Shown: piece by piece, positions 1 to 64,000 of the stretch
Numbering within the stretch: position 1 is the stretch's first letter
Layout of the letters: the number at the start of each line of letters is the position of its first letter
From: Pseudomonadota bacterium
GTDB lineage: Bacteria > Myxococcota_A > UBA9042 > CAIXZC01
Assembly: GCA_043815665.1 (NCBI GenBank)
Contig: JBDRIT010000025.1
Coordinates: 145,490 to 209,489, forward strand
Direction: 5' to 3'
DNA: 64,000 nucleotides
Program-made: the position numbers and the translations under genes
Notes under the pieces: model-generated
Database searches by the model: none
What the model was told of the DNA's origin: nothing
What the model saw: only the letters and a program-made list of their open reading frames with translations

Positions 1-960
1 AAGGGGATCCTCAACACCGAGACCGGGCCGAACAACGTCTTCGCCCGTGAGTTCGAGGGCCGGGTCAAGGTCATCGCGTGCCTCGACGCGCTGCCGAACC
101 TCCTCTACAACGACGCGCTGGAGCTGAGCCTGAGCGGCCGTCTCTGGGACCGGGTGCGCCACGCGGTCTCTGCGGGCCCCTCGGACGCGGTGGTCCTCGT
201 CTGGGGTCCGGAGCGTGACCTCTACACCGCGGCGAGCGAGCTCCAGATCCGCGCGCGGGAGGCCACCATCGGCGTCCCCAACGAGACCCGCCGCGCCCTG
301 GCGGACGGCTCCACGGTCTTCGAGCGGATCCTGCCGGGCCCGGATCGCATGTACCCGGACACAGACCACCCCCCCGTGGCCATCGCCGATGCCCGGGTGG
401 AGAACATCCGGGCCGGCCTCCAGCCCCTCCCCTGGGAGCGGCTCGCTGCCTACGCCGCGCAGGGGCTCCCCGAGCACCTGGGGTGCCTGATGCTCCGGAG
501 CCCCCGTCGTCAGGTGTTCGAGGAGGTCCTCGCCCTGAGCGGCTGCCCGTCCGTGGTCGTCGCAGTGGTTCTCGGCCAGCTCCTCAAGGGCCTGAAGCGG
601 GCCCGGATCCCCGTGGACGCGATCCCCGACGCGCACCTCGAGGTGCTCTTCCGCCTCTTCTCCGCAGGCCGCTTCACCCGGGAGGCCTTCCCAGAGATCC
701 TCACGAGGATGGCCGCCGCACCCGACGCGGCCCCCGGGGCCGTCATCGACGCCCTGCTCCCGCAGCCACCGCCCCCGGAGACGGTGCCCGCGCTGGTACG
801 CGATGCCCTGGCCGATGGCACCTGGCGACGCGATGGCGCCCCGGCCCGGGAGTTCCTGCTGGCCATGGCCGCTGCGATGGACAGGCTCCGGGGGCTGGTC
901 CCGGGCCGCACGGTCGCCGCGCTGGTGCGCGCCACGATCTCGGAAGGGGGTGCCGCATGA
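1..960 (+). CDS. gatE: Glu-tRNA(Gln) amidotransferase subunit E-like protein (GatB/GatE family), 5'-partial; the reading frame is open from window position 1
   Basis: Frame-1 translation is open from nt 1 (KGILNTETGPNNVF...). It contains the RILPGPDRMYPDTD motif typical of the GatB/GatE catalytic core, followed by a helical, YqeY-like tail. Its stop overlaps the start of the following asparaginase-domain gene (ATGA). Confidence 0.6.
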   Translation, partial: KGILNTETGPNNVFAREFEGRVKVIACLDALPNLLYNDALELSLSGRLWDRVRHAVSAGPSDAVVLVWGPERDLYTAASELQIRAREATIGVPNETRRALADGSTVFERILPGPDRMYPDTDHPPVAIADARVENIRAGLQPLPWERLAAYAAQGLPEHLGCLMLRSPRRQVFEEVLALSGCPSVVVAVVLGQLLKGLKRARIPVDAIPDAHLEVLFRLFSAGRFTREAFPEILTRMAAAPDAAPGAVIDALLPQPPPPETVPALVRDALADGTWRRDGAPAREFLLAMAAAMDRLRGLVPGRTVAALVRATISEGGAA

Positions 961-2351
961 CGACGGAACCGAAGGACCGCTTCAAGGGATACCGGGGACC
1001 GGCCAAGGCCACCCTCGAGGAGCACGGCGTGTCCGTGTGGAGCGACGTTGAGGTCCACTCGACCCGCGGGACCTTCCGGGGGATCATCCTGCCCCGCTCG
1101 GAGTCCGCAGATCAGATCCACCTCGTGATGAAGCTCAAGAGCGGCTACAATGTCGGGATCCGCGTGGACACCATCGAGTCGATCGAGGAGCACGGCTACC
1201 GCGAGGCCCACTACAAGATCCCCGAGAAGGCCTTTCCTTACGAGGAATCGAAGCCGAACATCATCCTCTTCGGGACCGGCGGCACCATCGCCAGTCGCCT
1301 GGACTACCGCACCGGCGCAGTGATCCCGGCCTTCTCCCCCGGGGAGCTGTACGGCTCCGTCCCGGAGCTCGCTGACATCTGCAACCTGGAGACGATCAAG
1401 CTCTACGGCGTCTTCTCCGAGAACATGGGGCCGGAGCAGTACATCGGCCTCGCGAAGGCCATCGGGAAGGCCATCGAGGACGGCAAGGACGGCGTGGTCA
1501 TCGGGCACGGCACGGACACCATGCACCACACCGCGGCGATCCTGTCCTTCATGGTCCAGGACTCGCCCATCCCCATCGTCCTCGTCGGGTCCCAGCGGTC
1601 AAGCGACCGTCCCTCGTCGGACGCCGCGCTCAACCTCATCAACGCGACGAAGACCGCCGCAGAGAGCGACATCGCCGAGGTGATGATCTGCATGTTCGGC
1701 CCGACGAGTGATGAGTACTGCCTCCTTCACCGAGGGACCCGGGTGAGGAAGATGCACTCGAGCTACCGCTCCACGTTCCGCACCATCGGCGACATCCCCA
1801 TCGGCATGGTGGACCCGGAGGACATCGTCACGTTTCGGGACGACTACAAGCGCCGCCGCACGGACCGCAACGTCATCCTCAACCCGGTCTATGACGACCG
1901 GGTGTCCATCGTGTACTACTACCCCGGCATGAAGCCGGACATCGTGGACTCGCTGATCAACAACGGCTATCGCGGCATCGTGATCGCAGGCACGGGGCTC
2001 GGGCACATGAACAAGCCCCTCTACAAGGCCCTGCGACGCGCCACGGACGAGGGCGTCCAGGTGTACATGACGGTCCAGACCCTCTGGGGCTACGTCCAGA
2101 TGTACGTCTACGAGACCGGGCGGGAGATGATGGATCTCGGCGTCATCCCTGCGGCGAACATGCTCCCCGAGGTCGCCCTCATGAAGCTCTCCTGGGCCCT
2201 GGCCCAATCCGAAGACCGGGAGGAGATCCGGCGCATCATGCTCACCCCCATCGCGGGGGAGATCACCGAGCGTGAGCCCCACGACGGGTACCTGATCCTC
2301 CAGGGAGGGCTCCCCGAGGTGGACGAGTTCTTCGCCCACCACCGAAAGTAG
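957..2351 (+). CDS. gatD: Glu-tRNA(Gln) amidotransferase subunit D (N-terminal domain plus type I L-asparaginase domain)
   Basis: The ATG at 957 overlaps the gatE stop (ATGA). A ~85-aa N-terminal domain precedes an asparaginase fold with the TGGTIA (ILFGTGGTIASRLD) and HGTDTM motifs. The 483..956 portion of the track ORF is an upstream extension in the gatE region. Confidence 0.75.
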   Translation: MTTEPKDRFKGYRGPAKATLEEHGVSVWSDVEVHSTRGTFRGIILPRSESADQIHLVMKLKSGYNVGIRVDTIESIEEHGYREAHYKIPEKAFPYEESKPNIILFGTGGTIASRLDYRTGAVIPAFSPGELYGSVPELADICNLETIKLYGVFSENMGPEQYIGLAKAIGKAIEDGKDGVVIGHGTDTMHHTAAILSFMVQDSPIPIVLVGSQRSSDRPSSDAALNLINATKTAAESDIAEVMICMFGPTSDEYCLLHRGTRVRKMHSSYRSTFRTIGDIPIGMVDPEDIVTFRDDYKRRRTDRNVILNPVYDDRVSIVYYYPGMKPDIVDSLINNGYRGIVIAGTGLGHMNKPLYKALRRATDEGVQVYMTVQTLWGYVQMYVYETGREMMDLGVIPAANMLPEVALMKLSWALAQSEDREEIRRIMLTPIAGEITEREPHDGYLILQGGLPEVDEFFAHHRK

Positions 2352-2362
2352 GTTTCTCCCCC

Positions 2363-2399
2363 CGCACGAGGGGCTTTCCAGCCCCGATTCCCTCGTGCG
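2363..2399 (+). terminator. Stem-loop downstream of gatD (10-bp perfect stem cgcacgaggg / ccctcgtgcg, 17-nt loop); there is no U-tract
   Basis: Inverted repeat read directly from the sequence 12 nt after the gatD stop codon. Confidence 0.25.
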
Positions 2400-2512
2400 C
2401 GCGCCCGGAAGACCCCTTGCGAAGCCATTGTTGTTCCGCTACCCTCTGGCATCCTGGAATGCGTGTACAGCTTTGGTTTGATGTCCTGATCGATGCGAAA
2501 GGTGGTCTGACA

Positions 2513-4702
2513 ATGAAGACGCTCACAACGACCCTCCTGGCCCTCCTGGTGACCCTGGCGCTGGCCATCCCCGCCGCGGCGCAGCCGGCCCCCTCGGACG
2601 ACGCCAAGACCCCGGCCGTTGACGCCGCTGCCCCCGCGGACGACACCGTCGCCGACGACGCCGGGGAGCCCGAAGAGGCGCCGGTGCCCAAGAAGCCCAC
2701 CCGGCGCCCCTACTCCACCGACGAGTACCTCCTGGAGGACATCTCGGACATCAAGATCCAGGAACAGAAGCAGATGACCCCGCTGCGGGAGTCCTACATC
2801 GAGAAGACCGTCGCGCTCCTGGAGAGCACCCCCAACCATCCCATGGCCGCGGATCTCCACTTCCGGGTCGGGGAGTACATGACCCAGAACATCGAGTTCC
2901 AGTTCAAGCTCCAGGTGCTGCAGTACAAGAAGGACCTGGCCCTCTTCAAGGCGGGCACCATCTCCACGAAGCCCGAGCTCCCCAGCCAGGACTATTCGAA
3001 GACCCTGCCGTACTACAAGAAGATCCTGCGGGAGTTCGGGGACTACCCCAAGGCCGAGGAGGTGTACTACTACCTCGGCCGCAACGGCCTCGAGACCGGC
3101 AAGTCCCTCGGCAAGGACAAGCTCCTGGACGAGTCCGTGGGCTACCTGGACAAGTTCACGAAGCTCTTCCCGGAGAGCAAGTACCGGGCCAAGGCCCTCT
3201 TCATGCTGGGCGAGTTCCACTTCAACCAGAACAAGCTCGCCGAGGCGCTGAACGACTACAAGGATCTGGTGGAGAACCACAAGGACGCGCCGATGTACGA
3301 CTACGCCCACTACAAGCTGGGCTGGGTCTACTACAACTACCAGCAGTACGACCAGGTCCTCCCCATCTACCAGGTGGTCCTCCAGGGCCAGAAGGACAAG
3401 GGGCTCCAGGACGGAGAGCTCTACAAGCAGGTCCTCAACGACTACGTGATCACGGTCTCCGAGGCGGGCAATGGCTGGACCGAGGCCAGGGATTTCCTGG
3501 TCGAGCAGGTCGGTGAGGAGCGGGCCTACAAGGAACTCCACCGCATCGCGGAGGTCATGGGTCAGAAGGACTTCTCCGACGACGCGATCTCCCTGTACCA
3601 GCACTTCATCTCCCTGGATCCCAACGCCAAGATCGTCATGGACTACTGGGACAACATCCTCGGCATCGCCCGCTTCAGCCTCAGCTACGAGGAGGCCGAG
3701 GATCTGATCCGCCAGATGAACCAGTTCTTCCGCCCCGACGGTCCCTTCACGAGCAAGAACGCGGACAAGGAGTCCACGGACCGCGTCCACGACCTCATCG
3801 TCAAGTGGGACCTCTTCGCTGCGGCCTACTTCCTCGAGGAGGCCATGTTCCGCGGCAAGGACGAGGAGTTCTATCTCCGCTCCATCACCGGTTTCCGTGA
3901 GATCCTCCGGGCCGGCGCCGGGATGCGGGTCGAGCAGGCCTGGGCAGGGATCGTGCTGGCCTACGCCGGCCTCCTCAAGGACCGCAGCGGCGGCGAGATC
4001 ATCTGGACGGCGGAGAACGTCATGGGCCTGGCGGTGCAGGGCAACTACGCCCTCCCCAAGGCGCGCAAGGCCCGCGCCTACAACGAATCCGCCGAGGGAC
4101 TCGTGAATGCGTACAAGGAGTGGCTCGCCGTACCGAACCGGAAGGGGCAGAAGCCTGACCTCCTGGCCATGAGGAAGATGGACATGCAGTCCATGATCTT
4201 CCACTTCGCGACCCTGATCCAGTACCAGTATGGCCAGTTCGCCGACATGCTCGCCACGGTGGACGCGCACCTGGCCTACGCCCCGACGAGCGAGTTCCTG
4301 GGGCACGAGGTCTGGATGATCGCCGACGCCTCCACCCGGGCGACGGACTGGGCCGGCCTCGAGGTTCGCATGAAGGGCCTGCTCAACGCCGGGAACCTGA
4401 AGATCTCCCCGAAGGCCGAGCTCCTCAAGCACTACTGCACCGGCGCCATCGAACGGGGCCGGGTCCTGGCGGACGCGGGCAAGACCGCGGACGCGATGGC
4501 CAAGCTCGCCGAGGCAGGGAAGGCCTGCGTCGAGGACGAGGACAAGGCCGGCGAGGCCTACCACCGCCTCGGTGAGGTCGCCGAGGCCGCGGGCCAGTTC
4601 GACAAGGCCCGGGAGGCCTACGGCAAGGTCCTCAGCGACTTCGGAAAATCCCGGTTCCGCAGCATGGCGTCCCGGGGCGCCGGCCGGGTCCGGAACAAGT
4701 AG
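2513..4702 (+). CDS. Secreted TPR-repeat protein
   Basis: The ATG at 2513 is preceded by aaaggtgg. Signal peptide MKTLTTTLLALLVTLALAIPAAAQ. The sequence shows TPR-like helical repeats rich in Y/W/K (YYYLGR, HYKLGWVYYNYQQYDQ). The upstream 32 codons of the track ORF are discarded. Confidence 0.7.
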   Translation: MKTLTTTLLALLVTLALAIPAAAQPAPSDDAKTPAVDAAAPADDTVADDAGEPEEAPVPKKPTRRPYSTDEYLLEDISDIKIQEQKQMTPLRESYIEKTVALLESTPNHPMAADLHFRVGEYMTQNIEFQFKLQVLQYKKDLALFKAGTISTKPELPSQDYSKTLPYYKKILREFGDYPKAEEVYYYLGRNGLETGKSLGKDKLLDESVGYLDKFTKLFPESKYRAKALFMLGEFHFNQNKLAEALNDYKDLVENHKDAPMYDYAHYKLGWVYYNYQQYDQVLPIYQVVLQGQKDKGLQDGELYKQVLNDYVITVSEAGNGWTEARDFLVEQVGEERAYKELHRIAEVMGQKDFSDDAISLYQHFISLDPNAKIVMDYWDNILGIARFSLSYEEAEDLIRQMNQFFRPDGPFTSKNADKESTDRVHDLIVKWDLFAAAYFLEEAMFRGKDEEFYLRSITGFREILRAGAGMRVEQAWAGIVLAYAGLLKDRSGGEIIWTAENVMGLAVQGNYALPKARKARAYNESAEGLVNAYKEWLAVPNRKGQKPDLLAMRKMDMQSMIFHFATLIQYQYGQFADMLATVDAHLAYAPTSEFLGHEVWMIADASTRATDWAGLEVRMKGLLNAGNLKISPKAELLKHYCTGAIERGRVLADAGKTADAMAKLAEAGKACVEDEDKAGEAYHRLGEVAEAAGQFDKAREAYGKVLSDFGKSRFRSMASRGAGRVRNK

Positions 4703-4715
4703 GCGGTGGCGACCG

Positions 4716-5855
4716 ATGATGCACAGAACACTCCTCGTGGCCACAGCCCTCGCCGCGATGCTCCTCTCCCCGGGCTGCGACTCCGGTCCAGGTGGCGGGA
4801 GCGAGGACGACGACACGGCGGCCCGGGGGGACACCACGGCGACCGACGGAGCCGGCGGCGGTGAAGACACGGGTGCCGGCGCGGACGTGGGCGGGCTGCC
4901 CGATCCTCCCGGCGCGCCCGTGACCCTGGACAACGGCACCTTCGCGTGGTCCATGGGAAACCGGAAGCTGACCTTCGCGGTCCACGACGGCACCGTGCTC
5001 CTCCTGGAGACCTGGTTCGACTGCGTCGGCGACACGGCCTGCAAGATCCAGAACGACGTGGCCAAGATGACCTGCAACGCGGCCTTCGAGAAGGGGTACA
5101 CAGCGACCGTCTCGGACAACATGTTCGTCATCGCCGGGATCAAGAAGACCGACACCCTCACCGCGGTGCTCTGGGACAACACCACGGTGAAGTTCGAGGT
5201 CTCCGTGGATCCCGGGTTCTGCTGCTCCTCGAAGTTCTATGGTGAGGCCAAGTGGGCCGCGTCGGAGGACTGCGCGGGGTTCGAGGTCAAGGACTGCGAC
5301 CCCTACACCGACGCGGAGTGCCCCGTCGGACAGAACTGCATCTTCGGCGTGAACGAGACCCCCATCTGCGTCCCTGCCGGGGAGAAGCAGGTCGGCGACG
5401 AATGCTCCAACCAGAACCAGTGCGCCGACGGCGTCTGCATGTCCATCCAGAGCGTCGAGGGGCAGCGCTGCTTCACGTACTGCCAGACCGACGGCGACTG
5501 CGGCGGCGGGATCCAGTGCCTGGGCCTCGAGGGCAAGGACTGGCAGATCTGCGGCCTCGACGCGGACGAGTACGAGACCTGCAACCTCCTCTCCCAGAAC
5601 TGCGAGAGCCCGGCCCACGGGTGCTACTGGGCCGCCAGCCCCATCAACCAGCCCATCTGCCTCCCCGCCGGCGCCGGCGAGAAGAAGGAGGACTGCGGCA
5701 CCTCCTCGGATTGCCTCAAGGGCCTCGACTGCCTCAACAACGGCAAGTGCTACCAGATCTGCAACACCGCCGGGGGCGAGCCATCCTGTGAGAGCCCGTT
5801 CACCAGCTGCGTCGCCAGCTACCCGAACCAGGGCGCCGGTTGGTGTGACGAGTAG
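4716..5855 (+). CDS. Cys-rich lipoprotein (hypothetical)
   Basis: MMHRTLLVATALAAMLLSPGC lipobox, 14 nt after the TPR gene stop. The C-terminal half holds ~30 Cys in knot-like spacing. Confidence 0.65.
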   Translation: MMHRTLLVATALAAMLLSPGCDSGPGGGSEDDDTAARGDTTATDGAGGGEDTGAGADVGGLPDPPGAPVTLDNGTFAWSMGNRKLTFAVHDGTVLLLETWFDCVGDTACKIQNDVAKMTCNAAFEKGYTATVSDNMFVIAGIKKTDTLTAVLWDNTTVKFEVSVDPGFCCSSKFYGEAKWAASEDCAGFEVKDCDPYTDAECPVGQNCIFGVNETPICVPAGEKQVGDECSNQNQCADGVCMSIQSVEGQRCFTYCQTDGDCGGGIQCLGLEGKDWQICGLDADEYETCNLLSQNCESPAHGCYWAASPINQPICLPAGAGEKKEDCGTSSDCLKGLDCLNNGKCYQICNTAGGEPSCESPFTSCVASYPNQGAGWCDE

Positions 5856-5940
5856 TTCCTTCGACACAGGGCTTCGTTCCGGTTGACGCCCCGAGCCGCC
5901 CCGACTATTATTGCAGCGCCCGACAGCAACGGAGGAGCCC

Positions 5941-6120
5941 ATGGAGATTCGCAAGAGCCAGTCGTTCACCCTCGGAGAGGTCGCCATCGCGCTGGAGGTG
6001 CTGAAGACTGCGATGCGGAACAAGGATCTGAAGATCTTCGTGCAGCGGGAAGACTACGTCACCCTGTATCGGAAGTTCGTCCGGATGATGGAAAAGATGA
6101 ACCCTGACAACAAGAAGTGA
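5941..6120 (+). CDS. Small hypothetical protein (59 aa)
   Basis: The ATG is preceded by acggagg. MEIRKSQSFTLGEVAIALEVLK... No recognisable domain. Confidence 0.4.
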   Translation: MEIRKSQSFTLGEVAIALEVLKTAMRNKDLKIFVQREDYVTLYRKFVRMMEKMNPDNKK

Positions 6121-6129
6121 TGACGTCCT

Positions 6130-7119
6130 TCAGCGCTTGGCGCGGCCTGCCGACTCTGGGGGTCCGTCGTCCAGCGTGGTCTGGTTCCTGCCCTCCTGTT
6201 TGCTGACATAGAGTCGTCGGTCGGCCCTCTCGAGGACGGTCTCCTGAGTGTCCCCCGCTACCACCATGCAGCCCCCCAGTGACACCGTGAGGTGGAGCCT
6301 GGCACCCCGCCACCGGATCACCGCCCGCTCCACCTCCGACCGGAGCTTCTCGGCCACCATGCCCAGGTCATGGCGGTCGAGATCCGAGAGCACGAACAGG
6401 AACTCCTCGCCGCCCCAGCGTGCGACGGCGTCCACGGCGCGCAGCGCCGATGAGAAGATCCGACCCACGGTGCGCAGGACCTCGTCTCCCGCCGGGTGGC
6501 CGTGGACGTCATTGACGTGCTTGAAGTGGTCCAGGTCTGCCATGAGGATCCCCGAGCGTCCGCTGGTCTCGGTCAGGTCCTGGAGACGCAGCGCGAGGAT
6601 CGCCTCGCCATAGCGGCGGTTGCCCAGGCCGGTGACGGGATCGATGAGGGCCAGGCGCCTCAGCTCGGACAGATGCTTCTTCCGTACCATGCCGAGGCGG
6701 TTGTCGGAGATGATCTCCAGCACCCCCTGGTACTCGTCGGATCCAAGGATGGTGCAGGTGCGTGCGATGACGGGAACGCGGCGTCCCTGGCGGTGCTGGA
6801 CGTAGACCAGGGCCTCTCGGATCCCGCAGCTCCGCCCCACGGCGGCCTGCACCAGGCACTCCCGCCTGGGGCAGAGGGGCTGGCCGCGGTAGTCGTGGTG
6901 GCGGATCACCTCGCAGCACTCGACCCCGATGACCTCGGATGCCCGGAACCCCGTGATCCGCTCAGCGCCGCGGTTCCAAAAGGCGATGCACCCGTCGGGA
7001 CCCACGAGGAACACCCCGTCGAAGAGCCCGTCCAGGAGGTTCAGCTGCATCACCACCCGCTGCGGCACGGGAGGGGCCACAGATCTCCCGTTGGACATCG
7101 CTGTCTTTTCCTCTGCCAT
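6130..7119 (-). CDS. PAS-domain diguanylate cyclase (GGDEF; GGEEF active-site motif)
   Basis: PAS-like N-terminus (FWNRGAERITGFRASEVIG) and GGDEF domain (RWGGEEFLFVL, DHFKHVNDVHGHPAGDEVL). Start chosen at MAEEKTAM; an alternative start 7 codons downstream is possible. Confidence 0.75.
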   Translation of the reverse strand: MAEEKTAMSNGRSVAPPVPQRVVMQLNLLDGLFDGVFLVGPDGCIAFWNRGAERITGFRASEVIGVECCEVIRHHDYRGQPLCPRRECLVQAAVGRSCGIREALVYVQHRQGRRVPVIARTCTILGSDEYQGVLEIISDNRLGMVRKKHLSELRRLALIDPVTGLGNRRYGEAILALRLQDLTETSGRSGILMADLDHFKHVNDVHGHPAGDEVLRTVGRIFSSALRAVDAVARWGGEEFLFVLSDLDRHDLGMVAEKLRSEVERAVIRWRGARLHLTVSLGGCMVVAGDTQETVLERADRRLYVSKQEGRNQTTLDDGPPESAGRAKR

Positions 7120-7189
7120 CTGTCGTTCTCTGTTCGGTTTCCCACCCCATGGTAGCCCAAGCCGATGGTCACGAAAAGCGGAATGTGGT

Positions 7190-8797
7190 ATGCAGCGGGA
7201 CATGACGGGAACCTACCAGAGTCTCTGGGCGAGCTTCACGGCGGAGGCGGAGATCGGGGACCGCTGGCTCGGGGTCCTCGATGCCTTCGACGATGGCGAC
7301 GAGACCCCGGCCCCCGGGGACGGCACCTTCCCTGGTCTCGAGGGCGCGCAGGCGGCGACCCTCGACGCGCTCCCCGACGAGATCGCCCGTCGCCTCGCCG
7401 ACGAGGTCGATCCGGGCCAGGCAGCCATGTTCGCGCGCCGGTTCCAGGCGGTGGTCGCGCTCCTCGACCGGCTGTCTGCGACCCGCCCCGAGGCGCGGCT
7501 CCTGCGCTCCGGGCTCGTCACCCGCGCAGACGGGATCCTCCACGCCCCCCCTCCCCTGGCGCTGCGCATCCGCTCCCTGGTGGACTTCTACTACTCCAAC
7601 GCGGCGGTGCTCCATCACCAGGAACGCCTCGCTTCCGCGGGCCAGACCCCGCGACCGCTGGCGGCGCTGATGGAGGCGGCGCCCTGGCAGAAGGTCTCCC
7701 CCGGCCTGTTCCATCGCCGCATCGCCGGGGATGGACCCCAGGGACCGGTCCACGTCAACGCGCTGCGCTTCGATCCCCGACGATTCACCTTCCGGACCAT
7801 GGATCTCCTCGAACAGGGGCGGTCGAAAGAGCCCTTCGGCGAGGTCGCCCGCGACGCAGGCGCGATCGCAGCGATCTCGGGCGGGTTCTTCCTCTACTCC
7901 GAGCACGACATCGAGCCGCCGTGTCAGCGCTACGACCCCGTGGGGATGCTGGTCTCCGCTGGCGCCGTGCGCTGGCCCCCGGTGTTCCGCCGCGGCGCCT
8001 TCCTCCAGGATGCCCGGGGTCACTGCCACATCCGGGAGGTGAGCCTGGCGGGGACCGTGATCCGCGGCGCCGCGGACCTCCTCGTGGCGGCCGTGAACCC
8101 GCGGATCCGGCGCGTGGAGGCACCCACCGCGTTCACCCGGGTGTGGAGCACGACGGTCCTGCACCCGGGGCCGTCCCTGACCTTCTACCGGGGGACGGTG
8201 ACCTCTCGAGGAGACGGCGGGGCCCACCCGATCCCCCTCAACGGCTTCGTGCTCTGCCTCCCGGACCGTCCTGAATGGCGCGGCCTCGCCGATGCGTTCC
8301 CCGTGGGCTCCGAGGTCACCTACCTCCTCCCGGACCACGGCGGCGCCGCGCCGATCCGGGACGCGGTTGCCGCGGGTCCCGTGCTGGTGCGCGGCGGACA
8401 CCGGGTCCTCGATCTCGAGGGGGAGGACTTCGTCCCGGGGGTCCCGCCGGCCACCTTCAGCGGCGACGAGACCTCCGACCGCAACCTCCTGCCCCGCCTG
8501 GCCGCCGGCCTCACAGCGAACCACGACGTGGTCTTCGCCGCTGTAGACGGCCGGAACTTCGGGGCGGCCCTCGGCATGACCCTCCGAGACACCGCCAGAC
8601 TCATGGTCGCCCTCGGCTGCGTCGACGCGGTCAACCTCGACGGCGGATCGTCGAAGCGCATGGTGCTCCAGGGACAGGTGCTGGACCTGGCGACCACGGA
8701 GGTCGTCGGTCAGGACGCACCACAGGATGAACAGCCGACGCGGCCGGTGCACACGGGGCTCTTCGTCTTCGACGAGTCGATGGACAATGGGTCATAA
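7190..8797 (+). CDS. Phosphodiester glycosidase family protein (DUF2233/NAGPA-like C-terminal domain)
   Basis: C-terminal GPVLVRGG...DVVFAAVDGRNFGAALGMTLRDTARLMVALGCVDAVNLDGGSS. The start was moved to the ATG at 7190 to clear the convergent GGDEF gene. Confidence 0.55.
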   Translation: MQRDMTGTYQSLWASFTAEAEIGDRWLGVLDAFDDGDETPAPGDGTFPGLEGAQAATLDALPDEIARRLADEVDPGQAAMFARRFQAVVALLDRLSATRPEARLLRSGLVTRADGILHAPPPLALRIRSLVDFYYSNAAVLHHQERLASAGQTPRPLAALMEAAPWQKVSPGLFHRRIAGDGPQGPVHVNALRFDPRRFTFRTMDLLEQGRSKEPFGEVARDAGAIAAISGGFFLYSEHDIEPPCQRYDPVGMLVSAGAVRWPPVFRRGAFLQDARGHCHIREVSLAGTVIRGAADLLVAAVNPRIRRVEAPTAFTRVWSTTVLHPGPSLTFYRGTVTSRGDGGAHPIPLNGFVLCLPDRPEWRGLADAFPVGSEVTYLLPDHGGAAPIRDAVAAGPVLVRGGHRVLDLEGEDFVPGVPPATFSGDETSDRNLLPRLAAGLTANHDVVFAAVDGRNFGAALGMTLRDTARLMVALGCVDAVNLDGGSSKRMVLQGQVLDLATTEVVGQDAPQDEQPTRPVHTGLFVFDESMDNGS

Positions 8798-9148
8798 GTG
8801 ATCTCCGTCGTGATGCCGGCCTATCAACACGGGGAGCGCCTTCCCCGCGCGGTTGAAGACATCCAGAAGCAGACCTTCGTGGACCTGGAGCTGATCGTCG
8901 TCGATGACGGATCGACGGATGGGACCGGGGAGATCCTGGCGGGGGTCGCGGCAGCAGACCGGCGCGTGCGGGTGGTGGCGCTGGAACATGTGGGGCTGCT
9001 GGAGGCGCTGCGGGCGGGGGTCAATGCCGCGCACGGGGACCTCCCCATTCTCGTGGGCATCGGCGTCCGCGCCGCGAAGCCCCTCGTCCGCAGGCACATG
9101 GAGTCCCTCTCGCGGGTCGAGGGCGCGGACTGGATCTTCATCGCCTAG
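8798..9148 (+). CDS. Family 2 glycosyltransferase, N-terminal fragment (116 aa; probable truncated remnant)
   Basis: GTG immediately after the upstream TAA. ISVVMPAYQ...LELIVVDDGSTDGTGEIL is a GT2 N-terminus, but the ORF terminates before the DxD/catalytic region. Confidence 0.4.
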   Translation: MISVVMPAYQHGERLPRAVEDIQKQTFVDLELIVVDDGSTDGTGEILAGVAAADRRVRVVALEHVGLLEALRAGVNAAHGDLPILVGIGVRAAKPLVRRHMESLSRVEGADWIFIA

Positions 9149-9186
9149 CCAAGTACCATTCGGCCGTCACAGACACGGAGGTTCCC

Positions 9187-11919
9187 ATGAGCCGCTTCCC
9201 CCTCCTGACCCTCCTGTTCCTCTCCCTGGCCGCGCCCGCGCAGGGCGCCTGGACCGTGCAGCACTCGATCTGGGGAGACGGCAACACCCTGACTGGCATT
9301 GCTGCCGGGAGCGGGCTCGTCGCCGCGGCGGCGGGGGCGATCAGCGACGGCATGGGCAGCAGCAAGGCGGCGGTCTTCTCCACCACCGACGGCGGCCAGA
9401 CCTGGACCGAGACCGGCCTGGGCGGCCAGCTCGAGTTCATCTTCCACCTGGACCTCGCCAACGAGAAGATCGGCTTCGGCGGCGGCCTCGGGTTCTTCAA
9501 GACCACCGACGGCGGGAAGAGCTGGTCCAGCGTCACCCTCCCGGGCGCGGGCTTCATGACCGCGGTCAGCGCGGTCCAGGTCCTGGACCCGGCCAAGGTC
9601 TTCGTGGGCATGGAGAGCAAGCTGGTCCGGACCCTCAACACCATCAACTGGGAGGCCACGGACACGGGCATCGACTTCGGCATCCTGGACCTGCACTTCA
9701 TCGACAAGGACACCGGCTGGATCGTGGGCGGCGAGGTCGACGAGCAGGAGGGTGACCCACCGGTAAGGACCGTCCTGCCCAATGGCACGATCCTGCGCAC
9801 CAACGACGGGGGCGTGAGCTTCGCGCCCCTGGTGGGCGGCGCCGAAGAGGTCTACTCCGGGGTCACCTTCGTCTCCATGAACATCGGGATCCTGGTGGGC
9901 TACGACAAGGACTTCCGGTACTTCGTCCGGCGCACTACCGATGGCGGCGACTCCTGGACCAACGTGGAGCTGCCCCCCCACCCCTCCGGAAGCGACATCA
10001 TCGCCCTCTCCCCGCCGGAGATGATCAACATGGGCCAGGGCTGGATCGTGGGCGGCGCCGGGGTGCCCGAGGGCGGCATGGGCAACAAGCCCGTCTTCCT
10101 CCACACCTGGGACGGCGGCCTCTCCTGGGAGCACGACACGTCCTACGACGGCGGCGGCGGCACCCTGTTCGCCGTCTCCTTCCATGACGAGCACCGCGGC
10201 TGGGCCTGCGGCGACGGGGGCCTGATCATCGGCTGGAACGACGGCACGCCCTACATCCCACCGGAGCCGGAGCCTGACGCGGGGGTGATCCCCGGCCAGG
10301 ACGCCGCGGGGCCGGACCCCGACGTCTGGACCTGGGGCAAGGTCCTGGGCTCCTTCGACGACGAGGGCAACGTGGGCGCGGGCGGCGGAGAGGGCCCCGG
10401 GGATCCGGTCGACGACGTGCCCGCTGGAGTGGACGGCGGCGGCGGTGGCGCCAACTGCGACACCGTGACCGAGGCCACCGGCGGCTGCAGCGCGACCACC
10501 GCCCCGGCGGCATCCGGTGGGGTCCTGATCCTCCTGGCCCTCGCCGCGCTCGGCCTCCTCGTGCCCCGGCGCGGCGCCCTCCTGGCCCTGCTGGTGCTCC
10601 TCACCGCCTGCGGCGAGCAGACCCTGGAGCGGACCGTCTGCGCAGACACCACGGGGCCCCGGTGGGAGGAGATCGCGACCCTCCCGGACCTCGGTGACCC
10701 GACGGTGAAACCCGCGGGCTGGGGCTGCACCCTCTCCACCTCCGAGGCCCTCCCGGAGCTCGTCGCCACGACCGCCCGCACCGCGGGCTTGGGCGGCGCG
10801 ATCGCCTTCGTCCGCGCCGGGGAAGCCGGCGGCAGCGACCTCTGGCTCACGTCAGCGGAGGGCGAGGAGGTCCGCCTCACCTGGTTCGACGATCCCTCGG
10901 TGGAGGTCCGCGACCCGGCCTGGTCACCGGACCGCAGCCACCTGGTCTTTGCCTCGGACTTCCGCGCAGGGATGACCGAGACCCGCTGGAACCTCTTCGT
11001 CACCCGGGTGGACGGCAAGGGCTGCTGGCAGGTGACCCCGGCGGCGGAGGCGGTCTGCGTCCTCGACGGGGCGGACCTGGACGCCACCCTCACGGGCAAC
11101 TTCCAGATCAGCGTCGCAGGCATCGGCGCGGCCCTGGAGGGCGCGACGGTGGGGTTCCCCGGCGCGCCGGCCCTCGGCGTCACGGGCCCCGGCGGCGCGT
11201 TCAGCGTCGACGTCCCCTCGGGCGAGGGCCAGCTGGTGTTCGAGGGCTGGAAGGGCGAGACCTTCTACCGCACCGTGCTCACCTACCAGGTCGACCCGGG
11301 GAGCGCCAACAACCTCGGGCCCGTCGCTGCCACGGAGCAGCCCCTCGCGGTGCGCCTGGCGCGCCCGGTGTGGACAGCGGACTCGGGCCGGCTCATCGTC
11401 CTCCGCAGTGAGGAGGTCGCGGACTCCCTCTGGACGGTCCCCCTGGACGGGAGCCCCTGGGAGACCTGGTACGCCCCTGCGGCCTTCGCCCCCCGCTGGG
11501 TCTCTCCCTTCCCCGACGGCAGCTACCTCGCCCTGGTCCAGTCCGACGACACCCACGAGATCCACCTGGTGGACTTCGCCGAGCCCGACGACCCGGTCTA
11601 CACCGCGTTCACCGCGGACCTCGACGCAGCCCTCGGCGGCGCGGTCTCCCCCCTGAACTTCATCGCAGTGGTCATGGACGGCCGCCCCTGGATCTTCGGC
11701 GCCGATCCCGCCGGCGACCTCACCAGCCGCCCCGTCGGCCCCGACAACCTCGCGGTCGTCCCGGATCAGATCGACTGGTCCCCGGACAACACCCGCCTCG
11801 TGGTCACCATCAACTCCGCCGCCGGCCCCAACCTCGTGATCATCGACGCCAACGCGGGGACCCTCCGGACCCTGACCACCGACGGCCGATCATCGATGCC
11901 CGCGTGGTTCGGCAGGTAG
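9187..11919 (+). CDS. Fusion ORF. A BNR/Ycf48-like beta-propeller secreted protein with an internal MYXO-CTERM-like motif (ends ~10560) is joined in-frame to a lipoprotein with TolB/PD40-like and carboxypeptidase-regulatory-like regions (from GTG 10561)
   Basis: acggaggttcccATG start. Signal peptide MSRFPLLTLLFLSLAAPAQGA. Repeated T[TN]DGG[QKVD][ST][WF] BNR-like motifs. Internal CSATTAPAASGGVLILLALAALGLLVPRRG is immediately followed by ALLALLVLLTACGEQ (lipobox), with no stop codon between them. Confidence 0.6.
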   Translation: MSRFPLLTLLFLSLAAPAQGAWTVQHSIWGDGNTLTGIAAGSGLVAAAAGAISDGMGSSKAAVFSTTDGGQTWTETGLGGQLEFIFHLDLANEKIGFGGGLGFFKTTDGGKSWSSVTLPGAGFMTAVSAVQVLDPAKVFVGMESKLVRTLNTINWEATDTGIDFGILDLHFIDKDTGWIVGGEVDEQEGDPPVRTVLPNGTILRTNDGGVSFAPLVGGAEEVYSGVTFVSMNIGILVGYDKDFRYFVRRTTDGGDSWTNVELPPHPSGSDIIALSPPEMINMGQGWIVGGAGVPEGGMGNKPVFLHTWDGGLSWEHDTSYDGGGGTLFAVSFHDEHRGWACGDGGLIIGWNDGTPYIPPEPEPDAGVIPGQDAAGPDPDVWTWGKVLGSFDDEGNVGAGGGEGPGDPVDDVPAGVDGGGGGANCDTVTEATGGCSATTAPAASGGVLILLALAALGLLVPRRGALLALLVLLTACGEQTLERTVCADTTGPRWEEIATLPDLGDPTVKPAGWGCTLSTSEALPELVATTARTAGLGGAIAFVRAGEAGGSDLWLTSAEGEEVRLTWFDDPSVEVRDPAWSPDRSHLVFASDFRAGMTETRWNLFVTRVDGKGCWQVTPAAEAVCVLDGADLDATLTGNFQISVAGIGAALEGATVGFPGAPALGVTGPGGAFSVDVPSGEGQLVFEGWKGETFYRTVLTYQVDPGSANNLGPVAATEQPLAVRLARPVWTADSGRLIVLRSEEVADSLWTVPLDGSPWETWYAPAAFAPRWVSPFPDGSYLALVQSDDTHEIHLVDFAEPDDPVYTAFTADLDAALGGAVSPLNFIAVVMDGRPWIFGADPAGDLTSRPVGPDNLAVVPDQIDWSPDNTRLVVTINSAAGPNLVIIDANAGTLRTLTTDGRSSMPAWFGR

Positions 11920-11927
11920 GGACCGGA

Positions 11928-13865
11928 TCACTGGCAGTCGATCTCGAACAGGGCGCAGATGTTGTCGTGGAGCGCGGTGACCAGCTCCAGGTCATCGACA
12001 ATGGCCTCGTCGGGCGTGCTCAACGCAAGCTGGATCCCGCTGCAGAAGATCTGCGCTTCGTAGAGCTCGTCGAACGCGGCGCCGTGATCCGGGGCGTCGC
12101 CGTGGACGATCTCGCAGGCCTTCTGGATCGCGAGGCCGATGCGGAGGATGCAGAAGTTCCGCTGCATGATGGGCCCGCTGAAATAGTTCAACGGACCCTC
12201 GCCGTCCTCGGCGAAGTAGCTCAGAGAACCCATCGTGACTACCTTGGTGGCGGACTCGGTGCTGCCGTCGCTGATCACGTCGTAGCTGTAATGGATCGTG
12301 GCGAAGTCGATGGCCTGCCAGCTCGCGAAGACGTCGGGGAAGAGGCTCTTGATCTTGACCATGAGGAGCCCGTTCTTCTTGGACGCGAAGAGGGTCGCCG
12401 CGGCCTTCTCCGCATCCGTGGGGTCGGGGCCCGGGTCCCCGGGGTTCACGGGCTTGTCGGGATCGGTGATCGAATATGCGGGATCCGGTGCGAGGATCTT
12501 CACCTCGCCGGTCACCGCGTCCACGCTCCAGTCGTAGCCGTAGATCTCCTCGACCGCGAAGCCCTGGGGCAGGGAGAAGGAGATCTTCAGGTTCTCCGCG
12601 ACGGGGGTCATGAGGTACTCGATCTCGTGGATGAACACGTCCATGAGCTTGGCCGCGTCCTGGATGAAGTAGAAGTTCCCGCCGCCCTGGTTGGCCAGCT
12701 CGTACATCAGCTCCTGGTTGAAGTCCAGGCCCACCCCGATGGTGGTGATGCCGATGCCCTTCTGGTTGTACTCTGCGGACTTCGCCACGATGACGTCGGT
12801 GTCGTCCACCCCCGCGGTCACCACGCCGTCGGAGAGGAGCATGACCCGGTAGAGCGCGTCGGCGTCCGCATAGGCCTCCTTGTGGTTCTCCGCGAGCTCG
12901 TAGCCCATGACCATCCCGGCGAAGAGGTTGGTGGAGCCCTGGGTGGCGATGGACGAGATGAAGTCGGCGATCATCGGCTTGGACTCCGCGACCGTCGCCT
13001 GGAAGCCCATGAGGATCTCGGCGTCGTTGGAGTACGTGACGATCGCGAGGCGGTCGTTGTCGTCCATCTTGTCCAGGAGCAGCAACAGGCCGCTGCGCAC
13101 CATCGCGATCTTCCCGTCGGCGTTCATGCTGTCCGACTCGTCCACCACGACCACCAGGTTGAAGGACTTCTCCTCGATCTCCTGGGGGGAGATCCCGGAG
13201 TTCAGGCCGATCTGCATCGCGATGAGGGGCTCCTCCACCTGGGGATCATAGAAGAGCCCCAGGAACCCGTGGAGGGTCGCGAACATGTCGTAGTCCGGCG
13301 CAGGCAGGGGGGTGTCGTGCTCGTTGAGGAAGCCCTCGATGGGGAAGAGGTCCGGCGTCGGCACCTCGCCGTTCTTTACGAGGAGCCGGAAATACCCCAC
13401 ATCCTGGGCGCCCCCGGGCTTGAGACCGATGCCCGAGCCCCCGCCGGAGCAGACCCCGCCGCAACCGTCCTCTTCGCCGATCAGCTTCTCCCCACAGTCG
13501 GGGACGCAGTCGCCGGGATCCACGCACTGGCCCCCCTGGCAACTCTGGCTAGCCGAGCACCAGCCGCAGGACCCGCCGCAGCCGTCGGGGCCGCATTGAA
13601 TTCCCCCACAGGAGGGCTCGCAGCTCCCATGGGAGTCTCCCGGGATTCCGACGTCTTCGCCGGGTGCCGTGCTGTCGCTGCTCATGGAGTCCATTGCGCC
13701 GCCGGAATCGTCCGCCGCTGTGACTCCGCTCCCACCGCCACCGCCCCAGAGATCTCCGCTGCCGCTGGTGCAGCCCGCCCCGGACAGGCCCACGAGGCCC
13801 AGCACGACGAGAATTGCCCACAGCGCCCCTGCGCGTTCGACGACGGTGTGCGTGCTCCGGTTCAT
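11928..13865 (-). CDS. von Willebrand factor A (VWA) domain lipoprotein with Cys-rich N-terminal region
   Basis: Lipobox LVGLSGAGC. MIDAS motif DESDSM in VVVDESDSMNADGKI...TYSNDAEIL...GSTNLFAGM...LLSDG. Confidence 0.75.
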   Translation of the reverse strand: MNRSTHTVVERAGALWAILVVLGLVGLSGAGCTSGSGDLWGGGGGSGVTAADDSGGAMDSMSSDSTAPGEDVGIPGDSHGSCEPSCGGIQCGPDGCGGSCGWCSASQSCQGGQCVDPGDCVPDCGEKLIGEEDGCGGVCSGGGSGIGLKPGGAQDVGYFRLLVKNGEVPTPDLFPIEGFLNEHDTPLPAPDYDMFATLHGFLGLFYDPQVEEPLIAMQIGLNSGISPQEIEEKSFNLVVVVDESDSMNADGKIAMVRSGLLLLLDKMDDNDRLAIVTYSNDAEILMGFQATVAESKPMIADFISSIATQGSTNLFAGMVMGYELAENHKEAYADADALYRVMLLSDGVVTAGVDDTDVIVAKSAEYNQKGIGITTIGVGLDFNQELMYELANQGGGNFYFIQDAAKLMDVFIHEIEYLMTPVAENLKISFSLPQGFAVEEIYGYDWSVDAVTGEVKILAPDPAYSITDPDKPVNPGDPGPDPTDAEKAAATLFASKKNGLLMVKIKSLFPDVFASWQAIDFATIHYSYDVISDGSTESATKVVTMGSLSYFAEDGEGPLNYFSGPIMQRNFCILRIGLAIQKACEIVHGDAPDHGAAFDELYEAQIFCSGIQLALSTPDEAIVDDLELVTALHDNICALFEIDCQ

Positions 13866-14203
13866 GATGTCCTCCTCGTTGGTTTTCGCCTTGTCACTGA
13901 CCTCCTGTTACAAGATCCGGGCCAACCCGCCTCGGAATCATCGAGGCCCCGGTTTGTGTGACCTGGCGGCCGGTGGACTCCCCCTGCGGGCGAACCATGT
14001 GTAAATGGTGCCGGGAATTATCTTCCCTTTCGTAAACATCACTCACAGTATTCACCAGCGTCGCCGGACCTCCCCAATGTGCCCGAATCGCCACAACAGC
14101 GGTCCATGGCACTTTTTCACTTCTCCCCCCACCCCCTGGCATCGGGATTGCACTGGAAGTCCAGGCGATCAGACCGAGAAACGACACGACGAGGAGGCGA
14201 GCC

Positions 14204-15748
14204 ATGGGAACCGGATGGACATCACCGCTGCGGCTGCTGGTTGTCTGCGTGTGGGTGGCCGCGCTCGCGGGGTTGGGCGGGTGCGAGTGGGGCGAGGACC
14301 CGGCGCCCGGTGACCCGCCGCCGGACGGCCTGATCGGCGACAGCGACAGCGACACCGACATCAACGGGATCGGCGACGACGACGGAAACGGGGTTGAGAT
14401 CCCCGACTTCGGCGATCCTGCTGCGCCGTTGTTCACCGACGCGGCTCTGAGCCCCGACGGGAGGTTTCTCCTCGTCCAGGTCGGAGCGGAGCCCTGCCTC
14501 ACCGTGGCGGATCTCCAGGAGGGGACGGCAGACAAGCCCGCGGGCCTCTGCGGGATCCGCTGGATCGGCTTCGCGCCGGACGGCATCGTCGCGTACCTGC
14601 TCCTCGCGTCGGGGACCACCCTGGCGACCCTGCAGCTCTCGGACCTGTCCGTGAGCGCCGAGGTGCAGACCACTGGAGAGTACACGGTGCTGGACGTCTC
14701 CCCCGACGGCGCGACGGTGGCGCTCTCCAACGTCCCCACCACCCTCTGGACCGAGACCCAGTACGAGTGGAACACCGACGACCCGGGGATGCGGCGGCTG
14801 GCCACCCTGCGGCCGGGGACGGGGACGGTGGCGGAGCTGAGCACGCCCTTCGCGCTCCGGGACGTGGCCTTCTCCCCGGTGGACGGCGTCATCCTCGGGG
14901 TCAGCTCCCGCTGGAAGAACGATGGCTGGCCCGAGGCCCAGGTCTACTGGATCGACCCGGTCACCGGGGTCATCGAGGACCAGATCGCCTTCCTGAACTG
15001 TGCAGACGAGCTGGCCCTCCAGCCCGGGGGCATCCTGGCGCTCCTCTCCCCGAACCAGTGCATGGTCCACCCCGTGGTCCTGCCCCCGCCCCCGGAGGTG
15101 GAGGAGTGGCCCTCGACCCCGGAGGAGGAGTGGGAGGACTGGGAGGACTGGGACGACGGTGACCCGGTGTCCGTGATCGACCTGGAGACGAGGACCTTCG
15201 AGGGCAACCTCCCGGGCTTCGGCCCCCTGGCCTTCAGCCCCGACGGCGAGACCGCGGTGGCCTTCTCCCGCCGGGAGACCCTCATGACCCAATGGAACGT
15301 CTTCCAGCAGAGCTTCGTGGGCCTGGTCTTCATCCGCATGGCCGACCTCTACTGGAGCGTCCTCGAGTACGGCGACGACGAGCCCGATTATTTCTTCGAG
15401 CCGTCGGGAGCCCACCTCTACCTGCACGACCGGGAGCCCGGCCAGGACCGCATCGTCCGCCTGGACCTCGCCACAGAGGCCATGGCCGTCCTCGAGGGCC
15501 CCCCGACCCACCTCGACGGCCACACCCTCGCCCCGGACGGCGCCATGATCTACGTCATCGCCGGGGGCCAGCTCCGCCGGGTCCCCGTCGGTGGCGCCGC
15601 AATCGAGGCGATGCCCCTCCCCTTCACCCCCTCCCAGGTCTTCGCGAGGCCCCAGGGTGACGCGCTGGTAGTGACCGAGGCGGAGAACGCTTCGGTGTAT
15701 CTTGTGGATCCCGTGGAGGGGGAGGTGCTGTCGAGTATCGAACTCTAG
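14204..15748 (+). CDS. Hypothetical lipoprotein (probable beta-propeller)
   Basis: gaggaggcgagccATG. Lipobox LAALAGLGGC. An acidic WEDWEDWDDGD insert. No catalytic motifs recognised. Confidence 0.6.
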   Translation: MGTGWTSPLRLLVVCVWVAALAGLGGCEWGEDPAPGDPPPDGLIGDSDSDTDINGIGDDDGNGVEIPDFGDPAAPLFTDAALSPDGRFLLVQVGAEPCLTVADLQEGTADKPAGLCGIRWIGFAPDGIVAYLLLASGTTLATLQLSDLSVSAEVQTTGEYTVLDVSPDGATVALSNVPTTLWTETQYEWNTDDPGMRRLATLRPGTGTVAELSTPFALRDVAFSPVDGVILGVSSRWKNDGWPEAQVYWIDPVTGVIEDQIAFLNCADELALQPGGILALLSPNQCMVHPVVLPPPPEVEEWPSTPEEEWEDWEDWDDGDPVSVIDLETRTFEGNLPGFGPLAFSPDGETAVAFSRRETLMTQWNVFQQSFVGLVFIRMADLYWSVLEYGDDEPDYFFEPSGAHLYLHDREPGQDRIVRLDLATEAMAVLEGPPTHLDGHTLAPDGAMIYVIAGGQLRRVPVGGAAIEAMPLPFTPSQVFARPQGDALVVTEAENASVYLVDPVEGEVLSSIEL

Positions 15749-15863
15749 CGAAGCTTCGCCTCAAACCGACGAGAGGAGATTCACGAACAGTCGTCGATTT
15801 GCGGCTGCACAGCGACAGCCACGGACGATCCCAGCCGGGGACCAAGCCCGAAGGGCGCAGGAG

Positions 15864-15958
15864 GCGACCCGGATTCACCTCCTCCGTCCCCGAGCGCTGG
15901 CCTCCGTCCCTGAGCGCTGGCCAGCAGCGCGGGAATCCGGGTCGCAGGCTCCCCGGCT
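15864..15958. repeat. REP-like element, degenerate copy. A 13-bp stem (gcgacccggattc / gaatccgggtcgc) encloses a 2x21-nt tandem repeat. 15929-15958 is the exact reverse complement of 59457-59486 and a direct match to 59505-59534
   Basis: Direct sequence comparison between two convergent intergenic regions. Confidence 0.5.
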
Positions 15959-16171
15959 AGGATCGGCGTGGTGTTGGGCAAAGGGCTGGCACTGGGCGAA
16001 GGGCGACGCCGCGCCGGGCGGTGCTGTGGTGGTCGCTGGTGAGGTCGGGTGACAAGCGAAGCGGTCTCGGGACGGGAGTCGCACTTTCGTGCGGCGACCA
16101 GACCGGGATGGCACCCGGCCCGCCAGCGGCCGCCACAGCCCGCCCGGGGCCAGGAGCCCTGAGCTCCGTGC

Positions 16172-17065
16172 TTAGAAGTAGATCGTCGCGCCGGCCATGA
16201 ACTGGGCGCCGATGTTCCACTGGTCATTCGTGTCCAGGGTCGACAGCCCGTTGCAGTACCCGGCCTTGCCGCCGATGGTCTGGATGCACTCCCGCTCGAT
16301 GGACGACTGGGAGCCGAGGTTCTTGAAGAGCCCCAGGAGCCGTGCGTCTGCGGTGAGGCCGAACCAGTCAGTGATCTTGATCTCGAGCCCCGCGCCGAGC
16401 TGGCCGGCGAACTGGACCGTGTCGTACCGGAAGCCGCCGGCGTACTCCAGCTTGGTGAAGTGGGCGCCGAGGCCGGCCAGGACGTGCGGCCTGAAGCGGC
16501 TGCCTGGGAAGAACTGGTAGTACGCGCTGAGCATGAGCGGGAAGGTGGTCTGGACCACCTCGGTGCCGTCACCCCCACGCAGCCAGTCCAGGCCCAGCTC
16601 CAGGCCCCAGTGCTCCGAGACCTTGCCGCGGAACTGGATCCCCAGGCCCCCCATGGTGGGGTTCTCCACCGTGGCGAGGTTGAGCATCTCCCCCTGCACC
16701 GTCGCGGCGACGACGCGGAGGGCCACGCCCAGGCGCTGGGTCTCGTCGGTGTCCCGGACGACGGTCCGGCGCTCACGGCGATGGACGACCACGGTCTCGT
16801 GCGCAGGCACCACCACGGGCTGGTGGACGACCACCGTGTGGCGCACCACCGGGCGGTACCGACGGACCGGGACGTAGCGCCGCACCGGGGCATACCCGTG
16901 GTGTCCGACGACCTTCTTCTTCATGACCTTCTTGTGCTGCTTGACCAGGATCTTTGCCGCCTGACCGTCCCCGTCCTGGCCTCCCGCAGGAGCCGCGCGG
17001 AGACCGACGGGGGCCACCAGCAGGAGGGCCGCCAGGGTGCAGATCATCGTGCGCTTCGTCTTCAT
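16172..17065 (-). CDS. Outer-membrane beta-barrel protein with basic Val/Arg/His-rich N-terminal region
   Basis: aagaggaggtcggagATG. Signal peptide MKTKRTMICTLAALLLVAPVGLRAAPA. C-terminal ...GATIYF (terminal Phe). The track ORF's upstream 55 codons are discarded. Confidence 0.7.
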   Translation of the reverse strand: MKTKRTMICTLAALLLVAPVGLRAAPAGGQDGDGQAAKILVKQHKKVMKKKVVGHHGYAPVRRYVPVRRYRPVVRHTVVVHQPVVVPAHETVVVHRRERRTVVRDTDETQRLGVALRVVAATVQGEMLNLATVENPTMGGLGIQFRGKVSEHWGLELGLDWLRGGDGTEVVQTTFPLMLSAYYQFFPGSRFRPHVLAGLGAHFTKLEYAGGFRYDTVQFAGQLGAGLEIKITDWFGLTADARLLGLFKNLGSQSSIERECIQTIGGKAGYCNGLSTLDTNDQWNIGAQFMAGATIYF

Positions 17066-17135
17066 CTCCGACCTCCTCTTTCGCTTGTCAAGATGGCGTG
17101 GTCTTGCCATCATGGCGGGTCCAGACGAGGGGGTA

Positions 17136-17966
17136 ATGATGCTATTCATTGACCGGGCGTTCGGGTGGCTCAAGGAACACCTGGACACCATCGACGAGGA
17201 GTACATCGAGAAGAAGAAGGAGCCGAGCACCGCGCGCCTGCTCGGGGTCGTCTACTTCTCCGCGATGATGCTCCTGCTCCTCAACTACATCGTCATCAAC
17301 TACCAGAACCAGCTCGACCTCGCGAACTGGATCGTCGGCCTGGTGGGGACCGTGGCGGGCCCCGAGGCGGAGGCCACCTGGTCCTTCCACCTCCCCCTGA
17401 TCATGAAGGGAACCTGGAGCCTCGGCTGCATCTTCTTCTACCTGGTCCTGCCCGGGCTCTACACGAAGTTCGTGCTGAAGCGCAAGCTCTCGGACTATGG
17501 CATCTCTCCCAGGGGCTTCCTCCGGCACCTGCCCATCTACGTCGTCCTGTTCCTGCCCGTGCTGGCGTGCGTGTACGTGGTGTCCTTCCGGCCGGAGTTC
17601 CTGCAGACCTACCCCTTCTACCACTTCCCCGCGTCCATCGAGCACCTGCTCCTCTGGGAGCTGATGTACGGGGTCCAGTTCTTCAGCCTGGAGTTCTTCT
17701 TCCGGGGCTTCTTCATGGCGGAGTGGCGGGAACGCATCGGCTGGCGCGCCGTGCTGATCATGGTGATCCCCTACTGCATGATCCACTTCCCCAAGCCCGG
17801 GCTCGAGGCCGCCGGCGCGATCATCGCCGGGTCGGTCCTGGGTGTCCTCGCGCTGCGGACCCGGTCGATCTGGGGCGGCGTCGCCATCCACGTCACCGTG
17901 GCGTGGACCATGGACCTCATGTCCCTGTGGCAGAGAGGCTGGTTCAAGGTGCTCGGAGGGGAGTAG
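17136..17966 (+). CDS. CPBP family intramembrane glutamic endopeptidase (CAAX protease/Abi-like)
   Basis: Multiple TM helices. EExxxR-like LEFFFRGF and a conserved His (HVTVAW). Start at ATGATG, preceded by gaggggg. Confidence 0.75.
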   Translation: MMLFIDRAFGWLKEHLDTIDEEYIEKKKEPSTARLLGVVYFSAMMLLLLNYIVINYQNQLDLANWIVGLVGTVAGPEAEATWSFHLPLIMKGTWSLGCIFFYLVLPGLYTKFVLKRKLSDYGISPRGFLRHLPIYVVLFLPVLACVYVVSFRPEFLQTYPFYHFPASIEHLLLWELMYGVQFFSLEFFFRGFFMAEWRERIGWRAVLIMVIPYCMIHFPKPGLEAAGAIIAGSVLGVLALRTRSIWGGVAIHVTVAWTMDLMSLWQRGWFKVLGGE

Positions 17967-17972
17967 CGGGGT

Positions 17973-18536
17973 TCAGCCGGCGAAGCTGTAGTCCTCGACC
18001 TTCGGGCCCCGGCGCAGAACGAAGTAGCTCACGAAGACCCGCCACTTCGGACCCACCGCGGCGTAGGCCTTCCCGAGATAGAGATCCTTGTCGTCGGGGT
18101 AGACCCGGACCAGGTAGTCCCGCAGGGGGCCCGGGTTCCAGACGGGGTTGCGCGGCGTGTCGTAGTTGATCAGCACCGCGTTGGGGTAGAGGTCGTCCAC
18201 CTCGTCGTCCCGCACCGGGTAGACCCGGAAGAACGAGTGGCGATGCACGGCGCCGCCCTTCACCACCTGCTCCCAATGCTCCGTCACGCCGCCGGGAGCG
18301 ATGGTGACGTTGTACCCGCCGATCTCGCCGGCCCCCGCCTTGGGGTCCTGGAAGAAGCCCTTCTGGAACCGGCGGATGCCGAGGAGCGGGGTCAGGTCGA
18401 GGGTGTTGAAGCCGTCGAACTCGAAGCCGACGAGGTCGTCGAACTCCGGCAGGCTGCCCTGGAGAAAGATCTTCTCCAGCGCATCGTTGCCCAGTGTGCA
18501 GATCTCAGCGTAGCCATAGCGCGGGTTGTTCTTCAT
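17973..18536 (-). CDS. Hypothetical protein (187 aa), co-transcribed downstream of the epimerase
   Basis: ORF with coding-like codon usage 22 nt after the epimerase stop. No domain recognised. Confidence 0.5.
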   Translation of the reverse strand: MKNNPRYGYAEICTLGNDALEKIFLQGSLPEFDDLVGFEFDGFNTLDLTPLLGIRRFQKGFFQDPKAGAGEIGGYNVTIAPGGVTEHWEQVVKGGAVHRHSFFRVYPVRDDEVDDLYPNAVLINYDTPRNPVWNPGPLRDYLVRVYPDDKDLYLGKAYAAVGPKWRVFVSYFVLRRGPKVEDYSFAG

Positions 18537-18558
18537 GATGATCTCCTCTCCTCGGGTC

Positions 18559-19644
18559 CTAGACCCGCCCCCCAGTCTGGTACCAGCGCAGGGTGCCCTC
18601 GAAGGCCATGCGCGCGTCGGGATACTTGAACCGGTAGCCCGTCTTGTGCAGCTTCTCGTTGGCGTAGGACCAGTCCTCCTTCAGGTACGCGATCATCGCG
18701 GGCTCCACCGGCGGCTTGACGTGCAGCACGTCCCGGGTCAGGTGGAACACCCCCCACAGCACCGGCAGGAGGCCGGTGATCAGCTGCTTGTAGGGCACCG
18801 GCGGCAGCTTGAAGAAGGGCTTGCCGAGGATCCGGGCCAGGGCCTGCATGAACTCGACGTTGGTCATGATCGTGTCGTCGTTGAGGTTGAAGACCTCGTT
18901 GGCGGCGTGCTTCTGGCTGGCCAGGTAGATCGCGGCGCCGGCGACGTCTTCGACATGGATGAAGGGGATCCGGCCCGTGAAGTTCGACGGGATCACCACC
19001 ACGGGCATGTCGATGGGAGCGGAGAACATCTGCCGGGCGCCGTAGCCGCCCCGGGGCCCATAGACCGTGGTGGGGCGCAGGATCGTGTAGTCCAGGAGGC
19101 CCTGCTTCCCGTAGTCCATGACCAGGAACTCCTGCTCCCACTTCGAGCGGATGTAGTCGTTCTCGGGCTGGGGGGCCAGCTCCTCGTCGAAGGTGGGCAC
19201 CTTCCGCGCCGAGGGTGAGCCGTAGACACCGCCCGCACCCCACTGCACGAAGCGCCTGAGTTTCGGGCTGGTCTTCAGCACGTGCTCGATCAGGTTCCGG
19301 GTCCCCTCGACGTTCACCTTGCGGAGCGCCTCCAGGGTCGCCGAGTAGCTGAAGATCGCAGCCAGGTGGAACACGTAGTCCACGTTGCCGGGCAGGAGAT
19401 CCACCGAGCGCGGGTCCGTGAGATCGAACTCGATCGTCTGGTCCGCCCAGCCCCGCACCAGGGTCGGGTAGCGGCCTGCGACGACGTCGTCCTTCTCCCA
19501 CCCCGACGGGTGATCCGCCGCGATGACGTGATGGCCGGCCGCGTGGAGCTGCTCCACCACGTGGCTGCCGATGAATCCACATGCCCCTGTCACCAGGGAA
19601 CGCGGGGGCTTCTGGTCCGTCGTCTTTGTCCGGGGCGTAGCCAT
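18559..19644 (-). CDS. NAD-dependent epimerase/dehydratase (extended SDR)
   Basis: GxxGxxG Rossmann motif LVTGACGFIGSHVV. Start ATG at 19644 preceded by ccaggagggtgtc. The track ORF's upstream 25 codons are discarded. Confidence 0.8.
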   Translation of the reverse strand: MATPRTKTTDQKPPRSLVTGACGFIGSHVVEQLHAAGHHVIAADHPSGWEKDDVVAGRYPTLVRGWADQTIEFDLTDPRSVDLLPGNVDYVFHLAAIFSYSATLEALRKVNVEGTRNLIEHVLKTSPKLRRFVQWGAGGVYGSPSARKVPTFDEELAPQPENDYIRSKWEQEFLVMDYGKQGLLDYTILRPTTVYGPRGGYGARQMFSAPIDMPVVVIPSNFTGRIPFIHVEDVAGAAIYLASQKHAANEVFNLNDDTIMTNVEFMQALARILGKPFFKLPPVPYKQLITGLLPVLWGVFHLTRDVLHVKPPVEPAMIAYLKEDWSYANEKLHKTGYRFKYPDARMAFEGTLRWYQTGGRV

Positions 19645-19675
19645 GACACCCTCCTGGTCTGTTGGTTCTGGGGCC

Positions 19676-19704
19676 AGAATAATTGGTTGAACCAATTTTG
19701 TCAA
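19676..19704 (-). promoter_or_regulatory. Sigma70-like promoter (TTGACA - 17 nt - TATTCT) for the epimerase operon, with an embedded perfect 8-1-8 palindrome AATTGGTTcAACCAATT (plus strand 19681-19697)
   Basis: Minus-strand read: TTGACAaaattggttcaaccaatTATTCT, ~31 nt upstream of the ATG. The palindrome fills the spacer and touches the -10 element. Confidence 0.45.
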
Positions 19705-19752
19705 CCGCTTTCGACGCAATGCGTTGTGATACTCGCGTCAGAGCCGGTCGCG

Positions 19753-20640
19753 TCAGGCGATCCGACGGCGTCGCAGGGCGAGGGGGAGGACCAGGAGGAA
19801 GAGCAGGAGCCCTGACCCCAGATCCGAGCGGGACCCCATGTCGCAACAGCAGCTCTCCTTGGGGCCGCCACCCTCGACCTCGAAGGGCTCGGGATTGGGC
19901 TCGATGACGAGATCGGGCCCGATCTCGGAGTCGGCTTCGGGCTCGGGCTCGGGGGGCGCGTCGCTGCAAGAGAAGAGGGTCCGGTCGTAGACCGCGCAGA
20001 CGCCGTCGAGGTCATCCTGCTGAGGTTCCAGGGGGTTGTCATCAGCCAGGTAGATGTCCCCATCGGAGTACAGGATCGAGTCCGGGTCCTCGGAGTGAGC
20101 GAGGCCATAGACGTGGCCCAGCTCGTGGGCGACGGCGAAGCGGTAGTCCACGACGTCGTCGGGATCAACGCCCTCGGTGTCGAGGCCGAAGTCGAAGCCG
20201 TCCTCGTTGATGTCGATGTCCACGTCCCCCAGATATCCCGTGGAGGGAAGGTAGTTCAGCACCGTCAACATCGCAGCGCCGTTGTAGTCCGGGTGCGCCA
20301 ACGCCCAACCGGAGGGGGACACCACGATGCAGTTCTGCTCTTCCCCGGGAAATGCGGGCTTGTGGACCTCGCAGCCGCCGTCCACCCCGTCGAGGATCAG
20401 CCGGATATCCGTGCAGGGATTCGCATTCCAGAGATCCATCGCGTCTTCGAAGAGGGTGAACTCCTGCATCCCCGGGATCGATTCGATGCCGGCAGGGTTG
20501 TACTGGAAGGCGATGGAGCAGGGCCCACCGCTCTTCCAGCGTACGGTCTCGCCGCTGGACTCGGAGGTGTAGTAGACCCAGGCCTCGGCCGGGGACGGGA
20601 CCAGGAGGAGCGCCACCAGGATCGCGGCGGGGGCCTTCAC
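19753..20640 (-). CDS. Secreted metzincin-type zinc metalloprotease with C-terminal MYXO-CTERM sorting tail
   Basis: HELGHVYGLAHS (HExxHxxGxxH). The C-terminus ESCCCDMGSRSDLGSGLLLFLLVLPLALRRRRIA is a MYXO-CTERM tail. The GTG start at 20640 overlaps the upstream gene's TGA (GTGA). Confidence 0.75.
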   Translation of the reverse strand: MKAPAAILVALLLVPSPAEAWVYYTSESSGETVRWKSGGPCSIAFQYNPAGIESIPGMQEFTLFEDAMDLWNANPCTDIRLILDGVDGGCEVHKPAFPGEEQNCIVVSPSGWALAHPDYNGAAMLTVLNYLPSTGYLGDVDIDINEDGFDFGLDTEGVDPDDVVDYRFAVAHELGHVYGLAHSEDPDSILYSDGDIYLADDNPLEPQQDDLDGVCAVYDRTLFSCSDAPPEPEPEADSEIGPDLVIEPNPEPFEVEGGGPKESCCCDMGSRSDLGSGLLLFLLVLPLALRRRRIA

Positions 20641-21458
20641 ACCATCCTCCGCCGTCTCGTGAGCATGGCGATCCCTGCGAGGAGCAGGAGCACCCCGGAG
20701 CCCGACGCCGATTGGCTTGCGGCGGTGCAGCTCGGGTTGGACGCGGGACCCGGGGGTACGTCGGGGTCGTCCACCCACAGGTCCAGCTTCTGGACCTCCT
20801 CGCAGGTGGTTGCGCCTCCGGTGAGAGGATAGAGGGTGCAGAGCCCGTCCACGTCGTCCTTGTCCAGGGTGCGCTTCACGGTCTCTCCGAACACCGAGTA
20901 CTCGTACATGGTGGCCTTGACCTTGTTGCTGTGGTCCAGGCCCACGATGTGTCCCGCCTCATGGGTGATGGTGTTCTGGATGTCGATGTCCCCAGGGTCC
21001 ATGTCCGGTCCCCCGGCCGTGAACTCGTAGTCCTCCGCGTTGAGCTCGATGTCCGCGTCGAAGATCACCCCGGTCACGGGGTTGTAGGTCACACTGGTGA
21101 AGGCCACGGGGCGCTGGTCGTAGGGCCAGTCCTCCTCGTGGAAGATCACGATGTTGGCGTTGCCCCCGTAGCTGGTGTACCCGATCCATTGCATGTTCGT
21201 GAGGCCGCCCCAGACCATGGTGAACCCAGAGCACTCCTCCGCGTTCCAGGTCTCCAGGGACAAGCGAATCGCCTCGATGTCCGAGCCGTCGTCCACGTCC
21301 GCCGAGCCGTCCAGGTACGCGTAGACCACGTGGCAGAGGTCAGGCCAATGGAGGCCCGCCCCCTTGGACGAGTTGGACTGGACCCAGGCCGGGACGGGAG
21401 TGGACCATGCGAGGACGGCGAAGAACACCAGGCCTGTGGCTCCGGCGCGCGCCGTCAC
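20637..21458 (-). CDS. Secreted metzincin-type zinc metalloprotease paralogue with MYXO-CTERM tail
   Basis: HEAGHIVGLDHS plus a Met-turn (ATMY). The C-terminus NPSCTAASQSASGSGVLLLLAGIAMLTRRRRMV is a MYXO-CTERM tail. The GTG at 21458 overlaps the upstream TGA. The 174-codon Arg/Gly/Pro-rich N-terminal extension of the track ORF is rejected. Confidence 0.7.
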   Translation of the reverse strand: MTARAGATGLVFFAVLAWSTPVPAWVQSNSSKGAGLHWPDLCHVVYAYLDGSADVDDGSDIEAIRLSLETWNAEECSGFTMVWGGLTNMQWIGYTSYGGNANIVIFHEEDWPYDQRPVAFTSVTYNPVTGVIFDADIELNAEDYEFTAGGPDMDPGDIDIQNTITHEAGHIVGLDHSNKVKATMYEYSVFGETVKRTLDKDDVDGLCTLYPLTGGATTCEEVQKLDLWVDDPDVPPGPASNPSCTAASQSASGSGVLLLLAGIAMLTRRRRMV

Positions 21459-21973
21459 CGGGTCGCCCCACCCTTCAGGCGGTCCCGGAGCGCGTCCTCG
21501 CTGATCCGATCCGGCGCGCCGTCCGCGGGCTGACCGACGAAGTGGATGGCCCCGAGGTCGCGGACCAGGACCCTGCCCTCGGGCCCGTCCTGGACCCGGA
21601 AGACCCCCTGGGCCATGCCGGTGACCACGTAGCCCGAGGATCCCTCCCGCAGGCAGAGCACCAGCTCCTCGCCGGAGCTCAGGCGCGCCGCGCCGGTCAC
21701 GATCTGGCCCAGGTCCGCGGTCTCTCCGCCGAGAGTGACGACCACGAGCTCGGTCGCTGCGGGCCCCTTCAGGGCTTCCCGCACCGCGAACCGATGCCGG
21801 GTGGAGATCCGGCCCCGCGACTCGTCGAGGACCGCCTCGGAGCCGATCACCTCGCCCAGGACCACGCGGTCGGAGCGCTCGATGATCTCGTCCAGGGTCA
21901 TGGGGGCGAAGACCGCTGCGTGGGCGGGAGACATCACGGTGAGGAGCAGGAGGAGGAACAGGAGCGGACGCAT
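21455..21973 (-). CDS. Small secreted hypothetical protein, first gene of the metzincin operon
   Basis: Signal peptide MRPLLFLLLLLTVMSPAHAA. Translationally coupled to the downstream protease genes. Confidence 0.6.
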   Translation of the reverse strand: MRPLLFLLLLLTVMSPAHAAVFAPMTLDEIIERSDRVVLGEVIGSEAVLDESRGRISTRHRFAVREALKGPAATELVVVTLGGETADLGQIVTGAARLSSGEELVLCLREGSSGYVVTGMAQGVFRVQDGPEGRVLVRDLGAIHFVGQPADGAPDRISEDALRDRLKGGATR

Positions 21974-22176
21974 GGGACACCTCCAGTCACGGGGCCGGCC
22001 CCGAGCATCTTCGACATTCTAGCGTGAAATCGGCCCGGTGTCAGCGGGCCGGCGCGTTCCCTCACCCGCAGCGGAAGGAATCTCTCCTTGCCCGCGTGGG
22101 GAACAAGGTTTAGTTTACTCCGTTGGCTCTATATTGATCAGTTTTGATCGAGTTTGATGAAGTGCCGGAGGAAGAG

Positions 22177-23661
22177 ATGGTCAAGGTCATTCGGGAAGGC
22201 AGTGACGAAGCAAAAGCCCCGAGCCCCGGGGAGTTCGAGGCCATGCTGAAGGAGTCGGAGGACGCAGGATTCGTCCTGCCCGGTGAAATCGTGACCGGCA
22301 CGGTCGTCCGTGTCGGTCGCGAATGGGTGTTCGTGGACCTGGGCGGAAAGAGCGAAGGCGTCATCGCAGTGCAGGAGTTCGCCGGCGAGGAGGAAGGCGA
22401 GATCACGGTGAAGGTCGGCGACGAGGTGGAGGCGACGGTGCTCACCACCCGCGGCGGGGTGCGCCTCTCGGTGAAGCTCCAGAGGTCGGACCAGAACATG
22501 GACGTCCTGCGGGACGCCTTCGAGAGCGAGATCCCCGTGGAGGGTCGGGTCATCGAGACCAACCGCGGCGGCTTCCGGGTGGACATCGGCGAGCAGCGGG
22601 CCTTCTGCCCGGTCTCCCAGATCGACCTCAACTACGTCGAGAACCCGGAGCAGTTCGTAGGGCAGCTCTACCACTTCCGGATCATCGAGTTCAACATCGA
22701 GCAGGGCAACATCGTCGTGTCCCGGCGGATCATCCTGGAGCAGGAGCGCAAGGTCCTGGCCGCGCAGGTCCGTGAGGGCCTCAAGCCCGGACAGATCCTC
22801 ACCGGCGTGGTCAAGAAGCTCATGCCCTTCGGCGCGTTCGTAGACATCGGCGGCCTGGACGGCCTGGTCCACATCTCGGAGATCGCGTGGGAGCGCATCG
22901 AGAATCCCGCCGACTACCTGACCGAAGGGCAGCGCATCCAGGTCAAGGTCCTGAAGTTCGAGGAGGATCGGGACCGGCTGGCGCTGAGCATCAAGGAGGC
23001 GACCCGGGATCCCTGGTCCACGGTGGAGGAGAACTGGCCGGTGGGCTCCTTCATTGACGGGCTGGTGACGCGCCTCGAGCGCTTCGGCGCGTTCGTGCGG
23101 GTGACCCCCGGCGTCGAGGGCCTCGTCCACATCTCGGACATGACCTGGGCCGGCCGGGTCCGGCATCCCTCGGACCTGCTCTCCGAAGGCCAGACCATCA
23201 GAGTGCAGGTCCTCAGCGTGGACATGGCCCAGCGTCGACTCTCCCTGGGGATGAAGCAGGTGGACGGCGATCCATGGTCCGAGGTCGCCGAGCGCTTCCC
23301 CATGGGCAGCATGGTGCAAGGCACCGTGGAGCGCATCGGCGGCGGCGGCGTCTTCATCACCCTCGACATCGGGATCACCGCGTTCCTGCCCGGATCCCTC
23401 GCAGGCTTGAGCCAGGGCGAGCCCCTGGGCGGCACCTTCCGACCCGGCAAGCAGGTGACCCTCAAGGTCAAGGAGATCGACGTCGAGCGGCGCCGGATCA
23501 CCCTCGCCGCCGGGGACGCGGCGGGGGGGGAGGAGCTGCGGGACACCCGCCAGTACCTGGAGCAGCAGGTCAGGGCCGAGCGACAGGACGACGGCCTGGG
23601 CACCTTCGGCAGGCTCCTCGAGCAGGCCCTCAAGAAGGAACCCACTCCCGACAAGGACTGA
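22177..23661 (+). CDS. rpsA: 30S ribosomal protein S1-like protein (multiple S1 RNA-binding domains)
   Basis: ccggaggaagagATG start. Five to six S1 repeats, each with a GxV...G..G(L/F)VHISE pattern. Confidence 0.8.
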   Translation: MVKVIREGSDEAKAPSPGEFEAMLKESEDAGFVLPGEIVTGTVVRVGREWVFVDLGGKSEGVIAVQEFAGEEEGEITVKVGDEVEATVLTTRGGVRLSVKLQRSDQNMDVLRDAFESEIPVEGRVIETNRGGFRVDIGEQRAFCPVSQIDLNYVENPEQFVGQLYHFRIIEFNIEQGNIVVSRRIILEQERKVLAAQVREGLKPGQILTGVVKKLMPFGAFVDIGGLDGLVHISEIAWERIENPADYLTEGQRIQVKVLKFEEDRDRLALSIKEATRDPWSTVEENWPVGSFIDGLVTRLERFGAFVRVTPGVEGLVHISDMTWAGRVRHPSDLLSEGQTIRVQVLSVDMAQRRLSLGMKQVDGDPWSEVAERFPMGSMVQGTVERIGGGGVFITLDIGITAFLPGSLAGLSQGEPLGGTFRPGKQVTLKVKEIDVERRRITLAAGDAAGGEELRDTRQYLEQQVRAERQDDGLGTFGRLLEQALKKEPTPDKD

Positions 23662-23662
23662 T

Positions 23663-25213
23663 CTACAGCGGGATGTTGCCGTGCTTCTTCCTGGGGCGCG
23701 GCTCGTCCTTGTCCTGGATGGCCTCGAGGGCCCGGATCAGGGTCGGGCGGGTGTCCGACGGCTTGATCACGTCATCCACATAGCCCCGCTCCGCGGCGTA
23801 GTACGGGGTGGCGAAGTGGGTCTTGTAGTCCGCGACCAACGCCGCGTGCATCGCCTGCTTGTCCGGCGCTGAGCTCATCTCCTTGCGGAACACGATGTTC
23901 ACCGCGCCCTCCGGGCCCATCACGGCGATCTCCGAGGTGGGCCATGCGAAGTTGTAGTCCGCGCGGATGTGCTTGGATGCCATGACGTCGTACGCGCCGC
24001 CGTAGGCCTTTCGGGTGATGCAGGTGATCTTTGGCACGGTCGCCTCGCAGTACGCGTAGAGGAGCTTCGCGCCGTTGCGGATGATGCCCCCGTACTCCTG
24101 GTTCACCCCCGGGAGGAACCCCGGCACGTCCACAAAGGTGACCAGGGGGATGTTGAACGCGTCGCAGAAACGCACGAAGCGTGCGCCCTTGGTGGACGCA
24201 TCGATGTCCAGGCAGCCAGCCAGGTAGGCAGGCTGGTTCCCGACGATGCCCACCGCGTGTCCACCCAGCCGGGCGAAGCCGATGATCAGATTCATGCCCC
24301 AATGGGGCTGGACCTCCAGGAACTCCCCGTCGTCCACCACGTGGGCGACAACGCTCTTCATGTCGTAGGGAGCCTTGGTGTCGTCGGGGATCAGCGCGTC
24401 GAGCGCCTCGTCCCGCCGCTCGACAGGGTCATCCGTCGCCTTGAAGGGCGGCTGGTGCCTGTTGCTGTCTGGCATGTAGGAGTGGAGCCTCCGGACCGCG
24501 TCCAGGACCTCGATCTCGCTGGGGCGCACCATATGGCAGACGCCGGACTTGGAGGCGTGGGCCATTGCACCGCCCAGCTCCTCCATGGTCACCTTCTCCC
24601 GGGTGACGGTCTCGATGACCTGGGGACCGGTGATGAACATGTGGGAGCCCTTGTCCACCATGAGGATGAAGTCGGTCATGGCCGGGGAGTAGACTGCGCC
24701 CCCGGCGCAGGGACCGAGGATGACGCTGATCTGAGGGATCACCCCCGAGGCCAGGACGTTGCGGAAGAAGATCTCCGCGTAGCCCCCCAGGCTCACGACC
24801 CCCTCTTGGATCCGGGCGCCGCCGGAGTCGTTGAGGCCGATCACCGGCGCGCCCGCCTTCATCGCGAGGTCCATCACCTTGCAGATCTTCCAGGCGAACG
24901 CGTCCCCGAGGGCCCCACCGAAGACGGTGAAGTCCTGTGCGAAGACGTACACGAGACGCCCGTCGAGGCGGCCATGCCCGGTGACCACGCCGTCCCCGTA
25001 GGGTCGGCTCTGCTCCATGCTGAAGTCGGTGCACTGGTGCCGGACGAACATATCCAGCTCGGTGAAGGTCCCAGGGTCCAAGAGCTCCACCAGCCGCTCC
25101 CGGGCGGTCATCTTGCCCTTGGCGTGGTGCTTCTCGATGCGCTCCTTGCCGCCCGCCTCCAACGCCCTCTGACGCAGCAGGATCAGCTCGTCTATGCGCT
25201 CCTTGGTGCTCAT
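23663..25213 (-). CDS. Acyl-CoA carboxylase carboxyltransferase subunit (propionyl-CoA carboxylase beta / methylmalonyl-CoA carboxyltransferase family)
   Basis: gagggaggaggagacccATG. Carboxyltransferase N- and C-domains (GGARIQEG, GAYDVMASKH..). The upstream 89 codons of the track ORF are discarded. Confidence 0.85.
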   Translation of the reverse strand: MSTKERIDELILLRQRALEAGGKERIEKHHAKGKMTARERLVELLDPGTFTELDMFVRHQCTDFSMEQSRPYGDGVVTGHGRLDGRLVYVFAQDFTVFGGALGDAFAWKICKVMDLAMKAGAPVIGLNDSGGARIQEGVVSLGGYAEIFFRNVLASGVIPQISVILGPCAGGAVYSPAMTDFILMVDKGSHMFITGPQVIETVTREKVTMEELGGAMAHASKSGVCHMVRPSEIEVLDAVRRLHSYMPDSNRHQPPFKATDDPVERRDEALDALIPDDTKAPYDMKSVVAHVVDDGEFLEVQPHWGMNLIIGFARLGGHAVGIVGNQPAYLAGCLDIDASTKGARFVRFCDAFNIPLVTFVDVPGFLPGVNQEYGGIIRNGAKLLYAYCEATVPKITCITRKAYGGAYDVMASKHIRADYNFAWPTSEIAVMGPEGAVNIVFRKEMSSAPDKQAMHAALVADYKTHFATPYYAAERGYVDDVIKPSDTRPTLIRALEAIQDKDEPRPRKKHGNIPL

Positions 25214-25331
25214 GGGTCTCCTCCTCCCTCTCACGATCACAGATCCCGGGGATCCTAGACGAGGCGTCGGAGAGGTGCAACCACCTGGTTCCTCTGGTAC
25301 ACTCCGGCGGTTGAACCTGGAGGCAGGATCC

Positions 25332-26324
25332 ATGGCGTCGCTGCCACTCCTCGAGCATGAGCTGATCGTCGTCACCGGCAAGGGTGGCGTGGGGAAAACC
25401 GTCGTGGCAGCGGCCCTCGCGTCCATGGCCGCTGCGAAAGGCCGGGAGACCCTGCTCATCGAGATGGTCAACCACCCCAAGGCAGCGACCCTCTTCGGCG
25501 TCGACCCCCAGGGCTACGAGCCGGTGGAGGTCCAGGAGCACCTGCACCTGAGCCGTCTCACCCCCGCGGAGTGCCTTGAGGAGATCGCGGTGATGCGCCT
25601 CAAGCTCCGGGCCCTGTACAAGCTGGTCTTCCAGAACAAGGCGGTGTCGGCGGTCATGGGCTTCATGCCCGGCATGAACGAGCTCCTGGTCCTGGGCAAG
25701 GTGGTCTACATGGTCAACAAGGGCCTCCACCGCGCCGGGCGGCACGCGTTCGACCTCGTGATCGTGGACGGCCCTCCCACCGGTGAAGGCCTCGCAATGC
25801 TGCAGTTCCCCCGGACGATCCGCCAGGCGGTGAAGGCCGGTCCCCTGGTCCGGGACGTGGGGATCATGGAGGACCTGCTCACGGACCCCGGCCGCACCGC
25901 GATGGCGGTGATCACGGCGCCGGAGGAGCTGCCCGTCAATGAGGCCCTGGAGCTCACCGCGGGCCTCGACGAGCTGGACATGCTCCAGGGCGGGACCCTC
26001 TTCGTGAACCGGGTGACGCCGTCGTTCTTCGATCCCCGGACCCGAGACGCGCTGCAGCGGTTCCGTCGTGCGGTTCGCACCACGGGCCGCAAGCAGGATC
26101 CCGGGGTCCTGGCCCAGCTCAGCGTCCACCGACACCTCATCGAACGTCGGGACCGGGAGCAGGCCGAGATCCAGCGCTTGCGCAGAGGTGCGCCCGTGCC
26201 CATCGTGGAGCTTCCGGAGATCCCTTCCACGAAGTTCGGGCCCGTGGAGTTGGCTCACCTTGTCAGACACCTCACCCGAGGACTCGAGATGACCCGGGCG
26301 ACCCGGGTTGAAGGGAGCGCATGA
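25332..26324 (+). CDS. ArsA/GET3-family P-loop ATPase
   Basis: Walker A VVTGKGGVGKT at the N-terminus, DGPPTGE switch region, ~330 aa. Confidence 0.75.
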   Translation: MASLPLLEHELIVVTGKGGVGKTVVAAALASMAAAKGRETLLIEMVNHPKAATLFGVDPQGYEPVEVQEHLHLSRLTPAECLEEIAVMRLKLRALYKLVFQNKAVSAVMGFMPGMNELLVLGKVVYMVNKGLHRAGRHAFDLVIVDGPPTGEGLAMLQFPRTIRQAVKAGPLVRDVGIMEDLLTDPGRTAMAVITAPEELPVNEALELTAGLDELDMLQGGTLFVNRVTPSFFDPRTRDALQRFRRAVRTTGRKQDPGVLAQLSVHRHLIERRDREQAEIQRLRRGAPVPIVELPEIPSTKFGPVELAHLVRHLTRGLEMTRATRVEGSA

Positions 26325-27637
26325 GGAACCCCGATTCGTGGACTTTGCTGGACGAGCATCCCTTCGGGCGTGCCGGGATGGTGCAGCATCTGCAGCTCGC
26401 CAACGGGCTGCAGCTCCTCCTCCTGCAGGACGACTCCGCGCCCGTCGTGGCCTACCACACCTGGTTCGGGGTCGGCAGCCGCCACGAGCAGGTGGGGAGC
26501 ACTGGGATCGCGCATCTCTTCGAGCACTTGATGTTCAAGGGGACCCGGGACGTGCCAGGGACCGAGTTCGACCGGCGCCTCGAGGAGGCCGGGGTGTCCA
26601 CCAACGCCTCCACTTGGTTGGACTGGACCTGCTTCACCCATGATCTGCCGCGGGATCAGCTCGACCTCGTGGCCCGCCTCGAGGCTGACCGCATGGCCAA
26701 CCTCGTGCTGACGCCCGAGCAGGTCGAGTCCGAGCGCGAGGTGGTCCGCAACGAGCGGCTCCTCCGGGTGGACAACGATCCGGAGGGGCTCCTGTACGAG
26801 CGCCTCTACGCGACCCTCTTCCCGGGTCACCCCTACGGCCACCCCACCATCGGCTGGATGCCCGACATCGAGGGGATCACCCTGAAGCAATGCATCGAGT
26901 TCTATCGCCGCTACTACGCGCCGGACAACGCGACGGTGGTGATCGTCGGCGACCTCGATCCGACGGAGGCCCTGAAGTGCCTCGCGGCCCGCTACGGAAC
27001 CCTCGAGCCCCAGGGGCGACCACCGGGCGCGGGGAGGCTACCGGCGGCCCTGAAAGGCGAGCTCCGTCAGGATCTCCCCCTGGAGATCACCAACGACAAG
27101 GTCATCGCCGCCTGGCACATGCCCCGGGCGGCCTCCGCAGACATCCCCGCTGCCCGCGCCCTGGTGGATCTGCTCTTCGGCAACGACAGCGCCCGGGTTC
27201 ACAGGGTCCTCGTGGAGGAGCGGGAGCTGGCCACCTCCGTGGACGCCTGGATCGGCGCGTTCAAGCTCTCCGGGGTCCTGGAGGTGCAGATGGATCTCCA
27301 CCCGGGCAGCGAACCTGAGGAGGCCCTCCGGATCCTGGACGACGAGCTCAACCGCATCGCCACGGAGCCTCCATCGGACCGGGAGATGCAGGGGGTGCGG
27401 AATCGGCTCATCCAGTCCCGCACCCGCTCGGACATCCCGGTGGGCTCCCGGGCCCACCGTCTGGGACATTTCCACACCACCGTGGGCGACTACCGCGCCC
27501 TCTTCGAGCTGCGAAGCGCGCAGGACCGAATCACCGCCGAGGATGTCCGCAGGGTGGCCGAGGTGCACCTGGCGTCCGGGAACCGGCGGCTCCTGTTCGC
27601 GACGCCGGACGGCGGGTCGAAGGAGGTGACCCCATGA
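26321..27637 (+). CDS. M16 (pitrilysin/insulinase) family zinc peptidase, active subunit
   Basis: Inverted zinc motif HxxEH in GIAHLFEHLMFKG. ATGA overlap with arsA-like gene. Confidence 0.8.
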   Translation: MRNPDSWTLLDEHPFGRAGMVQHLQLANGLQLLLLQDDSAPVVAYHTWFGVGSRHEQVGSTGIAHLFEHLMFKGTRDVPGTEFDRRLEEAGVSTNASTWLDWTCFTHDLPRDQLDLVARLEADRMANLVLTPEQVESEREVVRNERLLRVDNDPEGLLYERLYATLFPGHPYGHPTIGWMPDIEGITLKQCIEFYRRYYAPDNATVVIVGDLDPTEALKCLAARYGTLEPQGRPPGAGRLPAALKGELRQDLPLEITNDKVIAAWHMPRAASADIPAARALVDLLFGNDSARVHRVLVEERELATSVDAWIGAFKLSGVLEVQMDLHPGSEPEEALRILDDELNRIATEPPSDREMQGVRNRLIQSRTRSDIPVGSRAHRLGHFHTTVGDYRALFELRSAQDRITAEDVRRVAEVHLASGNRRLLFATPDGGSKEVTP

Positions 27638-28920
27638 AGATCGTGCACGTGGAGAACCACCGCCACGATCACCTGGTGGTCAAGCTGACCTTCCGACGCG
27701 GCGGGACCACGGACCCGCCGGCGCTCTCCGGTCGCGCCTGGGTCGCCGGGAAGATGCTCCTGCGAGGGACCCGACATCTCTCCGAGGAGTACTTCCAGGA
27801 GGAGCTGGACTTCCTCGGCAGCAACCTCGACGTCGGCATCGGTGCGGAGTCATTCCACCTGATCGGCGACTGCCGACGGGAGACATGGGGACCCTTCATG
27901 GACCTCATGTCGGAGGCCCTCCTGCACCCGTCTTTACTGAAACCTGAGCTTAAGAAATTCAAGCGCAACCACTTAGAATCTATCCGCAACAGTCGCGACT
28001 CTGACAGCAGTATCCTGATGCAGATGGTCCCACGCCTCCTCTTCGAGAGGCATCCCTACGGGCGGCCGGTCCGGGGCGAAGAGGCGGAGCTCCCGGCCCT
28101 CACCGTCGGGGACCTGAAGACGTTCCACCGGGGCCATCTCGCTCGTGACGTCCTCATCGTTGGGGTCGCCGGGGATGCCACCGCCGAGGAGGTCGAGGCC
28201 CGCTTTGCGCCCCTCGCCGCGCAGCTCCCCGCCGCCGCCCCACCCCACGCCCTCGCCCCGCCCGACGACCCTGGACATGGTCTGGAGGTCCTCCTCGTGG
28301 AGCGCCCCGGGCGCACCCAGGCGCAGGTCGGCATTGCGCGCCGGGCCGCACCCGGGAGCGCCGCGGACCTGGTCCCCCTCGTGGTCTTCAACACCGCGTT
28401 CGGCGACACCTTCACCGCACCCCTGGTCCGGGAGATTCGCGAGATCCGAGGATGGAGCTATGGCGTCGAGTCGAGCCTCCTTCCCGGTCGGCTCACCGGG
28501 GTTCACTTCATGCACTATGCTCCCTCCAACGAGTACGCGACCGACGCGATCGCCCTGGGCCTCCAGCTCCTCAGCCGCACCCTCGAGGACGGCCCGACCG
28601 CGGAGGACGTGGAGTTTGCGAAGAGCTGGCTGATCAACCACTTCCCGTTCAACTTCGACACGGCGTCGAAGCGCCTCGACCTGCAGATCCAGATGGCCCT
28701 CACGGGACGCGACTCCACCTACCTCGACCGCTTCGTGGAGCGGGTGCGGGCGGTGTGCCCCGAGGACGCCCGTCTCGCCGCGCAGCACCACCTGGAGAAC
28801 CGGCGGGTCGTGGTCGTGGTCGTCGGCGACCCCTCCCTGGCCGACTCCCTGTCCCGTCTCGACGGGCTCACGCGCATGCGCCGGGTACGATATGACCACT
28901 CGGGGCCTCTGCCTGATTGA
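27634..28920 (+). CDS. M16 family peptidase-like protein, non-catalytic partner (no HxxEH)
   Basis: ATGA overlap with the upstream M16 gene. M16 fold-like sequence lacking the zinc motif. Confidence 0.7.
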   Translation: MKIVHVENHRHDHLVVKLTFRRGGTTDPPALSGRAWVAGKMLLRGTRHLSEEYFQEELDFLGSNLDVGIGAESFHLIGDCRRETWGPFMDLMSEALLHPSLLKPELKKFKRNHLESIRNSRDSDSSILMQMVPRLLFERHPYGRPVRGEEAELPALTVGDLKTFHRGHLARDVLIVGVAGDATAEEVEARFAPLAAQLPAAAPPHALAPPDDPGHGLEVLLVERPGRTQAQVGIARRAAPGSAADLVPLVVFNTAFGDTFTAPLVREIREIRGWSYGVESSLLPGRLTGVHFMHYAPSNEYATDAIALGLQLLSRTLEDGPTAEDVEFAKSWLINHFPFNFDTASKRLDLQIQMALTGRDSTYLDRFVERVRAVCPEDARLAAQHHLENRRVVVVVVGDPSLADSLSRLDGLTRMRRVRYDHSGPLPD

Positions 28921-28979
28921 TCCCGCGCAGTCCGCGCGATACAATGCGGGTGCCTTGCACACCTTGGGGAGGTGTCTCC

Positions 28980-31900
28980 ATGAATCGCGCCCTCCAGAAC
29001 GCGTCGCTCAGTTGTATCATCTCGCTGCTCCTCATCGCAGGATGTGGGCCCAACGACGCCGGTTCCACCGTCGAGGTGGTGAACCCGGAGGACACCGGCG
29101 GAGGCGGACCCGACGGGACCGGCGGTGACAGCGTGGTGGATCCCGGTGACGGCGTCGAGCCCGGAGACGGGATCACGCCGCCCAAGGACGGGCTGGAGCC
29201 CGGTGACGGCGTCGAGCCTGGAGACGGCATCGGGCCCGGGGACGGCGTCGAGCCCGGGGACGGCGTCGAACCCGGAGACGGCGGCGACCCCCCCGAGGAC
29301 ACCGGAGACCCCACGGTCAAGGTCAGCACCTACGCGAACAGCGGCAGCACCCTCGCCGGCGGCTCCCTGGACTTCTTCTGCAAGATCGAGGGCCTGGGCG
29401 AGGGCGTCGCCCACGAGTTCTCCCTGGACCTGGACGGGCCGGCCAACGCGAACATCGACGCGCTGGGGATCACCTTCACCAAGGCGGGCGTCTACGCGGT
29501 CGCCTGCCGTGCGGACTGGGACGGCGGCTGGGCCAAGGATGTCACCCCCCTGTACATCGAGGTCTTCCCCGCCGAGGTCGCCTCAGCGGACACCTTCCTC
29601 TCCGCGAACACCGTCGAGGCCGGGACCACGGTCTGGGTCACCTGCACCTTCGCTGACTCCTGGGGCAATCCGATGGTGGCCAGCCCGAAGGTCATCGTGG
29701 ACCCGCAGATCGGGCTGCAGCTCACGGGGATGAAGATCCTGGCCAAGAAATCCGGCAACTACCAGGTGGCCTGTATGGAGCCGGTGAGCGGCACCGTGGA
29801 TCAGACCCCGGCCAGCCTCACGGTCACCGCGGGGCTGCCGAAGAAGATCATCACCACCCTGACCGAGAACACCATCCAGGCGGGGCAGTACACCACCGTG
29901 GCCTGCTCGGCCGAGGACGCCCTGGGCAACGCCATCCCCGCAGGCGAGTTCAAGATCGCAGTCTTCATCAGTCCGGGGCTGACAATCCAGGGCTTCAACA
30001 TCACCGGCCAGAAGGTCGGCATCTACCAGGTGATCTGTGTCCCCCAGGAGGAGTCCTGGGACTTCTTCGTCCTCACCCCCCAGCACCTCACGATCAACCA
30101 CGGCGCCGCCACGGGCGTTGATCTCGTGCCCATCCCGGACAAGCCTGTCTACAAGATGTTCGAGATGATCTCGTTCAACGTCACCGCGGTGGACGACTAC
30201 GGCAACCCCGTGGACGGGGTCCCCCTCACGGACATCGCCGTCGTTCCGTGGGATCCGGGCATCGAAGAGGTCGCGGACATGACCTGGATGCTCGGTATGG
30301 AGGGGATCTGGGAGTTCACGGTCTGTCTCCAGGACAACCAGATCGTCTGCGACACCGAGGCGATCCCCGTAGACGGCTACGGCCCGGTGATCAACATCAA
30401 GTACCCGGCGCGCGGCGCCACCCTCATGGGCAAACCTTCGGTGGTGGTGACGGGCTCGGTCCTCGATCCGGTGAGCGGCATCGAGGAGTTCCGGATCAAC
30501 GGGGACGTGGTCTACACCGACGAGCAGGGCAACTTCAGCTTCCCGATCCTCTCGAAGCAGGGGATGAACCTCATCGTCGCCGTCGCGGAGGACCCCAACG
30601 GCTTCAAGACCCTCCTGGTCCAGTCGTACTACTACTCGCCGATCTGGTACCCCATGGACATCAACAACCCGGACGCCTCCCGGGTCCAGGACTCGGTGAT
30701 GTTCTTCATCTGGGACCAGTTCTTCGAGGACTATGACCACAGCCCGCCCCCCAACGACCTCTCGAGCCTCATCGAGCTCACGGTGCAGGATCTCGACCTG
30801 GGCTCGTTCATCCCCAACCCCGTGGCCGAGAGCGGACCCTACAAGGTCTACCTGGGCAACGTCACGTACAACCAGCCCGAGGTCTCCGTGACCATCGGCG
30901 ACGACTCCGTGGCCGCGCAGGTCTACATCTGGGGAACCCACATCCCCATCGAGGCCGTCGGCTCGTGCAAGATCCTCTTCATCGACCTCTGCCCGGACAT
31001 CTCCGGCGAGGTCGAGATCGACACCCTCGGGTTCCTCTTCGGCATGAACCTGTCCATCGTGAACAACGAGATCGCCGCACAGGTCACCGAGAGCCAGGTG
31101 GTGATCCAGGGGATCAACGTCAACATCGACGGCATCATCGGATGGCTGGTGGGCTGGATCGTGGACTGGGCCGTGACCAAGTACTCGGACATGCTCGCCG
31201 ACACGGTGCAGGCGATGGTGGACGAGCAGATCCAGAGCCTGGTCCTCGGCTTCCTCGGTCAGCTCGACCTCTCTCAGCAGCTCGACATCCCGAACCCGCT
31301 GAACCCGACGGCGCCGCCCATCTCCATCTACCTGGACACGGTGATCCAGGACCTGACCCTCGCCATGACCGGGGTCTACGTCCAGCTCGCCGGCACGGTC
31401 CTCGCGGGCAAGAACATCAACAAGAACCCCCTGGGGTCCATCGGCCGCGCCTCCTGCCTCAACTGGGTGGCGGAGACCTTCCAGTGGGACACGGAGCAGT
31501 TCGCCCAGATCGGGATCCACGACGACCTGATCAACCAGATCCTGTTCTCCGTCTGGTGGGGGGGCCTCCTGGACATGGTGATCCCCCTGGAGAGCTTCAT
31601 GGACCCGGACACCCTCCAGCTGGAGGGCATCGGAACCCTCGAGGATCTGGGCATCACGAACATCGTGGCCACCACGGAGTTCTTCCTGCCGCCGATCATC
31701 ACGTCCTGCAACGACACCGAATCCCTCCGACTCGAGGTGGGTGATATCTACGTCGAGCTGAACATGAACATGCTCAACGAGCCGGTGACCATCGGCGTCT
31801 TCGCCAGCCTCTCCGCCGAGGCCGCGATCAACATCGCCCAGACCCCGGGCGGTGGCCAGGAGTTCAGCCTCGGCATCGGCGAGATCGATCCCCTGGTGGT

Positions 31901-32156
31901 GCAGGTCACGTACATCTCGGACAACCTCGCGGGGGCCGAGGGCTTCATGACGATGATCGTCCAGGGGATCCTGCTGCCCACGCTCCTCGACGGCCTCATG
32001 GCGGGCACCCTGGCCTCCTTCGAGCTCCCTCAGTTCGACATCTCAGGCATGTCCCCGCTCCTGCCGCCGGGCTGGGTGATGAAGTTCGTCATCGAGGAGT
32101 TCTACCGGGTCGACGGCTACACCACCATCGAAGCCAACATCACCCCTGCACAGTAA
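28980..32156 (+). CDS. Large surface lipoprotein (1059 aa) with (PGDGVE)n linker and Ig-like/beta-rich domains
   Basis: gggaggtgtctccATG. Lipobox LLLIAGCGP. Repeat GDGVEPGDGI.. x8. No catalytic motifs. Confidence 0.7.
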   Translation: MNRALQNASLSCIISLLLIAGCGPNDAGSTVEVVNPEDTGGGGPDGTGGDSVVDPGDGVEPGDGITPPKDGLEPGDGVEPGDGIGPGDGVEPGDGVEPGDGGDPPEDTGDPTVKVSTYANSGSTLAGGSLDFFCKIEGLGEGVAHEFSLDLDGPANANIDALGITFTKAGVYAVACRADWDGGWAKDVTPLYIEVFPAEVASADTFLSANTVEAGTTVWVTCTFADSWGNPMVASPKVIVDPQIGLQLTGMKILAKKSGNYQVACMEPVSGTVDQTPASLTVTAGLPKKIITTLTENTIQAGQYTTVACSAEDALGNAIPAGEFKIAVFISPGLTIQGFNITGQKVGIYQVICVPQEESWDFFVLTPQHLTINHGAATGVDLVPIPDKPVYKMFEMISFNVTAVDDYGNPVDGVPLTDIAVVPWDPGIEEVADMTWMLGMEGIWEFTVCLQDNQIVCDTEAIPVDGYGPVINIKYPARGATLMGKPSVVVTGSVLDPVSGIEEFRINGDVVYTDEQGNFSFPILSKQGMNLIVAVAEDPNGFKTLLVQSYYYSPIWYPMDINNPDASRVQDSVMFFIWDQFFEDYDHSPPPNDLSSLIELTVQDLDLGSFIPNPVAESGPYKVYLGNVTYNQPEVSVTIGDDSVAAQVYIWGTHIPIEAVGSCKILFIDLCPDISGEVEIDTLGFLFGMNLSIVNNEIAAQVTESQVVIQGINVNIDGIIGWLVGWIVDWAVTKYSDMLADTVQAMVDEQIQSLVLGFLGQLDLSQQLDIPNPLNPTAPPISIYLDTVIQDLTLAMTGVYVQLAGTVLAGKNINKNPLGSIGRASCLNWVAETFQWDTEQFAQIGIHDDLINQILFSVWWGGLLDMVIPLESFMDPDTLQLEGIGTLEDLGITNIVATTEFFLPPIITSCNDTESLRLEVGDIYVELNMNMLNEPVTIGVFASLSAEAAINIAQTPGGGQEFSLGIGEIDPLVVQVTYISDNLAGAEGFMTMIVQGILLPTLLDGLMAGTLASFELPQFDISGMSPLLPPGWVMKFVIEEFYRVDGYTTIEANITPAQ
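29141..29290 (+). repeat. Tandem 18-nt coding repeat (gagcccggNgacggcgtc)n encoding the (EPGDGV)n linker
   Basis: Eight near-identical DNA units read directly from the sequence. Confidence 0.6.
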
Positions 32157-32819
32157 TTGCCGAAGAAGCGCAAGGTCTCCGACGCCACCTTCTTCGTCAC
32201 CCGCCGGGTCGGCCGGGTCGTGGGGGATCACCGGGTCTTCCGCGGCGGCGGACGGGTCGGCGTCGGGGTCTCCGGCGGCGTCGTCTCATCGACCCTGTTG
32301 TACGTCCTCCATGCCCGTCAACGCTGGATCCCCGTACGGACGGAGCTGGTTCCGCTGTACGTCGGCGCGGGGCCCGTCCCTGACGCCCTGGCCGCGGTCT
32401 GCTCGAAGATCGGCCTGCCCTGCCAGGTGGTGTCCCCCGTGGAAGGGATGAATGTCCCGGATCGGCTGCTCCAGGCCGCCGGGGACCTGGGCCTCCAAGC
32501 GATCGCGCTGGGTGATGTCATCGAGGACCGGGCCGCCGCGGTCCTGGGGGGCCTGGTGTTCGACGGCGTGCTCGCGCCGCTGCCGACGGTGGACGAGACG
32601 CAAGGCCGCCTCCCCTTCATCCGTCCCTTCGCCATGATCGCCGAGGACGCGATCCTGAGGGCCGCCGCTGACAACGGGATCTCCGGACCTCCGCCCCCCC
32701 TGGGCGGTCGCCGGGAGTGGCTGGAGCGGCTCCTCGTCGCCACGGCCGGCGATCGCCACGACCTCCTCACCAACCTGGTGACCGCGCCGGACCGCATCCG
32801 AAAGGACTACCTCGTCTGA
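32157..32819 (+). CDS. PP-loop ATPase-like protein (TtcA/TilS-like N-terminus) with a degenerate SGGxDS motif (SGGVVS)
   Basis: KKRK...RRVGRVVGDHRVFRGGGRVGVGVSGGVVSSTLLYVL resembles a TtcA N-terminus. The putative TTG start lies directly after the upstream TAA. Confidence 0.45.
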   Translation: MPKKRKVSDATFFVTRRVGRVVGDHRVFRGGGRVGVGVSGGVVSSTLLYVLHARQRWIPVRTELVPLYVGAGPVPDALAAVCSKIGLPCQVVSPVEGMNVPDRLLQAAGDLGLQAIALGDVIEDRAAAVLGGLVFDGVLAPLPTVDETQGRLPFIRPFAMIAEDAILRAAADNGISGPPPPLGGRREWLERLLVATAGDRHDLLTNLVTAPDRIRKDYLV

Positions 32820-32892
32820 TCCACCTCTCCTGCGCCCCAGATGGGAACTGTTTGCCTATGTCAAGAGGCGGGGTCAGACCCCCAAATGTCCC

Positions 32893-34098
32893 CTACACGA
32901 ACAACCCGGCGCAGTACCCCGACGACCAGGCCCACTGCAGGTTGTAACCGCCCAACTGGCCGGTGACGTCGACGGCCTCGCCGATGGCGTAGAGGCCGGG
33001 GACGTCCCGGGCCTCCATGGTCCTGGAGGAGAGGCCCGCGGTGTCGATGCCCCCCAGGGTCACCTCAGCCTTGCGGTAGCCCTCCGTGCCCGACGGGATG
33101 AGCCGCCAGCGGATGAAGTGCCCGGCGATCTCCTCCAGGGCCGTGTTGCCGAAGCTCCCCATCCGGTCTTCGAATCCCCAGAGCTGACAGAGCGCGTGGG
33201 ACACCCGCTTCGTCAGTGAGGGTGCCAGCACCGTCGCGAGCGCGGCCTTCGGGCGGCGGTCACGTGCATCGGTCAACAGCGCCGGGAGATCGTGTTCCGG
33301 GAAGAGGTTGACGATGATCGGCTGGCCGGGTTTCCAGTAGCTGGAGGCCTGCAGAACCACGGGGCCGCTCAGCCCCCGGTGGGTGAAGAGCAGGTTCTCC
33401 CGAAAGGTGCGGCCCTGGGTGGTGACCTCGGCCCGGAGGGCGATACCGGAGAGCTGCTCCACGACGCGCAGGTCTTTGGGGTGGAGGGTGAGGGGCACGA
33501 GCCCCGGGCCGGGCTCGATGACGTCGAGGCCGAACTGCCGTGCCAGGTCATGGCCGAAGGCGGTAGAGCCCATGTCCGGCAGCGACAGCCCCCCGGTGGC
33601 GATGACCAGGGAATTCGCCTCCAACCTGCCGCCGCTGGTCCCGAGGAGGAAGCCGCCGTTGCCTCCCGTGCGTCGCCTGACCCCCTCGACCCGGGTGTTC
33701 AGTTTCATCGTCACCCCGGCCCACGTGCACTCGGCGAGGAGCATGTCCAGGATCTCGCGGCTGGAGCCGGCGCAGAAGAGCTGCCCCAGCTCCCGCTCCT
33801 CGGTCTCGATCCCGTGGCGCTCCACCATCTCGAGGAAGTGGCCCTGGTGAAAGCGCTTCAGCGCCGAGATGGTGAAGCTGGGGTTCTGCGAGAGGTAGTT
33901 CTCATGGGTGACGGTGCGGTTGGTGAAGTTGCAGCGTCCGCCGCCTGCGGCCAGGATCTTCCGGCCCGGCCTGGGGTCGTGGTCCACCACCACCACCCTG
34001 CGCCCACGGGACCCTGCGGTGGCAGCGCACATCAGCCCCGCCGCGCCCGCTCCGATGATGACGACTTCGATGACCAACTCAGCCCCTTGCAACGCCAC
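32893..34098 (-). CDS. BaiN/HI0933-family NAD(P)/FAD-dependent oxidoreductase
   Basis: VVIIGAGAAGLMCA dinucleotide-binding motif. Family-typical GGGRCNFTN and C-terminal GYNLQWAWSSGYCAG. Confidence 0.8.
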   Translation of the reverse strand: MALQGAELVIEVVIIGAGAAGLMCAATAGSRGRRVVVVDHDPRPGRKILAAGGGRCNFTNRTVTHENYLSQNPSFTISALKRFHQGHFLEMVERHGIETEERELGQLFCAGSSREILDMLLAECTWAGVTMKLNTRVEGVRRRTGGNGGFLLGTSGGRLEANSLVIATGGLSLPDMGSTAFGHDLARQFGLDVIEPGPGLVPLTLHPKDLRVVEQLSGIALRAEVTTQGRTFRENLLFTHRGLSGPVVLQASSYWKPGQPIIVNLFPEHDLPALLTDARDRRPKAALATVLAPSLTKRVSHALCQLWGFEDRMGSFGNTALEEIAGHFIRWRLIPSGTEGYRKAEVTLGGIDTAGLSSRTMEARDVPGLYAIGEAVDVTGQLGGYNLQWAWSSGYCAGLFV

Positions 34099-34251
34099 GC
34101 CGCCGGGCGCGCTCCATTATGTCGCAGGGCAGGAGTTGGTGAAACCCGAAAAGAGATGTCCCCGGCGACGTCGCAGACCTAGCCGCAATTTCTCGCCAGA
34201 CATCGTAGCGACGCAACCGAAAAACGCACTTGATACGCGGGCGAGACCCTG

Positions 34252-34279
34252 CTGTGTCGGACCGATCGGACCGACACAG
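34252..34279. promoter_or_regulatory. 28-nt near-perfect palindrome CTGTGTCGGaCCGATCGGaCCGACACAG in divergent intergenic region
   Basis: Read directly from the sequence. Lies between the flavoprotein gene start (34098, minus) and the lipoprotein gene start (34482, plus). Confidence 0.35.
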
Positions 34280-34481
34280 CCGGAGTCGATGCAGGAGTAT
34301 CGTCGAGGACTGTGACGGGAGAAACGGCCCGAGACAGCAGGAGGATCGGCGGATGCAGCAGATGGGTGGTGAGAAATTGTGGCTAGAATCCCCGGCCGGG
34401 AGGTTCGGTCCATGGGATTCCTGGTTCTCGTCGGCGCGGGAATGCAATACGGTCCTCGACAACCTATGACGAGGTGTCGAC

Positions 34482-34772
34482 ATGAAGTCCGTGGGTTCGT
34501 GCGTGGCGTTGGTGGTGCTGCTCGTCAGCGTTTCTGCGTGCGACCGCGGCGGGAGCGGGGGGGGACCCGGGAAGGACGTGGCGGGCGGTGACATCCCCGC
34601 GACGGACATCGTCCCGTCCGGGGACTGGACCCCTGCGGGGGATCCGGGGCACATGGTGTTTCGGTCCGGGGAGGACGGGCACCTGTACCGCATCGCGGCG
34701 GTCCCCGGTGCGGTCCCCGAGGACCTCTCCACACCGATCCAGTGGCATGCACTTCCAGTTTCCATTTCATGA
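34482..34772 (+). CDS. Small hypothetical lipoprotein (96 aa)
   Basis: MKSVGSCVALVVLLVSVSAC lipobox. Confidence 0.45.
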   Translation: MKSVGSCVALVVLLVSVSACDRGGSGGGPGKDVAGGDIPATDIVPSGDWTPAGDPGHMVFRSGEDGHLYRIAAVPGAVPEDLSTPIQWHALPVSIS

Positions 34773-35365
34773 GACATGACTTCCATCGTGTGAAGGTGAA
34801 GGTGCGAGAACGTACTACCGAATGGACTTGAACAGGATCAGAATGGGATTCGCCTCCGCCGTCCCTAAGGCGTTCGCTGTCCCCTTGGGATGCGACGCCG
34901 GATGACTTCCACCGTGTGCTGAATCTGCCTCCCGGCAAGCGCCCATGCGCCGAATCGAATCCTCCGTCCCCATGGCCGCGTCCCCATGGCCGCGTCACCG
35001 CTACGAGTGGCGCGACGCTGCCTGATCGACGGAACTCGAACTCCACGCCCGGTCCACTCGCTCCATTGAGCGCAGGGCGAGGTACGCGATATCCGGGCTT
35101 TGATTCCGAAAACAGCGTCTGTCCGCGCCCTTCGAATTCATCTCAAGTTGTCACAGAGCAGGTCGATCCGCCTCAATGGCCACCTCGTTCACCTCACCAG
35201 GAGGCTCGGATGGGGATAAAGAGTAGGGACACCCGGTTCTCTGTGCGATCCCGGTCGTTGAGGGGTTCTCCCAGGGAGAAGACTCCGCAGATGCCGCACA
35301 TGACGCTTCGCTCCTTCCTTAGCGCAGAGATCGCTGCACTCCGTCACTTGCATTGATGGGTTTGC

Positions 35366-38300
35366 TCAGAGCTGGAAACTGAAGAGGCTGAGTGTCCATG
35401 GCCACCCAAGGCCAGTGACAACGTAGACCGTGCCGTTGGTTTCTATCGCTAGCTGTGAGCCTCCCAGCCCGTCATCGACCAGGGGCACAGAGATCTCGTT
35501 CCAGGTCGTTCCATCGAAGGAGTGAAGGGTCAAGCCGGAATTGTTGAACATCGAGTGGAGCTTGGATTCGAAGGGCACCGTCGCTGTGCCGCTGTAGCTG
35601 CTGACAGTCGAGCAGATCTGCCACCCCGTCGCTGCGGTATGGCAGTAGGCGGGTGAGTGCTGTAAGGTCGCGACGATCGTCTCTCCTTGAATCGAAACGT
35701 GGTTGTTTGACGAGGTCTGAGCATTTGTAGGGAGGTCGCCGGGGTCTCCCACGACCGACCATGTGTCGTCGGAGAACCGCATAATGATGTTGTGTACCGA
35801 ATCGGCCCACTCAGGATCCGACGCGCCAATTCCAACCTCGCTCGGCTGCTGCGTGAAGAAGACATAGGGCGTCCCGCCGGTCACTGCGAGGTCAAAGAAG
35901 CCCTGCCCGCCATAGGACCACACACCGAGGCCCTCGGGGCCCGAGTAGCCGACCGGCTCCCAGGTGTTCGTGTCGGTGTCGAGCTTCTTGACGCTCAGCC
36001 GCCAGTTGTAACCCGAGCTTCCGTCCTCATTGTGTATGTAGGCGACGTAGAGGTCACCGTTGTCGTCGAAGTCGATCACGCTGCCGCCTGTCGTGCCGGG
36101 TGCGTGATTCGGTAACGCCTCCCAGGTGCTGTCTGAGTACACCCGGATAGCGCCAGAGAAACCGGAGACGTACAGCTTGTTGTCATTGACCTTGGCAGAG
36201 ATTACGTAGCTGAGCGGCATCTCCAAGCCGTCGCTGGCTGACACCCAGGCTTCCCCGTCCCAGCGGCGCACAGAGACCTCTCCCAAGGCTTCCTGTCCCG
36301 CCCACGCCGCCACGGTGACCAGGTACGGCTCGTCATCAAGGAGAGCCAGCTTGAATTTGTACGTGTTCGCCAGGAAATCTGTCGCCAGCTCCGTCCATTC
36401 GGGGATGATGACGTTGACGCAACCGCTCTCAGGATCGCAGGAGTCGGCGGTGCCTGGGTTGCCGTCGTCGCAGCCGCCCTCGGCGACAGGAACCGTTGCC
36501 GAGGGTGTGTGGTTACAGATGGCGCTTTCACCCGATGTGCAACTGTCCAGGGTGCAGGGGTCGTCGTCGTCACAACCGTCGGGCTCCAGGATCTCCACGG
36601 AAGGCGTGCCCGCGCAGGCGCCCTGGTCGTCGCAGACGTCGAGCAAGGTGCAGACATCCAGATCGTCACATGAGGTCTCCCCGGGCATGTCGCAGGCCTC
36701 GCTCTCCTCCAACATTGGGCATTCGACGCCACCGCAGGCAGGCTCCAGAGTGATCGCACGGCTATGAAGCCGGGTCCCCTGGCAGGTCCCGTCGTCGGTC
36801 TCGCATGACGCCCAGTCACCCCAGTCGGAGACCATGCAGTCGATGGGCACGTTGGTGTGGACGCAGCCGGTGGCTTCTTCGCAGGTGTCCGCGGAGCAAG
36901 GATCCTCATCCGTGCAGTCCACCGCGTCACCGGGCACGCACTGGCCCTCTGCGCAGATGTCGATGCCGGTGCAGGCGTTCTCATCGTCGCAGAGCTCTTG
37001 ATTGGGCGTAAAGACGCAGCCCTCCGCGGGGTCGCAGGAGTCATCGGTGCATGGGTTCTCGTCGTCGCAGACCTCGACGCCGGTGGTCATGCACTGCGAG
37101 TCTGCGCAGTGGTCACCGAGGGTGCAGGCGTCGTCGTCGGTGCACTCTGCCGCGTTCGCTGTGAAGACGCACTCGCCCTCCACGCAGACGTCGTCGGTGC
37201 AGACGTTCTCGTCATCGCAGACCTTGGCCATGCCCGACTGGCACGCACCCTCGACGCAGACGTCGCCCAGGGTGCAGGCGTCGGCGTCGGTGCACTCCAG
37301 GACGTTGTTGGCATTGACACACCCCGTCGCTGGATCGCAGGAGTCATCGGTGCAGACGTTCCCGTCGTCGCAGTCCGGGATCCCCGTGGTCACGCAGCTC
37401 CCCTCCTCGCAGTGGTCCCCCGTGGTGCAGGCGTCCGCGTCGGTGCAGGACTCCAGGTTGTTCGCGAAGACGCAGCCCGACGCGGGGTCGCAGGACTCGG
37501 TGGTGCAGACGTTGCCGTCGTCACAGTTCACGAGGGGCGCCAGCGTGAAGCAGCTCCCGCCGCTGCACATCTCGTCCACGGTGCACGCGTCCCCGTCGTC
37601 GCAGGGCAGGGTGTTGAAGTCGTGGACGCAGCCCACCGCGGGGGCGCAGGAGTCGTCGGTGCAGAGGTTCCCGTCGTCGCAGGGCAGCGCGCCCGTGGCC
37701 GCACAGACTTCGTCCTCGCAGTGATCCCCGACGGTGCAGAGGTTCACGTCGGTGCAAGGGTTGTCGTTGGGGGCGTAGACGCAGCCGGACATGGGATCGC
37801 AGGTGTCCGTGGTGCAGACGTTCTCGTCATGGCAGTTGGTCGGCAGGCCATCTTCGCACACCCCGGCGACGCAGATCGTGGCCATGGTGCAGAGATCCCC
37901 GTCATCACAGGCTGCCCCATCGTTGGCCGGCACGAAGGAGCACTCCCCCGTCCCTGGATCGCAGAAGCTCTCCAGGCACTCGGCCCCCAGCCCCTGGGGC
38001 TTCACGCACAGGGTCCAGGTGTAGGGGGTCACCGCGCACTTGGGCGGCAGGGCGATGAGGTCGCATTGGAGGGCTCCAGCGCAGAGGTCCAGGGCCGCGA
38101 TCTCGTCACAGTCCCCATCGACCGTGCAGCCGCACGGGACCTCGAAGCCGACGCAGACCCCGTCGGTGCAGTTGTCGCTGACCGTGCACGGGTCCATGTC
38201 GTTGCAGGGCACGTGGTTGTCCGGGTGGATGCAGCCGTCCACGGGATCGCAGACGTCGTCGGTGCAGAGGTCGCCGTCGTCGCAGTCGATCGCGTCCCCG

Positions 38301-38923
38301 GTGCACACGCCGGCGATGCAGGTGTCGTTCTCCGTGCAGATCGACGCGTCGTCGCATTCGGTCTCCCACACCAGCGCGTGGTCACAGTCACCGTCGGCCC
38401 CGCAAGAGTCGATGGTGCACACGTTGTCGTCGTCGCAGTCCACTGCCGATCCAGCGCAGATCCCGGCCCCGTCGCAGAGGTCGTCCTCGGTGCAGGGATC
38501 CCCGTCGTCGCAGGCCCCGCCATCGAGGAGTTCGCTGACACAGCCCTCGGTGCCCGCGCAGCTGTCCACGGTGCAGGGGTCCCCGTCGTCGCACTCGCCC
38601 GAGACCATGTCCAGGTTGTCCACCTCGCCGTCACAGTCGTTGTCGAGGCCGTCGCAGATCTCGTCCTCGGGGACGCAGGGCGGGGCCTCTGGTGGCAGAT
38701 CCTCCGGCGCCACGTCGAGATCGTCCGTCAGGACGTCCGACGCGTCCGGCATCATCGCGTCGGGTTCCACCTGGTCACCGGACACCAGCTCCGACACGTC
38801 CGGCTCGACCGCCGTGTCGGTGTCCTGGGTGGGTCCCGTGCATCCGAAGACCAGGACACAGGCCAGGAGGACGGCCGGGCGGACGAAAATCAACCCTGGT
38901 TTCATCATTCTCTCGTTCATCAT
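35366..38923 (-). CDS. Lipoprotein with ~35 tandem Myxo-type Cys-rich repeats (C-x-D-D/E-N-x-C-T-x-D-x-C) and a C-terminal beta-propeller-like domain
   Basis: Lipobox LVFGCTG. Repeats such as CDDGDPCTVDSCAGTEGC. C-terminal ~420 aa are Cys-poor. The ATG overlaps the upstream TGA (ATGA). Confidence 0.75.
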   Translation of the reverse strand: MMNERMMKPGLIFVRPAVLLACVLVFGCTGPTQDTDTAVEPDVSELVSGDQVEPDAMMPDASDVLTDDLDVAPEDLPPEAPPCVPEDEICDGLDNDCDGEVDNLDMVSGECDDGDPCTVDSCAGTEGCVSELLDGGACDDGDPCTEDDLCDGAGICAGSAVDCDDDNVCTIDSCGADGDCDHALVWETECDDASICTENDTCIAGVCTGDAIDCDDGDLCTDDVCDPVDGCIHPDNHVPCNDMDPCTVSDNCTDGVCVGFEVPCGCTVDGDCDEIAALDLCAGALQCDLIALPPKCAVTPYTWTLCVKPQGLGAECLESFCDPGTGECSFVPANDGAACDDGDLCTMATICVAGVCEDGLPTNCHDENVCTTDTCDPMSGCVYAPNDNPCTDVNLCTVGDHCEDEVCAATGALPCDDGNLCTDDSCAPAVGCVHDFNTLPCDDGDACTVDEMCSGGSCFTLAPLVNCDDGNVCTTESCDPASGCVFANNLESCTDADACTTGDHCEEGSCVTTGIPDCDDGNVCTDDSCDPATGCVNANNVLECTDADACTLGDVCVEGACQSGMAKVCDDENVCTDDVCVEGECVFTANAAECTDDDACTLGDHCADSQCMTTGVEVCDDENPCTDDSCDPAEGCVFTPNQELCDDENACTGIDICAEGQCVPGDAVDCTDEDPCSADTCEEATGCVHTNVPIDCMVSDWGDWASCETDDGTCQGTRLHSRAITLEPACGGVECPMLEESEACDMPGETSCDDLDVCTLLDVCDDQGACAGTPSVEILEPDGCDDDDPCTLDSCTSGESAICNHTPSATVPVAEGGCDDGNPGTADSCDPESGCVNVIIPEWTELATDFLANTYKFKLALLDDEPYLVTVAAWAGQEALGEVSVRRWDGEAWVSASDGLEMPLSYVISAKVNDNKLYVSGFSGAIRVYSDSTWEALPNHAPGTTGGSVIDFDDNGDLYVAYIHNEDGSSGYNWRLSVKKLDTDTNTWEPVGYSGPEGLGVWSYGGQGFFDLAVTGGTPYVFFTQQPSEVGIGASDPEWADSVHNIIMRFSDDTWSVVGDPGDLPTNAQTSSNNHVSIQGETIVATLQHSPAYCHTAATGWQICSTVSSYSGTATVPFESKLHSMFNNSGLTLHSFDGTTWNEISVPLVDDGLGGSQLAIETNGTVYVVTGLGWPWTLSLFSFQL

Positions 38924-41484
38924 AAGGACCTCGCACAGCGGAAGCCGATGTCACCGGTCTCGTCGTCGTCCTCGGGCACCCCCGCCCGGGTCGACACCGA
39001 GCAGGCCGCCGCAGCGTCGAGATAGCTGCCGCCGCGGACCACTCTCACGCCGTCACAACCCGTCTCCCAGGGTGGGTACCCCAGGGACGGCGCCCCGATG
39101 TAGCTCGGGTGGTAGCAATCAGACACCCACTCGGAGACGTTGCCGCTCATGTCGAAGAGGCCGGCGGCGTTCGCCAGCTTGCCACCGACCTCGTGCTTCG
39201 TCCCGTCGGAGTTGCCTGCGGTCCAGGCCACGTCGCCCAGACAGGCGCTGGCGCTCCCGCAGACGAACGCCGTGGCGCTGCTCCCGCGCAGGGCGAGCTC
39301 CCACTCGGCCTCCGTGGGCAGGCGCGCCCCGATCCGCTGGCAGAACTCCGCCGCCTGGGTCCAGGCCACGCACTCCACGGGGAACGCAGCGCCGGACGGG
39401 TCGCAGGAGGGCGTCAGACCCATGGAGAACTCGAAGTCCTCCTCCGTGACCTCCATCGCGAGGATCTCGAAGGGCTGCACCGCCACCGGGTGACTGGGGT
39501 ACTCGTCGGGATCGGGACAGATGCCTGTGGGGCAGCCCATCCAGAACTGGCCCCCGGGGATCGAGATCCACTCCAGGTCCGGCACGTTCTGCCCGCAGAC
39601 GCCCACGTAGCAGCCGAAGCCGGGATCGCAGTCCCCGCAGGTACCGCCGCACCAGTCGTCGCCGCACTCCTTGCCGCCGCAGATCGGCGTGCAGCAGGCG
39701 CCCTGGAAGCACTTCCCCGTGGCGCAGGGCTCGCCGTCGGTGACGGGCTCGTTGACGCAGCCCGAGGACGGGTCGCAGGAGTCCACGGTGCAGGTGGTGC
39801 CGTCGTCGCAGGCCGCGGACGCGTCCACGTAGTAGCACCCCTCCGTGGGGTCGCAGAGGTTCGTGGTGCACGCGTCGCCGTCGTCGCAGGGCAGGGGATC
39901 CACGCCGCTGCCGCAGCCACCAAGCGCGCAGGTGTCGCCCACGGTGCAGACGTCGCCGTCGTCGCAGGGCACGGTGTTCGGCGCGTGGACACAGCCCGTC
40001 GCCGGCGCGCAGGAGTCGTCGGTGCAGAGGTTCAGGTCGTCACAGTCCGGCGGCGGGCCGCCGACGCAGACGCCGGTGTCACAGACATCGTCCAGGGTGC
40101 AGGCGTTGCCGTCCACGCACTCCGCGCCGCTGGCCGGTGTGTAGAGGCAGCCGGGCCCCGGGTCGCAGAGGTCCGTCGAGCAGGGGTCACCGTCGTCACA
40201 GTCCACGGCCTCCGGGCCGACGCAGATCCCCTCCGAGCAGATGTCCGCGGTGGTGCAGGCGTCCCCGTCGCTGCACGGCGCCGTGTTGAAGACGTGCTGG
40301 CAACCGACGCCGGGCTGGCAGGAGTCCGTGGTGCAGAGGTTGTCGTCCTTGCAGTTCGTCGTGCCGCCGTTGACGCAGATCCCCGCCATGCAGGTCCCCG
40401 TCTTCGTGCAGATCTCCCCGTCCTCGCAGACGCCGCCCTCGTTGATGGCGACCACGCCGCAGTTCCCCGTGGAGCCGTCGCAGTGCGCAGCGACGCAGTC
40501 GGCGTTCGGCCCCTCCGGCGGCTCCGGACAGGACGGCACGGTGAGGGGATTCACCGCGCAGGTAAAGGGGAAGGTCGCGTAGTCACAGAAGAGGATCCCG
40601 TTGCAGAGGTCGCCGTCCTCCAGGACCAGGCAGTCGACGTCGTTCTCGCAGTCGCAGGGGAGCACGAAGCCGACGCATTCCCCCAGCGCGCACTCGTCGT
40701 CCACGGTGCAGGGGCTCCCGTCGTCGCAGGGCTCGAAGTTCGCGGTGAAGGTGCAGCCCGTCGCCGGCTCGCAGGAGTCGTCGGTGCAGAGGTTGCCGTC
40801 GTCGCAGGTCAGGGGCGTCCCTACGCACAGACCTTCGACGCAGAGCTTTGCGACGGTGCAGAGGTCCCCGTCCCAGCAGGGCACCGCGTCCAGGTCCTCG
40901 AAGGCACAGCCGCTCACCTTGTCGCAGCTGTCCTGGGTGCAGGGGTTCCCGTCGTCACAGTCGGTGAAGGTCCCCTGGCAGACGCCGTCCCCGCAGGTGT
41001 CCCCTGCGGTGCAGGCGTTGTCGTCGTCGCAGGCCACGTCGGTGAGGGACGCGAACTGGCATCCCTTCCCGGGCTCACAGGTCCCTACGATGCAGGGGTT
41101 TGGGTTGGCGCAGAGGGACTGATCCGGGTCCTCGGGCGGGTTGTCCACCACGCCGTCGCAGTCGTTGTCCTGGCCGTCGCAGATCTCCGGCTCGGGGACG
41201 CAGACGATCTCCTCGACCACCTCGACGACGTCGGGCTCGACCACCTCCATGACCAGATCGGGTTCCTCGGTGTCCTGGCCCGGGAGGACCTCCAGCACCA
41301 CCGCGTTGGGGTCCTGGATGCAGACCCCATCGGCACCGCAGACCTCTCCCGCGGGGCACTGCGAGTCGTTCAGGCAGGCGGTCCCGTCCCCGGTCAGCAC
41401 CAGGGTCCCCCCGTCGCAGGCGCCCAGGAGGATCACCAGGGCGAGGACCAGGCCCCGCACCGCACCAGTGGCTGTCCTATTCAT
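38920..41484 (-). CDS. Lipoprotein with Myxo-type Cys-rich repeats and a C-terminal formylglycine-generating-enzyme (FGE-sulfatase/SUMF1) family domain
   Basis: ggagaaggagatcggcaATG. Lipobox LVILLGAC. C-terminus WISIPGGQFWMG...RLPTEAEWE...GNVSEWVSD...RVVRGGSY...GFRCARS. The track ORF's upstream 31 codons are discarded. Confidence 0.75.
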   Translation of the reverse strand: MNRTATGAVRGLVLALVILLGACDGGTLVLTGDGTACLNDSQCPAGEVCGADGVCIQDPNAVVLEVLPGQDTEEPDLVMEVVEPDVVEVVEEIVCVPEPEICDGQDNDCDGVVDNPPEDPDQSLCANPNPCIVGTCEPGKGCQFASLTDVACDDDNACTAGDTCGDGVCQGTFTDCDDGNPCTQDSCDKVSGCAFEDLDAVPCWDGDLCTVAKLCVEGLCVGTPLTCDDGNLCTDDSCEPATGCTFTANFEPCDDGSPCTVDDECALGECVGFVLPCDCENDVDCLVLEDGDLCNGILFCDYATFPFTCAVNPLTVPSCPEPPEGPNADCVAAHCDGSTGNCGVVAINEGGVCEDGEICTKTGTCMAGICVNGGTTNCKDDNLCTTDSCQPGVGCQHVFNTAPCSDGDACTTADICSEGICVGPEAVDCDDGDPCSTDLCDPGPGCLYTPASGAECVDGNACTLDDVCDTGVCVGGPPPDCDDLNLCTDDSCAPATGCVHAPNTVPCDDGDVCTVGDTCALGGCGSGVDPLPCDDGDACTTNLCDPTEGCYYVDASAACDDGTTCTVDSCDPSSGCVNEPVTDGEPCATGKCFQGACCTPICGGKECGDDWCGGTCGDCDPGFGCYVGVCGQNVPDLEWISIPGGQFWMGCPTGICPDPDEYPSHPVAVQPFEILAMEVTEEDFEFSMGLTPSCDPSGAAFPVECVAWTQAAEFCQRIGARLPTEAEWELALRGSSATAFVCGSASACLGDVAWTAGNSDGTKHEVGGKLANAAGLFDMSGNVSEWVSDCYHPSYIGAPSLGYPPWETGCDGVRVVRGGSYLDAAAACSVSTRAGVPEDDDETGDIGFRCARSL

Positions 41485-42865
41485 TGCCGATCTCCTTCTC
41501 CGACACCTTGAACTCGACCCGGCGGTTGGCCTTGCGGCCCTCGGGGGTCGTGTTGTCCCCGATGGGGCGCTGGGCACCGAAGCCCTTCGCGTCGAGGCGT
41601 GCCGCGGGGACGCCCTTGCTGACCAGGTAGGTCACCACGGACTTCGCCCGGTCCGACGACAGCGCGAGGTTGCGGTCCGCGTCTCCCACGTTGTCCGTGT
41701 GCCCCTCGACCCGGATCTGATGCACCGCGGGGTGCGCCAGGATCCAGCGGGCGACCTCGTCCAGCTCCTTCATCGATGCGGGCAGGAGCACGTCTCGATT
41801 GGTCTCGAACTGCACCCGCTGCGCGATCTCCAGGAGCTCCTTCGGGGTCTCCACCGGCGGCGGAGGAGGAGGCGGAGGAGGCGGAGGAGGTGGAGGCGGC
41901 GGAGGCGGAGGCGGAGGCGGCGGAGGCGGAGGTGGCGGAGGTGGCGCCGGGGGCTCAAAGGTGCAGCGCTCGAAGCGGAACCCGGAGGTGACACGGAAGG
42001 CCGCCTCACCCATGCCGCCCACGAGGCCGCCGCCCCCCGCGACGTAGACCCGGGCCCAGTCGCCGACGCAGGCGTCGAGGCCCACCTGGCCCTCCATCGC
42101 GGTGCCATCCGTCGAGAGCCCTCCGACCCAGGAGGAGAACACCGTCATCTCGCCGAGGAGCCCGAGCTTGTCCTCCAGGAACCCCTGACGGAGCCCCAGG
42201 CCCATGGCCAGCCCGCTGCCGGCGTCGAAGCCGACGATGGTCTGCGTCTCCAGGAGCCGGACCCCCGCGTTCAGAGCGATCAACGTCGCGGTGGGGAACC
42301 GGTAGTCCAGAACCACCCGGGCCGCCCCCGAGAACCCGCCGGACCCGGAGTAGGTCCCCGCCGTCGCGGTGGGGAAGCCGATGTCCGCGTCCACGCCGAG
42401 GCCGAAGCCCGTCCTCACCCGCGGGAACGCCAGGAATCGGAGGCCGAGGCGCAGATCACCCAGGCCCCAGGCGTCCGCGGTGGGCGCGCCGGTGATCCCA
42501 GAGCTCCCCGCGGCGAAGAGCGTCACCGGGAGGTTCACCCCCACGGAGAGGCGGCGCCATCGGCTGAACGCGGCGAAGAGATCCCCGGTCAGGAGCTGCT
42601 CCACGGGGTGGAAGGTGGCGTCCCTCCCGGTCCTCTGATCATCGATGACCAGGGGATCCCGGGCGTAGGTGACGAAGAAGCCCCCGGAGAACCCGCCACC
42701 CAGCCAGGCGGCGGTCCGGATCATCATCAGATCCCCCGCGTGGGGGGAGGCCTCGAAGTGCTGCACGTTGAGCTTCGGCTCCCCACCCCGGGCGGGACCG
42801 CCGATGACGGCCGCCAGCAGGAGGACGCCGGCCGCTGCTCCGATTCGAATCCTGTTCATGGACAT
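41477..42865 (-). CDS. OmpA-family protein: N-terminal OM beta-barrel-like domain, ~30-residue polyproline linker, C-terminal OmpA peptidoglycan-binding domain
   Basis: Signal peptide MSMNRIRIGAAAGVLLLAAV. C-terminus RVEGHTDNVGDADRNLALSSDRAKSV...GFGAQRPIGDNTTPEGRKANRRVEF. Its stop lies inside an 8-nt overlap with the next gene's start. Confidence 0.8.
   Translation of the reverse strand: MSMNRIRIGAAAGVLLLAAVIGGPARGGEPKLNVQHFEASPHAGDLMMIRTAAWLGGGFSGGFFVTYARDPLVIDDQRTGRDATFHPVEQLLTGDLFAAFSRWRRLSVGVNLPVTLFAAGSSGITGAPTADAWGLGDLRLGLRFLAFPRVRTGFGLGVDADIGFPTATAGTYSGSGGFSGAARVVLDYRFPTATLIALNAGVRLLETQTIVGFDAGSGLAMGLGLRQGFLEDKLGLLGEMTVFSSWVGGLSTDGTAMEGQVGLDACVGDWARVYVAGGGGLVGGMGEAAFRVTSGFRFERCTFEPPAPPPPPPPPPPPPPPPPPPPPPPPPPPPPPPVETPKELLEIAQRVQFETNRDVLLPASMKELDEVARWILAHPAVHQIRVEGHTDNVGDADRNLALSSDRAKSVVTYLVSKGVPAARLDAKGFGAQRPIGDNTTPEGRKANRRVEFKVSEKEIGNE
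41853..41953 (-). repeat. Simple-sequence coding repeat (GGAGGC/GGAGGT)n on the plus strand, encoding ~30 consecutive prolines
   Basis: Read directly from the DNA. The protein run is PPAPPPP...P. Confidence 0.7.
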
Positions 42866-42925
42866 GCTCCTGGGTCCCTTCCCATGGTCAAGGTCGCGCG
42901 GCGATCACCGGGTCGGGTCAACATC

Positions 42926-45900
42926 TCAATTCGCTGGACCACAGTAGCCCCCATAGCCGTCCGGGTCCCCGGGCCAGCAGTACCAGGTCCCGGAGTGCCC
43001 GCAGTCCTGGCAGGTCCCGGCCTTCGCACCGCAGTACCCGTTCGACTGCTCGTGCCGGTAGTGGCAGCCCGTCATCCAGCCCTGGTAGGTCAGGTTCTGG
43101 AAGTTCGGGGCACAGCAGCCGGGGCAGCCCTTGCCCCCGGGGTACACGTACCCGCAGTCCTGCGGGCAGTTGCACATGGTCTCTTTGAACTGGCTCTCGC
43201 AGTTCTGGTTTCCGCATGCCAGGTAACACTTGCCGTCGTAGCCGCAGTATTGCTTGTTCTGGTCGGGGCAGACGCCGCAGTACACGCCGCAGACCGGATC
43301 GTTGCCGCAGACCCTCCCCGCGCAGGGCTGGCCGCAGTCCTGGGGGCAGGTGCATTTGGTCTCCCCAGCCTGACACTGCCCATTCCCACAGATCGGGTAG
43401 CAGTTGTTGCCGGAGCAGGTGTATCCGTTGGAGCAGGTGCCGCAGAACTCGCCGCAGACCGGCTCGGTCCCGCAGGTCTTGTTCGCGCAGGGTTGTCCGC
43501 AGTCCTCGGGGCAGTTGCACTTGGTCTCCCCGGGCTGGCACTGCCCGTTGCCGCAGACCGTCACACAGGTCCCCCCGTCGCAGGTCAGGTACTGGGGACA
43601 CGCGGGGCACTCGACACCGCAGACCGGATCGACGCCGCACTCCACATCGACGCAAGGGTCGCCGCAGTCCAGCGGGCAGGTACAGAGGGTCTCGCTCGGG
43701 TCGCAGAGGCCGTTGCCGCAGAGCAACAGGCAGGCGCCCGCGTCGCAGTACTCATCGACCGCACAGGTGCCGCAGCCGAAGCCGCAGACCGGATCCGCGT
43801 CGCACTCGATGCCCGCGCAGGGGTCGCCGCAGTCCTCGGCGCAGGAGCACAGGGTCTCGCCCTTGTCCACCTCGCAGCCGAACTCGCCGCAGGTCGGCGG
43901 GCAGTAGCCGCAGGTGTCGCAGGAGTCGGGGCAGCAGGTCCCGGCCAGGATGCACGCCTCGCTGCAGTCGCAGACCCCGCCGGAGCCGTCGCACTCGCAG
44001 GGGGAGCATGCATACGGGTCGTCGGGGCAGTCCAGGGGGCAATCGCACGAGGTCTCGTCGCCGTTGCACACCCCGTCCCCGCACGTGGGGGGGCAGACGC
44101 CGCAGAGGAGGCACGCGTTCACACAGCAGTTCCCGGCGTCCACGCAGTCCGGTCCGCAGCCGCAGGTCCCCCCGGACCCGCCGCACTCGCACAGGGAGCA
44201 GGTCGACGGATCGTCGGGGCAGTCCGCGGGGCAGGAGCAGGAGTTCTCCTTGCCGTTGCACTGGCCATCGCCGCACTCCGGGACGCAGACCCCGCAGGCG
44301 TCGCAGGAGTCCGCGCAGCAGTTCCCGGTGGCCACGCAGCTCGGGGCGCAGGAGCAGGAGCCCCCGGAGCCGCCGCAGTTGCAGGGGGAGCAGCTGAGGG
44401 GGTCGTCTGGGCACTCCACGGGGCAGGAGCAGGAGTCCTCGCCGTACCCCGGCTCACAGAGGCCGTTTCCGCAGCAGTCACCGCAGTCCTGGGGGCAGGC
44501 CTGGCAGGTCTCGTCCCCGTTGCACTGGCCGTCCCCGCAGGCCGGGGCGCAGTTGCCGCAGAGCTGGCAGTCGTTCGCACAGCAGGTCCCCGTCGCGATG
44601 CAGGCCGCGTCGCAGGCGCAGTTGCCGCCGGTCCCGCCGCACTCGCAGGCTGAGCAGGTCTCCGGATCGTCGGGGCAGTCCGCAAGGCAGGAGCAGCTGT
44701 CCTCCTGGTGCTGGACCTCGCAGAGGCCGTTGCCGCAGCACGGACCGCAGTCGATGGGGCAGCCGCTGCAGGTCTCGCCGTACTCGCAGCTGCCGTTGCC
44801 GCAGACCGCGGGGCAGGCCCCGCAGAGGCCACAGGCGTTGGCGCAGCAGGTCCCCAGCTGGACACAGTCCGGGCTGCAATCGCAGCTCCCCCCGGTGTCG
44901 CCGCACTGGCAGGCCGAGCAGGAGTTGGGGTTGTCGGGGCAGTCCGCGGGGCAGGAGCAGGAGTTCTCCTGGTACTTCGCCTCGCAGGCGCCGTTGCCAC
45001 AGCACGATCCGCAGTCACCGGGGCAGGAGGTGCAGGTCTCGCCCTCCTCGCAGGCCCCGTCGCCGCACTCCGGCGGGCAGGCGCCGCAGGTGTCACAAGC
45101 GTCGGCACAGCAGCTGTTCGTCACGTGGCAGAGGTCGTCACACCAGCAGCTCCCGCCGTTGCCGCCGCACTGGCAGGCAGAGCAGGAATCGAGATCATCT
45201 GGGCAGTCCGTGGGGCAGGAACAGGAGTCCTCTCCGAGGGCCGCCTGGCAGATGCCGTTCCCGCAGCAGCTCCCGCAGTCCGCCGGGCAGGTCCCGCAGC
45301 CTTCGGTGGCTGCGCAGGCTCCGCCCCCGCAGACCGCGGGGCAGGAGCCGCAGGCCGTGCACGCATTGGCGCAGCAGTCCCCGGTGAGCACGCAGGAGGG
45401 GCCGCACTTGCAGGCGTCGCCGCTACCCCCGCACTGACAGGGAGAGCATGTGTCGAGATCATCCGGGCAGTCCGCGGGACAGGAGCAGGAGGTCTCGTTC
45501 TGCTGGGGCTGGCACACCCCGTTGCCGCAACACGGGCCGCAGTCCGCCGGGCAGCTCTTGCAGCTCTCGGCGCCGGTGCACTGCCCGTCCCCGCAGACCA
45601 CGCAGAGGCCGCAGGACGAGCAGATGTTGGCGCAGCAGTTGCCGGTCAGGCCGCAGTCCGGGGCGCAGCTGCAGCTCCCGCCGCTGGTGCCGCACTGACA
45701 GGAGGAGCAGGTGTTCGGGTTGTCAATGCAGTCGGCCTCGCAGGAGCAGGAGGACTCGTTGAAGTTGGCCTCGCACTGCTGGTTTCCGCAGCAGAGCCCA
45801 CAGTCCTGAGGACAGGTCCCGCACTTCTCGCCGTTGTCGCACTGGCCGTTGCCGCAGCACTGGCCGCAGTCCGGCACGCAGGTGAGGCAGGTCTCCCCCT

Positions 45901-46450
45901 GAGCGGCCTTGCACTGGCCGTCCCCGCAGCAGTCGCCGCAGTCCTGCTTGCACGTGCTGCAGCTCTCCCCCTTCCCGGGCTCGCACTTGCCGTCGCCGCA
46001 GCAGATCCCGCAGTCCTGGGGGCAGGTGCCACAGTTCTCGTTGGCCGCGCAGACGCCGTTGGGGCAACAGGGGCCGCAGTCCTGGGGACAGGTGATGCAG
46101 TCCTCGGTCAGGTCGCAGGTGTAGTTGCCGCAAGCCAGGCCGCAGTCCTCGGGGCAGTTGACCTGGTTCTCCATGCCGTTGCATTCCCCGTTGACGCAGC
46201 AATGGCCGCAGTCCTCGGTGCAGTTGCAGGGCGACTCGCCGCTGGCTTCGTCACACTTGCCGTTGCCGCAGAGGGTCGAGCAGTCCTGGGGGCAGCTCTC
46301 GAGCTCGCCCGGGGTGCAGACCCCGTCGCCGCAGTGGACGCCGCAGTCCGCGGGGCAGGTGAGCGCGTTCTCTCCCTTGGCCGAATCGCAGAACAAATCA
46401 CCGCAGTAGGGAAGGCACTTGCGATCCTGGCAGAAGTGGGTGGACTCGCA
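42926..46450 (-). repeat. Intragenic array of Cys-rich coding repeats (three nested periodicities)
   Basis: Periodic CP[AQ]DCG.CCGNG.C in the translation, with corresponding partial DNA periodicity. Confidence 0.7.
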
Positions 46451-47863
46451 GGTGCCGCAGCTCTTGAAGCAGATGGGATCGTAGCTGCACTCGCAGCCGG
46501 TGAAGTTCGGGACGCAGGTGGTGTCCAGGGTCGGGTCCTTCTCGTCCCCTGCGATGAACTTGGGGAAGGGGTTGTCATCGCCCAGGATCCACCCGAGGAG
46601 CTCCGGCGACGCGTAGTCGAAGAGCGTCATCCCCATGATCTCCCCGGCGACCCCCACGTAGGCCTCGACGCCCCACTCCAGGACCCACCAGGGCAGGGCC
46701 TTGTTCAGCAGGTCCTTGATGCCGGCCCGGAGCTGGATGTACACGTCGGCCTGCACGTAGGGGCCGGCCACGCCGAAGATCTTGGCCGCCAGCTTGAGCC
46801 CGGAGTAGACCTTGACCAGGGCCTCGATCCCGAACTCGGGCTCGGTGTAGTCGAAGGATCCGTCGAAGTTGGAGTAGGGGTTGAACCCGTCCCCGCTGTC
46901 CCCGTAGTCCCGGTAGTCGATGCCGACCTCGACGCTGATGCTCGACGTCACCGTGGTCTCGAGGGTGAAGAAGACGCCGACCTCCCAGGCGAGGAACAGC
47001 TCGAGGCTGATGTTCAGCGGGACCGGCCCGATCATGAGCGTTCCGAGGTTCAACGTGGCGAGGGTCTGGCTCCCCTCCATCTTCAAGACGGGCGCCTTGA
47101 TGAGGAAGTCGAGCTCACTCTCCGCCTCGACGAGGGTGCCGACCCGCAGGTGGTAGAGCTGCAGGAGGATGCCGATGTCGATGTCGAACTGGAGGGTCAT
47201 CCCGAAGTCGATGGTCCCGCCGACGGTGATCTGGTCCGTCGTCGTGGCCGAGTTGGCGTCCGCGTCGAAGATCACGATGGGCGGGAAGGTGATTGAGAAC
47301 AGGTCGCCGCCGAGCTCGCTGTACCCGGCGTACAGGGACAACACCGGGGAGCGCTTGACCTCCAGGCCGTCGATCTTGGTCTCGTAGTTGTCCATGTCCT
47401 CGTAGCGGGCGTTGCGCACCAGCTCGATGTGGAGCTCGTCGAAGGCCTCCTCGAGGGTCGCCGGCTCGGTCTCCACGCTGACGGTGCCGTCGGGGTTCAC
47501 GGTCTTGGACTTGACCTTGAACAGCCCGCCCTGGGGCGTCTTGGACGAGGGCCCGAACATCAGGACGTTCCCCTCCACCGCGTCGGCCACCAGGGGGGAG
47601 TCCGCGGCGAGGACCATGGCCCCCGCCGTCCCGGACACGGGGATCGAGAGGACCGTGGCCTCGACCTCATCGGGCAGCATCGTGCGGGTGGTCGCCGGCA
47701 GCTCGTACTCGACCTTCATCACCTCGTCGAGGCCCTTGGGCTTCTTCTTGAGCTGGACCGCTCCGTGCTCCTCGTCGGAGCACGCTGCGACGCCGAGGAG
47801 CAGGGCCAGACCAAGGATCCCGGAAAGCAGATGAATCGTGCGTCGCATGGTGTTCTCCATCAT
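42926..47863 (-). CDS. Giant Cys-rich repeat lipoprotein (1645 aa): ~470-aa N-terminal domain followed by a hierarchical array of C-P-x-D-C-G-x-C-C-G-N-G-x-C modules
   Basis: Lipobox ALLLGVAAC. One nucleotide separates it from the upstream OMP gene's stop. Six ~22-aa units, then five to six ~88-aa super-repeats, then four ~55-aa units. ~25% Cys. Confidence 0.8.
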   Translation of the reverse strand: MMENTMRRTIHLLSGILGLALLLGVAACSDEEHGAVQLKKKPKGLDEVMKVEYELPATTRTMLPDEVEATVLSIPVSGTAGAMVLAADSPLVADAVEGNVLMFGPSSKTPQGGLFKVKSKTVNPDGTVSVETEPATLEEAFDELHIELVRNARYEDMDNYETKIDGLEVKRSPVLSLYAGYSELGGDLFSITFPPIVIFDADANSATTTDQITVGGTIDFGMTLQFDIDIGILLQLYHLRVGTLVEAESELDFLIKAPVLKMEGSQTLATLNLGTLMIGPVPLNISLELFLAWEVGVFFTLETTVTSSISVEVGIDYRDYGDSGDGFNPYSNFDGSFDYTEPEFGIEALVKVYSGLKLAAKIFGVAGPYVQADVYIQLRAGIKDLLNKALPWWVLEWGVEAYVGVAGEIMGMTLFDYASPELLGWILGDDNPFPKFIAGDEKDPTLDTTCVPNFTGCECSYDPICFKSCGTCESTHFCQDRKCLPYCGDLFCDSAKGENALTCPADCGVHCGDGVCTPGELESCPQDCSTLCGNGKCDEASGESPCNCTEDCGHCCVNGECNGMENQVNCPEDCGLACGNYTCDLTEDCITCPQDCGPCCPNGVCAANENCGTCPQDCGICCGDGKCEPGKGESCSTCKQDCGDCCGDGQCKAAQGETCLTCVPDCGQCCGNGQCDNGEKCGTCPQDCGLCCGNQQCEANFNESSCSCEADCIDNPNTCSSCQCGTSGGSCSCAPDCGLTGNCCANICSSCGLCVVCGDGQCTGAESCKSCPADCGPCCGNGVCQPQQNETSCSCPADCPDDLDTCSPCQCGGSGDACKCGPSCVLTGDCCANACTACGSCPAVCGGGACAATEGCGTCPADCGSCCGNGICQAALGEDSCSCPTDCPDDLDSCSACQCGGNGGSCWCDDLCHVTNSCCADACDTCGACPPECGDGACEEGETCTSCPGDCGSCCGNGACEAKYQENSCSCPADCPDNPNSCSACQCGDTGGSCDCSPDCVQLGTCCANACGLCGACPAVCGNGSCEYGETCSGCPIDCGPCCGNGLCEVQHQEDSCSCLADCPDDPETCSACECGGTGGNCACDAACIATGTCCANDCQLCGNCAPACGDGQCNGDETCQACPQDCGDCCGNGLCEPGYGEDSCSCPVECPDDPLSCSPCNCGGSGGSCSCAPSCVATGNCCADSCDACGVCVPECGDGQCNGKENSCSCPADCPDDPSTCSLCECGGSGGTCGCGPDCVDAGNCCVNACLLCGVCPPTCGDGVCNGDETSCDCPLDCPDDPYACSPCECDGSGGVCDCSEACILAGTCCPDSCDTCGYCPPTCGEFGCEVDKGETLCSCAEDCGDPCAGIECDADPVCGFGCGTCAVDEYCDAGACLLLCGNGLCDPSETLCTCPLDCGDPCVDVECGVDPVCGVECPACPQYLTCDGGTCVTVCGNGQCQPGETKCNCPEDCGQPCANKTCGTEPVCGEFCGTCSNGYTCSGNNCYPICGNGQCQAGETKCTCPQDCGQPCAGRVCGNDPVCGVYCGVCPDQNKQYCGYDGKCYLACGNQNCESQFKETMCNCPQDCGYVYPGGKGCPGCCAPNFQNLTYQGWMTGCHYRHEQSNGYCGAKAGTCQDCGHSGTWYCWPGDPDGYGGYCGPAN

Positions 47864-47864
47864 G

Positions 47865-48788
47865 TCAGTTCTCCACCCGCTGCCGGGGCTCCCAGGCTAC
47901 GTGCAGCATCGCTTCCCAGGCCGCGGAGCCCGCCAGATCACCGAACCCGGCGCCGCCGGCGACGCCGATCATCAAGTCTGAACCCGCACGCACCTGCAGG
48001 CCGCCGCGGATCGCGGTGGCGAGGGACCGCTCGCCGGTGAACGCAGAGTCCACCAGGGTGCGGGTCTGGCTGCTCAGAAGGAGCTCCAGGCGATCCCGCA
48101 GGATGGGGATCCGAAGGCCGATCCCCAGGAGCAGCTCGTCGCTCACGGGCGGGGTGAACTCCCGCGCTGCCTTGCGGGCCAGGTAGCCCACGTTGAGGGC
48201 CACGATGAAGCCCTTGATCTGGTAGTCCAGGATCAGCCGCGTGACCGACGTCGGCGCGTCCGCGCCGAAGAGCTTGTCCCCCACGGAGGTCGGCAGGGTC
48301 AGGTCCTGGGCCACCCCGAGGCCGAAGCCCTTGTTGTGGTTGTCCCAGAACTTCGCCTTGAAGGAGAGCCTGAGATCGCCCAGGCCTGCCCCGGCGACCT
48401 GCGTCCACGCTGGATTGACCAGCGCGGGATCCCCGCCCGCTGAGTGGAGCAGCACCGGCAGATCGATGCCGACGCTGGCCAGGCCGAAGAGAGGCAGCGC
48501 GACCTGGAGGTCACCGACGAGCTGGTCGCCCACCAGGGCCACCTCACCCTCGCCCTCGAAGCCCACCGCGACCAGGGGGTCCTTGCGGTAGGTAAACCAC
48601 ACACCCCCGGAGACCCCAAGGTGGGGCCCGACCCGGGTCGTCACCGTGTCGAGGATGTCCCCGGCGTGAGGAGAGGGCTGGAAGTCATCGACGTTGATCT
48701 TCGGGTTGCCTGCATGGGCGAGCGGGCCCGCACAGACACAGAAGATCGTGACAAGAGCCAAGAGGGTACAGTTCGCAGGTCGCACCAT
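47865..48788 (-). CDS. Outer-membrane beta-barrel protein, paralogous to the N-terminal domain of the OmpA-family gene; first gene of the operon
   Basis: Signal peptide MVRPANCTLLALVTIFCVCAGPLAHAG. NPKINVDDFQPSPHAGDIL parallels PKLNVQHFEASPHAGDLM of the OmpA gene. ATG at 48788 preceded by aaggcggtgg. Confidence 0.65.
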   Translation of the reverse strand: MVRPANCTLLALVTIFCVCAGPLAHAGNPKINVDDFQPSPHAGDILDTVTTRVGPHLGVSGGVWFTYRKDPLVAVGFEGEGEVALVGDQLVGDLQVALPLFGLASVGIDLPVLLHSAGGDPALVNPAWTQVAGAGLGDLRLSFKAKFWDNHNKGFGLGVAQDLTLPTSVGDKLFGADAPTSVTRLILDYQIKGFIVALNVGYLARKAAREFTPPVSDELLLGIGLRIPILRDRLELLLSSQTRTLVDSAFTGERSLATAIRGGLQVRAGSDLMIGVAGGAGFGDLAGSAAWEAMLHVAWEPRQRVEN

Positions 48789-48874
48789 GGGGTCCACCGC
48801 CTTCGTGTCAGACTCAGCGCAGAACGCGAGGCGAATTTATCCTGCCTGCTCAATGAAAAGACAATAGACGCCGT

Positions 48875-48911
48875 AGAATGTCCGAAACGGCTGGCAGAAC
48901 GTCCGAAACGC
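48875..48911. promoter_or_regulatory. Direct repeat AGAAYGTCCGAAACG x2 with 21-bp phasing, ~90-120 nt upstream of the operon start and downstream of the AraC-HTH regulator gene
   Basis: agaatgtccgaaacgg (48875-48890) and agaacgtccgaaacgc (48896-48911), read directly from the sequence. Confidence 0.35.
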
Positions 48912-48942
48912 CACAGCGCTGCGCCCACCGTGGCCGATCAAG

Positions 48943-51900
48943 TCACGTGACCCGGTCCCCCGATGGCGGGTGGCCGTACCAGGCAGAGTAGACCTGTGAG
49001 AAGTAGCTGGCGCTCATCCCCACCCTTGCGGCCACCTCTGCCGACGTGTCGAATTCCCCGGATCTCAGCATGGAGCGCGCCTCCTCCAGGCGCAGCTGGC
49101 GGACGAGCTGGACCGGCCCGAAGCCTGTGGCCTCCCGACACCGCCGCTGGAGCTGCCGGGGACTCAGGGCCATCTCCCGCGCCAGGGCCGGCACGGAGAA
49201 CTCAGGATCGGCCAGGTGGACCAGCACGATGGAGCGGAACTTCTCCCAGAAGACCCGGCCCGCCGGCGTCACCTTTATCCCCTCCGGTGACTCTGCCCCG
49301 GCCGCAGTCACAGCGGACGTGCCTGCAGCAACGTCGACCCCCGAACGAACGATCTGGTTGCGTACCCGCGAGAGGAGATCCTTGATCCCGAAGGGCTTCG
49401 CCAGGTAGTCATCGGCGACGGCCAGCCCCTCGGCGCTCGCACCGGGGCCGGACCGCGCCGAGATCAGCACGACCCGCACCTCCGCCAGCTGGGGATTCGA
49501 CCGGATCGCCGCCGCAAGCTCCAGGCCGTCCATCCGAGGCATCATGATATCCGACACCACCACCCGGGGCCGCTCCCTGCGAACGAACTCGAGGGCCTCC
49601 CGACCGTCCCTGGCCTGGGCCACCCGACCGAGGCCGGTGAGGTGTGAGGCGAGGTAGGACCGCATGTCCTCGTTGTCCTCCACCACCAGCACGAGGGGCT
49701 CGTCTTCGCCCCGGTCTTCCCCGTCACCCTGGATTTCAGCCGACGGGACAGCCCCACCCGAGGCCTCCGCCTCGAGCTGATCCAGGGTGAGGTGCTGCAC
49801 CCCCATGGGCAGGCGGACCAGGAAGCGGCACCCCGTCCCCTCGGCGTCATCGAATCCGATCTGCCCGCCGTGGAGCTCGACCAGCTCCCGGCAGAGGGAG
49901 AGCCCGATGCCCATTCCCTGGGGTCTCCATCCCTGTCTGGGCACCTGGCAGAAGCGCTCGAAGATCCGCTCCCTCGCGGCGACGGGGATTCCGGGCCCGG
50001 TGTTGAGGACGGTCAGCGTCACGTACGCTGTGCCCCACCCGTCCTCCTCCTGGCCGGGAGCCGGTCCATGGGTCGAGACCAGGACGCGTCCTCCCCGGGG
50101 GGTGTGCTGCAGGGCATTGGTCACGAGATTGGACAGCACCGTTTCCATGAGATCCGCGTCGAAGTACAGCGACAACTCCCCCGGTCCCGTGTCCGCAGCG
50201 AAGTCCAGGCCCCGGTCAGCCGCGTCGACCTCGAAGCGCTCGACGGTTCGCCGCACGAAGGCGGCGAAGTCCTGCCTGCGGGTTCTGAGCCTCATCGCGC
50301 TGCCGTCCAGGAGGGCGACCTTCACGAGCTGTCCGATCAGCTCGTGAAGGCGTGTCGCGTTTCTCCGGATCACGTCCAGGGTTCGAAGCTCCTCGCCGCC
50401 CGTGCCCCCCAGACAGGCCGCCAGATCCTCCAGGGGCCCCAACACCAGGGCGATGGGGGTCTTGAGCTCGTGGGACACGTTCGCGAGGAACCGGGTCTTC
50501 ATCCGGTCGGTCTCTTCCAGCCGCCGGGCCTGGTCTTCCAGGGTCCCTTCCCGTGCCTTCAGCAGGGCGGTTGCCTCCCTGACCTGGACCTCGAGCTCCC
50601 GCTTCCGACGGCGCAGCCGCCGCGTCCGCTGCCACGCCAGGGCGCCGACCAACACCAGGCCGGCGAAGACCAGCAACGCAATGAACATCCAGGTCTCGTT
50701 GAACGCGGGCCTGCGGTGGACGTCCAGCCGCACCGGCTCCCCCCAATCCAGGAGCCCGGCCTGGACCTCGAAGGTGTATCCACCCGGGGGCAGGTTCGTC
50801 CAGGAGGCGACGCGCCCGGCCCCGGGTGCGCTCCAGGCATCGTCGAAGCCCGCCAGCCGGTAGCGGAACCTCACGTCCTCGGGCCAGACCAGCTCCGGGC
50901 AGTGCCAGCGCACGGAGAAGCCCCTCTCCTCGGGCTCGAGGACGATCCGCTCCGGGATGTCGGACGGATCGACGGTCCGATCACCGTACGTGATGGTCTC
51001 GATGGCCGCCCGGGGAGGGGGCGGCGTCGGGAAGCTCTCCGGGCGCACGCCGGAGAGCCCCACCTGCGTCGGATACCAGAGGAGGCCGTCGGGGGATCCC
51101 GCCAGGGCGGGCTGCATGTATCCGTTGGCTTCGCCGGACGCCATGCCGTCACTCTGGTCCAGGGTCAGCGCGAGGACGTGGTCCCGGTCTGAGGAGAAGT
51201 ACGCCTCCAGCACCGCCCGCTCGAGGATCGAGATGCCCCGGTTGCTGCTCAACCAGATCCGTCCGAGCCGATCTTCGGCTACGGAGTGGATGGTGTCGTC
51301 GGGCAGGCCGGCCGCCCGGCTCACGCACACCCTGGGCCCCGCGGTCATCCCATCCTGCCCCAGACCCACCCTGCAGAGGCCGGAGTCGTCGGTGCCCAGC
51401 CAGGCAACACCGCCGCGGTCGACGGTGACGAAGCGGATGCCGACGCTCCCGAGGCCCGGGTCCGGGCTGAAGGACTCCCGCTCCCCCGACCGATACCGCA
51501 CGAGCCCGCGATCCCGGGTCGCGATCAGCACCGACCCGTCAGGGGCCTCGGCGAACATCCGCACGGTGTCGGAGCCCAGGTCACCGCCCCCCGCCACCCG
51601 CCTCGACGTCCAGGAGCCCCCCTGCTCCTCGATGTTCCAGAGACCGCCCGTGATGTTCGAGTACCAGATCTTCCCGGTCGCGTCCTGGTAGCCAGGCCCC
51701 CGCTGCCAGTTCATGTCACCGAGGGGCGGCAGGGGCACGCACCGGTCCCCGTCCACCTGGCAGATCCCGCCGTTCGAAGGAATCCACACGCGCCCGTCCC
51801 GCAGCAGGATGGGTGGATACGCCGTGATCTTCGCTCCCGCGTCGGGCACGCTGGTTCCGGTCACCGCGATGCGCGTGGCCCCTCCGGCCCCGATCCGCAC

Positions 51901-53085
51901 CACCCCGGCGTCTCCTTCAGAGACCCAGAAGTCGCCCGACCCGTCGATGGAGACGGCGCGGACGTTGCCATCCCCGAGGCCGTCAGAATGACCGAGGGAC
52001 AACACCGGTGACGGGCGGAGGCGCAGCAGTCCCTGTCCCTCCGCGGCCACCCACAGATGCCCCATGTCGTCGACGAAGAGCCGGTTGACCCGGTCGATCC
52101 CCCCGGCCAGGCGCACCCCGTCTCTCCAGATCGCCTGGTCCGAGTGCTCCCACAGATGCCCATCAGCAAAGAGCGCGGGGAGCCGCCGGCTGTTGATGGG
52201 GCCCGGCGGTGCAGTGGGCGCCACTGGAGGGACCAGCCGCCCGCCGGACACCCCCCACCAGCGGGTGGACGACCGGGCCAGGACCTCGCCCGAGGGGCCC
52301 TCCAGCACCTGCAGGAAGGGGTCGTCCTCCGCACCCCTCGGCCCGGGCAGCCGCACGACCTCGTCACCGTCCACCCGCAGCAGGCCGTGCGCGCTGGTGA
52401 TGTACACGGCGCCGTCGTCCATCACGAAGGGCCTTCCATGGGGTTCCCGGGCGTACAGCCCCAGGAGGGAAAGCCCCTGCGGCGCTCCCGTCACGGGCAG
52501 ATGATGGAGGATGTCGCTGTTTCCGTTGACCCACAGGTCCCCCGACCGCGTCCCGTCGAGGACCCGCAGCGGGCCGGGGCTGAGCCCCCGCCCGAGCACC
52601 TCCGGCGCGCCGTCGCCGAGCAGGTACACCTCGTCGTACAGGGCGAGCACCCTCCCGCGGCCCTTCCACAGCCAGAGGGTCCGCCCCTCCTGGGGCCGGG
52701 GAAGGCTCCAGGAGGAGAAGCCGTCCGCGGTCATGCGGATGAGCTTGCCGGTCTCGCCCGCGATCCACAGGGCGCCGTCGTCGCCGACCTCGAGGTTGTA
52801 CAAGCGGTTGGTCAGCAGCTCCGGGGTGTCCGCCCGGCGGTGGATCCGGACCTCGAGGCCGTCGAACCGCACCAGGCCGTCGAAGGTGGCCAGCCAGACG
52901 TTGCCGTCAGGCGTCTGGGCCACATCCTCCACGTGGGACAGGGGCAGGCCGTCGTCCAGGGTCCACCGATCGACCAGCCACCCCGATGCTGGAGATCGTG
53001 AGGTCGTCCTTGCTGCCGTCGGGAGCGCTGGGAAGAGCAAGGACAGGGCCATGGCGAAGAGCGCGATTCCCCACCGATGGCCCAT
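48943..53085 (-). CDS. Hybrid two-component system sensor/regulator: periplasmic Reg_prop beta-propeller + Y_Y_Y + TM + HisKA/HATPase + receiver + AraC-type HTH
   Basis: gcaaggagcaggATG. Signal peptide MGHRWGIALFAMALSLLFPALPTAA. SHELKTP H-box, GMGIGLSL G-box, REC (VVSDIMMPRMDG...LAKPF), C-terminal AraC HTH. Confidence 0.85.
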   Translation of the reverse strand: MGHRWGIALFAMALSLLFPALPTAARTTSRSPASGWLVDRWTLDDGLPLSHVEDVAQTPDGNVWLATFDGLVRFDGLEVRIHRRADTPELLTNRLYNLEVGDDGALWIAGETGKLIRMTADGFSSWSLPRPQEGRTLWLWKGRGRVLALYDEVYLLGDGAPEVLGRGLSPGPLRVLDGTRSGDLWVNGNSDILHHLPVTGAPQGLSLLGLYAREPHGRPFVMDDGAVYITSAHGLLRVDGDEVVRLPGPRGAEDDPFLQVLEGPSGEVLARSSTRWWGVSGGRLVPPVAPTAPPGPINSRRLPALFADGHLWEHSDQAIWRDGVRLAGGIDRVNRLFVDDMGHLWVAAEGQGLLRLRPSPVLSLGHSDGLGDGNVRAVSIDGSGDFWVSEGDAGVVRIGAGGATRIAVTGTSVPDAGAKITAYPPILLRDGRVWIPSNGGICQVDGDRCVPLPPLGDMNWQRGPGYQDATGKIWYSNITGGLWNIEEQGGSWTSRRVAGGGDLGSDTVRMFAEAPDGSVLIATRDRGLVRYRSGERESFSPDPGLGSVGIRFVTVDRGGVAWLGTDDSGLCRVGLGQDGMTAGPRVCVSRAAGLPDDTIHSVAEDRLGRIWLSSNRGISILERAVLEAYFSSDRDHVLALTLDQSDGMASGEANGYMQPALAGSPDGLLWYPTQVGLSGVRPESFPTPPPPRAAIETITYGDRTVDPSDIPERIVLEPEERGFSVRWHCPELVWPEDVRFRYRLAGFDDAWSAPGAGRVASWTNLPPGGYTFEVQAGLLDWGEPVRLDVHRRPAFNETWMFIALLVFAGLVLVGALAWQRTRRLRRRKRELEVQVREATALLKAREGTLEDQARRLEETDRMKTRFLANVSHELKTPIALVLGPLEDLAACLGGTGGEELRTLDVIRRNATRLHELIGQLVKVALLDGSAMRLRTRRQDFAAFVRRTVERFEVDAADRGLDFAADTGPGELSLYFDADLMETVLSNLVTNALQHTPRGGRVLVSTHGPAPGQEEDGWGTAYVTLTVLNTGPGIPVAARERIFERFCQVPRQGWRPQGMGIGLSLCRELVELHGGQIGFDDAEGTGCRFLVRLPMGVQHLTLDQLEAEASGGAVPSAEIQGDGEDRGEDEPLVLVVEDNEDMRSYLASHLTGLGRVAQARDGREALEFVRRERPRVVVSDIMMPRMDGLELAAAIRSNPQLAEVRVVLISARSGPGASAEGLAVADDYLAKPFGIKDLLSRVRNQIVRSGVDVAAGTSAVTAAGAESPEGIKVTPAGRVFWEKFRSIVLVHLADPEFSVPALAREMALSPRQLQRRCREATGFGPVQLVRQLRLEEARSMLRSGEFDTSAEVAARVGMSASYFSQVYSAWYGHPPSGDRVT

Positions 53086-53374
53086 CCTGCTCCTTGCGTG
53101 CATGTGTGTGGGCCAAAGTGCCCCATCCGATGTGGGGGTGGCCCTGCACTCCGCGGTTCCTCCGAATCATCCCATGCCCTCCGACAAATTCAAGCCCTAT
53201 CAACTCTTCCACTGGCACTCCCTCTTGCATGGCGCGCCGGAGGAGCGTATAGAATGCGCACGTCCATCCCGGACTGCGGCGAAGGAAAGACGCCACGACA
53301 CCCAGGCAACAACAGGCGACGGCAGCGCTCCGCATCGAAGCCTTCGAGCTCTCCTCCCTCGTGGATACCACCCC

Positions 53375-53830
53375 GTGAGCGTGGAGATCCAGCCCCTCCA
53401 TGATCTCGACTCGATCCGCCAGCTGATCCGCATCCACGACGCGGCCTGGAAGGGCTCCACGGGGATCCTGGACCTCCTGAGGAACTCCACCACCTGTCTG
53501 CTCGCTCGGGGTCCCCGGGGCCGCATCGTGGCGTACCTCTTCCTCGAGGAGGACCGGTCCCGGGGCTTCTTCGAGATCCAGGACGTGGTGGTGCACCGCC
53601 GCCACCGCCGCAAGGGCTACGGGCGCCTCATCGTGGAGGCGGCCATGGCCCGCTGCTGCGCGCTCAAGCTCCTGGCCAGCGCCAACAAGCCCGGCCTGCT
53701 GCATTTCTACAGCGGCCTCGGGTTCGAGGTAGAGCACCGCATCGAGAACTACTACGACGTGGGGGACGACGCGGTCCGCATGAGCTGGCGAGGTGCGTCG
53801 CCCTCCGGCGGAGGCGCGGCCAATCAGTAG
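53375..53830 (+). CDS. GNAT family N-acetyltransferase
   Basis: Acetyl-CoA-binding region VVVHRRHRRKGYGRLIV. GTG start. ~151 aa. Confidence 0.7.
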   Translation: MSVEIQPLHDLDSIRQLIRIHDAAWKGSTGILDLLRNSTTCLLARGPRGRIVAYLFLEEDRSRGFFEIQDVVVHRRHRRKGYGRLIVEAAMARCCALKLLASANKPGLLHFYSGLGFEVEHRIENYYDVGDDAVRMSWRGASPSGGGAANQ

Positions 53831-55467
53831 AGCGACGGGATGCGGCTGATCGACATGGCCTGATAGGAGTTCATCATCTCCCCGGGTGGCGCCTTCAGGG
53901 TCGCCCGGAGTACCTCCTCCGAGGGCGCCGTGGAGGTGACCTCCACGATGCGAACCGACAGGGTGTCGCCCGGATTCCCCGGATCCAGAGCCAGCGCGCC
54001 TTCGCAGATGAGGACGTTCCCGTTGTCCAGCTTGCGGACCTCTCCCATCATGCTCGTGACCGCAGGAGGTTCCACCAGGTGCTCCCAGGTCTGGGTGGCG
54101 ACCCAGGTGGCGGTGTCGACCTCGTACTCCACCGCGCGGGAGTACATGGAGTTGTCCCCGGGGGCGTTGTCAAACAGCAGGATCCGGTTCCCCGGGAGCG
54201 GCACGGCGCTGTGATGGAACATGGACCAGCGTCCACCGTGGGCCAGCATGAAGTCGCCCTCGACACCGAGGCGCCAGAGGAGCGCCCCGGTGTTGCGGTC
54301 GACCTTCACCACCCAGCTCTGGTTGGCCACGGACATGACGTAGTCGCCGGTGTCCGGATCCGTGGCGATCGAGTTGCTGTGGGACCAGTCCTTGGTCCCC
54401 CCCGGGGCTCCCGGGAAGTCCATGTCCCAGAAGCCGTCGTTGTAGTTCCCCAGCAGGCGGCGGGGATCCAGAAGATCGAGGAGCCTGATCTCCCGGATGA
54501 GGTCGCCGGAGGGATCGATCTCATAGAACACGTCACCGACGATGTTGTAGGTGAGGGTGCCGCCGCCCAGGCCGGGGAAGCCGCCGATGGTCCGCATCTC
54601 GACGCCGATGGCGAGGTAGTTTCCGTCGCCGGTGACGCCGGGCCAGTGGTGGAAGGCGGGGGTCCCGAAGTCCCCGGGCTCGAGGGAGCCCTGGGTGACG
54701 AGCCCGAGGAGATCCGAGATGATGATCGGCCCCCCGTGCTCGGTGTCCACGAGGTAGGTTCCCGAGTGCGTCGGCACATAGGAGGTGCCACCGCCCTGGT
54801 GATGGTAGAACGCGACCTCACCGGCCCCGTCCAGGGCCACGGTGTACTGGTACCTGTAGACCGGCCCGTCTTCGTACATCCCGGAGAACAACGTGTACCC
54901 GGGCTGCATCCTGTCGGCGTCGATGACCTCCACCTCGAGATCCCCGAGGAAGGCCGGCAGGGGGGGCGTCGTGACGTCGACGTGCCCGATCGCGGCCACA
55001 TCGGCGGCGCTGATCGCCTGTATGTGGATTCGATAGGCGGACTCCGCCCTGAGGTCCATGACCACCAGCTTGTGCACCGCCTTCAGCGCGTCTCCGTAGG
55101 GCACCGGCACGGACTTGCCCGTGGCCAGGTTCTCCAGGCCGACGACGAGCCGCGTCGGGAGGTCCGTGCGGACCTCGAGCCACAGGACCAACCCGATCCG
55201 ATCGCTGTCCTCCACGGTGATCTTCTGGATGATCGGCGCCTGGTCGCCGGGCAGGTGATCATGGGCGATGGTGTCGGTATGGACGGTGTCGGGGTCGACG
55301 GTGTCAGGGTCCAAGGAATCCGGTTCGAAGACGTCCGGAACGGCGACCTCCTCGGCGACGGCGTCCGGGCTGACGACATCGGGGACGTCGGATGATCGGG
55401 TGGAACCGCAGCCCATGGTCCAGGCAGCGAGCGCGAGGGCGATCCAGAGCACCGAGGTTCTGAACAT
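53824..55467 (-). CDS. Aryl-sulfotransferase (ASST)-like beta-propeller lipoprotein, paralogue 1
   Basis: Signal peptide/lipobox MFRTSVLWIALALAAWTMGC. DWSHSNSIATDPDTGDYVMSVANQSWVVKVDRNTGALLWRLG matches the ASST core pattern as I recall it. Confidence 0.6.
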   Translation of the reverse strand: MFRTSVLWIALALAAWTMGCGSTRSSDVPDVVSPDAVAEEVAVPDVFEPDSLDPDTVDPDTVHTDTIAHDHLPGDQAPIIQKITVEDSDRIGLVLWLEVRTDLPTRLVVGLENLATGKSVPVPYGDALKAVHKLVVMDLRAESAYRIHIQAISAADVAAIGHVDVTTPPLPAFLGDLEVEVIDADRMQPGYTLFSGMYEDGPVYRYQYTVALDGAGEVAFYHHQGGGTSYVPTHSGTYLVDTEHGGPIIISDLLGLVTQGSLEPGDFGTPAFHHWPGVTGDGNYLAIGVEMRTIGGFPGLGGGTLTYNIVGDVFYEIDPSGDLIREIRLLDLLDPRRLLGNYNDGFWDMDFPGAPGGTKDWSHSNSIATDPDTGDYVMSVANQSWVVKVDRNTGALLWRLGVEGDFMLAHGGRWSMFHHSAVPLPGNRILLFDNAPGDNSMYSRAVEYEVDTATWVATQTWEHLVEPPAVTSMMGEVRKLDNGNVLICEGALALDPGNPGDTLSVRIVEVTSTAPSEEVLRATLKAPPGEMMNSYQAMSISRIPSLY

Positions 55468-55630
55468 CAGAAGCTCCCCACCCCGTCAATCGAGCACGCT
55501 CCGGGAGCGGGCTGGCGATGAAACATCTTCGGCCCGTTCATCTCCCACAACGCGAGGGTATGGAGCGCCAAGCAGTTGTCAAGGGCCCCAATGGTGCAGA
55601 TTCCCGGGATGTCGAACCACGGCAGGTTCT

Positions 55631-57664
55631 CTACAGGCACTTCGCGGTCTGGGGGTCGCAGGTCTGGTCCTCGGGGCAGGTCCCGCAGTCGCAGGACTGG
55701 CCGAGGTAGAAGGCCCCGACGACGCCGCACTCGCGGTCCTCGCAGAAGGGGGCGCAGAGGGCGGCTTCGTCCATGCAGGCCCCGGCCTCGTCGCAGAGGA
55801 ACCCCTGGGGACAGGCGCCGCAATCGCAGGACAGGTCCAGCAGTCCGCAGACCCGATCCTGGGACGCGCAGGTCTCGTCGCAGTCCACGCACTGCCCCTC
55901 CAGACAGATCAAGCCCGGGAAGCAGATGCCGCAGATGCAACCACTGATCCAGCCGCACTCCGCGCCCGCGCAGACCTCCTCGCAGGAGGGCGGCGGCGGG
56001 GGCTCCCGGGGGTGCACCACCCAGCCAGGAGGATAGAGCCCCGTGAGCCGCTCCGCAGCGAAGGACGTGATCTTCTTCACCTTCGGGTCCAGAGGCCCCC
56101 CGATGTCCAGGCCGAAGACGCGCTCCCCGACGGGCTCCCTGCGGACGATCTCCAGCCGGATCCACAGCCGGTTGTCGGACCCGAAGGGCGACGCCTCGGG
56201 GTGCTCGACCAGGGAGCCGTGGAGGATCAGGACCATGTCGTCGGGCAGGACGTCCACGTCCGCGGGCCCCATGCAGTAAAACGGGACACCCCCGCCGTCC
56301 CAGGACCAGATCTCCTCGGCCTCCCAGGGGCCGCCGCCCTGGGGGGCGCTCATTGCGTACTCGACCACCCTGCTGCGCCGCTCGGCCTTGAAGACGCCGT
56401 CGTCGTAGAGCAGGACCCGCCCCTCGGCGCTCCACTCCGCGCCGTGGGGGACCGAGAACCACCCGCCCCCGTCGGCCAGCGCGACGTCCCCCCCCTCGCC
56501 CAGGGACCAGACCGGCTTGCCGGTCCCCCGGTCCAGCTTGACGATCATGTCCTGGTTCGCCAGGGAGACCACGTAGCTGTCGTCGTCGGGGTCGTACTGG
56601 ACCGCGTTGCCATGGGACCAGTCCTTGGCGCCCCCGGCTGCGTCGGGATAGAGGAGGAACCAGAAGGGGGTCAGGAACCCGGGGTTGTAGTGGTAGGGGT
56701 CGAGGACGTCCAGGAGGCTCCAGGCGCGGACCGGCAGGCCCTCCCGGGGCAGCTCTACCACGACGTCGCCCACCACGGAGTAGCCCGTGGTGGAGCCGTC
56801 CCCCCGCGTATAACCGTCGACCCACCGCAGCTCCGGGGCCAGGGAGAGGAGGCTGCCATCGGGGCCCGGCGCCACAGCGTGGTGCAGGCCGTCGAGGCCG
56901 AGGTCCGCCGGGCGCCACTCGTGGAGCACGTTGCCGAGCATGTCGATCTCGCGGATCCCGTCGGACTCCCCGAAGGCGACCACGAGGGTGCCCGCCGCGG
57001 TCCGCCGGGCCTCCACGAGGGTCTCCGTGGCCCGGTGGTACCACACCACCTCCCCCTCATCGTCCACGACCACCAGGATCCCCTGGTCCAGCACCCCGGA
57101 GCCCCAGAGGATCAGGTTGAGGAGCGTCATCCCCTGGGCCATGTCCTCCGGCGGGGACTCGAGGAGCGTGAACCGGGGGAAGTCATCGGGGAGGGGACCG
57201 GTGTCCCAGGTGAGGGATTCGTCCACCGTGGCGTTGGCCGCCCCGTCGACAACTTCCAACGTAAAGTGGTAGCTCCGGTCGGCCCGCAGCCTGAGAACCG
57301 GCACCAGATGCGTCGTGGCGGGTGCGAGGTCCGCGGTGAGATCCCAGCTCCGCCCGGTGCCGACCTCGTCCACGACGAGGGTCCAGGTCACCGGCTCGTC
57401 GGTGCCGAAGGTCAGGGCCACGGCCAGGGGGTTCCCGCCCACTGGGACCAAGGCGAGATCCAAGATGACCGGAGGATCGAGGTCCAGGGGCGCGGCGTCG
57501 GTCTCCGTGCTCGTCTCCGTATCTGCAGACACCTCCGAAGACGCGTCCGCAGGCACCTCGGCGTCCGCCGCGGAGCACGCGCCGGCGCAAGGCTCCGCAC
57601 CGCAACCCGGAAGGGCGATGATGATCATCAACAGCAGATTGCCCGACAGCCGGGACAAGAACAT
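55631..57664 (-). CDS. ASST-like beta-propeller lipoprotein, paralogue 2, with a ~120-aa Cys-rich C-terminal extension
   Basis: Lipobox IIALPGCG. DWSHGNAVQYDPDDDSYVVSLANQDMIVKLDRGTGKPVWSLG. C-terminus PPPPPSCEEVCAGAECGW...CDCGTCPEDQTCDPQTAKCL. Confidence 0.6.
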   Translation of the reverse strand: MFLSRLSGNLLLMIIIALPGCGAEPCAGACSAADAEVPADASSEVSADTETSTETDAAPLDLDPPVILDLALVPVGGNPLAVALTFGTDEPVTWTLVVDEVGTGRSWDLTADLAPATTHLVPVLRLRADRSYHFTLEVVDGAANATVDESLTWDTGPLPDDFPRFTLLESPPEDMAQGMTLLNLILWGSGVLDQGILVVVDDEGEVVWYHRATETLVEARRTAAGTLVVAFGESDGIREIDMLGNVLHEWRPADLGLDGLHHAVAPGPDGSLLSLAPELRWVDGYTRGDGSTTGYSVVGDVVVELPREGLPVRAWSLLDVLDPYHYNPGFLTPFWFLLYPDAAGGAKDWSHGNAVQYDPDDDSYVVSLANQDMIVKLDRGTGKPVWSLGEGGDVALADGGGWFSVPHGAEWSAEGRVLLYDDGVFKAERRSRVVEYAMSAPQGGGPWEAEEIWSWDGGGVPFYCMGPADVDVLPDDMVLILHGSLVEHPEASPFGSDNRLWIRLEIVRREPVGERVFGLDIGGPLDPKVKKITSFAAERLTGLYPPGWVVHPREPPPPPSCEEVCAGAECGWISGCICGICFPGLICLEGQCVDCDETCASQDRVCGLLDLSCDCGACPQGFLCDEAGACMDEAALCAPFCEDRECGVVGAFYLGQSCDCGTCPEDQTCDPQTAKCL

Positions 57665-57824
57665 ACGTCCACCTCGACGTCCACTCGTCGCGCAGGATAC
57701 AGAGTGACTGCGCCCCCCGCAACGGGCTGTTTCAATTCGTTTTGATTTGACCCACCGCTCCTGTTGTCAAGCACCTCCCGAAACCCTACTGTATAGCTCG
57801 CAAGCTGGGGGGGGAGGAGTTCCA

Positions 57825-59414
57825 ATGACCAGAATGTCCGTGCTCTGGATTGCATTTTTCTTCGTGGCCTCGGCCCACGGCTGCGGCCCGGACCGCCCCG
57901 CCGACTCCACTGATGTGGACGCTTCGATCCGGGCAGACCTCGGCCCGGAGGTCGGCGCGGCCGACAGTGATGGCCCGGAGTTGACAGGGTCGGACACGGT
58001 CACGGACACGGCCCCTGGCTCCGCACCGGTCTTCGAGGTCCTCACCGTGGCCCAGAGCGCCAAGATCGGCCTGGTCGCCTGGCTCAACATCGCCACGGAC
58101 GTCCCCACGCAGCTCACCGTGACCCTCGAGGATCTGGCCACAGGCCTCACCACCCCGATTCCCACCACCGGCGCCCTGGCAAAGAAACACGCGCCGGTGG
58201 TCATGGACCTGCGCGCGGAGAGGGCGTACCGGATCCACATCGACGCGTTCGACACGGACGGGATGACCGTGTCCGGCGCCCTGGACTTCGAGACGGCCCC
58301 CCTCCCCGCCTTCTTCGCCGGGCTCGACGTGAGCATCTCCGACGGGGAGAGGATGCAGCCCGGCTACACCCTGGTCTCCGCAAAGGACGACAGCGGCCTG
58401 GTCACCTTCGCGCTGAACGCGGCGCGGGAGGTCGTGTTCTACAACACCGTCTCCACCTCCTTCGTCGTCCCGACCCCCGCCGGCAACTACCTCGCCGCCA
58501 TGGAACACGGCGGCCCCATCTACACGTCGACGCTCCTGGGGAAGTCCGGGGCCACGATCGACCCCATGGCATACGGGACCCTGCTCTTCCACCACCTGCC
58601 GGGGATCAGCCCGGAAGGAAACTACCTCACCCTCGGCGTCGAACTGCGGAGCATCGAGGGCTATCCCGTCGAGGGCGGCGGCACCGCGACGTACCAGGTC
58701 GTCGGGGACATCTTCTACGAGCTGACCCCGGCGGGCGAGCTCGTCAACAAGGTGCAGCTCTTCGATGTCCTGGATCCGTACCGGGTCGGCTGGTGCTTCG
58801 ATTGCCCCTTCTGGGCCATGGACTTCCCCGGCCTCCCGGGCGGGCCCAAGGACTGGTCCCACTCCAACTCCCTCACCATCGATCCCGACGACGGGAACTA
58901 CGTCGCATCGGTGCTGAACCAGAACTGGGTGGTGAAGCTCCGCCGGGACACGGGCGCGCTCATCTGGCGCCTCGGCCCGGAGGGCGACTTCCAGCTCGCC
59001 CCCGGCGGGCGATGGTCTGGGAGGCACCACGGGGTGTCGCCGCAGCAGGGGGATCGGATCCTGCTCTACGACAACGATCCGGCCAGCCCACCCTTGTTCT
59101 CCCGCGCCGTGGAGTACTCCCTCGACACCGCCGACTGGGTCGCCACCCAGACCTGGGAGTACCAGGTGGACCCACCGGGAATGACGGACCCCCTCGGCGA
59201 AGTCCATCGCCTGGACAACGGGAACGTCCTGATCTGCGAGGCGGCCCTCTGGGAAGTCCTGGAGGACCAGGGCAGCCCCACCTGGGGCCGCGTCGTGGAG
59301 GTCACCTATCCGGCGCCGTCGGAGGAGGTGTTCCGCATGACCCTCAAGCGGCCGGACGGCGAGACGAACTTCTACGAGATCTTCTCGGCCCGCCGGATCC
59401 CGAGCCTGTACTAG
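57825..59414 (+). CDS. ASST-like beta-propeller lipoprotein, paralogue 3
   Basis: gggaggagttccaATG. MTRMSVLWIAFFFVASAHGC. DWSHSNSLTIDPDDGNYVASVLNQNWVVKLRRDTGALIWRLG. Ends ...RRIPSLY, as paralogue 1 does (ISRIPSLY). Confidence 0.6.
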   Translation: MTRMSVLWIAFFFVASAHGCGPDRPADSTDVDASIRADLGPEVGAADSDGPELTGSDTVTDTAPGSAPVFEVLTVAQSAKIGLVAWLNIATDVPTQLTVTLEDLATGLTTPIPTTGALAKKHAPVVMDLRAERAYRIHIDAFDTDGMTVSGALDFETAPLPAFFAGLDVSISDGERMQPGYTLVSAKDDSGLVTFALNAAREVVFYNTVSTSFVVPTPAGNYLAAMEHGGPIYTSTLLGKSGATIDPMAYGTLLFHHLPGISPEGNYLTLGVELRSIEGYPVEGGGTATYQVVGDIFYELTPAGELVNKVQLFDVLDPYRVGWCFDCPFWAMDFPGLPGGPKDWSHSNSLTIDPDDGNYVASVLNQNWVVKLRRDTGALIWRLGPEGDFQLAPGGRWSGRHHGVSPQQGDRILLYDNDPASPPLFSRAVEYSLDTADWVATQTWEYQVDPPGMTDPLGEVHRLDNGNVLICEAALWEVLEDQGSPTWGRVVEVTYPAPSEEVFRMTLKRPDGETNFYEIFSARRIPSLY

Positions 59415-59456
59415 GATTCAACCCTACCGCAACCAGGGTCGCACGAACCGACTCAT

Positions 59457-59534
59457 AGCCGGGGAGCCTGCGACCCGGATTCCCGCGGGCGATCCAAGCT
59501 GAGAGGAAGAATCCGGGTCGCAGGCTCCCCGGCT
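59457..59534. repeat. REP-like palindromic element: perfect 26-bp stem (agccggggagcctgcgacccggattc / gaatccgggtcgcaggctccccggct) with a 26-nt loop, between convergent genes
   Basis: Read directly from the sequence. Both arms match the element at 15929-15958. Confidence 0.55.
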
Positions 59535-59689
59535 GTGACCGTCCGATGCTTGACACATCGCCGAACGACGGACCATCGGACGCCGTCGCCGCACCTTTCC
59601 GTGGGACCGGGTTCAGACGGCGGGAGAAGAACGCCCCACGGCCTCGCAGCGATGCGCTCAACCGGCGACGGAAGCTCTTGGAGGGCCGC

Positions 59690-62047
59690 TTATAGCGCGT
59701 CGAAGTCCGAGCAGAAGAGGTAGCCCCCCCCGTCCCGCCAACAGAAGCAGGTCAACCAGGTGTTGTAGAGCTCCTTGAGGAGATCGGGATCCGTGGAGAG
59801 GGCCACGTTCCCCGCGAACCGGAGGAGCTCACCCCCGGAGAAGGTCTGGTTGTCGTCGTGACAGATCCAGAACGCGTTGACCGGCTCCGACGGATCGGCC
59901 GCGGCCAGGGGACACACGCGGTAGTTGTTGTGGGAATCGTCGGAGCCCGGTTCGCCTGTCTGCTTGACCTCGACGTCCGCGATGGTGAACTTCACCACGC
60001 CGAGCTCCGAGTTCGCGGGCAGCAGGTGCTCCCCCGAGTCCTTGAGGTCCTTGAGCATGGTCTTCGGGAAGGTGACCCACACGGAGATGTACCGGAAGTG
60101 ACTGGAGGAGTAATACTCGAAGTTCCCCTCCTTGTGCACCTTGACATACTCCTGCCCGTAGAAGGAGCTGGCGGCCACGCTCAACGTGCCGTCGTCGAGG
60201 AAGAAGTCCTGGCCCCCCACGACGATGTGGAACTCCGCGTCAGAGACGCTGAGCCCTTCGATCCCCCCGATCTCGCCGATGACCTCCATCACCGCGTGGT
60301 CGTCCGCGAAGGGGGCGAGGAAGTCATCCGGCTGCCCGCAGTTGATCACCTCGGGCTCGTCCTCCCACAGCTCCTCGGTCTGCATGGTCTCGGCCAGGAA
60401 CTCCTCGTCCCCGGCGAAGTCCACCGGCAGGATGACGTCCACGCAGGACGTGTCCGGCGCGGCGCTCGGGTCCTTGAGCCAGGCCATCGCGATCTCGAAG
60501 CCGCAGTCGGTCTCGAAGGTCTCGTCCATGGGTGACTCGAACATGGCGCTGTCCCGCACCCCCGGCAGGACCACGAAGTGCTGGTGCGGCCCGGTGAGGC
60601 GCTCCTCCGCGTCCGCGACGCTGGCCAGGGGCGTCCTGTAGTTGAGGTCTCCGTGGAGGATCAGGATCGGCACCTCCGGCGGCGCCCACTTGCCATAGGC
60701 CTCGTCCAGCGGGTACCGGGGCCAGTACGCGAGCTGGACCGTGTTGAAGTAGCTCAGATACCGGGTGGAGATCAGGTCGGCCTCGTAGGCGAGGATCTCC
60801 TCGAGGGTCATCGCCCCCCCGGCGGGCTCGTAGACCATCTCCGAGAGCATCAGGAATCGGCCGATGATCGTTGACATCTCCTGGCGCCAATAGACCTCTT
60901 CGGCGGTGTAGAACGCGATGGCGTTGTAGATCGCGACCGCGTCCTCGTCGGTGCAGCGGTCGAGGCGGTAGAAGATCGCCGGGATCAAGGACCGCCCGTG
61001 CCAGTCGTACAGGCCGAGGTTGATGATGAACTGCTGGAGGGCCGAGGGGGTGACGTTCAAGCTCTGCAGCTTGTCGCAGATCAGCCCGTCCTTGTAGTCC
61101 TGGAAGACGTCGGCGGCGAAGCCCGCAGGATCCTCCCCCAACTTGGCCGAGCAGAGGTCGTCCTCCGCGCAGCGCTCGAAGATCGCCTTGGTGACCTCGT
61201 TCTCCTCCAGATCCTGGATGTCCACCTGGTAGCCCGCCGGCGGGACCAGGGAGTCCAGGACCACCGCGTCGGGCTGACGGGGGAAGAGGACCGCGTAGCG
61301 ATGGGCCCAGTAGGTGCCGTAGGACTGGCCGTAGACCAGCCGCGCCTTCCCGGGCTCGCTGACCAGGGACACCAGGAGGGCCACGTCCGCTGCGGCCGCC
61401 GAGACGGTGAAGCCGTCGAGGGGACCCCACTCCGCCTCGAGATACGCGGCACAGTCCTCCCACTCGCTGCCCTGGATCTTCCTCCCGCCGGGGCTGTCGG
61501 GGCTCCCCTGCTCGGGACAGGTCATCGCGTGGCTGAGGCCGGTGCCCCTGTGATCGAGGGCATACACGTCCATCTTGGGGTCCGCCTGAAAGACCCGCTC
61601 CATCTCCTGACTCAGGGTGTCGGTTCCGGGAAACCCCGGCCCGCCCTCGAGCATGAAGAGCTGCCGCTCCGAGCCCTCTTGCACCAGACGCTTCACGTGG
61701 ACCGTGAACACGTCGCTCTTCGGGTCCTCCCAGAAGAACGGGACCGTGATGTCCGCGCACTCCGCAACGCCGCTCTTGTTGCCGTCGTGGAGCGGGCAGG
61801 GCGCCCACGTCACCTCCTGCTCCAGGAACTCCTGGGGAAGGATGATGGGATCCGGCGGACCGTCCTCCGCGACATCGCCGACGACATCGACCACGGTGGT
61901 GTCTGCGTCCGGACCAGGGCCGGCGATGTCCTCGCCCCGAGGCAGGTCACCATTCTGTGACAGGATGGCGGGTCTCTCGCCGGGGGAGCAACTGCCGAGA
62001 GCCACCACAACGGCAAGGACCTGCAAACGCAGGGCGAAGGATGTCAT
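59690..62047 (-). CDS. Secreted alpha/beta-hydrolase lipoprotein of the S33 (tripeptidyl/prolyl aminopeptidase-like) family with a large C-terminal extension
   Basis: ctctgaggtgagccATG. Lipobox VVALGSCS. GGPGFPG...DHRGTGLS...GQSYGT nucleophile elbow. Confidence 0.7.
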   Translation of the reverse strand: MTSFALRLQVLAVVVALGSCSPGERPAILSQNGDLPRGEDIAGPGPDADTTVVDVVGDVAEDGPPDPIILPQEFLEQEVTWAPCPLHDGNKSGVAECADITVPFFWEDPKSDVFTVHVKRLVQEGSERQLFMLEGGPGFPGTDTLSQEMERVFQADPKMDVYALDHRGTGLSHAMTCPEQGSPDSPGGRKIQGSEWEDCAAYLEAEWGPLDGFTVSAAAADVALLVSLVSEPGKARLVYGQSYGTYWAHRYAVLFPRQPDAVVLDSLVPPAGYQVDIQDLEENEVTKAIFERCAEDDLCSAKLGEDPAGFAADVFQDYKDGLICDKLQSLNVTPSALQQFIINLGLYDWHGRSLIPAIFYRLDRCTDEDAVAIYNAIAFYTAEEVYWRQEMSTIIGRFLMLSEMVYEPAGGAMTLEEILAYEADLISTRYLSYFNTVQLAYWPRYPLDEAYGKWAPPEVPILILHGDLNYRTPLASVADAEERLTGPHQHFVVLPGVRDSAMFESPMDETFETDCGFEIAMAWLKDPSAAPDTSCVDVILPVDFAGDEEFLAETMQTEELWEDEPEVINCGQPDDFLAPFADDHAVMEVIGEIGGIEGLSVSDAEFHIVVGGQDFFLDDGTLSVAASSFYGQEYVKVHKEGNFEYYSSSHFRYISVWVTFPKTMLKDLKDSGEHLLPANSELGVVKFTIADVEVKQTGEPGSDDSHNNYRVCPLAAADPSEPVNAFWICHDDNQTFSGGELLRFAGNVALSTDPDLLKELYNTWLTCFCWRDGGGYLFCSDFDAL

Positions 62048-62175
62048 GGCTCACCTCAGAGCAGAATATATCTCCGATGGCCTGAGCATATCCAGTCGTC
62101 GCCGAGGACACAAGCACAATCACGCGCCGGCCGGATCGCACCGGTACGTCCTCTCCGGAGTGGTACGCAGAGTGG

Positions 62176-62706
62176 TTACTTCTCGATATCCTTCTGGAGG
62201 GCCTCGGCCCGGGCCTGGAGCTTCTCCTGGCGGGCCTTGAACTGCTCGTCGATCTCAGCCCTCCGGCGGGCGGTCTCCTGCTCGATCTTCTCGAACTTGG
62301 CGGCCTGATCCGTCTCGAGGTCGTTGGCGTTCTTCTCGTTGTTCTGGCGGGCCTTGGTGACGCGCTTCTCCCATTGCTGACGCTCCTCTTCGACCTCCCG
62401 CTCGATCTCGGCCTTGAGGGCCTCCTCGAGCCAGGCCTTCGCCTCGGGCTGCGTCTTGAGCAGGTACTCCAGGTCCTTGCGCACGAACCCGTTCTTCTCA
62501 CAGACCGCGTCCACCAGGCCCGTCTTCGCTGCGTCCGTCGCGTCGGACCGCTTGACGAGATCTGCGGCGATCTCTGTGAAGATCGCGCGGGCCTTCTCCT
62601 CCGGGATCTCCTTCCTGCATCCGGTGACGGCCACTGCGAGGAGCAGCGTCACGAGCAGAAAGACCCGGGCGGCGAGGCGACCTGACCCCTGTCGAATCCT
62701 CTCCAC
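62176..62706 (-). CDS. Coiled-coil lipoprotein (176 aa)
   Basis: aagggagaggacaccGTG. RIRQGSGRLAARVFLLVTLLLAVAVTGC lipobox. The C-terminal half is Glu/Lys/Gln-rich with a heptad-like pattern. Confidence 0.55.
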   Translation of the reverse strand: MERIRQGSGRLAARVFLLVTLLLAVAVTGCRKEIPEEKARAIFTEIAADLVKRSDATDAAKTGLVDAVCEKNGFVRKDLEYLLKTQPEAKAWLEEALKAEIEREVEEERQQWEKRVTKARQNNEKNANDLETDQAAKFEKIEQETARRRAEIDEQFKARQEKLQARAEALQKDIEK

Positions 62707-62864
62707 GGTGTCCTCTCCCTTCCGATGCAGATTCGGCGCTGGCGAACATCTCGAAGTCCAGCGAATTCGGAGTCTATTCCATCTTTCGGCCCCTTGTCCA
62801 CAGGAATTGACCCCGCACCTCGGGAGTGGTATCGAGAAGGGCGGGATCAACCTCGGAGGACCCG

Positions 62865-63818
62865 ATGCTGCGACGTCTCACGCCCATGGCGACCGTGCTG
62901 ACGATGCTCCTGTCCCTGGCTGCGCACGCGGCAGCGGGGCCCCCGAAGGAGAAACCCGATCCGGACCGGCGCGTCCTGGATGTGACCAAGGACGGGGAGA
63001 AGATCGGCGAGCTCAGCTACAAGTGGGTCCGCACTCCGTCGGGGAACGAATTCGCCTCGTCCAAGGCCGAGCTCAAGAACGGCGGCTCGAAGTACGTCAT
63101 CCGCACGCACCTGAAGCGCCGCCCGGACGGCGTCGTGGACAAGTACAAGAAGTGGATCGGTCTCGAGGGCGCGAAGCCCGACGTGATCGCCTTCTGGAAG
63201 GGGGACAAGGTCCGCACGGTCTCCCGTCTCCCCGACCGGAAGTTCACACGCACCTTCGACCCGCCGGAGTCCTTCTCCATCGTCGACGAGCTGGGCTTCC
63301 ACCTGTACCGCGACTTCGTCCGCGCCTGGCGGACGAAGGGCGACGGTCCTCGGGATGTCCTGGGGATCACGGACGGCAAGTTCGCGCAGGTCGCGGTCAC
63401 CGGCGCAGGCACCGCGCAGATCACCCGCAAGGACAAGGCCCGGACCGTGGACGTGGTCGCGGTCGAGCTGGACGGCCAGCGGACCCTGATCTATGCGGAC
63501 GAGGAGGACGAGCTCTGGGGCATCATCGCGCCGGGGCTGACCCTCACCCGGGGCGGCTGGACCCTCGGCGCGGTCCAGGCGCCCGTCGCGGCCCCGTCGG
63601 ATCCCGAAGGAGTCGGGGCTGCACCCGAAGGGCATCAGTCTCGTACGAGCGGAGCTCCGTCCGCTCAACTCGACGACAGAGCCCCTCCCACAGTGGAGGA
63701 GACCCCCGAACCCGCCCGGCGCCCAAGCCCCTCCCCATCGATTAGCCCGCGTTCTCCACCAGCTCGACCTGGATCTCCGGCGGATGCTCGAGGGTTTTAT
63801 GCACGGTGCAGGCCTTGA
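62865..63818 (+). CDS. Secreted hypothetical protein with Pro/Ser-rich C-terminal tail
   Basis: cggaggacccgATG. Signal peptide MLRRLTPMATVLTMLLSLAAHAAAG. The 3' end overlaps the convergent osmC-like gene by 77 nt. Confidence 0.5.
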   Translation: MLRRLTPMATVLTMLLSLAAHAAAGPPKEKPDPDRRVLDVTKDGEKIGELSYKWVRTPSGNEFASSKAELKNGGSKYVIRTHLKRRPDGVVDKYKKWIGLEGAKPDVIAFWKGDKVRTVSRLPDRKFTRTFDPPESFSIVDELGFHLYRDFVRAWRTKGDGPRDVLGITDGKFAQVAVTGAGTAQITRKDKARTVDVVAVELDGQRTLIYADEEDELWGIIAPGLTLTRGGWTLGAVQAPVAAPSDPEGVGAAPEGHQSRTSGAPSAQLDDRAPPTVEETPEPARRPSPSPSISPRSPPARPGSPADARGFYARCRP

Positions 63819-64000
63819 CGATCCGCGACAGGGACGCGCGCTGACGGTCCGTGAGACCGCCGGGGAGGCGGACCTTGACGTCGAACCCTCCGATGCGCTT
63901 GGGGTTCACCGCGCCGGTCCACTCGATGTCCACCCGGAAGCCGTCGGTGGCCAGCTCGTTCCGCCGCAGGTAGTCCACGGCGTAGAAGGCGACACAGCCG
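63742..64000 (-). CDS. OsmC/Ohr family protein, 5'-partial (continues beyond the window end)
   Basis: The frame is open to nt 64000 (…GCVAFYAVDYLRRNELATDGFRVDIEWTG...KACTVHKTLEHPPEIQVELVENAG). Confidence 0.6.
   Translation of the reverse strand, partial: GCVAFYAVDYLRRNELATDGFRVDIEWTGAVNPKRIGGFDVKVRLPGGLTDRQRASLSRIVKACTVHKTLEHPPEIQVELVENAG

Follow-up and report, generated by a model that had tools for sequence, protein, structure and literature searches.

A coupled gatE-gatD operon in a bacterial chromosome and a bacterial clade of archaeal-type GatDE

GatDE, the Glu-tRNA(Gln) amidotransferase of archaea, is not confined to Archaea by genome label: the stretch of DNA analysed here (64 kb, called the window) carries a bacterial label, as do 79 of the 80 best related loci. 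The left end of the window carries a gatE-gatD operon that, judged from its sequence, probably encodes a working GatDE in a bacterial chromosome. The two proteins appear to belong to an old bacterial clade that most likely goes back to one ancient transfer from an archaeon. The most likely function of the enzyme would be the conversion of Glu-tRNA(Gln) to Gln-tRNA(Gln). GatDE is still called archaea-only in reviews from 2008 and 2022 (PMC2330236, PMC9499178). A literature search found no published account of a bacterial GatDE, and it is mentioned neither in the Caldithrix genome paper nor in the asparaginase database paper.

The operon and its parts lie on the forward strand of the window as follows, where L001 denotes a close relative with a full-length GatE.

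1..960, + strand: 3' part of gatE, codons ~334-652 of a ~652-codon gene, plus stop (open frame 1; match to NF003107)
1..246, + strand: C-terminal part of the GatE-specific insertion domain, boundaries approximate (alignment to L001 GatE)
247..411, + strand: C-terminal segment of the GatE cradle (catalytic) domain with the motif GVPNETRR...ERILPGPDRMYPDTDHPP (conserved columns)
412..957, + strand: GatE helical domain and YqeY-like tail domain (Pfam GatB_Yqey, AlphaFold, Foldseek)
942..960, + strand: Shine-Dalgarno-like GGAAGGGGG at 942-950, then the ATGA overlap at 957-960, coupling gatE to gatD
957..2351, + strand: gatD, complete, 464 aa plus stop (NF003217, TIGR02153 and PDB matches)
1038..1187, + strand: GatD N-terminal domain (Pfam PF18195 GatD_N, aa 28-77)
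1257..2240, + strand: type I asparaginase-like glutaminase domains of GatD (Pfam Asparaginase, Asparaginase_C)
1275-1286, 1506-1517 and 1746-1757, + strand: GatD catalytic motifs TGGT, HGTD and RKMH, respectively
2277..2348, + strand: conserved C-terminal extension of GatD, REPHDGYLILQGGLPEVDEFFAHHRK (end of alignments, clade-invariant residues)

Frame 1 of the forward strand is open from base 1 to a TGA at 958-960. These 319 codons contain no start within the window, so gatE extends past the left window edge. The gatD ATG, read from the sequence, lies at 957-959 and overlaps the gatE stop in an ATGA (957-960). An earlier note on this DNA had described a GatB/GatE-family reading frame coupled through an ATGA to a protein of GatD architecture, and the frames and the Pfam domains bear this out. 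A signal scan found neither a promoter nor a terminator around the operon, and a hairpin 3' of gatD was no better than 12 of 200 shuffles.

GatD scored 514.6 bits against NCBIfam NF003217 (cut-off 310), covering profile positions 5-416 of 420, and 511.4 bits against TIGR02153 (cut-off 324). The generic type I asparaginase model reached 390.5 bits on the same protein and the AnsA model 146.9 bits. Likewise, a PDB search with GatD returned 1zq1_A at 396 bits and 2d6f_A at 389 bits, with asparaginases at 155 bits or less. The protein is 100% identical to GenBank MFH1529653.1, which is already annotated as GatD. Pfam places GatD_N at residues 28-77 (49.6 bits, cut-off 25.7), followed by Asparaginase at 101-293 and Asparaginase_C at 315-428. 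The N-terminal domain of ~85 residues and the type I asparaginase domain (TGGTIA, HGTDTM) that had been proposed from the sequence are thus both present. The motifs TGGT(IAS) at residues 107-110, HGTD(TM) at 184-187 and RKMH at 264-267 align with the same motifs in 1zq1_A and 2d6f_A, and TGGT, HGTD and RKMH are invariant across 48 bacterial GatD sequences and a Sigynarchaeota-labelled one. Catalysis by GatD involves a Thr nucleophile and a Thr-Lys-Asp triad (PMC2330236).

Of GatE, only the final 319 residues are encoded in the window. This fragment scored 148 bits against NCBIfam NF003107 (cut-off 456) over positions 316-626 of 630, a match restricted to the C-terminal half because the gene is truncated by the window edge; GatB models scored 31.5 bits or less. 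The full-length GatE of L001, whose GatD is 94% identical to that of the window, stands in for the window gatE. The window gatE region is 88% identical in nucleotides to L001:9045-10004, the full L001 gene has 652 codons, and the first residue of the window fragment equals residue 334 of L001 GatE, which places the start of the window within the insertion domain. Full-length L001 GatE passed the GatE equivalogs (509.8 bits, cut-off 456, and 434.9 bits, cut-off 319.55), and GatB models reached at most 143.5 bits on it, below their cut-offs. Its residues 21-644 align with P. abyssi GatE (1zq1_C, 364 bits); GatB chains match its cradle only (residues ~97-285). Is the GatE-specific insertion domain, which the earlier note had singled out as a check, present? 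In L001 it is, as residues ~281-415 align to the insertion of 1zq1_C without large gaps. The Pfam GatB_N match on L001 GatE spreads 277 profile positions over 438 residues, and the Pfam GAD model gave no match on the insertion at E <= 0.1. Family scores, matches in the PDB and the presence of the insertion domain together identify the proteins as GatD and GatE, the type of pair that had been suspected, and they rule out an origin from bacterial AnsA and GatB, which had been named as the case against it.

In M. thermautotrophicus GatE, the Mg2+ ligands are His15, Glu157 and Glu184 (PMC2330236). Their counterparts in L001 are H34, E176 and E203, all upstream of the window, and these positions are invariant in 48 bacterial GatE sequences. 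Within the window, GVPNETRR...ERILPGPDRMYPDTDHPP aligns to GVPEETRR...ARMYPETDIPP of P. abyssi, and its columns show little or no variation in 41 GatE sequences and likewise in the 48 bacterial ones. Because the 5' half of the window's own gatE falls outside the window, its intactness has to be judged from relatives, which suggest that it is intact. With the upstream GatE residues taken from these relatives, all domains of GatDE and its known catalytic residues are kept in the bacterial clade as far as sequences can tell.

The C-terminal part of GatE also resembles its archaeal counterpart. Pfam GatB_Yqey matched the tail of the window GatE at 30.5 bits (cut-off 27). An AlphaFold model predicts residues 131-310 of the fragment to be all-helical, with mean pLDDT of 85-98 over blocks of 10 residues. 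Foldseek matched the tail model to GatE 1zq1_C, GatB chains, YqeY and the GlnRS N-domain; global TM-scores came out low, as the fragment model spans more than one domain. The YqeY-like tail is the module with which archaeal GatE, like GatB, binds the D-loop/elbow of tRNA.

Bacterial GatDE appears to be widespread. In a scan of a genome collection, at least 572 species-level genomes encoded a relative of the window GatD. The best 80 of these include members of FCB-group phyla, Aminicenantes, Phycisphaerae, Bradymonadales and Myxococcota; the one locus without a bacterial label is labelled Thermoplasmatota, and several taxon labels among the 80 look unreliable. Three of the 80 are closed chromosomes (CP070677, CP070631 and OY760517), and some other gatED loci lie on contigs of 0.9-2.1 Mb. 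In nearly all related loci with enough DNA, gatD is immediately preceded by gatE in the same orientation. The closest relatives of both proteins are bacterial, and GatD is 72-94% identical to the nearest of them but 46-48% identical to archaeal GatD. When the GatE fragment was used as query in a word-indexed search, the matches were mostly partial proteins and did not include the close relatives.

Conservation within the bacterial clade is uneven. Mean identity in 48 bacterial sequences was 78.7% for GatD, with 190 of 464 positions invariant, and in GatE it fell from 75% in the cradle, across phyla, to 50% in the insertion and 26% in the tail; these figures are inflated because the 48-genome set consists of the best matches to the window GatD. 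GatD and the GatE cradle are probably under purifying selection. The tail is weak or absent in two sister lineages: in one (L085) the GatE profile match ends at position 550 of 630, and the other (P0132) has a GatE-GatD fusion that lacks the tail.

Where does the bacterial clade come from? In a neighbour-joining tree of GatD, built on simple distances and rooted with an outgroup, the bacterial sequences formed a clade with 99% bootstrap support that nested among archaeal sequences in all 100 replicates. It sits 14 nodes deep within archaeal GatD diversity, where the named archaeal representatives are Thermococcus, Nitrososphaerota, Bathyarchaeia, Ranarchaeia and Aenigmarchaeota. Among the sequences closest to it is a GatD labelled Sigynarchaeota, and on the contig of that GatD the genes likewise run gatE-gatD. 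Within the clade, sequences roughly track phylum groupings. Bacterial GatD make up very few clusters at 50% identity, and archaeal-type GatD fill most of the 150 representatives listed. The tree is best read as giving the clade an ultimately archaeal origin, although the direction of transfer is not proven, since a long outgroup branch could misplace the neighbour-joining root. The inter-domain transfer raised in the earlier note finds support as to archaeal ancestry, by the nesting in the tree, but not as an event particular to this locus or lineage, given the 572 or more genomes, the bacterial nearest relatives and the host-like GC3.

The surroundings of the operon are bacterial, as had been noted from the sequence alone. 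The rest of the window encodes a five-domain ribosomal protein S1, a PAS-GGDEF protein, an OMP beta-barrel, OmpA and a hybrid histidine kinase with an AraC domain. GC3 is 0.92-0.93 in gatE and gatD and 0.84-0.95 in neighbouring genes; in other words, the codon usage of the operon is fully adapted to the host. The gene order gatE-gatD followed by TPR, PAS-GGDEF and NAGPA genes is kept in four other, independently assembled contigs from three assemblies, and no conserved third gene flanks the operon across 81 loci. None of gatCAB, glnS or asnS was found among the reading frames scanned within the 64-kb window, which also lacks tRNA genes. No tRNA(Gln) gene turned up in 86 related loci, where only a tRNA-Ser, a tRNA-Leu and two tmRNAs were found; the tmRNA genes adjoin gatED or lie near it on two contigs. 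A search of viral contigs as mobile vectors gave no match.

The mechanism proposed for the bacterial enzyme would be carried over, by analogy, from archaeal GatDE. A non-discriminating GluRS would first charge tRNA(Gln) with Glu. GatE would then bind the Glu-tRNA(Gln) through its cradle, insertion, helical and YqeY-like tail domains, and would phosphorylate the gamma-carboxyl using ATP and Mg2+. A GatD dimer, acting as an asparaginase-type glutaminase, would free ammonia from Gln or Asn, and the ammonia would reach GatE through an internal tunnel to yield Gln-tRNA(Gln). The cassette would since have been inherited and exchanged among bacterial phyla. The first pair of bacterial tRNA(Gln) is normally U1-A72. 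Archaeal GatDE reads the archaeal A1-U72 pair of tRNA(Gln) (PMC2330236, PMC9499178), so that in bacteria either recognition or the tRNA itself must differ.

Comparison with known systems places the window proteins closest to archaeal GatDE (M. thermautotrophicus, 2D6F; P. abyssi, 1ZQ1), with two subunits and full-length alignment to both structures. Shared with it are a GatD made of an N-terminal domain and an asparaginase-like glutaminase with the Thr and the Thr-Lys-Asp, and a GatE made of a cradle with a His/Glu/Glu Mg2+ site, an insertion, a helical domain and a YqeY-like tail. The window proteins differ from the archaeal enzymes in their bacterial host, in identity (46% to archaeal GatD and 35-37% to archaeal GatE), in the overlapping gatE-gatD operon (gatD stood alone in the one clearly archaeal contig checked), in the first pair expected in their tRNA(Gln), and in that the catalytic parts are far more conserved in the bacterial clade than the tRNA-binding parts. 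Bacterial GatCAB performs the same overall reaction, with a tRNA-dependent kinase/amidotransferase joined by an ammonia tunnel to a glutaminase, and its GatB is a paralogue of GatE with which it has the cradle, helical and YqeY-like tail domains in common. Unlike GatDE, its glutaminase is the amidase-family GatA aided by GatC, with no asparaginase homologue, and GatB has no insertion domain. Asn-tRNA(Asn) is a further product of GatCAB but not of archaeal GatDE. Type I L-asparaginases (E. coli AnsA; Thermococcus kodakarensis 5OT0) are homologous to GatD residues ~100-440 in their catalytic domains and have the same motifs, but they have neither a GatD_N domain nor a GatE partner, and they score far lower.

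A GatDE fold need not serve Gln-tRNA(Gln) synthesis. The enzyme could have been repurposed for another substrate, such as Asp-tRNA(Asn), another misacylated tRNA or a non-tRNA carboxylate, with GatCAB or GlnRS supplying Gln-tRNA(Gln). A second Glu-amidotransferase would look redundant, since bacteria normally have GatCAB and/or GlnRS. The identities of 79, 75, 50 and 26% for GatD, cradle, insertion and tail, set against 56, 58, 55 and 30% between two archaeal enzymes, agree with such a change, as do the weak or missing tails of L085 and P0132. However, all tRNA-binding domains of GatE are present, the tail being confidently predicted; the Mg2+ ligands of the kinase and the glutaminase triad are invariant; GatD and the full GatE of the relative pass equivalog cut-offs; and the 81 loci offer no conserved third gene beside the operon that would hint at another pathway. 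Repurposing is therefore unlikely, and so is the repurposed asparaginase/GatB pair offered in the earlier note, as the catalytic residues and tRNA-binding domains of GatDE are all kept. A vertical relic, meaning that GatDE was in the last common ancestor, was kept here and was lost from other bacteria, is quite improbable as well. Earlier phylogenetic work, as cited in PMC9499178, proposed GatDE in LUCA, and the monophyly of the bacterial clade at 99% and its rough agreement with phyla fit that view. Against it stand the position of the clade 14 nodes inside archaeal diversity, the few 50%-identity clusters that it fills beside the archaeal-type majority, and a patchy bacterial distribution over FCB-group phyla and scattered others.

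The opposite case, in which this bacterium or its close kin took gatDE directly and recently from an archaeon, might be expected from the universality of GatDE in archaea, its archaea-only status in reviews and the archaeal sequences on which the family models were built. It is very unlikely, because the best GatD matches, from 94% down to 72% and over several hundred species, are all bacterial with archaeal ones at 46-48%, the GC3 of gatDE equals that of host genes, and the closest archaeal-labelled sequences fall outside the 99% bootstrap clade. Archaeal DNA mis-assembled or mis-binned into a bacterial contig is less credible still. The window does come from a metagenome-assembled contig, and the Thermoplasmatota label and other doubtful labels among the best 80 loci recall such errors. 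The gene order recurs in four other contigs of three assemblies, however, base composition is uniform, gatED lies within closed bacterial chromosomes and contigs of 0.9-2.1 Mb, and tmRNA genes adjoin or lie near it. A working GatDE of an old bacterial clade remains the preferred reading.

The bacterial clade, with at least 572 species, suggests that GatDE can work, or was made to work, with a bacterial translation apparatus. Co-evolution of GatDE with archaeal tRNA(Gln) has been used to explain why archaea never acquired GlnRS (PMC2330236, PMC9499178). It can now be tested directly how bacterial tRNA(Gln) is recognized by GatE, whether bacteria share the task between GatDE and GatCAB as archaea do, and from which archaeal lineage the cassette came. 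The finding also bears on annotation and on domain-level marker sets in which GatD and GatE count as archaeal. More tentatively, it is possible that GatDE displaced GatCAB as the sole route to Gln-tRNA(Gln) in many FCB-group phyla, Aminicenantes, some Myxococcota, Bradymonadales and Phycisphaerae, after one ancient transfer from a possibly Asgard-like archaeon, with the fast-evolving insertion and tail refitted to bacterial tRNA(Gln) in each lineage. If true, this would overturn the status of GatDE as an archaeal signature and provide a natural experiment on the choice of amidotransferase.

One further difference from archaeal GatDE is found at the end of GatD. The alignments stop at query residue 446 (1zq1_A) and 440 (2d6f_A), leaving unmatched a conserved C-terminal extension of ~20 residues in which T.RE...GYL..QG...E is invariant across the bacterial clade. 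Tails resembling this extension also occur in P0135 and P0137.

The gatE-gatD pair lies at the left edge of the window and is laid out as follows.

1 to a TGA at 958-960, + strand: 3' part of gatE, frame 1 open throughout
942-950, + strand: GGAAGGGGG run ahead of the gatD ATG
ATG at 957-959 to 2351 (ORF end), + strand: gatD, a complete ORF of 464 aa

The earlier note was accurate in its coordinates, in the translational coupling of the two genes (the gatD ATG overlaps the gatE TGA as ATGA), and in its GatD motifs, which begin at aa 107 (TGGTIAS) and aa 184 (HGTDTM). The gatE frame contains no start codon, so the window edge cuts the gene. A GC-rich hairpin without a U-run (CGCACGAGGGG...CCCTCGTGCG, 2360-2400) downstream of the gatD stop is an uncertain candidate terminator, with a folding energy just 1.8 sd below that of shuffled controls.

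The sequences indicate that the pair is a true GatDE of archaeal ancestry. It adds a bacterial case to an enzyme family already known. GatD contains the Pfam domains GatD_N (aa 28-77), Asparaginase, and Asparaginase_C. It scored 514.6 and 511.4 bits against two NCBIfam GatD equivalogs (cut-offs 310 and 324), 390.5 bits against a generic type I asparaginase model, and 146.9 bits against the AnsA model. Among solved structures, GatD of P. abyssi and of M. thermautotrophicus matched at 396 and 389 bits, whereas asparaginases of known structure reached at most 155 bits. Motifs for the Thr nucleophile and the Thr-Lys-Asp triad do not vary across 48 bacterial GatD sequences. The window gene already carries the name GatD from automatic annotation, because its product is 100% identical to GenBank MFH1529653.1 ('MAG: GatD [Pseudomonadota bacterium]'). 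Bacterial sequences have a C-terminal extension, present in similar form in the neighbouring homologs P0135 and P0137, whereas alignments to the two archaeal crystal structures end before it.

The window GatE fragment scored 148 bits against the GatE model (positions 316-626 of 630) and at most 31.5 bits against GatB models. Since the 5' half of gatE is absent from the window, full-length GatE was taken from L001, a relative's contig with 94% protein identity in GatD and 88% nucleotide identity in the gatED stretch; the common gene order extends ~7 kb further downstream. L001 GatE (652 aa) exceeded both GatE equivalog cut-offs (509.8 bits against 456 and 434.9 bits against 319.55) and fell below the cut-off on every GatB model (≤143.5 bits). 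Does it contain the GatE-specific insertion domain that the earlier note had asked for? The domain is present: the alignment with P. abyssi GatE covers residues 21-644, that with GatB chains no more than residues ~97-285, and the Pfam GatB_N match is stretched, with 277 profile positions spread over 438 residues. Residue 1 of the window fragment corresponds to residue 334 of L001 GatE, within this insertion. In M. thermautotrophicus GatE, His15, Glu157, and Glu184 are Mg2+ ligands that are essential by mutagenesis (PMC2330236); their counterparts in L001 GatE (H34, E176, and E203) are invariant in 48 bacterial GatE sequences. The AlphaFold model of the fragment was confident (mean pLDDT 84; 10-residue blocks over residues 131-310 averaged 85-98), and its best PDB matches were GatE (1zq1_C), several GatB chains, YqeY, and the GatB-like N-domain of GlnRS. 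GatE has thus retained its helical and tail domains. A repurposed AnsA/GatB pair, one of the two origins proposed in the earlier note, was not borne out: the GatD and GatE family scores, far above those for AnsA and GatB, the structure matches, and the GatE-specific insertion all argue against it and for GatDE.

The host is bacterial, as previously noted, since the same window encodes ribosomal protein S1, a PAS-GGDEF protein, an OMP beta-barrel, OmpA, M16 peptidases, and a hybrid histidine kinase with an AraC domain (48943-53103). Both genes are at home in this genome, with GC3 values of 0.92 (gatE) and 0.93 (gatD) among neighbors at 0.84-0.95. The short S1 protein (22144-23661) has about 494-505 aa and five S1 domains. 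The host belongs to a deep, poorly sampled lineage for which the 'Pseudomonadota' label is doubtful, because S1 has six close relatives at 82-100% identity, every other protein is at ≤65%, and S1 of Desulfuromonas, Bdellovibrio or Binatia is ~40% identical.

GatD matched >8000 protein clusters, and the organism names attached to the top 120 (73-94% identical) were all bacterial. A GatD relative was encoded in at least 572 of 600 candidate stretches from species-representative genomes. The best 80 of these carried the labels Aminicenantes, Krumholzibacteria, Latescibacterota, Zhuqueibacterota, KSB1, Calditrichota, Ignavibacteria/Melioribacteraceae, Marinimicrobia, Fibrobacteraceae, Phycisphaerae, Bradymonadales, and Myxococcota, and included three closed chromosomes. 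Of the loci with sufficient DNA, nearly all have gatE immediately upstream of gatD on the same strand; L016 and L023, with no gatE in the upstream DNA examined, are real exceptions. No conserved third gene adjoined the pair in 81 related loci. Two gatED contigs bear tmRNA genes. No GatCAB, GlnRS, or AsnRS gene was found among the ORFs scanned in the 64-kb window, and no tRNA(Gln) gene in the window or related loci scanned (86 loci). Reviews calling GatDE archaea-only rest tRNA(Gln) co-evolution arguments on that statement (PMC2330236, PMC9499178). Databases already annotate bacterial gatD and gatE genes, and a full-text literature search found no paper discussing bacterial GatDE. The wide, conserved bacterial distribution therefore appears to be undescribed, and it contradicts the archaea-only textbook statement.

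Searching 50%-identity representatives yielded 517 proteins at E ≤ 1e-30. Evidence of ancestry comes from a neighbor-joining tree rooted with two asparaginases (100 bootstrap replicates). A tight bacterial GatD clade had 93% support. An extended clade, adding P0131, whose contig bears tmRNA and a two-component system, had 99%. The bacterial clade was nested among archaeal sequences in 100 of 100 replicates; archaeal representatives across the tree include Thermococcus, Nitrososphaerota, Bathyarchaeia, Ranarchaeia, and Aenigmarchaeota. The clade joins its nearest neighbors with 75% support. These include a Sigynarchaeota-labelled GatD with the same gatE-gatD order on its contig, and another whose gene surroundings are clearly those of an archaeon (S8e, Alba, eIF-2, and proteasome genes). 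Of the inter-domain transfer suggested earlier, archaeal ancestry stands, but a local event does not, given the many stretches with a relative. The simplest reading is that a gatE-gatD cassette passed once, long ago, from an archaeon to a bacterium and then spread among bacteria, although neighbor joining is a simple method and long branches may have misplaced the root.

Bacterial GatDE shows far stricter conservation of its catalytic core than of its tRNA-binding periphery. The 48 genomes are the best matches to window GatD, which inflates absolute identities; comparisons between regions in the same pair of genomes are not affected.

Mean identity over 48 bacterial genomes; P. abyssi versus M. 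thermautotrophicus
GatD: 78.7% (190 of 464 positions invariant); 56%
GatE overall: 55.6%; 51%
GatE cradle: 75%; 58%
GatE insertion: 50%; 55%
GatE helical + tail: 26%; 30%

In L078 (a 5-kb contig, Thermoplasmatota label; 1-4713), gatE is inverted relative to gatD, and a 421-aa IS605-type TnpB/OrfB-like ORF with a C-terminal CxxC...CxxC motif lies between them; the L078 GatD is 71% identical to that of the window and takes a basal position in the tight bacterial clade. L085 (7554-9925) carries a divergent bacterial gatED lineage (GatD 57% identical) in which a tmRNA gene immediately precedes gatE. The tail of this GatE is either very divergent or reduced, since the profile match ends at position 550 of 630. 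In L089 (6001-8832), a single 943-aa ORF, P0132, joins the GatE cradle and insertion to a complete GatD and lacks the GatE helical and tail domains. It is known from one contig, where its neighbors are bacterial-like (Ser/Thr kinase, PIN-TRAM), and may be a true fusion or else an artefact of assembly or of a deletion.

In close relatives (88% nucleotide identity in gatED), gatD and a TPR gene are separated by a 2.1-kb rtcB-archease pair encoded on the opposite strand (L001 11405-13499). At this site the window shows just 46 bases of unrelated sequence (2352-2397), and neither gene occurs anywhere in its 64 kb. In one other locus, L051 (Melioribacteraceae), rtcB lies ~0.7 kb upstream of gatE. 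A family 2 glycosyltransferase gene (window 8798-9148) has only ~116 codons, whereas the relative's product has 334 aa; ~665 bp of L001 (20234-20897) are absent from the window, so the gene could have been truncated or inactivated. Two very large proteins (35366-41577 and 53824-59414) are rich in Cys-rich Dicty_CTDC repeats, one ending in an FGE-sulfatase domain, and three paralogous arylsulfotransferase (ASST) genes adjoin the hybrid histidine kinase gene.

Follow-up and report, generated by a model that had tools for sequence, protein, structure and literature searches.

The window, that is the whole stretch of 64,000 nucleotides analysed here, carries a gene for a 910-amino-acid-long protein in which a MYXO-CTERM-type sorting element and a lipoprotein signal peptide stand next to each other in the middle of the chain. 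The protein is identical to the NCBI MAG protein ABIK09_02875, deposited as 'hypothetical protein', and is composed of a Sec signal peptide, a Ycf48-like propeller, the MYXO-CTERM-type element, the lipoprotein signal peptide and a PD40 propeller. GC3 is 0.95 over the gene and 0.86-1.00 in every 150-nt segment, including across the junction. The absence of a stop codon between the two halves, noted in the original prediction, is confirmed for a single ORF with high GC3 throughout. The features of the locus are:

9177..9181, + strand, Shine-Dalgarno sequence GGAGG, 6 nt 5' of ATG 9187
9187..11919, + strand, fusion gene, 910 aa, ATG start, no internal stop, the only ORF listed for the interval
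9187..9246, + strand, N-terminal Sec-type signal peptide, residues 1-20, MSRFPLLTLLFLSLAAPAQG before the cut and AW after it, hydrophobic residues 4-17, without lipobox
9247..10254, + strand, Ycf48-like / BNR β-propeller, residues ~21-356, Pfam PF14870 (PSII_BNR/Ycf48)
10255..10455, + strand, Gly/Pro/Asp-rich linker, residues 357-423
10456..10494, + strand, Cys signature C424-x9-C434 (TGGC-SA), Cys434 being the predicted lipidation and cleavage residue
10522..10566, + strand, hydrophobic helix H1, residues 446-460, VLILLALAALGLLVP, predicted stop-transfer, N-out/C-in
10561..10563, + strand, in-frame GTG encoding V459, not a conserved start codon
10567..10572, + strand, basic loop R461-R462, predicted cytoplasmic
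10573..10608, + strand, short h-region H2, residues 463-474, GALLALLVLLTA, predicted re-insertion/signal segment, N-in/C-out
10600..10611, + strand, lipobox L472-T473-A474-C475 (LTAC), Cys475 being the predicted diacylglyceryl-modified residue 1 of the mature C product
10609..11916, + strand, C module, residues 475-910, ending ...DGRSSMPAWFGR, Pfam PD40 match
17139..17966, + strand, CPBP (Rce1-like) intramembrane glutamic protease, candidate myxosortase, Pfam PF02517
19753..20958, - strand, stop-to-stop ORF of a metalloprotease ending in a Cys-type tripartite tail, NF041905 49.5 bits, tail TIGR03901 12.4 bits
20637..21986, - strand, stop-to-stop ORF of a metalloprotease ending in a MYXO-CTERM tail, NF041905 144.7 bits, tail TIGR03901 22.8 bits (cutoff 20)

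The Sec signal was judged by rule and its cleavage site placed by the A-x-[AG] pattern, which follows the hydrophobic N-terminus in all orthologues. The N half gives 45.6 bits to Pfam PF14870 (cutoff 27) and E values of 2e-8 to 7e-7 to PDB Ycf48 chains; dN/dS of this propeller is 0.29. Assignment to the photosystem II assembly factor Ycf48/HCF136 was rejected on the NF010237 equivalog score of 49 bits (cutoff 326), only the fold-level PF14870 being reached: the N module is a Ycf48-like propeller, not Ycf48. The C module is built of a ~60-aa acidic tether followed by PD40/TolB-type blades with an inserted β-rich segment at ~636-705. Profile search of the PDB with the C half finds TolB and S9-peptidase propellers, the TolB matches spanning ~45 residues. 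The TolB equivalog TIGR02800 reaches 25-28.5 bits for a cutoff of 343 and covers one or two blades only; the module has PD40-type blades and is not TolB. Of the identities first proposed, BNR/Ycf48-like for the N half stands on its PF14870 score, and TolB/PD40-like for the C half stands only as PD40/TolB-type repeat similarity. AF2 models of the C half (7-sequence alignment, pLDDT 43.5) and of the full-length protein (pLDDT 32.0) are poor.

Standalone homologues of the C half, 410-432 aa long, open with N-terminal lipoprotein signal peptides. The signals of P0152, P0179, P0149, P0158 and P0176 end in ...FASC, LSAC, ALGC, TAGC and LAAC, respectively, and these proteins share the C-terminal ending ...DG.S..P.W.GR with the fusion family. 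A gene-fusion origin is supported by these homologues since their N-terminal lipoprotein signals are genuine, which supports the earlier proposal that two secreted-protein modules were joined; the proposal also fits Ycf48-like propellers elsewhere, most of which bear C-terminal sorting domains (mainly T9SS PF18962). Standalone C-module genes adjoin a UbiE-type methyltransferase gene in an unrelated neighbourhood, without a propeller gene upstream. P0067 was considered as a standalone N module with a terminal MYXO-CTERM and rejected, its Cys-containing tail matching no curated sorting model. Scans of genome and metagenome contigs for an unfused two-gene version gave only fused relatives or truncated contigs, and the ancestral gene pair therefore stays hypothetical. 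Relatives of the C half were gathered by exhaustive profile search; a word-indexed search gave 4 matches and missed orthologues.

Residues 424-478 read CDTVTEATGGC(434)SATTAPAASGGVLILLALAALGLLVPRR(461-462)GALLALLVLLTAC(475)GEQ, where numbers in brackets are residue positions. The junction was quoted correctly in the original prediction, with the MYXO-CTERM-type element leading directly into the lipoprotein signal. Of the 16 aligned family members all have Cys434 and 14 have C424; the Cys-signature motif is 81% identical among orthologues. The best 19-mer of H1 has -1.46 kcal/mol on the Hessa scale, and the H1 core measures 12-24 aa across the family. Net charge of the loop is +2 to +5 in all 19 members; in 18 of them the flanks carry a net negative charge or, in one instance, none. 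The tripartite layout of Cys signature, hydrophobic helix and basic cluster is accordingly present (C434 16/16, basic cluster 19/19). Canonical MYXO-CTERM proteins, sorted through cleavage by MrtX (TIGR03901; PMC11980579; bioRxiv 10.1101/2023.06.07.544157), have the same Cys motif, TM helix, Arg cluster, Sec signal and Myxococcota host, and genes for a CPBP protease and for proteins ending in MYXO-CTERM lie near the fusion gene. In contrast to them, the element described here is internal, being followed by 448 residues after R462, and by NCBIfam cutoffs the CPBP protein of the locus does not qualify as MrtX, MrtC or MrtP.

The HMM scan of the full-length fusion protein did not report the internal element. 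Excised as a mock C-terminus, the segment scores a marginal 20.3 bits with TIGR03901 (cutoff 20) over model positions 3-33 of 34; with H2 still attached the score is 15.6. The terminal tails of the two metalloproteases in the window, whose architecture had been pointed out from the sequence as shared with the segment, give 22.8 and 12.4 bits with the same model. Across the family 10/16 excised junctions reach the curated cutoff of TIGR03901 or TIGR03382 (MYXO-CTERM or GC_trans_RRR) and 6/16 fall short. Residues 424-462 are an internal MYXO-CTERM-like element and not a canonical member.

Bacterial lipoproteins are matured by Lgt, LspA and Lnt, and their lipobox follows the rule of PROSITE PS51257. 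A PROSITE-style lipobox pattern has one match in the whole protein, at 465-475, where a lipoprotein signal with lipobox had indeed been claimed. Each of the 17 members tested has a single match, at the aligned position, in strict form in 13 and slightly relaxed in 4, and none of the 16 aligned members lacks Cys475. The uncharged run of H2 is 12-18 aa long in the family (median 15). Its best 19-mer has +6.18 kcal/mol (+1.5 to +7.3 kcal/mol across the family), H2 being therefore a poor stable TM helix. The signal has the basic n-region, the 12-18 aa h-region, the [LVI..][..][AGS]-C box and the acidic flexible tether of canonical lipoproteins. It differs from them by its location ~460 residues inside the precursor (Cys at residue 475) rather than at the N-terminus, by the lack of an own initiator Met, of a conserved internal start and of a Shine-Dalgarno sequence, and by an n-region shared with the sorting element: the R461-R462 loop doubles as Arg cluster of the latter and as n-region of the lipoprotein signal.

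Sequence comparison delineates a family of uncultured Myxococcota defined by the conserved fusion. Eight close orthologues from independent assemblies have the same uninterrupted fusion at 64-83% identity; ENA, JGI and NCBI assemblies provide six full-length orthologues (67-80% identity) and a GTDB 'uncultured Myxococcales' MAG a seventh. Uninterrupted fusions are also found in at least 11 clusters of distant relatives (P0125-P0128, P0130, P0133-P0135, P0137, P0138 and L013), 889-989 aa long and 28-49% identical, the identity to the window protein being 31-49% in the N half and 28-36% in the C half. The fusion is old because both halves have co-diverged to ~30% identity in distant members, and a recent stop-codon loss, one of the origins first envisaged, is unlikely for the same reason.

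In the alignment of orthologue genes all indels at the junction are whole codons and keep the frame. Amino acid identity among orthologues is 0.39-0.59 at the junction, 0.47 in the N-terminal signal peptide and 0.75-0.80 in the domains. Sequence drift at the junction resembles that of a signal peptide, yet the defining features of both signals stay, and the two signals appear to be under selection at the level of these features. They had been called 'stranded', a word that implies relics and is not supported by the family-wide retention of every defining feature of both amid junction drift. The comparison with orthologues that had been proposed, one gene or two, found the uninterrupted fusion throughout and did not find the segment to be an ordinary TM helix pair. 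Outside the family, the composite pattern of Cys, helix, basic loop, h-region and lipobox Cys had no match in six-frame translations of ~180 kb (the window and related loci) and in 274 proteins; confined to family members, it is not due to chance. Further conserved cysteines of the family, C424, C485, C514 and C613, give room for disulfide roles.

The candidate CPBP gene lies ~5 kb downstream of the fusion gene, its start being set at the Met aligned with the orthologue in L005. The protein belongs to a large, mainly Myxococcota-labelled CPBP family. Its best NCBIfam match is the archaeomyxosortase MrtA with 69 bits (cutoff 200), without matches to other Mrt models, and its third motif looks atypical. 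Synteny of the two genes extends to L003, and in L005 the CPBP gene is found ~1 kb downstream of the fusion gene; in L009 there is none within 10 kb of the fusion gene of that distant relative.

We favour, with moderate confidence, the hypothesis that the ORF is an ancient in-frame fusion encoding a precursor that would be cut into two lipid-anchored β-propellers in a 1:1 ratio. The signal peptide present at the N-terminus would lead the first propeller to Sec export. Charge and hydrophobicity suggest that H1 then halts transfer with the Arg loop kept in the cytoplasm and that H2 inserts N-in/C-out, allowing export to resume with the second propeller. Lgt and LspA could lipidate and cut at Cys475, so that the C module becomes a conventional lipoprotein, as the conserved lipobox and the standalone lipoprotein homologues indicate. 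Cys434 would also be lipidated, and a myxosortase-type CPBP protease would cut after it to send the N module to the surface; conservation of the Cys motif, the HMM scores and synteny of the CPBP gene point to this step. A hairpin peptide of ~40 residues (435-474) would remain in the inner membrane. More tentatively, the product may be regarded as a natural membrane 'polyprotein', whose hairpin mirrors a C-terminal-type sorting tag on its outgoing arm and an N-terminal-type lipoprotein signal on its returning arm, bears on each arm one lipidatable Cys facing the periplasm and is cut by a myxosortase-type CPBP protease and LspA into lipid-anchored propellers in a fixed 1:1 ratio. Of the products of such a polyprotein, one would probably be displayed at the cell surface, with the second tethered inside the outer membrane.

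The protein could alternatively stay uncleaved and bitopic, the former signals forming a two-helix anchor by which the two propellers are kept on the periplasmic side of the inner membrane. The two hydrophobic segments split by a basic loop speak for such an anchor, AF2 places helices at 444-458 and 464-472 with low confidence, and the additional conserved Cys could mean disulfides instead of lipidation. In the literature searched we also found no bacterial precedent, which may nevertheless exist, for action of LspA or Lgt on an internal signal peptide or for lipoprotein polyproteins. A plain anchor, however, needs neither an invariant Cys ~10 residues before H1 nor a lipobox Cys after H2, both kept in 16/16 members down to ~30% identity. 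H2 with its 12-18 residues is moreover unfavourable as a 19-mer TM segment, and in most members the sorting element, once excised, is scored as MYXO-CTERM. We hold this possibility for unlikely.

Slightly less probable still is that only one signal is in use, either LspA freeing the C module with the N module left on H1, or a myxosortase freeing the N module with the hairpin holding the C module. The unequal strength of the signals, with a lipobox in 17/17 members (13 strict) and marginal MYXO-CTERM scores in several of them, speaks in its favour, as does the linkage to the CPBP gene among close orthologues only. Conservation of Cys434 and its G-C-[SAT] context to the same extent as Cys475 is nonetheless hard to reconcile with the sorting element being a mere helix.

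Internal initiation at GTG 10561, beside or in place of synthesis of the full-length protein, would also yield the C module as a prolipoprotein (MPRRGALLALLVLLTAC...), a textbook lipoprotein precursor. The GTG is in frame, as had been noted, but it does not qualify as a start: the position is CTG in six aligned orthologue genes and no GGAGG is found on the + strand between 10098 and 10665, that is none within ~460 nt upstream. Lack of conservation and of a Shine-Dalgarno sequence makes this route very improbable, and neither a promoter-like nor a terminator-like site was found at the junction. The architecture is unusual, which alone would favour two genes concealed by an indel from sequencing or assembly, or else a stop codon lost very recently in the MAG, but this other part of the original prediction is refuted, with a practically negligible chance left to it, by at least 19 independent sequences from varied assemblies and pipelines with one ORF each, by junction indels in multiples of three, by unbroken GC3 and by the missing terminator- or promoter-like site.

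In flavivirus prM/E/NS1 polyproteins the signal peptide of the next protein comes after a stop-transfer anchor. IGSF1 and influenza C p42 follow the same logic, in which an anchor helix and a cytosolic loop precede a signal helix, and cleavage of the latter across the membrane gives two products. These cases involve ER cleavage of signal peptidase I type, without lipidation and without evolutionary kinship to the fusion family, and serve as an analogy only. Stoichiometric pairing from one chain has so far been tied to viral and eukaryotic polyproteins. Sorting tags and lipoprotein signals normally mark protein ends, whereas here they stand back to back inside a conserved ORF; if both are used, one chain would give two bacterial proteins that are lipid-anchored and differently targeted.

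MYXO-CTERM is cleaved by MrtX, and internal copies are rare (PMC11980579). The example given, and the closest precedent of the fusion family, is MXAN_5598 of Myxococcus xanthus, whose N-terminal part was proposed to be processed and surface-anchored (PMC11980579, mBio 2025). It resembles the fusion family by a MYXO-CTERM-type element in mid-ORF, with a surface module on its N-terminal and an envelope module on its C-terminal side, and by the gene-fusion origin that its authors propose (PMC11980579). Its modules are an adhesin and an OM β-barrel/OmpA, whereas those of the window family are two β-propellers. PMC11980579 does not mention a lipoprotein signal after the motif of MXAN_5598. The fused arrangement with its conserved second signal defines the whole window family. 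Sortase and archaeosortase signals are functional at internal positions (PMC11980579). As summarised in PMC11980579 (its ref. 46, Abdul Halim et al. 2017), a PGF-CTERM tripartite structure that is not C-terminal in an ArtA substrate of Haloferax volcanii shows that a sorting signal away from the protein end can be processed, there in an archaeon and by a different class of enzyme. The fusion family is a possible test substrate for internal-tag processing by a myxosortase. The identity of the enzyme that lipidates MYXO-CTERM, with Lgt as candidate, was raised as a question in PMC11980579; should both cysteines be lipidated by Lgt, the fusion family would offer a ready substrate to address it.

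The element was missed by the full-length HMM scan and the protein is annotated as 'hypothetical', a blind spot through which similar hairpins may be overlooked elsewhere. Genes neighbouring the fusion gene suggest a role in cell-envelope or surface-glycan biology.

The fusion gene (9187..11919, + strand) is listed among the ORFs of the window as a single ORF of 910 aa, starting at an ATG with GGAGG 6 nt upstream. Its GC3 reaches 0.95 over the whole gene and ranges from 0.86 to 1.00 in the individual 150-nt windows, junction included, indicating that a single frame is coding throughout. The product has an N-terminal Sec signal, a first propeller, a Cys-type tripartite element, a lipoprotein-type signal, a tether and a second propeller. 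Its N half matches Pfam PF14870 (Ycf48-like BNR propeller; 45.6 bits vs a cutoff of 27) and PDB Ycf48 chains (E about 1e-8). The C half has similarity only to PD40/TolB-type blades, and the equivalog models identify the protein neither as Ycf48 nor as TolB. Residues 424-478 at the junction read CDTVTEATGGC434-SATTAPAASGG-VLILLALAALGLLVP-RR-GALLALLVLLTA-C475-GEQ, with a first hydrophobic run (H1, 446-460), a basic loop (R461-R462) and a second run (H2, 463-474) that precedes the lipobox Cys475. When residues 421-462 are excised and treated as a C-terminus, their score on the MYXO-CTERM model TIGR03901 is 20.3 bits (cutoff 20). The match spans model positions 3-33 of 34, so the end of the model coincides exactly with the Arg pair. 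The two metalloprotease ORFs of the window, both matching the 'myxosortase-dependent metalloprotease' family, end in Cys-type tails of 22.8 and 12.4 bits on the same model. The original prediction of an internal MYXO-CTERM-type element followed by a lipoprotein signal with no stop codon in between is borne out. The composite junction pattern was found nowhere else in ~180 kb of six-frame translation or among 274 collected proteins.

A search of 5.8 billion proteins retrieved the identical NCBI MAG protein (ABIK09_02875, 'hypothetical protein') and six full-length orthologues of 914-922 aa with 67-80% identity, originating from ENA, JGI and NCBI assemblies. One more orthologue is present in a GTDB 'uncultured Myxococcales' MAG. 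To the question whether orthologous loci carry one gene or two, all orthologues found answer with one uninterrupted ORF. The codon alignment of the window gene with the DNA of six orthologue genes has several independent indels at the junction, each of whole codons. The alternative that a sequencing indel hides two genes is refuted by these uninterrupted orthologues from independent assemblies and by junction indels occurring only in codon multiples. Internal initiation at the GTG at 10561, the codon of V459, is unlikely: the GTG is in frame as first described, yet the aligned codon is CTG in 6/6 other genes, and no promoter-like site, terminator-like site or + strand GGAGG is found near the junction in the window. 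Judged from these alignments, the fusion gene is real and not an artefact.

In the GTDB MAG (L008:1140-1260, CAZNWW010000587.1) the reading frame changes between the N-terminal part of the orthologue and the remaining gene, probably through a frameshift or low-coverage error of that assembly. Two short ORFs are odd. In protein P0121, from a 1.6 kb JGI contig, the N-terminus of a GT2 glycosyltransferase is joined at a common 'WY' to the final ~150 aa of the fusion protein; in an ORF of another contig (L016:1288-2196), a piece of the N propeller is followed directly by the final ~130 aa of the fusion protein. These two ORFs arose by deletion in nature or are chimeras of the assembly.

The C half served as query in an exhaustive profile search of 1.84 billion cluster representatives, which led to distant full-length relatives of 889-989 aa (P0125, P0126, P0127, P0130, P0133, P0134, P0135, P0137 and P0138) and to a fragment (P0128); a metagenome scan added a relative of 933 aa (L013). 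The junction is the same in all of them. Their N halves are 31-49% and their C halves 28-36% identical to those of the window protein, indicating that the halves co-diverged since a single old fusion. Among close orthologues amino acid identity is 0.75-0.80 in the propellers, 0.47 in the N-terminal signal peptide and 0.39-0.59 at the junction, which evolves in the manner of a signal peptide; the Cys motif (0.81) stands above the rest of the junction. Cys434 and Cys475 are kept in 16/16 aligned full-length members, and in 17/17 members (13 strict, 4 slightly relaxed) the lipobox pattern matches a single time, at the aligned position. The loop carries a net charge of +2 to +5 in 19/19 members with acidic or neutral flanks in 18/19, which fits an out-in-out topology. 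H2 has 12-18 residues across the family; in the window protein the energy of a 19-residue transmembrane segment is +6.2 kcal/mol (unfavourable) for H2 vs -1.5 for H1 (Hessa scale). Curated cutoffs of MYXO-CTERM-type models are reached by 10/16 excised junctions, and one family member also passes JDVT-CTERM. All features that define both signals are kept across the family; to call them 'stranded', as was done initially, understated their apparent maintenance. Four further cysteines, C424, C485, C514 and C613 (nt 10456-10458, 10639-10641, 10726-10728 and 11023-11025), are conserved in 14-16/16 fused members and all absent from 4/5 standalone C-module lipoproteins. Their pairing could possibly include a link between the two proposed products.

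These standalone proteins (P0152, P0179, P0149, P0158 and P0176; 410-432 aa), retrieved by the C-half profile search, are 25-29% identical to the C half over an alignment that starts at the first blade and runs to a common C-terminal ...DG.S..P.W.GR. They start with textbook lipoprotein signal peptides, e.g. MRRLGLAIVVFASC and MRALLLLAWLLSAC, and in 4/5 the lipobox Cys is the sole Cys of the protein. Their existence, which supports the initial idea of a gene fusion, shows that the C module occurs naturally as an ordinary lipoprotein and argues that the internal h-region and lipobox are its signal peptide brought into the fusion. The relatives of the N half among Ycf48-like propellers are, as a rule, secreted proteins that carry C-terminal sorting domains, mostly T9SS PF18962. 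Fusion is well supported at the module level by these sequence relationships. No extant adjacent unfused gene pair was found and the standalone genes have a different, conserved neighbourhood, so an ancestral gene pair is only presumed. Fission, the opposite direction, is conceivable.

In the published working model, MYXO-CTERM proteins undergo Sec export, transmembrane anchoring, Cys lipidation, MrtX cleavage and T2SS export, and the authors state that sorting tags function in internal position (PMC11980579). The pathway that we propose follows both. H1 would act as a stop-transfer, leaving the Arg loop in the cytoplasm, and H2 would re-start export. The C module would be matured at Cys475 by Lgt and LspA; Cys434 would be lipidated and the chain then cut after it by a myxosortase-type protease, the leftover hairpin of ~40 residues being discarded. 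With Gly in position +2, the C module is predicted to be sorted to the outer membrane. We lean towards this full dual-processing model. That one or both signals are mere anchors is, over these alternatives jointly, less likely.

The closest precedent is MXAN_5598, a rare ORF that likewise has an internal MYXO-CTERM and is a presumed gene fusion (PMC11980579). New in the present family are the tag followed directly by a lipoprotein signal peptide with a basic loop common to both, the deep, conserved family that this arrangement defines, and the homologous standalone lipoproteins that document the source of the second signal. The element is not C-terminal, unlike canonical MYXO-CTERM, nor N-terminal, unlike SPII lipoprotein signals; it would act like both while being a canonical member of neither. 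Literature searches, not exhaustive and thus a weak negative, retrieved no bacterial internal lipoprotein signal and no two lipoproteins from one precursor.

The fusion gene lies in a conserved order: NAGPA-like glycosidase, GT2 (variably present), fusion gene, VWA protein, 514-aa unknown, OMP beta-barrel and CPBP/Rce1-like protease, with an epimerase and the two MYXO-CTERM metalloproteases further on. The OMP beta-barrel and CPBP genes form a pair:

16172-17230, - strand, divergent OMP beta-barrel
17139-17966, + strand, CPBP/Rce1-like protease

This pair is conserved in the surroundings of the fusion gene, in the window as well as at orthologue loci L003 and L005. Where contigs are long enough to show it (window and L003), the CPBP gene is in synteny; in L005, the most divergent orthologue locus, it lies just ~1 kb downstream, and at L009, the locus of a distant relative, none is found within 10 kb. 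Its product belongs to a large CPBP family, mostly Myxococcota-labelled. Of the NCBIfam models, the myxosortase-type MrtA matches it best (69 bits vs a cutoff of 200), the third motif is IHVTVAW and not a clear HxxxN, and no source labels the window protein a myxosortase. As a sorting enzyme it is thus a candidate and not established.

Directly upstream of the fusion gene, the GT2 gene (8798-9148, +) is a 116-aa remnant that keeps the first ~65 and last ~48 residues of the 337-aa L001 orthologue, ~220 codons being lost in frame; L001 and L002 have an intact copy of the gene, L003 and L004 have none. The convergent VWA-domain neighbour (11928-13865, -), which adjoins the fusion gene in L001-L003 too, starts with a lipoprotein-like signal (...LVGLSGAGC), after which comes a Cys-rich stretch. 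Elsewhere in the window of this Myxococcota-like MAG, 483-2351 (+) encodes the archaeal-type Glu-tRNA(Gln) amidotransferase subunit GatD (NF003217, 513 bits vs a cutoff of 310). The adjacent ORF showed no GatE; in L001 the GatD gene adjoins RtcB and archease. Two large proteins (35366-38923, -, and 38920-41577, -) have Dictyostelium-type Cys-rich CTDC repeats, one with an added TSP1/spondin domain and the other with an FGE-sulfatase domain, a eukaryote-like repeat set on a bacterial contig. Three paralogous arylsulfotransferase (ASST) genes cluster at 53824-59414, beside a hybrid histidine kinase/response regulator/AraC protein with Reg_prop and Y_Y_Y domains (48943-53103).

Follow-up and report, generated by a model that had tools for sequence, protein, structure and literature searches.

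What controls the small operon read from a promoter at positions 19676-19704 of the 64,000-nucleotide stretch of DNA analysed here (the window)? The spacer of this promoter is filled by a perfect palindrome, which the first-pass annotation took for a repressor operator. The locus thus raises two questions: whether the palindrome would be bound by a repressor, and to which family such a protein would belong. The elements concerned are as follows.

19699-19704, minus strand: -35 hexamer TTGACA (promoter scan; TTGAC invariant in seven orthologous promoters)
19681-19697, unstranded: perfect 8-1-8 palindrome, predicted operator of an FCD-domain (FadR-subfamily) GntR protein (sequence, conservation and motif class)
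19676-19681, minus strand: -10 hexamer TATTCT (promoter scan and ortholog alignment)
19667-19671, minus strand: predicted transcription start region (promoter geometry only)
19650-19655, minus strand: Shine-Dalgarno sequence AGGAGG, 5 nt before the ATG (AGG invariant in the alignment)
18559-19644, minus strand: first gene, a 361-aa extended SDR of the NAD-dependent epimerase/dehydratase family (Pfam PF01370, E = 1.6e-37)
17973-18536, minus strand: second gene, a 187-aa protein with a predicted lipocalin-like beta-barrel (AF2 model and Foldseek)

A conserved palindrome in the promoter spacer

The promoter scan returned TTGACA-17-TATTCT with a score of 10/12, the two hexamers being separated by 17 nt, within the 16-18 nt demanded of a sigma-70-type promoter. 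The palindrome, AATTGGTT(G/C)AACCAATT (on the minus strand of the window AATTGGTTCAACCAATT, 19697-19681), occupies spacer positions 2-17, with a single A at 19698 (minus strand) between it and TTGACA, and its final T doubles as the first base of the -10 element (19681). These coordinates confirm the initial description of a palindrome lying inside the spacer of a consensus-like promoter and overlapping the -10. The local AT-richness also reported there is equally clear: only eight of the 29 bp are G or C (28%, vs. about 66-67% across the window), and A or T is found at 12 of the 16 bases of the two arms (AATTGGTT and AACCAATT). The ATG of the epimerase gene (19644, minus strand) lies 31 nt past the promoter and palindrome, and the geometry predicts a transcription start near the A at 19669, 7 nt past the -10, giving a transcript that would cover both genes.

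How readily might such a palindrome arise by chance? Whatever their sequence, perfect 8-1-8 palindromes are nothing out of the ordinary, with four in the window compared to a mean of 2.46 in shuffled windows. An AT-rich one (at most two G/C per arm), on the other hand, was seen in only 1 of 200 shuffles. When up to three mismatches were allowed, the 17-mer occurred once in the 64-kb window and in none of 100 shuffles, and its 8-base core, TGGTNNNACCA, has no second copy in the window.

To look at conservation, the upstream regions of seven orthologs (53-92% protein identity) were aligned; the loci retrieved included the syntenic L001-L005 (84-92% identity) and four, L006, L141, L142 and L143, with a different genomic context (53-76%). 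The only invariant columns in the seven promoters are TTGAC, A.TGGTT.AACCA.TTA (which covers the operator together with positions 1-2 of the -10), the final T of the -10 and, in the ribosome-binding site, AGG. This AGG apart, conserved blocks in the orthologous intergenic regions are confined to the two promoter hexamers and the palindrome. The -10 element itself appears as TATTCT, TATCCT, TATGCT, TATCTT or TAGCCT, with T1, A2 and T6 fixed and positions 3-5 variable, as would be expected of a working sigma-70-type -10. The core TGGTTNAACCA is retained in promoters whose flanks have fully diverged; its sole change is at the symmetric centre base, which switches between C and G among the orthologs and is neutral for the palindrome. 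The alignment thus has the clear appearance of a footprint of a promoter plus a predicted protein-binding dyad. The motif was absent from the 220 nt upstream of more distant loci carrying the epimerase and 187-aa genes (about 43-47% identity), and the regulation would therefore be lineage-restricted.

These data make it very improbable that the palindrome is a chance occurrence, or simply an AT-rich spacer of the promoter, to which no protein binds. Such an explanation can draw on the frequency of palindromes in general (about 2.5 per shuffled window) and on the presence of the exact 17-mer inside coding regions elsewhere, but it accounts neither for the rarity of AT-rich palindromes among the shuffles nor for a core that stays unchanged, apart from its centre base, amid diverged flanks.

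We also considered a role at the RNA level, either as a terminator or attenuator of the matrixin-like gene upstream or as a 5′-UTR structure. The element does lie 55-70 nt past the stop codon of that gene, on the same strand, and could form a 7-bp AU-rich stem. However, its predicted fold is no better than that of shuffled sequences (z = -0.55), there is no G+C-rich stem, AUUCU follows in place of a run of U residues, and the terminator scan made no call. Moreover, the palindrome is upstream of the predicted transcription start of the epimerase mRNA. We therefore rejected an intrinsic terminator or other RNA hairpin as highly improbable.

A further, semi-conserved block resembling ACGCAnnGCGT (ACGCATTGCGT, CGCAnnGCG; 19714-19724, minus strand) lies about 10-20 nt upstream of the -35. 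Its CGC..GCG is retained in six of the seven orthologs while the surrounding sequence diverges, and its role might be that of an UP-like element or of an additional regulatory site.

The gene pair and its surroundings

The first-pass annotation placed a two-gene operon at 17973-19644. The gene pair stands, with one correction to its internal boundary: the epimerase coding sequence ends at 18559 rather than 18533. The 187-aa open reading frame begins 22 nt past the epimerase stop codon, and the next gene, encoding a CPBP/Rce1-like protein, is convergent, limiting the operon to two genes. The epimerase and 187-aa genes are adjacent in more than 40 loci.

The SDR scored far under the cut-off of all NCBIfam equivalogs, with sub-threshold similarity to thioester reductases, HpnA, GalE and SdmB. 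The 187-aa protein had no match in Pfam, NCBIfam or the PDB sequence profile; it has a confident AlphaFold (AF2) model (pLDDT 92.6), and the top Foldseek matches of this model are all lipocalins, albeit weak ones (TM about 0.4, E about 1e-3). No record was returned when the window's own 187-aa sequence was looked up for an identical protein. The family is widespread, with 219 confirmed metagenome stretches. Its relatives (P0001-P0026 and L140-L219) are found solely in metagenomes and metagenome-assembled genomes (MAGs), under the source names Polyangia, Deltaproteobacteria or Myxococcota. The partner gene is an SDR epimerase in most loci, a GMC oxidoreductase in L009 and a FabD-like acyltransferase in L011; this variety hints, by inference only, that the substrate may be a small molecule, either hydrophobic or a carboxylate.

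Upstream on the same strand are two matrixin-like (Peptidase_M10) genes in tandem (19753-20778 and 20637-21980, both minus). The product of one ends in a Cys-rich stretch (CCC) followed by a hydrophobic helix and RRRRIA, that of the other in RRRRMV; these tails resemble C-terminal sorting signals of the MYXO-CTERM kind. A promoter-like CTGACA-17-TAGAAT (10/12; 22016-22044, minus strand) precedes the 172-aa gene with which the matrixin cluster begins and is divergent from a gene for a ribosomal protein S1-like protein.

Motif class and linkage to FCD-type GntR regulators

The operators of FadR-subfamily GntR proteins have been described as A/T-rich palindromes with TKGT/ACMA boxes and a GT-N3-AC spacing (Suvorova et al. 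2015, PMC4494728). The window palindrome shows all of these features, with A/T-rich arms carrying the two boxes and TGGT-TNA-ACCA at 19684-19694 leaving 3 nt between GT and AC. It is also identical to the E. coli PdhR box, AATTGGTnnnACCAATT (PMC7660256), at all 14 of the 14 specified positions and, like that box, would be the binding site of a GntR dimer with FCD domains. We checked the E. coli site AATTGGTAAGACCAATT directly in the MG1655 sequence (L139). In contrast to the PdhR box, the window box admits only TNA as its central triplet. The D-LldR operator of P. fluorescens, AATTGGTAtTACCAATT, which has been proven by experiment (PMC6731338), has the same 8-1-8 dyad with AATTGGT/ACCAATT arms and differs from the window palindrome only at the innermost arm base, and the E. 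coli lldP site, AATTGGCCCTACCAATT (PMC10272880), resembles it as well.

PdhR targets are pdh or respiratory genes, whereas those in the window encode an extended SDR and a lipocalin-like protein, and the E. coli pdhR site is downstream of its own promoter, not in the spacer. LldR and D-LldR are GntR/FadR repressors relieved by a small acid (PMC6731338; PMC10272880); the window operon has no lactate genes, and the D-LldR operator lies at +11 to +27 in P. fluorescens rather than in the promoter spacer.

Linkage to regulator genes points to the same family. In a Polyangia MAG (L013/L014), a 259-aa gene with GntR and FCD domains is located directly 5′ of the epimerase and 187-aa homologs, with AACTGGTTAAACCACTTAACCAGT between a TTGACA-17-TACCTT promoter and the ATG of the regulator. 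A scan of JGI metagenomes with the 187-aa family yielded 80 loci, and the order GntR(FCD)-epimerase-187aa was found in L013/14, L145, L149-151, L153, L156, L162, L166, L168 and L204, the JGI examples ranging in G+C from 0.41 to 0.74. In all such clusters with upstream DNA on the contig, TGGTTNAACCA or TGGTTTGACCA is present just upstream of the GntR start, frequently with a third half-site. Across 714 kb of related loci, 24 of 29 TGGTNNNACCA cores are at these promoter positions. Extra half-sites and autoregulated operons with the transcription factor gene first have already been described for FadR-subfamily GntR proteins (PMC4494728). The regulator-linked loci are similar to these described systems in having extra half-sites and tandem sites beside the palindrome; the window lineage differs in that its regulator gene no longer adjoins the operator that it presumably serves, and in that the regulated genes are uncharacterised.

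We also scanned GTDB species genomes for the exact 17-mer AATTGGTTNAACCAATT, which returned at least 120 loci, most of them in AT-rich genomes and probably chance occurrences. Among the matches listed, an FCD-GntR gene was found within 250 bp of the 17-mer in 8 of 120 cases, compared to 0.29 expected (Poisson P = 9e-10); neighbours were found with an HMM of FCD-GntR proteins and the expectation was taken from the remainder of the same loci. The eight are from Nitrospirales, Desulfobacteraceae, Desulfosarcina, Christensenellaceae, Clostridium, Agromyces, one further chromosome and a Myxococcota MAG (L034). The epimerase pair was at none of the 120 matches listed, and the genome of the window is not among them. 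The regulator promoter in L034 repeats the window design (TTGACG, CGG, ATTGGTTCAACCAGT in the spacer and TTTAAAT), with a second operator, AATTGGTTCAACCAATT, 19 bp further on. The exact 17-mer also precedes a lactate permease-GntR operon in L080. Its occurrence before both the L034 regulator and this operon indicates that the box is common to several orthologous groups, and the effector cannot be deduced from the motif by itself.

In Agromyces cavernae (L118, 1-120), an FCD-GntR gene has two operators just beyond its 3′ end, AGATTGGTTCTACCAATC and AATTGGTTCAACCAATT, separated by about 60 bp, which extends the use of this box to Actinomycetota. In two high-GC Polyangia/delta MAGs (L126, 2600-2616, and L134, 1392-1408), the 17-mer falls within protein-coding genes, one crotonase-like and one BirA-like. 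Such occurrences are coincidental, and an exact match alone is therefore no proof of function.

Could the site belong to a regulator of another family (TetR, LacI, Xre, MerR-like, etc.), its likeness to a GntR box being coincidental? We consider this quite unlikely. Short AT-rich palindromes are common to many regulator families and the window itself has no GntR gene in its 64 kb, but the same core tracks FCD-GntR genes both in orthologous clusters and, at the 8 of 120 exact-motif loci listed, in unrelated phyla. A MerR-type spacer operator was rejected on geometry: it needs an overlong spacer of 19-20 nt, compared to the 17 nt seen here. Assignment of the regulator to the FCD-containing, GntR/FadR family, which the repressor-operator reading of the first pass did not include, is thus the most likely one from motif and gene linkage.

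A candidate regulator in trans and a model for repression

No GntR-family gene was detected in the 64-kb window or in the syntenic loci L001-L012 by tblastn with the L013 regulator as query, and the predicted regulator would therefore act in trans. Homolog look-ups produced P0038, P0047 and P0059, which were discarded as trans regulators because they came from unrelated samples. Relatives of the L034 regulator are, on the other hand, present in the ENA sample series ERZ247946xx, home of the closest relatives of the window. One of them, P0099, is downstream of holA and is followed, before a gene cut by the contig end, by two operators in tandem (AGATTGGTTGAACCAATTA and CCATTGGTTCAACCAATCT) with a spacing of 19 bp. 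In the case of the other, P0103, three tandem operators precede a GntR - 203 aa - GMC oxidoreductase operon identical in type to that of L034. The operators at both loci are tandem copies of ATTGGTT(G/C)AACCAAT, and P0099 and P0103 are plausible candidate regulators for the window operon. They cannot be assigned to the organism of the window, given a mismatch in G+C (0.70-0.73 vs. 0.67-0.68), a single sample shared at similar coverage and the contig breaks at the P0099 locus. There, three independent assemblies (L220-L222) end about 90-130 bp past the paired operators (5845-5880 in L220), sharing a break about 80 nt into the downstream gene, whose product starts MATTIEHPLGP...; the common break suggests a repeat or strain variation.

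The closest match to P0099 among sequences of solved structure is the DNA-binding domain of PdhR (5kvr, E = 1.2e-11). Orthology of the linked regulators to PdhR was nevertheless rejected, as NCBIfam sets its PdhR cut-off at 330 bits, compared to 64 and 67 bits for the regulators of L013 and L034. More generally, the linked regulators are not PdhR, LldR, NanR or GlcC equivalogs (52-99 bits vs. cut-offs of 260-330). The window thus shares with the PdhR regulon its box, but neither an orthologous regulator nor pdh or respiratory targets.

The operon type of P0103 and L034 is recurrent in Myxococcota. It consists of an FCD-GntR gene, a 193-203-aa protein with no Pfam match and a GMC oxidoreductase (L034, 3078-5945, minus strand; L223, 5001-7939; L224, 4232-7170), is preceded by two to three tandem TGGTT(G/C)AACCA operators, and may be in the same regulon as the window operon.

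Taken together, the conservation of the site, the pairing of its target genes in more than 40 loci, the FadR-subfamily motif and the linkage to FCD-GntR genes elsewhere support the original proposal of a repressor operator, and the palindrome is probably the operator of a GntR/FadR-family repressor in the promoter of the two-gene operon. According to this model, a dimeric FadR-subfamily GntR protein, with a winged-helix DNA-binding domain and an FCD effector domain, would bind the dyad. Since the dyad lies within the spacer of the sigma-70-type promoter and touches the -10, the bound repressor would exclude RNA polymerase and so block transcription, until binding of a small-molecule effector to the FCD domain released it. 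In more distant lineages the cluster begins with the regulator gene, which has an operator of this kind in its own upstream region; in the window lineage no such gene is adjacent, and the regulator would therefore act in trans.

We infer repression, as opposed to activation, from the position of the operator. Some FadR-family proteins are transcription activators, the E. coli annotation gives FadR and PdhR as dual regulators ('dual regulator PdhR'), and the motif and linkage evidence is equally compatible with an activating or dual role for the bound FadR-subfamily GntR protein. This is unlikely here, however, in view of the geometry: a dimer centred in the 17-nt spacer and touching the -10 covers the face that RNA polymerase needs, and known activation sites are at or upstream of about -40. 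With its -35 already close to consensus, its spacer optimal and TAnnnT in place, the promoter should moreover need no activator.

A broader scenario is possible, although we put it forward only tentatively. The operator could be a remnant of an ancestral autoregulated GntR-epimerase-lipocalin-like operon, whose regulator gene has since relocated in this lineage. A paralogous FCD-GntR protein would now serve the site and have, as a further target, an operon of the type GntR - small protein - GMC oxidoreductase (seen in L034 and L223-225), the whole making up an undescribed Myxococcota regulon for the processing of hydrophobic small molecules via a new lipocalin-like family with no Pfam model.

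The kind of regulatory site proposed here is well known, a textbook case of GntR/FadR-type promoter occlusion, and the mechanism is not new. The less ordinary part is the 187-aa protein family that it would regulate. The conserved operator could serve both as bait for the regulator and its effector, and, given a complete genome, as a motif for delimiting the regulon. Through it, this widespread, uncharacterised family would be tied to FCD-type regulators as well as to its SDR partner, a linkage that points to an inducible pathway whose metabolite would be a small carboxylate or hydrophobic.

Follow-up and report, generated by a model that had tools for sequence, protein, structure and literature searches.

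A gene cluster with paired TraB-like outer-membrane barrels and cysteine-rich lipoproteins in an uncultured Myxococcota-like bacterium

Introduction

What purpose could be served by a row of genes encoding two outer-membrane beta-barrels and three very large, cysteine-rich lipoproteins? Such a cluster of five genes, here called A to E, appears in a 64,000-nucleotide stretch of DNA (the window) from an uncultured Myxococcota-like bacterium. A previous sequence-only reading had considered it a system with no characterised counterpart. This does not hold for the barrels of A and C, which are clearly homologous to that of TraB, a protein of the TraAB outer-membrane exchange system of Myxococcus xanthus. 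In our opinion the cluster is probably, if by a modest measure, a TraAB-like outer-membrane platform that displays surface proteins.

Gene organization and conservation

All five open reading frames are present head to tail on the minus strand, as had been claimed. Gene A (47865..48788) has an ATG start, with an alternative GTG at 48797, and is followed by B (42926..47863, 1645 aa), C (41477..42865, 462 aa), D (38920..41484, 854 aa counted from the ATG) and E (35366..38923, 1185 aa). Reading the sequence directly confirmed the four junctions: a 1-nt spacer between A and B (TGA-C-ATG), a gap of 60 nt between B and C, an 8-nt overlap between C and D (ATGAATAG) and a 4-nt overlap between D and E (ATGA). 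GC3 is 0.85-0.93 in all five, compared with a GC content of about 0.68 for the window. By eye, each of the five products carries an export signal, in agreement with the sequence-only reading, namely lipoboxes in B (VAAC), D (LGAC) and E (LLAC or VFGC) and type I signal peptides in A and C. The cysteines of the three lipoproteins had been put at well over 500; the actual count is 491 (277 in B, 100 in D and 114 in E).

The synteny check proposed along with that reading gave a positive result. At least five independent metagenome/MAG contig lineages (L001/L009, L002/L003, L008, L012/L013 and L014) show the same order A-B-C-D, in most cases followed by a fifth gene, with protein identities of 48-78%, and the tight junctions (overlapping or nearly abutting genes) are kept in all of these. 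L012 matches the window in all four junction types. In L002 and L008 the B and C orthologues overlap by 4-16 nt and the fifth gene is missing. Orthologues of A (41-73% identity) always immediately precede either a B orthologue or C, and those of D (53-63%) always come immediately after C. Since both order and tight junctions recur in independent lineages, A-B-C-D(-E) is a conserved unit, which supports the view of a dedicated cell-envelope module. Internal promoters or terminators were looked for as counter-evidence, and no consensus one was found on the minus strand within the cluster. Gene spacing and synteny suggest that the five genes are transcribed as a single operon. No catabolic genes are conserved near the module, either in the window or in the compared loci.

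The sole sizeable intergenic region (48798..48942) lies upstream of A. It contains two copies, 21 nt apart, of a 15-nt direct repeat, CGTTTCGGAC[AG]TTCT (48875..48910, minus strand), located ca. 85-120 nt before the start of A. These are the only two matches in the whole window, against 0.10 expected by chance, and the pair is a candidate regulator-binding site. At L002 and L008 the region upstream of A does not have this motif. The repeats lie directly downstream of a gene (48943..53103, minus strand) with Pfam matches to a Reg_prop/Y_Y_Y sensor, HisKA-HATPase, receiver and AraC-type HTH domains. This hybrid two-component gene may regulate the module; in the other compared loci it is not conserved beside it.

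The two barrels and their relation to TraB

Gene A encodes a beta-barrel of the "SPHAGD" type without an OmpA domain. In C the signal peptide is followed by a barrel (residues ~28-300), a poly-proline linker (~304-337), which is also Pro-rich among the close orthologues, and an OmpA-like domain (353-448). The latter, for which a PF00691 search had been suggested, scores 82.6 bits. The two barrels had been described as paralogues, and so they are: A and C are 36% identical along 224 aa (E 7e-23), and the start N-x-x-x-F-x-SPHAGD is conserved throughout both families.

Several comparisons connect both barrels to TraB. The NCBIfam model of this protein (NF033763, exchanger_TraB) matches A over model positions 13-298 of 522 (E 2e-25, 88.8 bits) and C in two stretches that cover the barrel and OmpA parts (E 1.1e-40, 139 bits). 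By BLASTP against the Archangium TraB, A has 31% identity over 239 aa (E 2e-18), and C has 25% over 334 aa in the barrel part (E 3e-9) and 39% in the OmpA part (E 1e-22). Finally, hhalign aligned the A/C barrel profile with TraB at 99.7% (E 4e-26) along 282 columns, that is, the entire barrel. The cut-off of NF033763 is 700 bits, and with scores of 89 and 139 bits A and C are therefore paralogues of TraB, not orthologues. By sequence, the A/C profile matched no solved structure, COG4313 channels included. The NCBI name of A is "transporter", and A has a marginal match to PF13557 (Phenol_MetA_deg, 24.6 bits for a cut-off of 22), a family precomputed for many relatives of C as well.

More distant relatives of C, at loci L004, L006 and L007, have a TSP3-like DxDxDG linker as found in TraB, and these barrel-OmpA genes adjoin large Cys-rich or Dicty_CTDC proteins. 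At L004 the A-C barrel pair comes after a gene for a TPR protein.

The lipoprotein B

Protein B (MFH1529682.1, a hypothetical protein in NCBI) is predicted to be lipidated at Cys28. It consists of an N-terminal beta-rich domain and ca. 1,200 aa of repeats of the CGxGxC...CPxDC type. Among Pfam and NCBIfam models no match was found with E<=10, including TIGR04201 and TIGR02232, the latter suggested by the sequence-only reading. The N-terminal domain (46583..47722, minus strand, residues ~48-427) has a small alpha/beta part followed by a meander of ten long amphipathic beta-strands; its predicted model is confident and has no close neighbour among solved structures. This domain of ca. 400 aa is novel and represents a large, widespread and uncharacterised family of 1,424 clusters that has escaped annotation. 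Its relatives end in varied domains of binding type (FGE-sulfatase, Lcl_C, fn3, PKD, CarboxypepD_reg, LRR and LamG). Two distant ones (L010 and L011) have no TraB-like barrel within 8 kb, so that the domain is not strictly dependent on such a barrel.

The repeat region (42929..46519, minus strand, residues 449-1645) comprises 22-aa modules (CGxGxC..CPxDCGxC), 88-aa super-repeats (264-nt period) and 55-aa repeats (165-nt period), and ends in a divergent C-terminal tail. An assembly collapse or a frameshift in the long Cys-repeat frames, a concern raised beforehand, is unlikely because the identity among the DNA copies of the 264-nt period is no more than 60-80% and the full-length orthologues (1653-1734 aa, 278-296 Cys) are collinear with B across 1,403-1,588 aa. 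No hypervariable recognition domain like that of TraA was seen among the B orthologues; conservation is lower only over the first ~100 and the last ~150 residues, and lowest over the last ~150 (41-55% mean pairwise identity).

The lipoproteins D and E

The stalks of D and E are paralogous (40% identity over 626 aa), made of Dicty_CTDC repeats (PF00526; 87.8 bits in D, where the stalk takes up ca. 600 aa, and 147 bits in E), and they bear different heads. The head of D (residues 638-852) is FGE-sulfatase/C-type-lectin-like; the PF03781 match that had been anticipated reaches 145.5 bits. Its best solved relative is TvpA of Treponema (2y3c, E 1.6e-21), followed by FGE (6muj), and it also aligns to PorK structures; against the NCBIfam models of GldK, GldJ and PvdO it scores far below the cut-offs. 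Where FGE has YLCHDSYC, D has YLDAAAAC, and thus lacks the first of the two catalytic cysteines. No catalytic function is evident in the cluster, in line with the sequence-only reading, which had seen no catalytic motif beyond the FGE fold. No repeat of a diversity-generating retroelement was found.

Protein E contains a TSP1-like module (residues 696-746; PF19028, 40.8 bits for a cut-off of 41). Its C-terminal domain (~850-1185) is poor in Cys and shows Kelch-like blade motifs. The beta-propeller that had been proposed here is tentative, its basis being weak Kelch matches (E about 0.01) and four matches to the blade motif [FWY][SD]xxxW, with a fifth by eye. Across the loci the stalk of the fifth gene is constant and the head is swapped: that of the window is Kelch-like, while L001 and L012 have an Lcl_C domain in its place.

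Possible function of the cluster

These observations taken together point to the following picture, to which we give a little more than even credence. Two paralogous TraB-family barrels would sit in the outer membrane: A as a barrel only, and C extended by its proline-rich spacer and an OmpA-like domain that would bind peptidoglycan. The N-terminally lipidated, disulfide-rich B, D and E would be displayed together with them. B would contribute its beta-rich base and long Cys-repeat stalk, D a stalk with a non-catalytic lectin-like head, and E a stalk of the same kind with the TSP1-like module and Kelch-like head. By analogy with TraA, which is held 1:1 by TraB and tied to the cell wall, the barrels may form a complex with the lipoproteins, retain them at the surface and provide a mechanical link to the wall. 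The heads would be held outward on stalks that hundreds of disulfides make stiff, and their ligands might lie on other cells, prey, matrix or substratum. If so, the platform would be an adhesin or receptor system so far unstudied.

Some observations count against the platform. The scores of A and C are far below the TraB cut-off, and B shares nothing detectable with TraA. The surface placement of B, D and E is a prediction, with a periplasmic location as the alternative. The marginal COG4313/Phenol_MetA_deg match leaves room for a role in transport.

Export rather than anchoring might be the task of the barrels, as a Slam-like or type-V-like translocon moving B, D and E over the outer membrane. 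Three lipoproteins with extracellular-type domains require a surface route, and the conserved adjacency of A to B and of C to D would suit such a role. However, neither barrel resembles Slam (DUF560), Omp85/TpsB or autotransporter families in Pfam or NCBIfam, the fold matches are weak, with high rmsd, and distant relatives of the B base domain have no neighbouring barrels. In addition, the paired Glt barrels are dispensable for the surface export of CglB and needed solely for its retention (PMC9946355), and TraA and TraB arrive at the outer membrane independently of one another (PMC12045341). We find a translocon unlikely. Nor is the cluster easily taken for a true TraAB equivalent, in which B would be a kin-recognition receptor and C (with A) its partner, so that cells could fuse their outer membranes and exchange material. 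In its favour are the homology of both barrels, the gene order and the OmpA domain, which in TraB is required for exchange (PMC12045341); nevertheless, C falls short of the ortholog thresholds of the field (E<1e-100, >80% coverage; PMC6372800) and of the NF033763 cut-off, B has none of the hallmarks of TraA, its orthologues have no hypervariable domain, and the conserved A and D have no counterpart in TraAB. This makes equivalence quite improbable.

Another view would make A and C hydrophobic small-molecule channels of the COG4313/Phenol_MetA_deg kind, with the lipoproteins unrelated or acting as accessory substrate binders. PF13557 and the NCBI label of A invite this idea, yet the match is barely above its cut-off, while the similarity to TraB, for which no channel role is known, is full-length and far stronger. 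A simple uptake channel also fails to explain the tight conserved coupling with three giant surface lipoproteins, and the neighbourhood holds no conserved catabolic genes; a channel is thus very doubtful. The sequence-only reading had suggested a lattice or matrix, in which the Cys-rich proteins would be joined by disulfides into a polymer at the surface or outside the cell. The extreme cysteine content fits with this, and a paper on TraA (PMC3325183) calls such Cys-rich proteins typical of extracellular matrices. Still, S-layer, SLH and self-assembly domains are absent (Pfam/NCBIfam), the regular Cys spacing in short repeats accords with intramolecular disulfides within a stalk, as in the TraA model (PMC12045341), and a stalk with exchangeable heads is typical of adhesins rather than of lattice subunits. 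None of the analyses run lent support to a lattice or S-layer, and we give it the slimmest chance of all.

Comparison with known systems

The platform that we prefer has points in common with several described systems. The COG4313/Phenol_MetA_deg channels (e.g., PDB 4rl8) share with A, and with many TraB-like relatives, the PF13557 match; their context is aromatic catabolism, whereas here it is surface lipoproteins. PorK/GldK and GldJ (type IX secretion/gliding) and TvpA have, like the head of D, the FGE-sulfatase fold without FGE activity, and D resembles PorK/GldK also in being a lipoprotein in which this fold has a non-enzymatic use. They differ from D in its long Dicty_CTDC Cys-rich stalk, and the other components of type IX secretion are absent here.

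The gliding machinery of Myxococcus, with its Glt platform (GltA/GltB/GltH barrels, GltK, GltC) and the lipoprotein adhesin CglB (PMC4488436, PMC9946355), offers a precedent for paired, paralogous and co-encoded barrels that retain and present a disulfide-rich lipoprotein adhesin, and the TPR protein of L004 recalls GltC. According to PMC4488436, the barrels of GltA and GltB are of the OmpA type, and by this description they are set apart from the TraB-type A and C. CglB is a 17-Cys VWA protein, B by contrast a repeat stalk, and no Glt motor or periplasmic components are encoded near the cluster.

The closest parallel is TraA/TraB of Myxococcus xanthus and other Myxococcales (PMC3325183, PMC6372800, PMC12045341). 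Differences are considerable. B is 2.4 times longer than TraA and has neither its PA14-like variable domain nor its TIGR04201 repeats. TraA ends in a C-terminal anchor, MYXO-CTERM; the lipid anchor of B is N-terminal, and its topology relative to the membrane is consequently different. The linker is TSP3 in TraB and poly-proline in C. A second barrel lacking an OmpA domain, like A, has no counterpart in TraAB, and D and E, two further stalk-and-head lipoproteins, belong to the present unit only. Beyond the homologous barrels, C and TraB are laid out alike, with the signal peptide followed by the barrel, a flexible linker and an OmpA-like domain, and TraB anchors TraA to peptidoglycan in a 1:1 complex (PMC12045341). 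The traA gene, for a Cys-rich stalk surface protein, lies immediately upstream of traB and overlaps it (PMC3325183), an order mirrored by the long Cys-rich exported stalk gene B directly upstream of the barrel-OmpA gene C, with translational coupling of the two likewise in several orthologous loci.

Organization and conservation of the gene cluster

The minus strand of the window between 35366 and 48797 contains five long ORFs, seen in the ORF listing and in the translations, that correspond to the five head-to-tail genes described in the sequence-only reading. These are a barrel-only protein (A, 47865..48788), a 1645-aa Cys-repeat lipoprotein (B, 42926..47863), a barrel protein with an OmpA domain (C, 41477..42865) and two stalk-and-head Cys-rich lipoproteins (D, 38920..41484, and E, 35366..38923). 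The junctions also agree with those described there: as read from the sequence, A and B are separated by one nucleotide (TGA-C-ATG) and B and C by a gap of 60 nt, while C and D overlap by 8 nt (ATGAATAG) and D and E by 4 nt (ATGA). The start of D was taken as the ATG at 41484, since a proper lipoprotein signal peptide results and the orthologues agree. The NCBI (PGAP) annotation, in which A is a "transporter", places the start of this protein nine codons downstream of the ATG used here, and the charged n-region of the signal peptide is lost. All five ORFs have a GC3 of 0.85-0.93, and the long plus-strand ORFs in the region are antisense shadows of 68%-GC sequence. A crude and not decisive scan found no minus-strand consensus promoter or terminator inside 35366-48911, and no Rfam family (structured RNAs, riboswitches) matched the window at the gathering score. 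We infer that the five genes are co-transcribed.

The possibility that the long Cys-rich ORFs were assembly collapses or frameshifted, a doubt already raised in the sequence-only reading, is unlikely and was rejected, since the DNA repeats of B (periods of 264 nt and 165 nt) are mutually 60-80% identical and the B orthologues, similar in length, are collinear with it over 1,403-1,588 residues. The number of cysteines, put at well over 500, is slightly lower when counted (277 in B, 100 in D and 114 in E, 491 altogether).

Loci containing related genes were traced from the homologues of C and A to their contigs, and this synteny check, proposed along with the initial description, showed the gene order to recur in L001/L009, L002, L008, L012 and L014. 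L012 carries A-B-C-D followed by E', a fifth gene with an Lcl_C domain instead of the Kelch-like head, and its junctions (1-nt, ~60-nt, 8-nt and 4-nt) repeat the pattern of the window. L002 and L008 contain A-B-C-D with overlaps of 4-16 nt, L014 contains the same four genes with the contig end falling inside D, and L001 and L009 preserve B-C-D-E' on contigs cut within B. Compared with the proteins of the window, A is 48-73% identical, B 59-78%, C 53-73% and D 53-63%. Since the flanking genes are different in every locus, the unit that is conserved consists of A-B-C-D together with a fifth, variable gene of the stalk-and-head type. The distant TraB-like genes of L004, L006 and L007 (TraB being the partner of TraA in outer-membrane exchange in Myxococcus) also adjoin large Cys-rich or Dicty_CTDC proteins, so that the association of a TraB-type barrel with a Cys-rich surface protein looks general.

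B is identical to MFH1529682.1 ("MAG: hypothetical protein [Pseudomonadota bacterium]"), from a 235.7-kb contig. Among 185,579 species-representative genomes a single related locus was found, at 78% identity, in the MAG of an "uncultured Myxococcales bacterium". This locus, together with the myxobacterial origin of the strongest named relatives of C, indicates that the source organism belongs to an uncultured lineage that is probably myxobacterial. The label of the source MAG, "Pseudomonadota bacterium", looks too coarse or outdated; its close relatives and the named homologues all point to Myxococcota. All members of the module come from metagenomes or MAGs and, at the sensitivity of the pattern scan, the cluster appears to be absent from cultured reference myxobacteria.

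The barrel proteins A and C

A consists of a signal peptide and a barrel, with neither linker nor OmpA domain. In C the signal peptide and barrel are followed by a run of 34 prolines and by an OmpA domain (PF00691, residues 353-448, 82.6 bits versus a cut-off of 27.2). The two proteins had been proposed to be paralogues with a common N-terminal motif, and indeed they are 36% identical over 224 aa (E 7e-23) and the N-x-x-x-F-x-SPHAGD start is kept in both lineages. What did not hold for them is the absence of a characterised counterpart, as both are homologous to the barrel of TraB. The TraB model NF033763 (outer membrane exchange protein TraB) is the only NCBIfam match of A (E 2e-25), along the barrel part (positions 13-298 of 522), and matches C in two stretches (E 1.1e-40). 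By BLASTP, A is 31% identical to the TraB of Archangium gephyra over 239 aa (E 2e-18), while the similarity of C to TraB extends to both its barrel (25% identity, 334 aa, E 3e-9) and its OmpA domain (39% identity, E 1e-22). A profile of eleven A- and C-type barrels aligned by hhalign with the whole Archangium TraB barrel at 99.7% (E 4e-26, 282 columns).

The scores against NF033763 (88.8 bits for A and 139.2 for C) are nevertheless below the curated family cut-off of 700 bits. TraB orthologs have been defined by BLASTP E<1e-100 and coverage >80% (PMC6372800), and C falls short of this definition, its best segment against TraB having an E of 1e-22 over 108 aa. Nor does C have a Pfam match to TSP_3, the poly-proline linker standing in its place; TSP3-like linkers are present in the more distant relatives in L004, L006 and L007. 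Considering these scores, the ortholog criteria, the missing TSP3 linker and the lack in B of all the features that define TraA (see below), A and C are, as judged from their sequences, TraB paralogues in a different system.

In L004 the distant barrel pair (7835-12289) differs in layout: first comes a TPR protein, next an A-type barrel and last a C-type barrel-TSP3-OmpA protein. Two giant proteins lie before this group and a MazE/PIN toxin-antitoxin pair after it. The TPR gene and paired barrels recall the arrangement of gltC/gltA/gltB, the Glt genes of Myxococcus gliding.

The Cys-rich lipoproteins

In D a lipobox is followed by Dicty_CTDC repeats and an FGE-sulfatase fold. The latter, already recognised on first inspection, is matched by PF03781 at residues 638-852 (145.5 bits). 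The nearest solved relative of this head is the lectin-fold protein TvpA. D differs from FGE/SUMF1 in being without the active-site Cys pair (LCHxSYC motif): the YLCHDSYC of the Streptomyces FGE 6muj aligns with YLDAAAAC, the first Cys being replaced by Asp, so that one of the two catalytic Cys is lost. Because TvpA is the closest relative, a diversity-generating retroelement was considered and rejected, as there is no template-like second copy of the C-terminal coding region of D in the window; a scan of neighbouring ORFs revealed no reverse transcriptase.

E likewise begins with a lipobox, and its stalk is a paralogue of the one in D (40% identical over 626 aa). It further contains a TSP1 module, matched near threshold, and a C-terminal domain poor in Cys. 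The latter had been called beta-propeller-like, and the weak Kelch matches and four [FWY][SD]xxxW motifs (a fifth is visible by eye) go in that direction, although the propeller itself is, from these motifs, no firmer than plausible. An 80-nt stretch in the 5' parts of both genes (38599-38678 in E and 41124-41203 in D) is 83% identical and encodes the common motif C-x-P-E-x-E-I-C-D-G-x-D-N-D-C-D-G. This value is far above the 60-70% found among the other repeat copies and suggests that a recent event of duplication or gene conversion has involved the two genes.

No Pfam or NCBIfam model matched any part of B, even at E<=10. The membership of the Cys-repeat proteins in TIGR02232, suggested earlier, was not borne out either: neither this model nor TIGR04201 or MYXO-CTERM matched B, D or E at E<=10 in NCBIfam (a library assumed to hold the TIGRFAM models). 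B starts with a domain of ~400 aa (residues ~48-427, window 46583-47722) that has relatives such as proteins P0122-P0270. A word-index protein search with this domain gave a zero result that proved to be an artefact of sensitivity, as exhaustive HMMER found 1,424 cluster representatives (clusters at 50% identity), 532 of them at E<=1e-10. Few of these carry a taxon; the named ones include Nitrospirota and Thermodesulfobacteriota proteins, and the family has members in at least three phylum-level groups. Most of them are lipoproteins, and downstream of the domain they carry binding-type modules of various kinds (FGE-sulfatase, Lcl_C, CarboxypepD_reg, fn3, PKD, RCC1, LRR, LamG). No Pfam model covers the family, its consensus touching DUF7223 below threshold. 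An obligatory tie to TraB-like barrels was considered and rejected: the distant members in L010 and L011 have no such barrel nearby, and the domain is therefore not strictly barrel-dependent.

AlphaFold from the single sequence was useless (pLDDT 32) and was rerun with a 100-sequence alignment, giving a model with pLDDT 83 and pTM 0.79 to which no solved structure is a close neighbour. The model has a small alpha/beta part and then a ten-strand meander, with strands of 12-20 residues and tight turns. One face of the long strands is almost purely hydrophobic and uninterrupted (8-10 alternating residues per strand) and the opposite face is polar. By the geometry of beta-barrels, such faces exceed what one membrane leaflet pair needs. 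The predicted domain may be a barrel, a sandwich or a lipid-binding groove.

When five orthologues of B are compared, conservation is highest in the repeat core, where mean pairwise identity is 70-82%, and lowest in the first ~100 and last ~150 residues (41-55%), with no TraA-like hypervariable domain. We infer that the likeliest determinants of specificity are the divergent distal tail of B and the exchangeable heads encoded by the fifth gene.

Neighbourhood of the cluster

The intergenic region 48798-48942 contains a pair of 15-nt repeats (CGTTTCGGACRTTCT repeats). This direct repeat, CGTTTCGGAC[AG]TTCT, is present upstream of A in two copies 21 nt apart (48875-48910, minus strand), the only two matches in the window versus 0.10 expected by chance. 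Given their position directly after a hybrid sensor kinase/receiver/AraC-HTH gene (48943-53103), the repeats are a candidate operator for this regulator. The motif was not seen upstream of A in L002 and L008. Upstream of the hybrid kinase, two paralogous arylsulfotransferase genes (ASST, PF05935; 53824-55467 and 55631-57664, minus strand) share the strand of the cluster, and their adjacency to the module is not conserved in the other loci.

The ~1.27 kb downstream of E (34099-35365) contains no convincing gene, the candidate ORFs having a GC3 of 0.59-0.72 at a local GC of 0.62. A short ORF just past the stop of E (MCGICGV...) resembles the N terminus of an asparagine-synthase-type amidotransferase and may be a gene remnant. 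Further away, after two M16 peptidase genes and an ArsA-like ATPase gene, the plus-strand ORF 28917-32156 encodes a 1079-aa product with weak Ig-like matches (Big_7) only; near its start an 18-nt tandem repeat (29132-29290) encodes a repeated six-residue peptide unit.

Possible function of the cluster

Homology and synteny are observed, and everything beyond them is interpretation. The reading that we favour, with slightly better than even confidence, is that A and C form a wall-tethered outer-membrane display platform presenting B, D and E as adhesins or receptors. The barrels would hold and present these disulfide-stiffened stalk-and-head lipoproteins in a way resembling TraAB and Glt/CglB (the latter the Myxococcus gliding platform with its lipoprotein adhesin). 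The envelope or adhesion module put forward in the sequence-only reading is a reasonable interpretation, its claim that no counterpart has been characterised being wrong for the barrels. If the proposed function is true, the proteins may mediate adhesion of cells to one another or to prey in uncultured organisms.

Several other explanations can be considered. The barrels could be a lipoprotein translocon, which we regard as improbable: A and C have no Pfam match to DUF560 or TPR models, hence no Slam signature. Similarly improbable is that the N-terminal domain of B represents a new and widespread class of membrane-associated module for anchoring, export or lipid handling of surface lipoproteins, making up in this cluster, with the TraB-type barrels, an unrecognised envelope machine. 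Such a machine would present disulfide rods on a 50-nm scale, or would even exchange or bridge membrane material between cells, and the TraAB principle would then not be confined to the known TraA family. True outer-membrane exchange is less probable still, the barrels being below the TraB cut-off and B being without every TraA-defining feature. The chances of a small-molecule channel of the COG4313 type are lower again. PF13557 (COG4313 / Phenol_MetA_deg) is the sole Pfam match of A and stands above the cut-off, although marginally (24.6 versus 22 bits), and C has no direct match; against the channel, the profile of the A and C barrels found no COG4313 chain in the PDB and no meaningful PDB match at all. 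A disulfide-cross-linked lattice comes last, as the most doubtful of these explanations.

The cluster is a new form of an arrangement already known, in which a Cys-rich surface protein accompanies a barrel of the TraB family, and it includes one uncharacterised domain family. It also exposes a large unannotated family of lipoprotein domains that has a confident predicted fold and no close solved neighbour.

Comparison with TraAB and Glt

TraB, together with TraA, is required for the exchange of outer-membrane lipids and lipoproteins, and TraAB is to our knowledge the sole characterised bacterial machine for contact-dependent outer-membrane fusion and exchange and for kin recognition. In TraB a signal peptide and barrel precede TSP3 repeats and OmpA, and TraA is made up of a signal peptide, a PA14-like variable domain, a Cys-rich stalk and MYXO-CTERM, with a traA/traB overlap of 4 nt (PMC3325183, PMC6372800). 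TraA and TraB associate in a 1:1 complex, and TraB, by binding peptidoglycan, restrains TraA (PMC12045341). Judging by these layouts and gene order, the Cys-rich B upstream of the barrel-OmpA protein C repeats the logic of traA upstream of traB. B is immediately upstream of C throughout. The two genes are separated by 60 nt (window), 34 nt (L001) or 67 nt (L012), and in L002 and L008 they overlap, by 16 nt and 4 nt respectively.

The differences are also marked. C has the poly-proline linker rather than TSP3 repeats, and A has neither linker nor OmpA. Unlike TraA, B has no N-terminal PA14-like variable domain (its N-terminal domain models as another fold) and no hypervariable domain among its orthologues, and it ends in ...GYGGYCGPAN, without a hydrophobic/basic tail or MYXO-CTERM (TIGR03901), having an N-terminal lipobox instead. 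In the case of Glt, GltA and GltB have been described as OmpA-type barrels (PMC4488436) and, although the cluster is a member of neither Glt nor TraAB, the proposed barrel platform would work similarly to Glt with CglB (PMC9946355). TraB-type barrels have thus diversified into one form with an OmpA domain and another without, stably paired in uncultured relatives of myxobacteria with quite different and much larger disulfide-rich surface lipoproteins. This suggests a general design in which a TraB-like barrel is the wall-tethered socket for a Cys-rich stalk receptor, TraAB being one special case.
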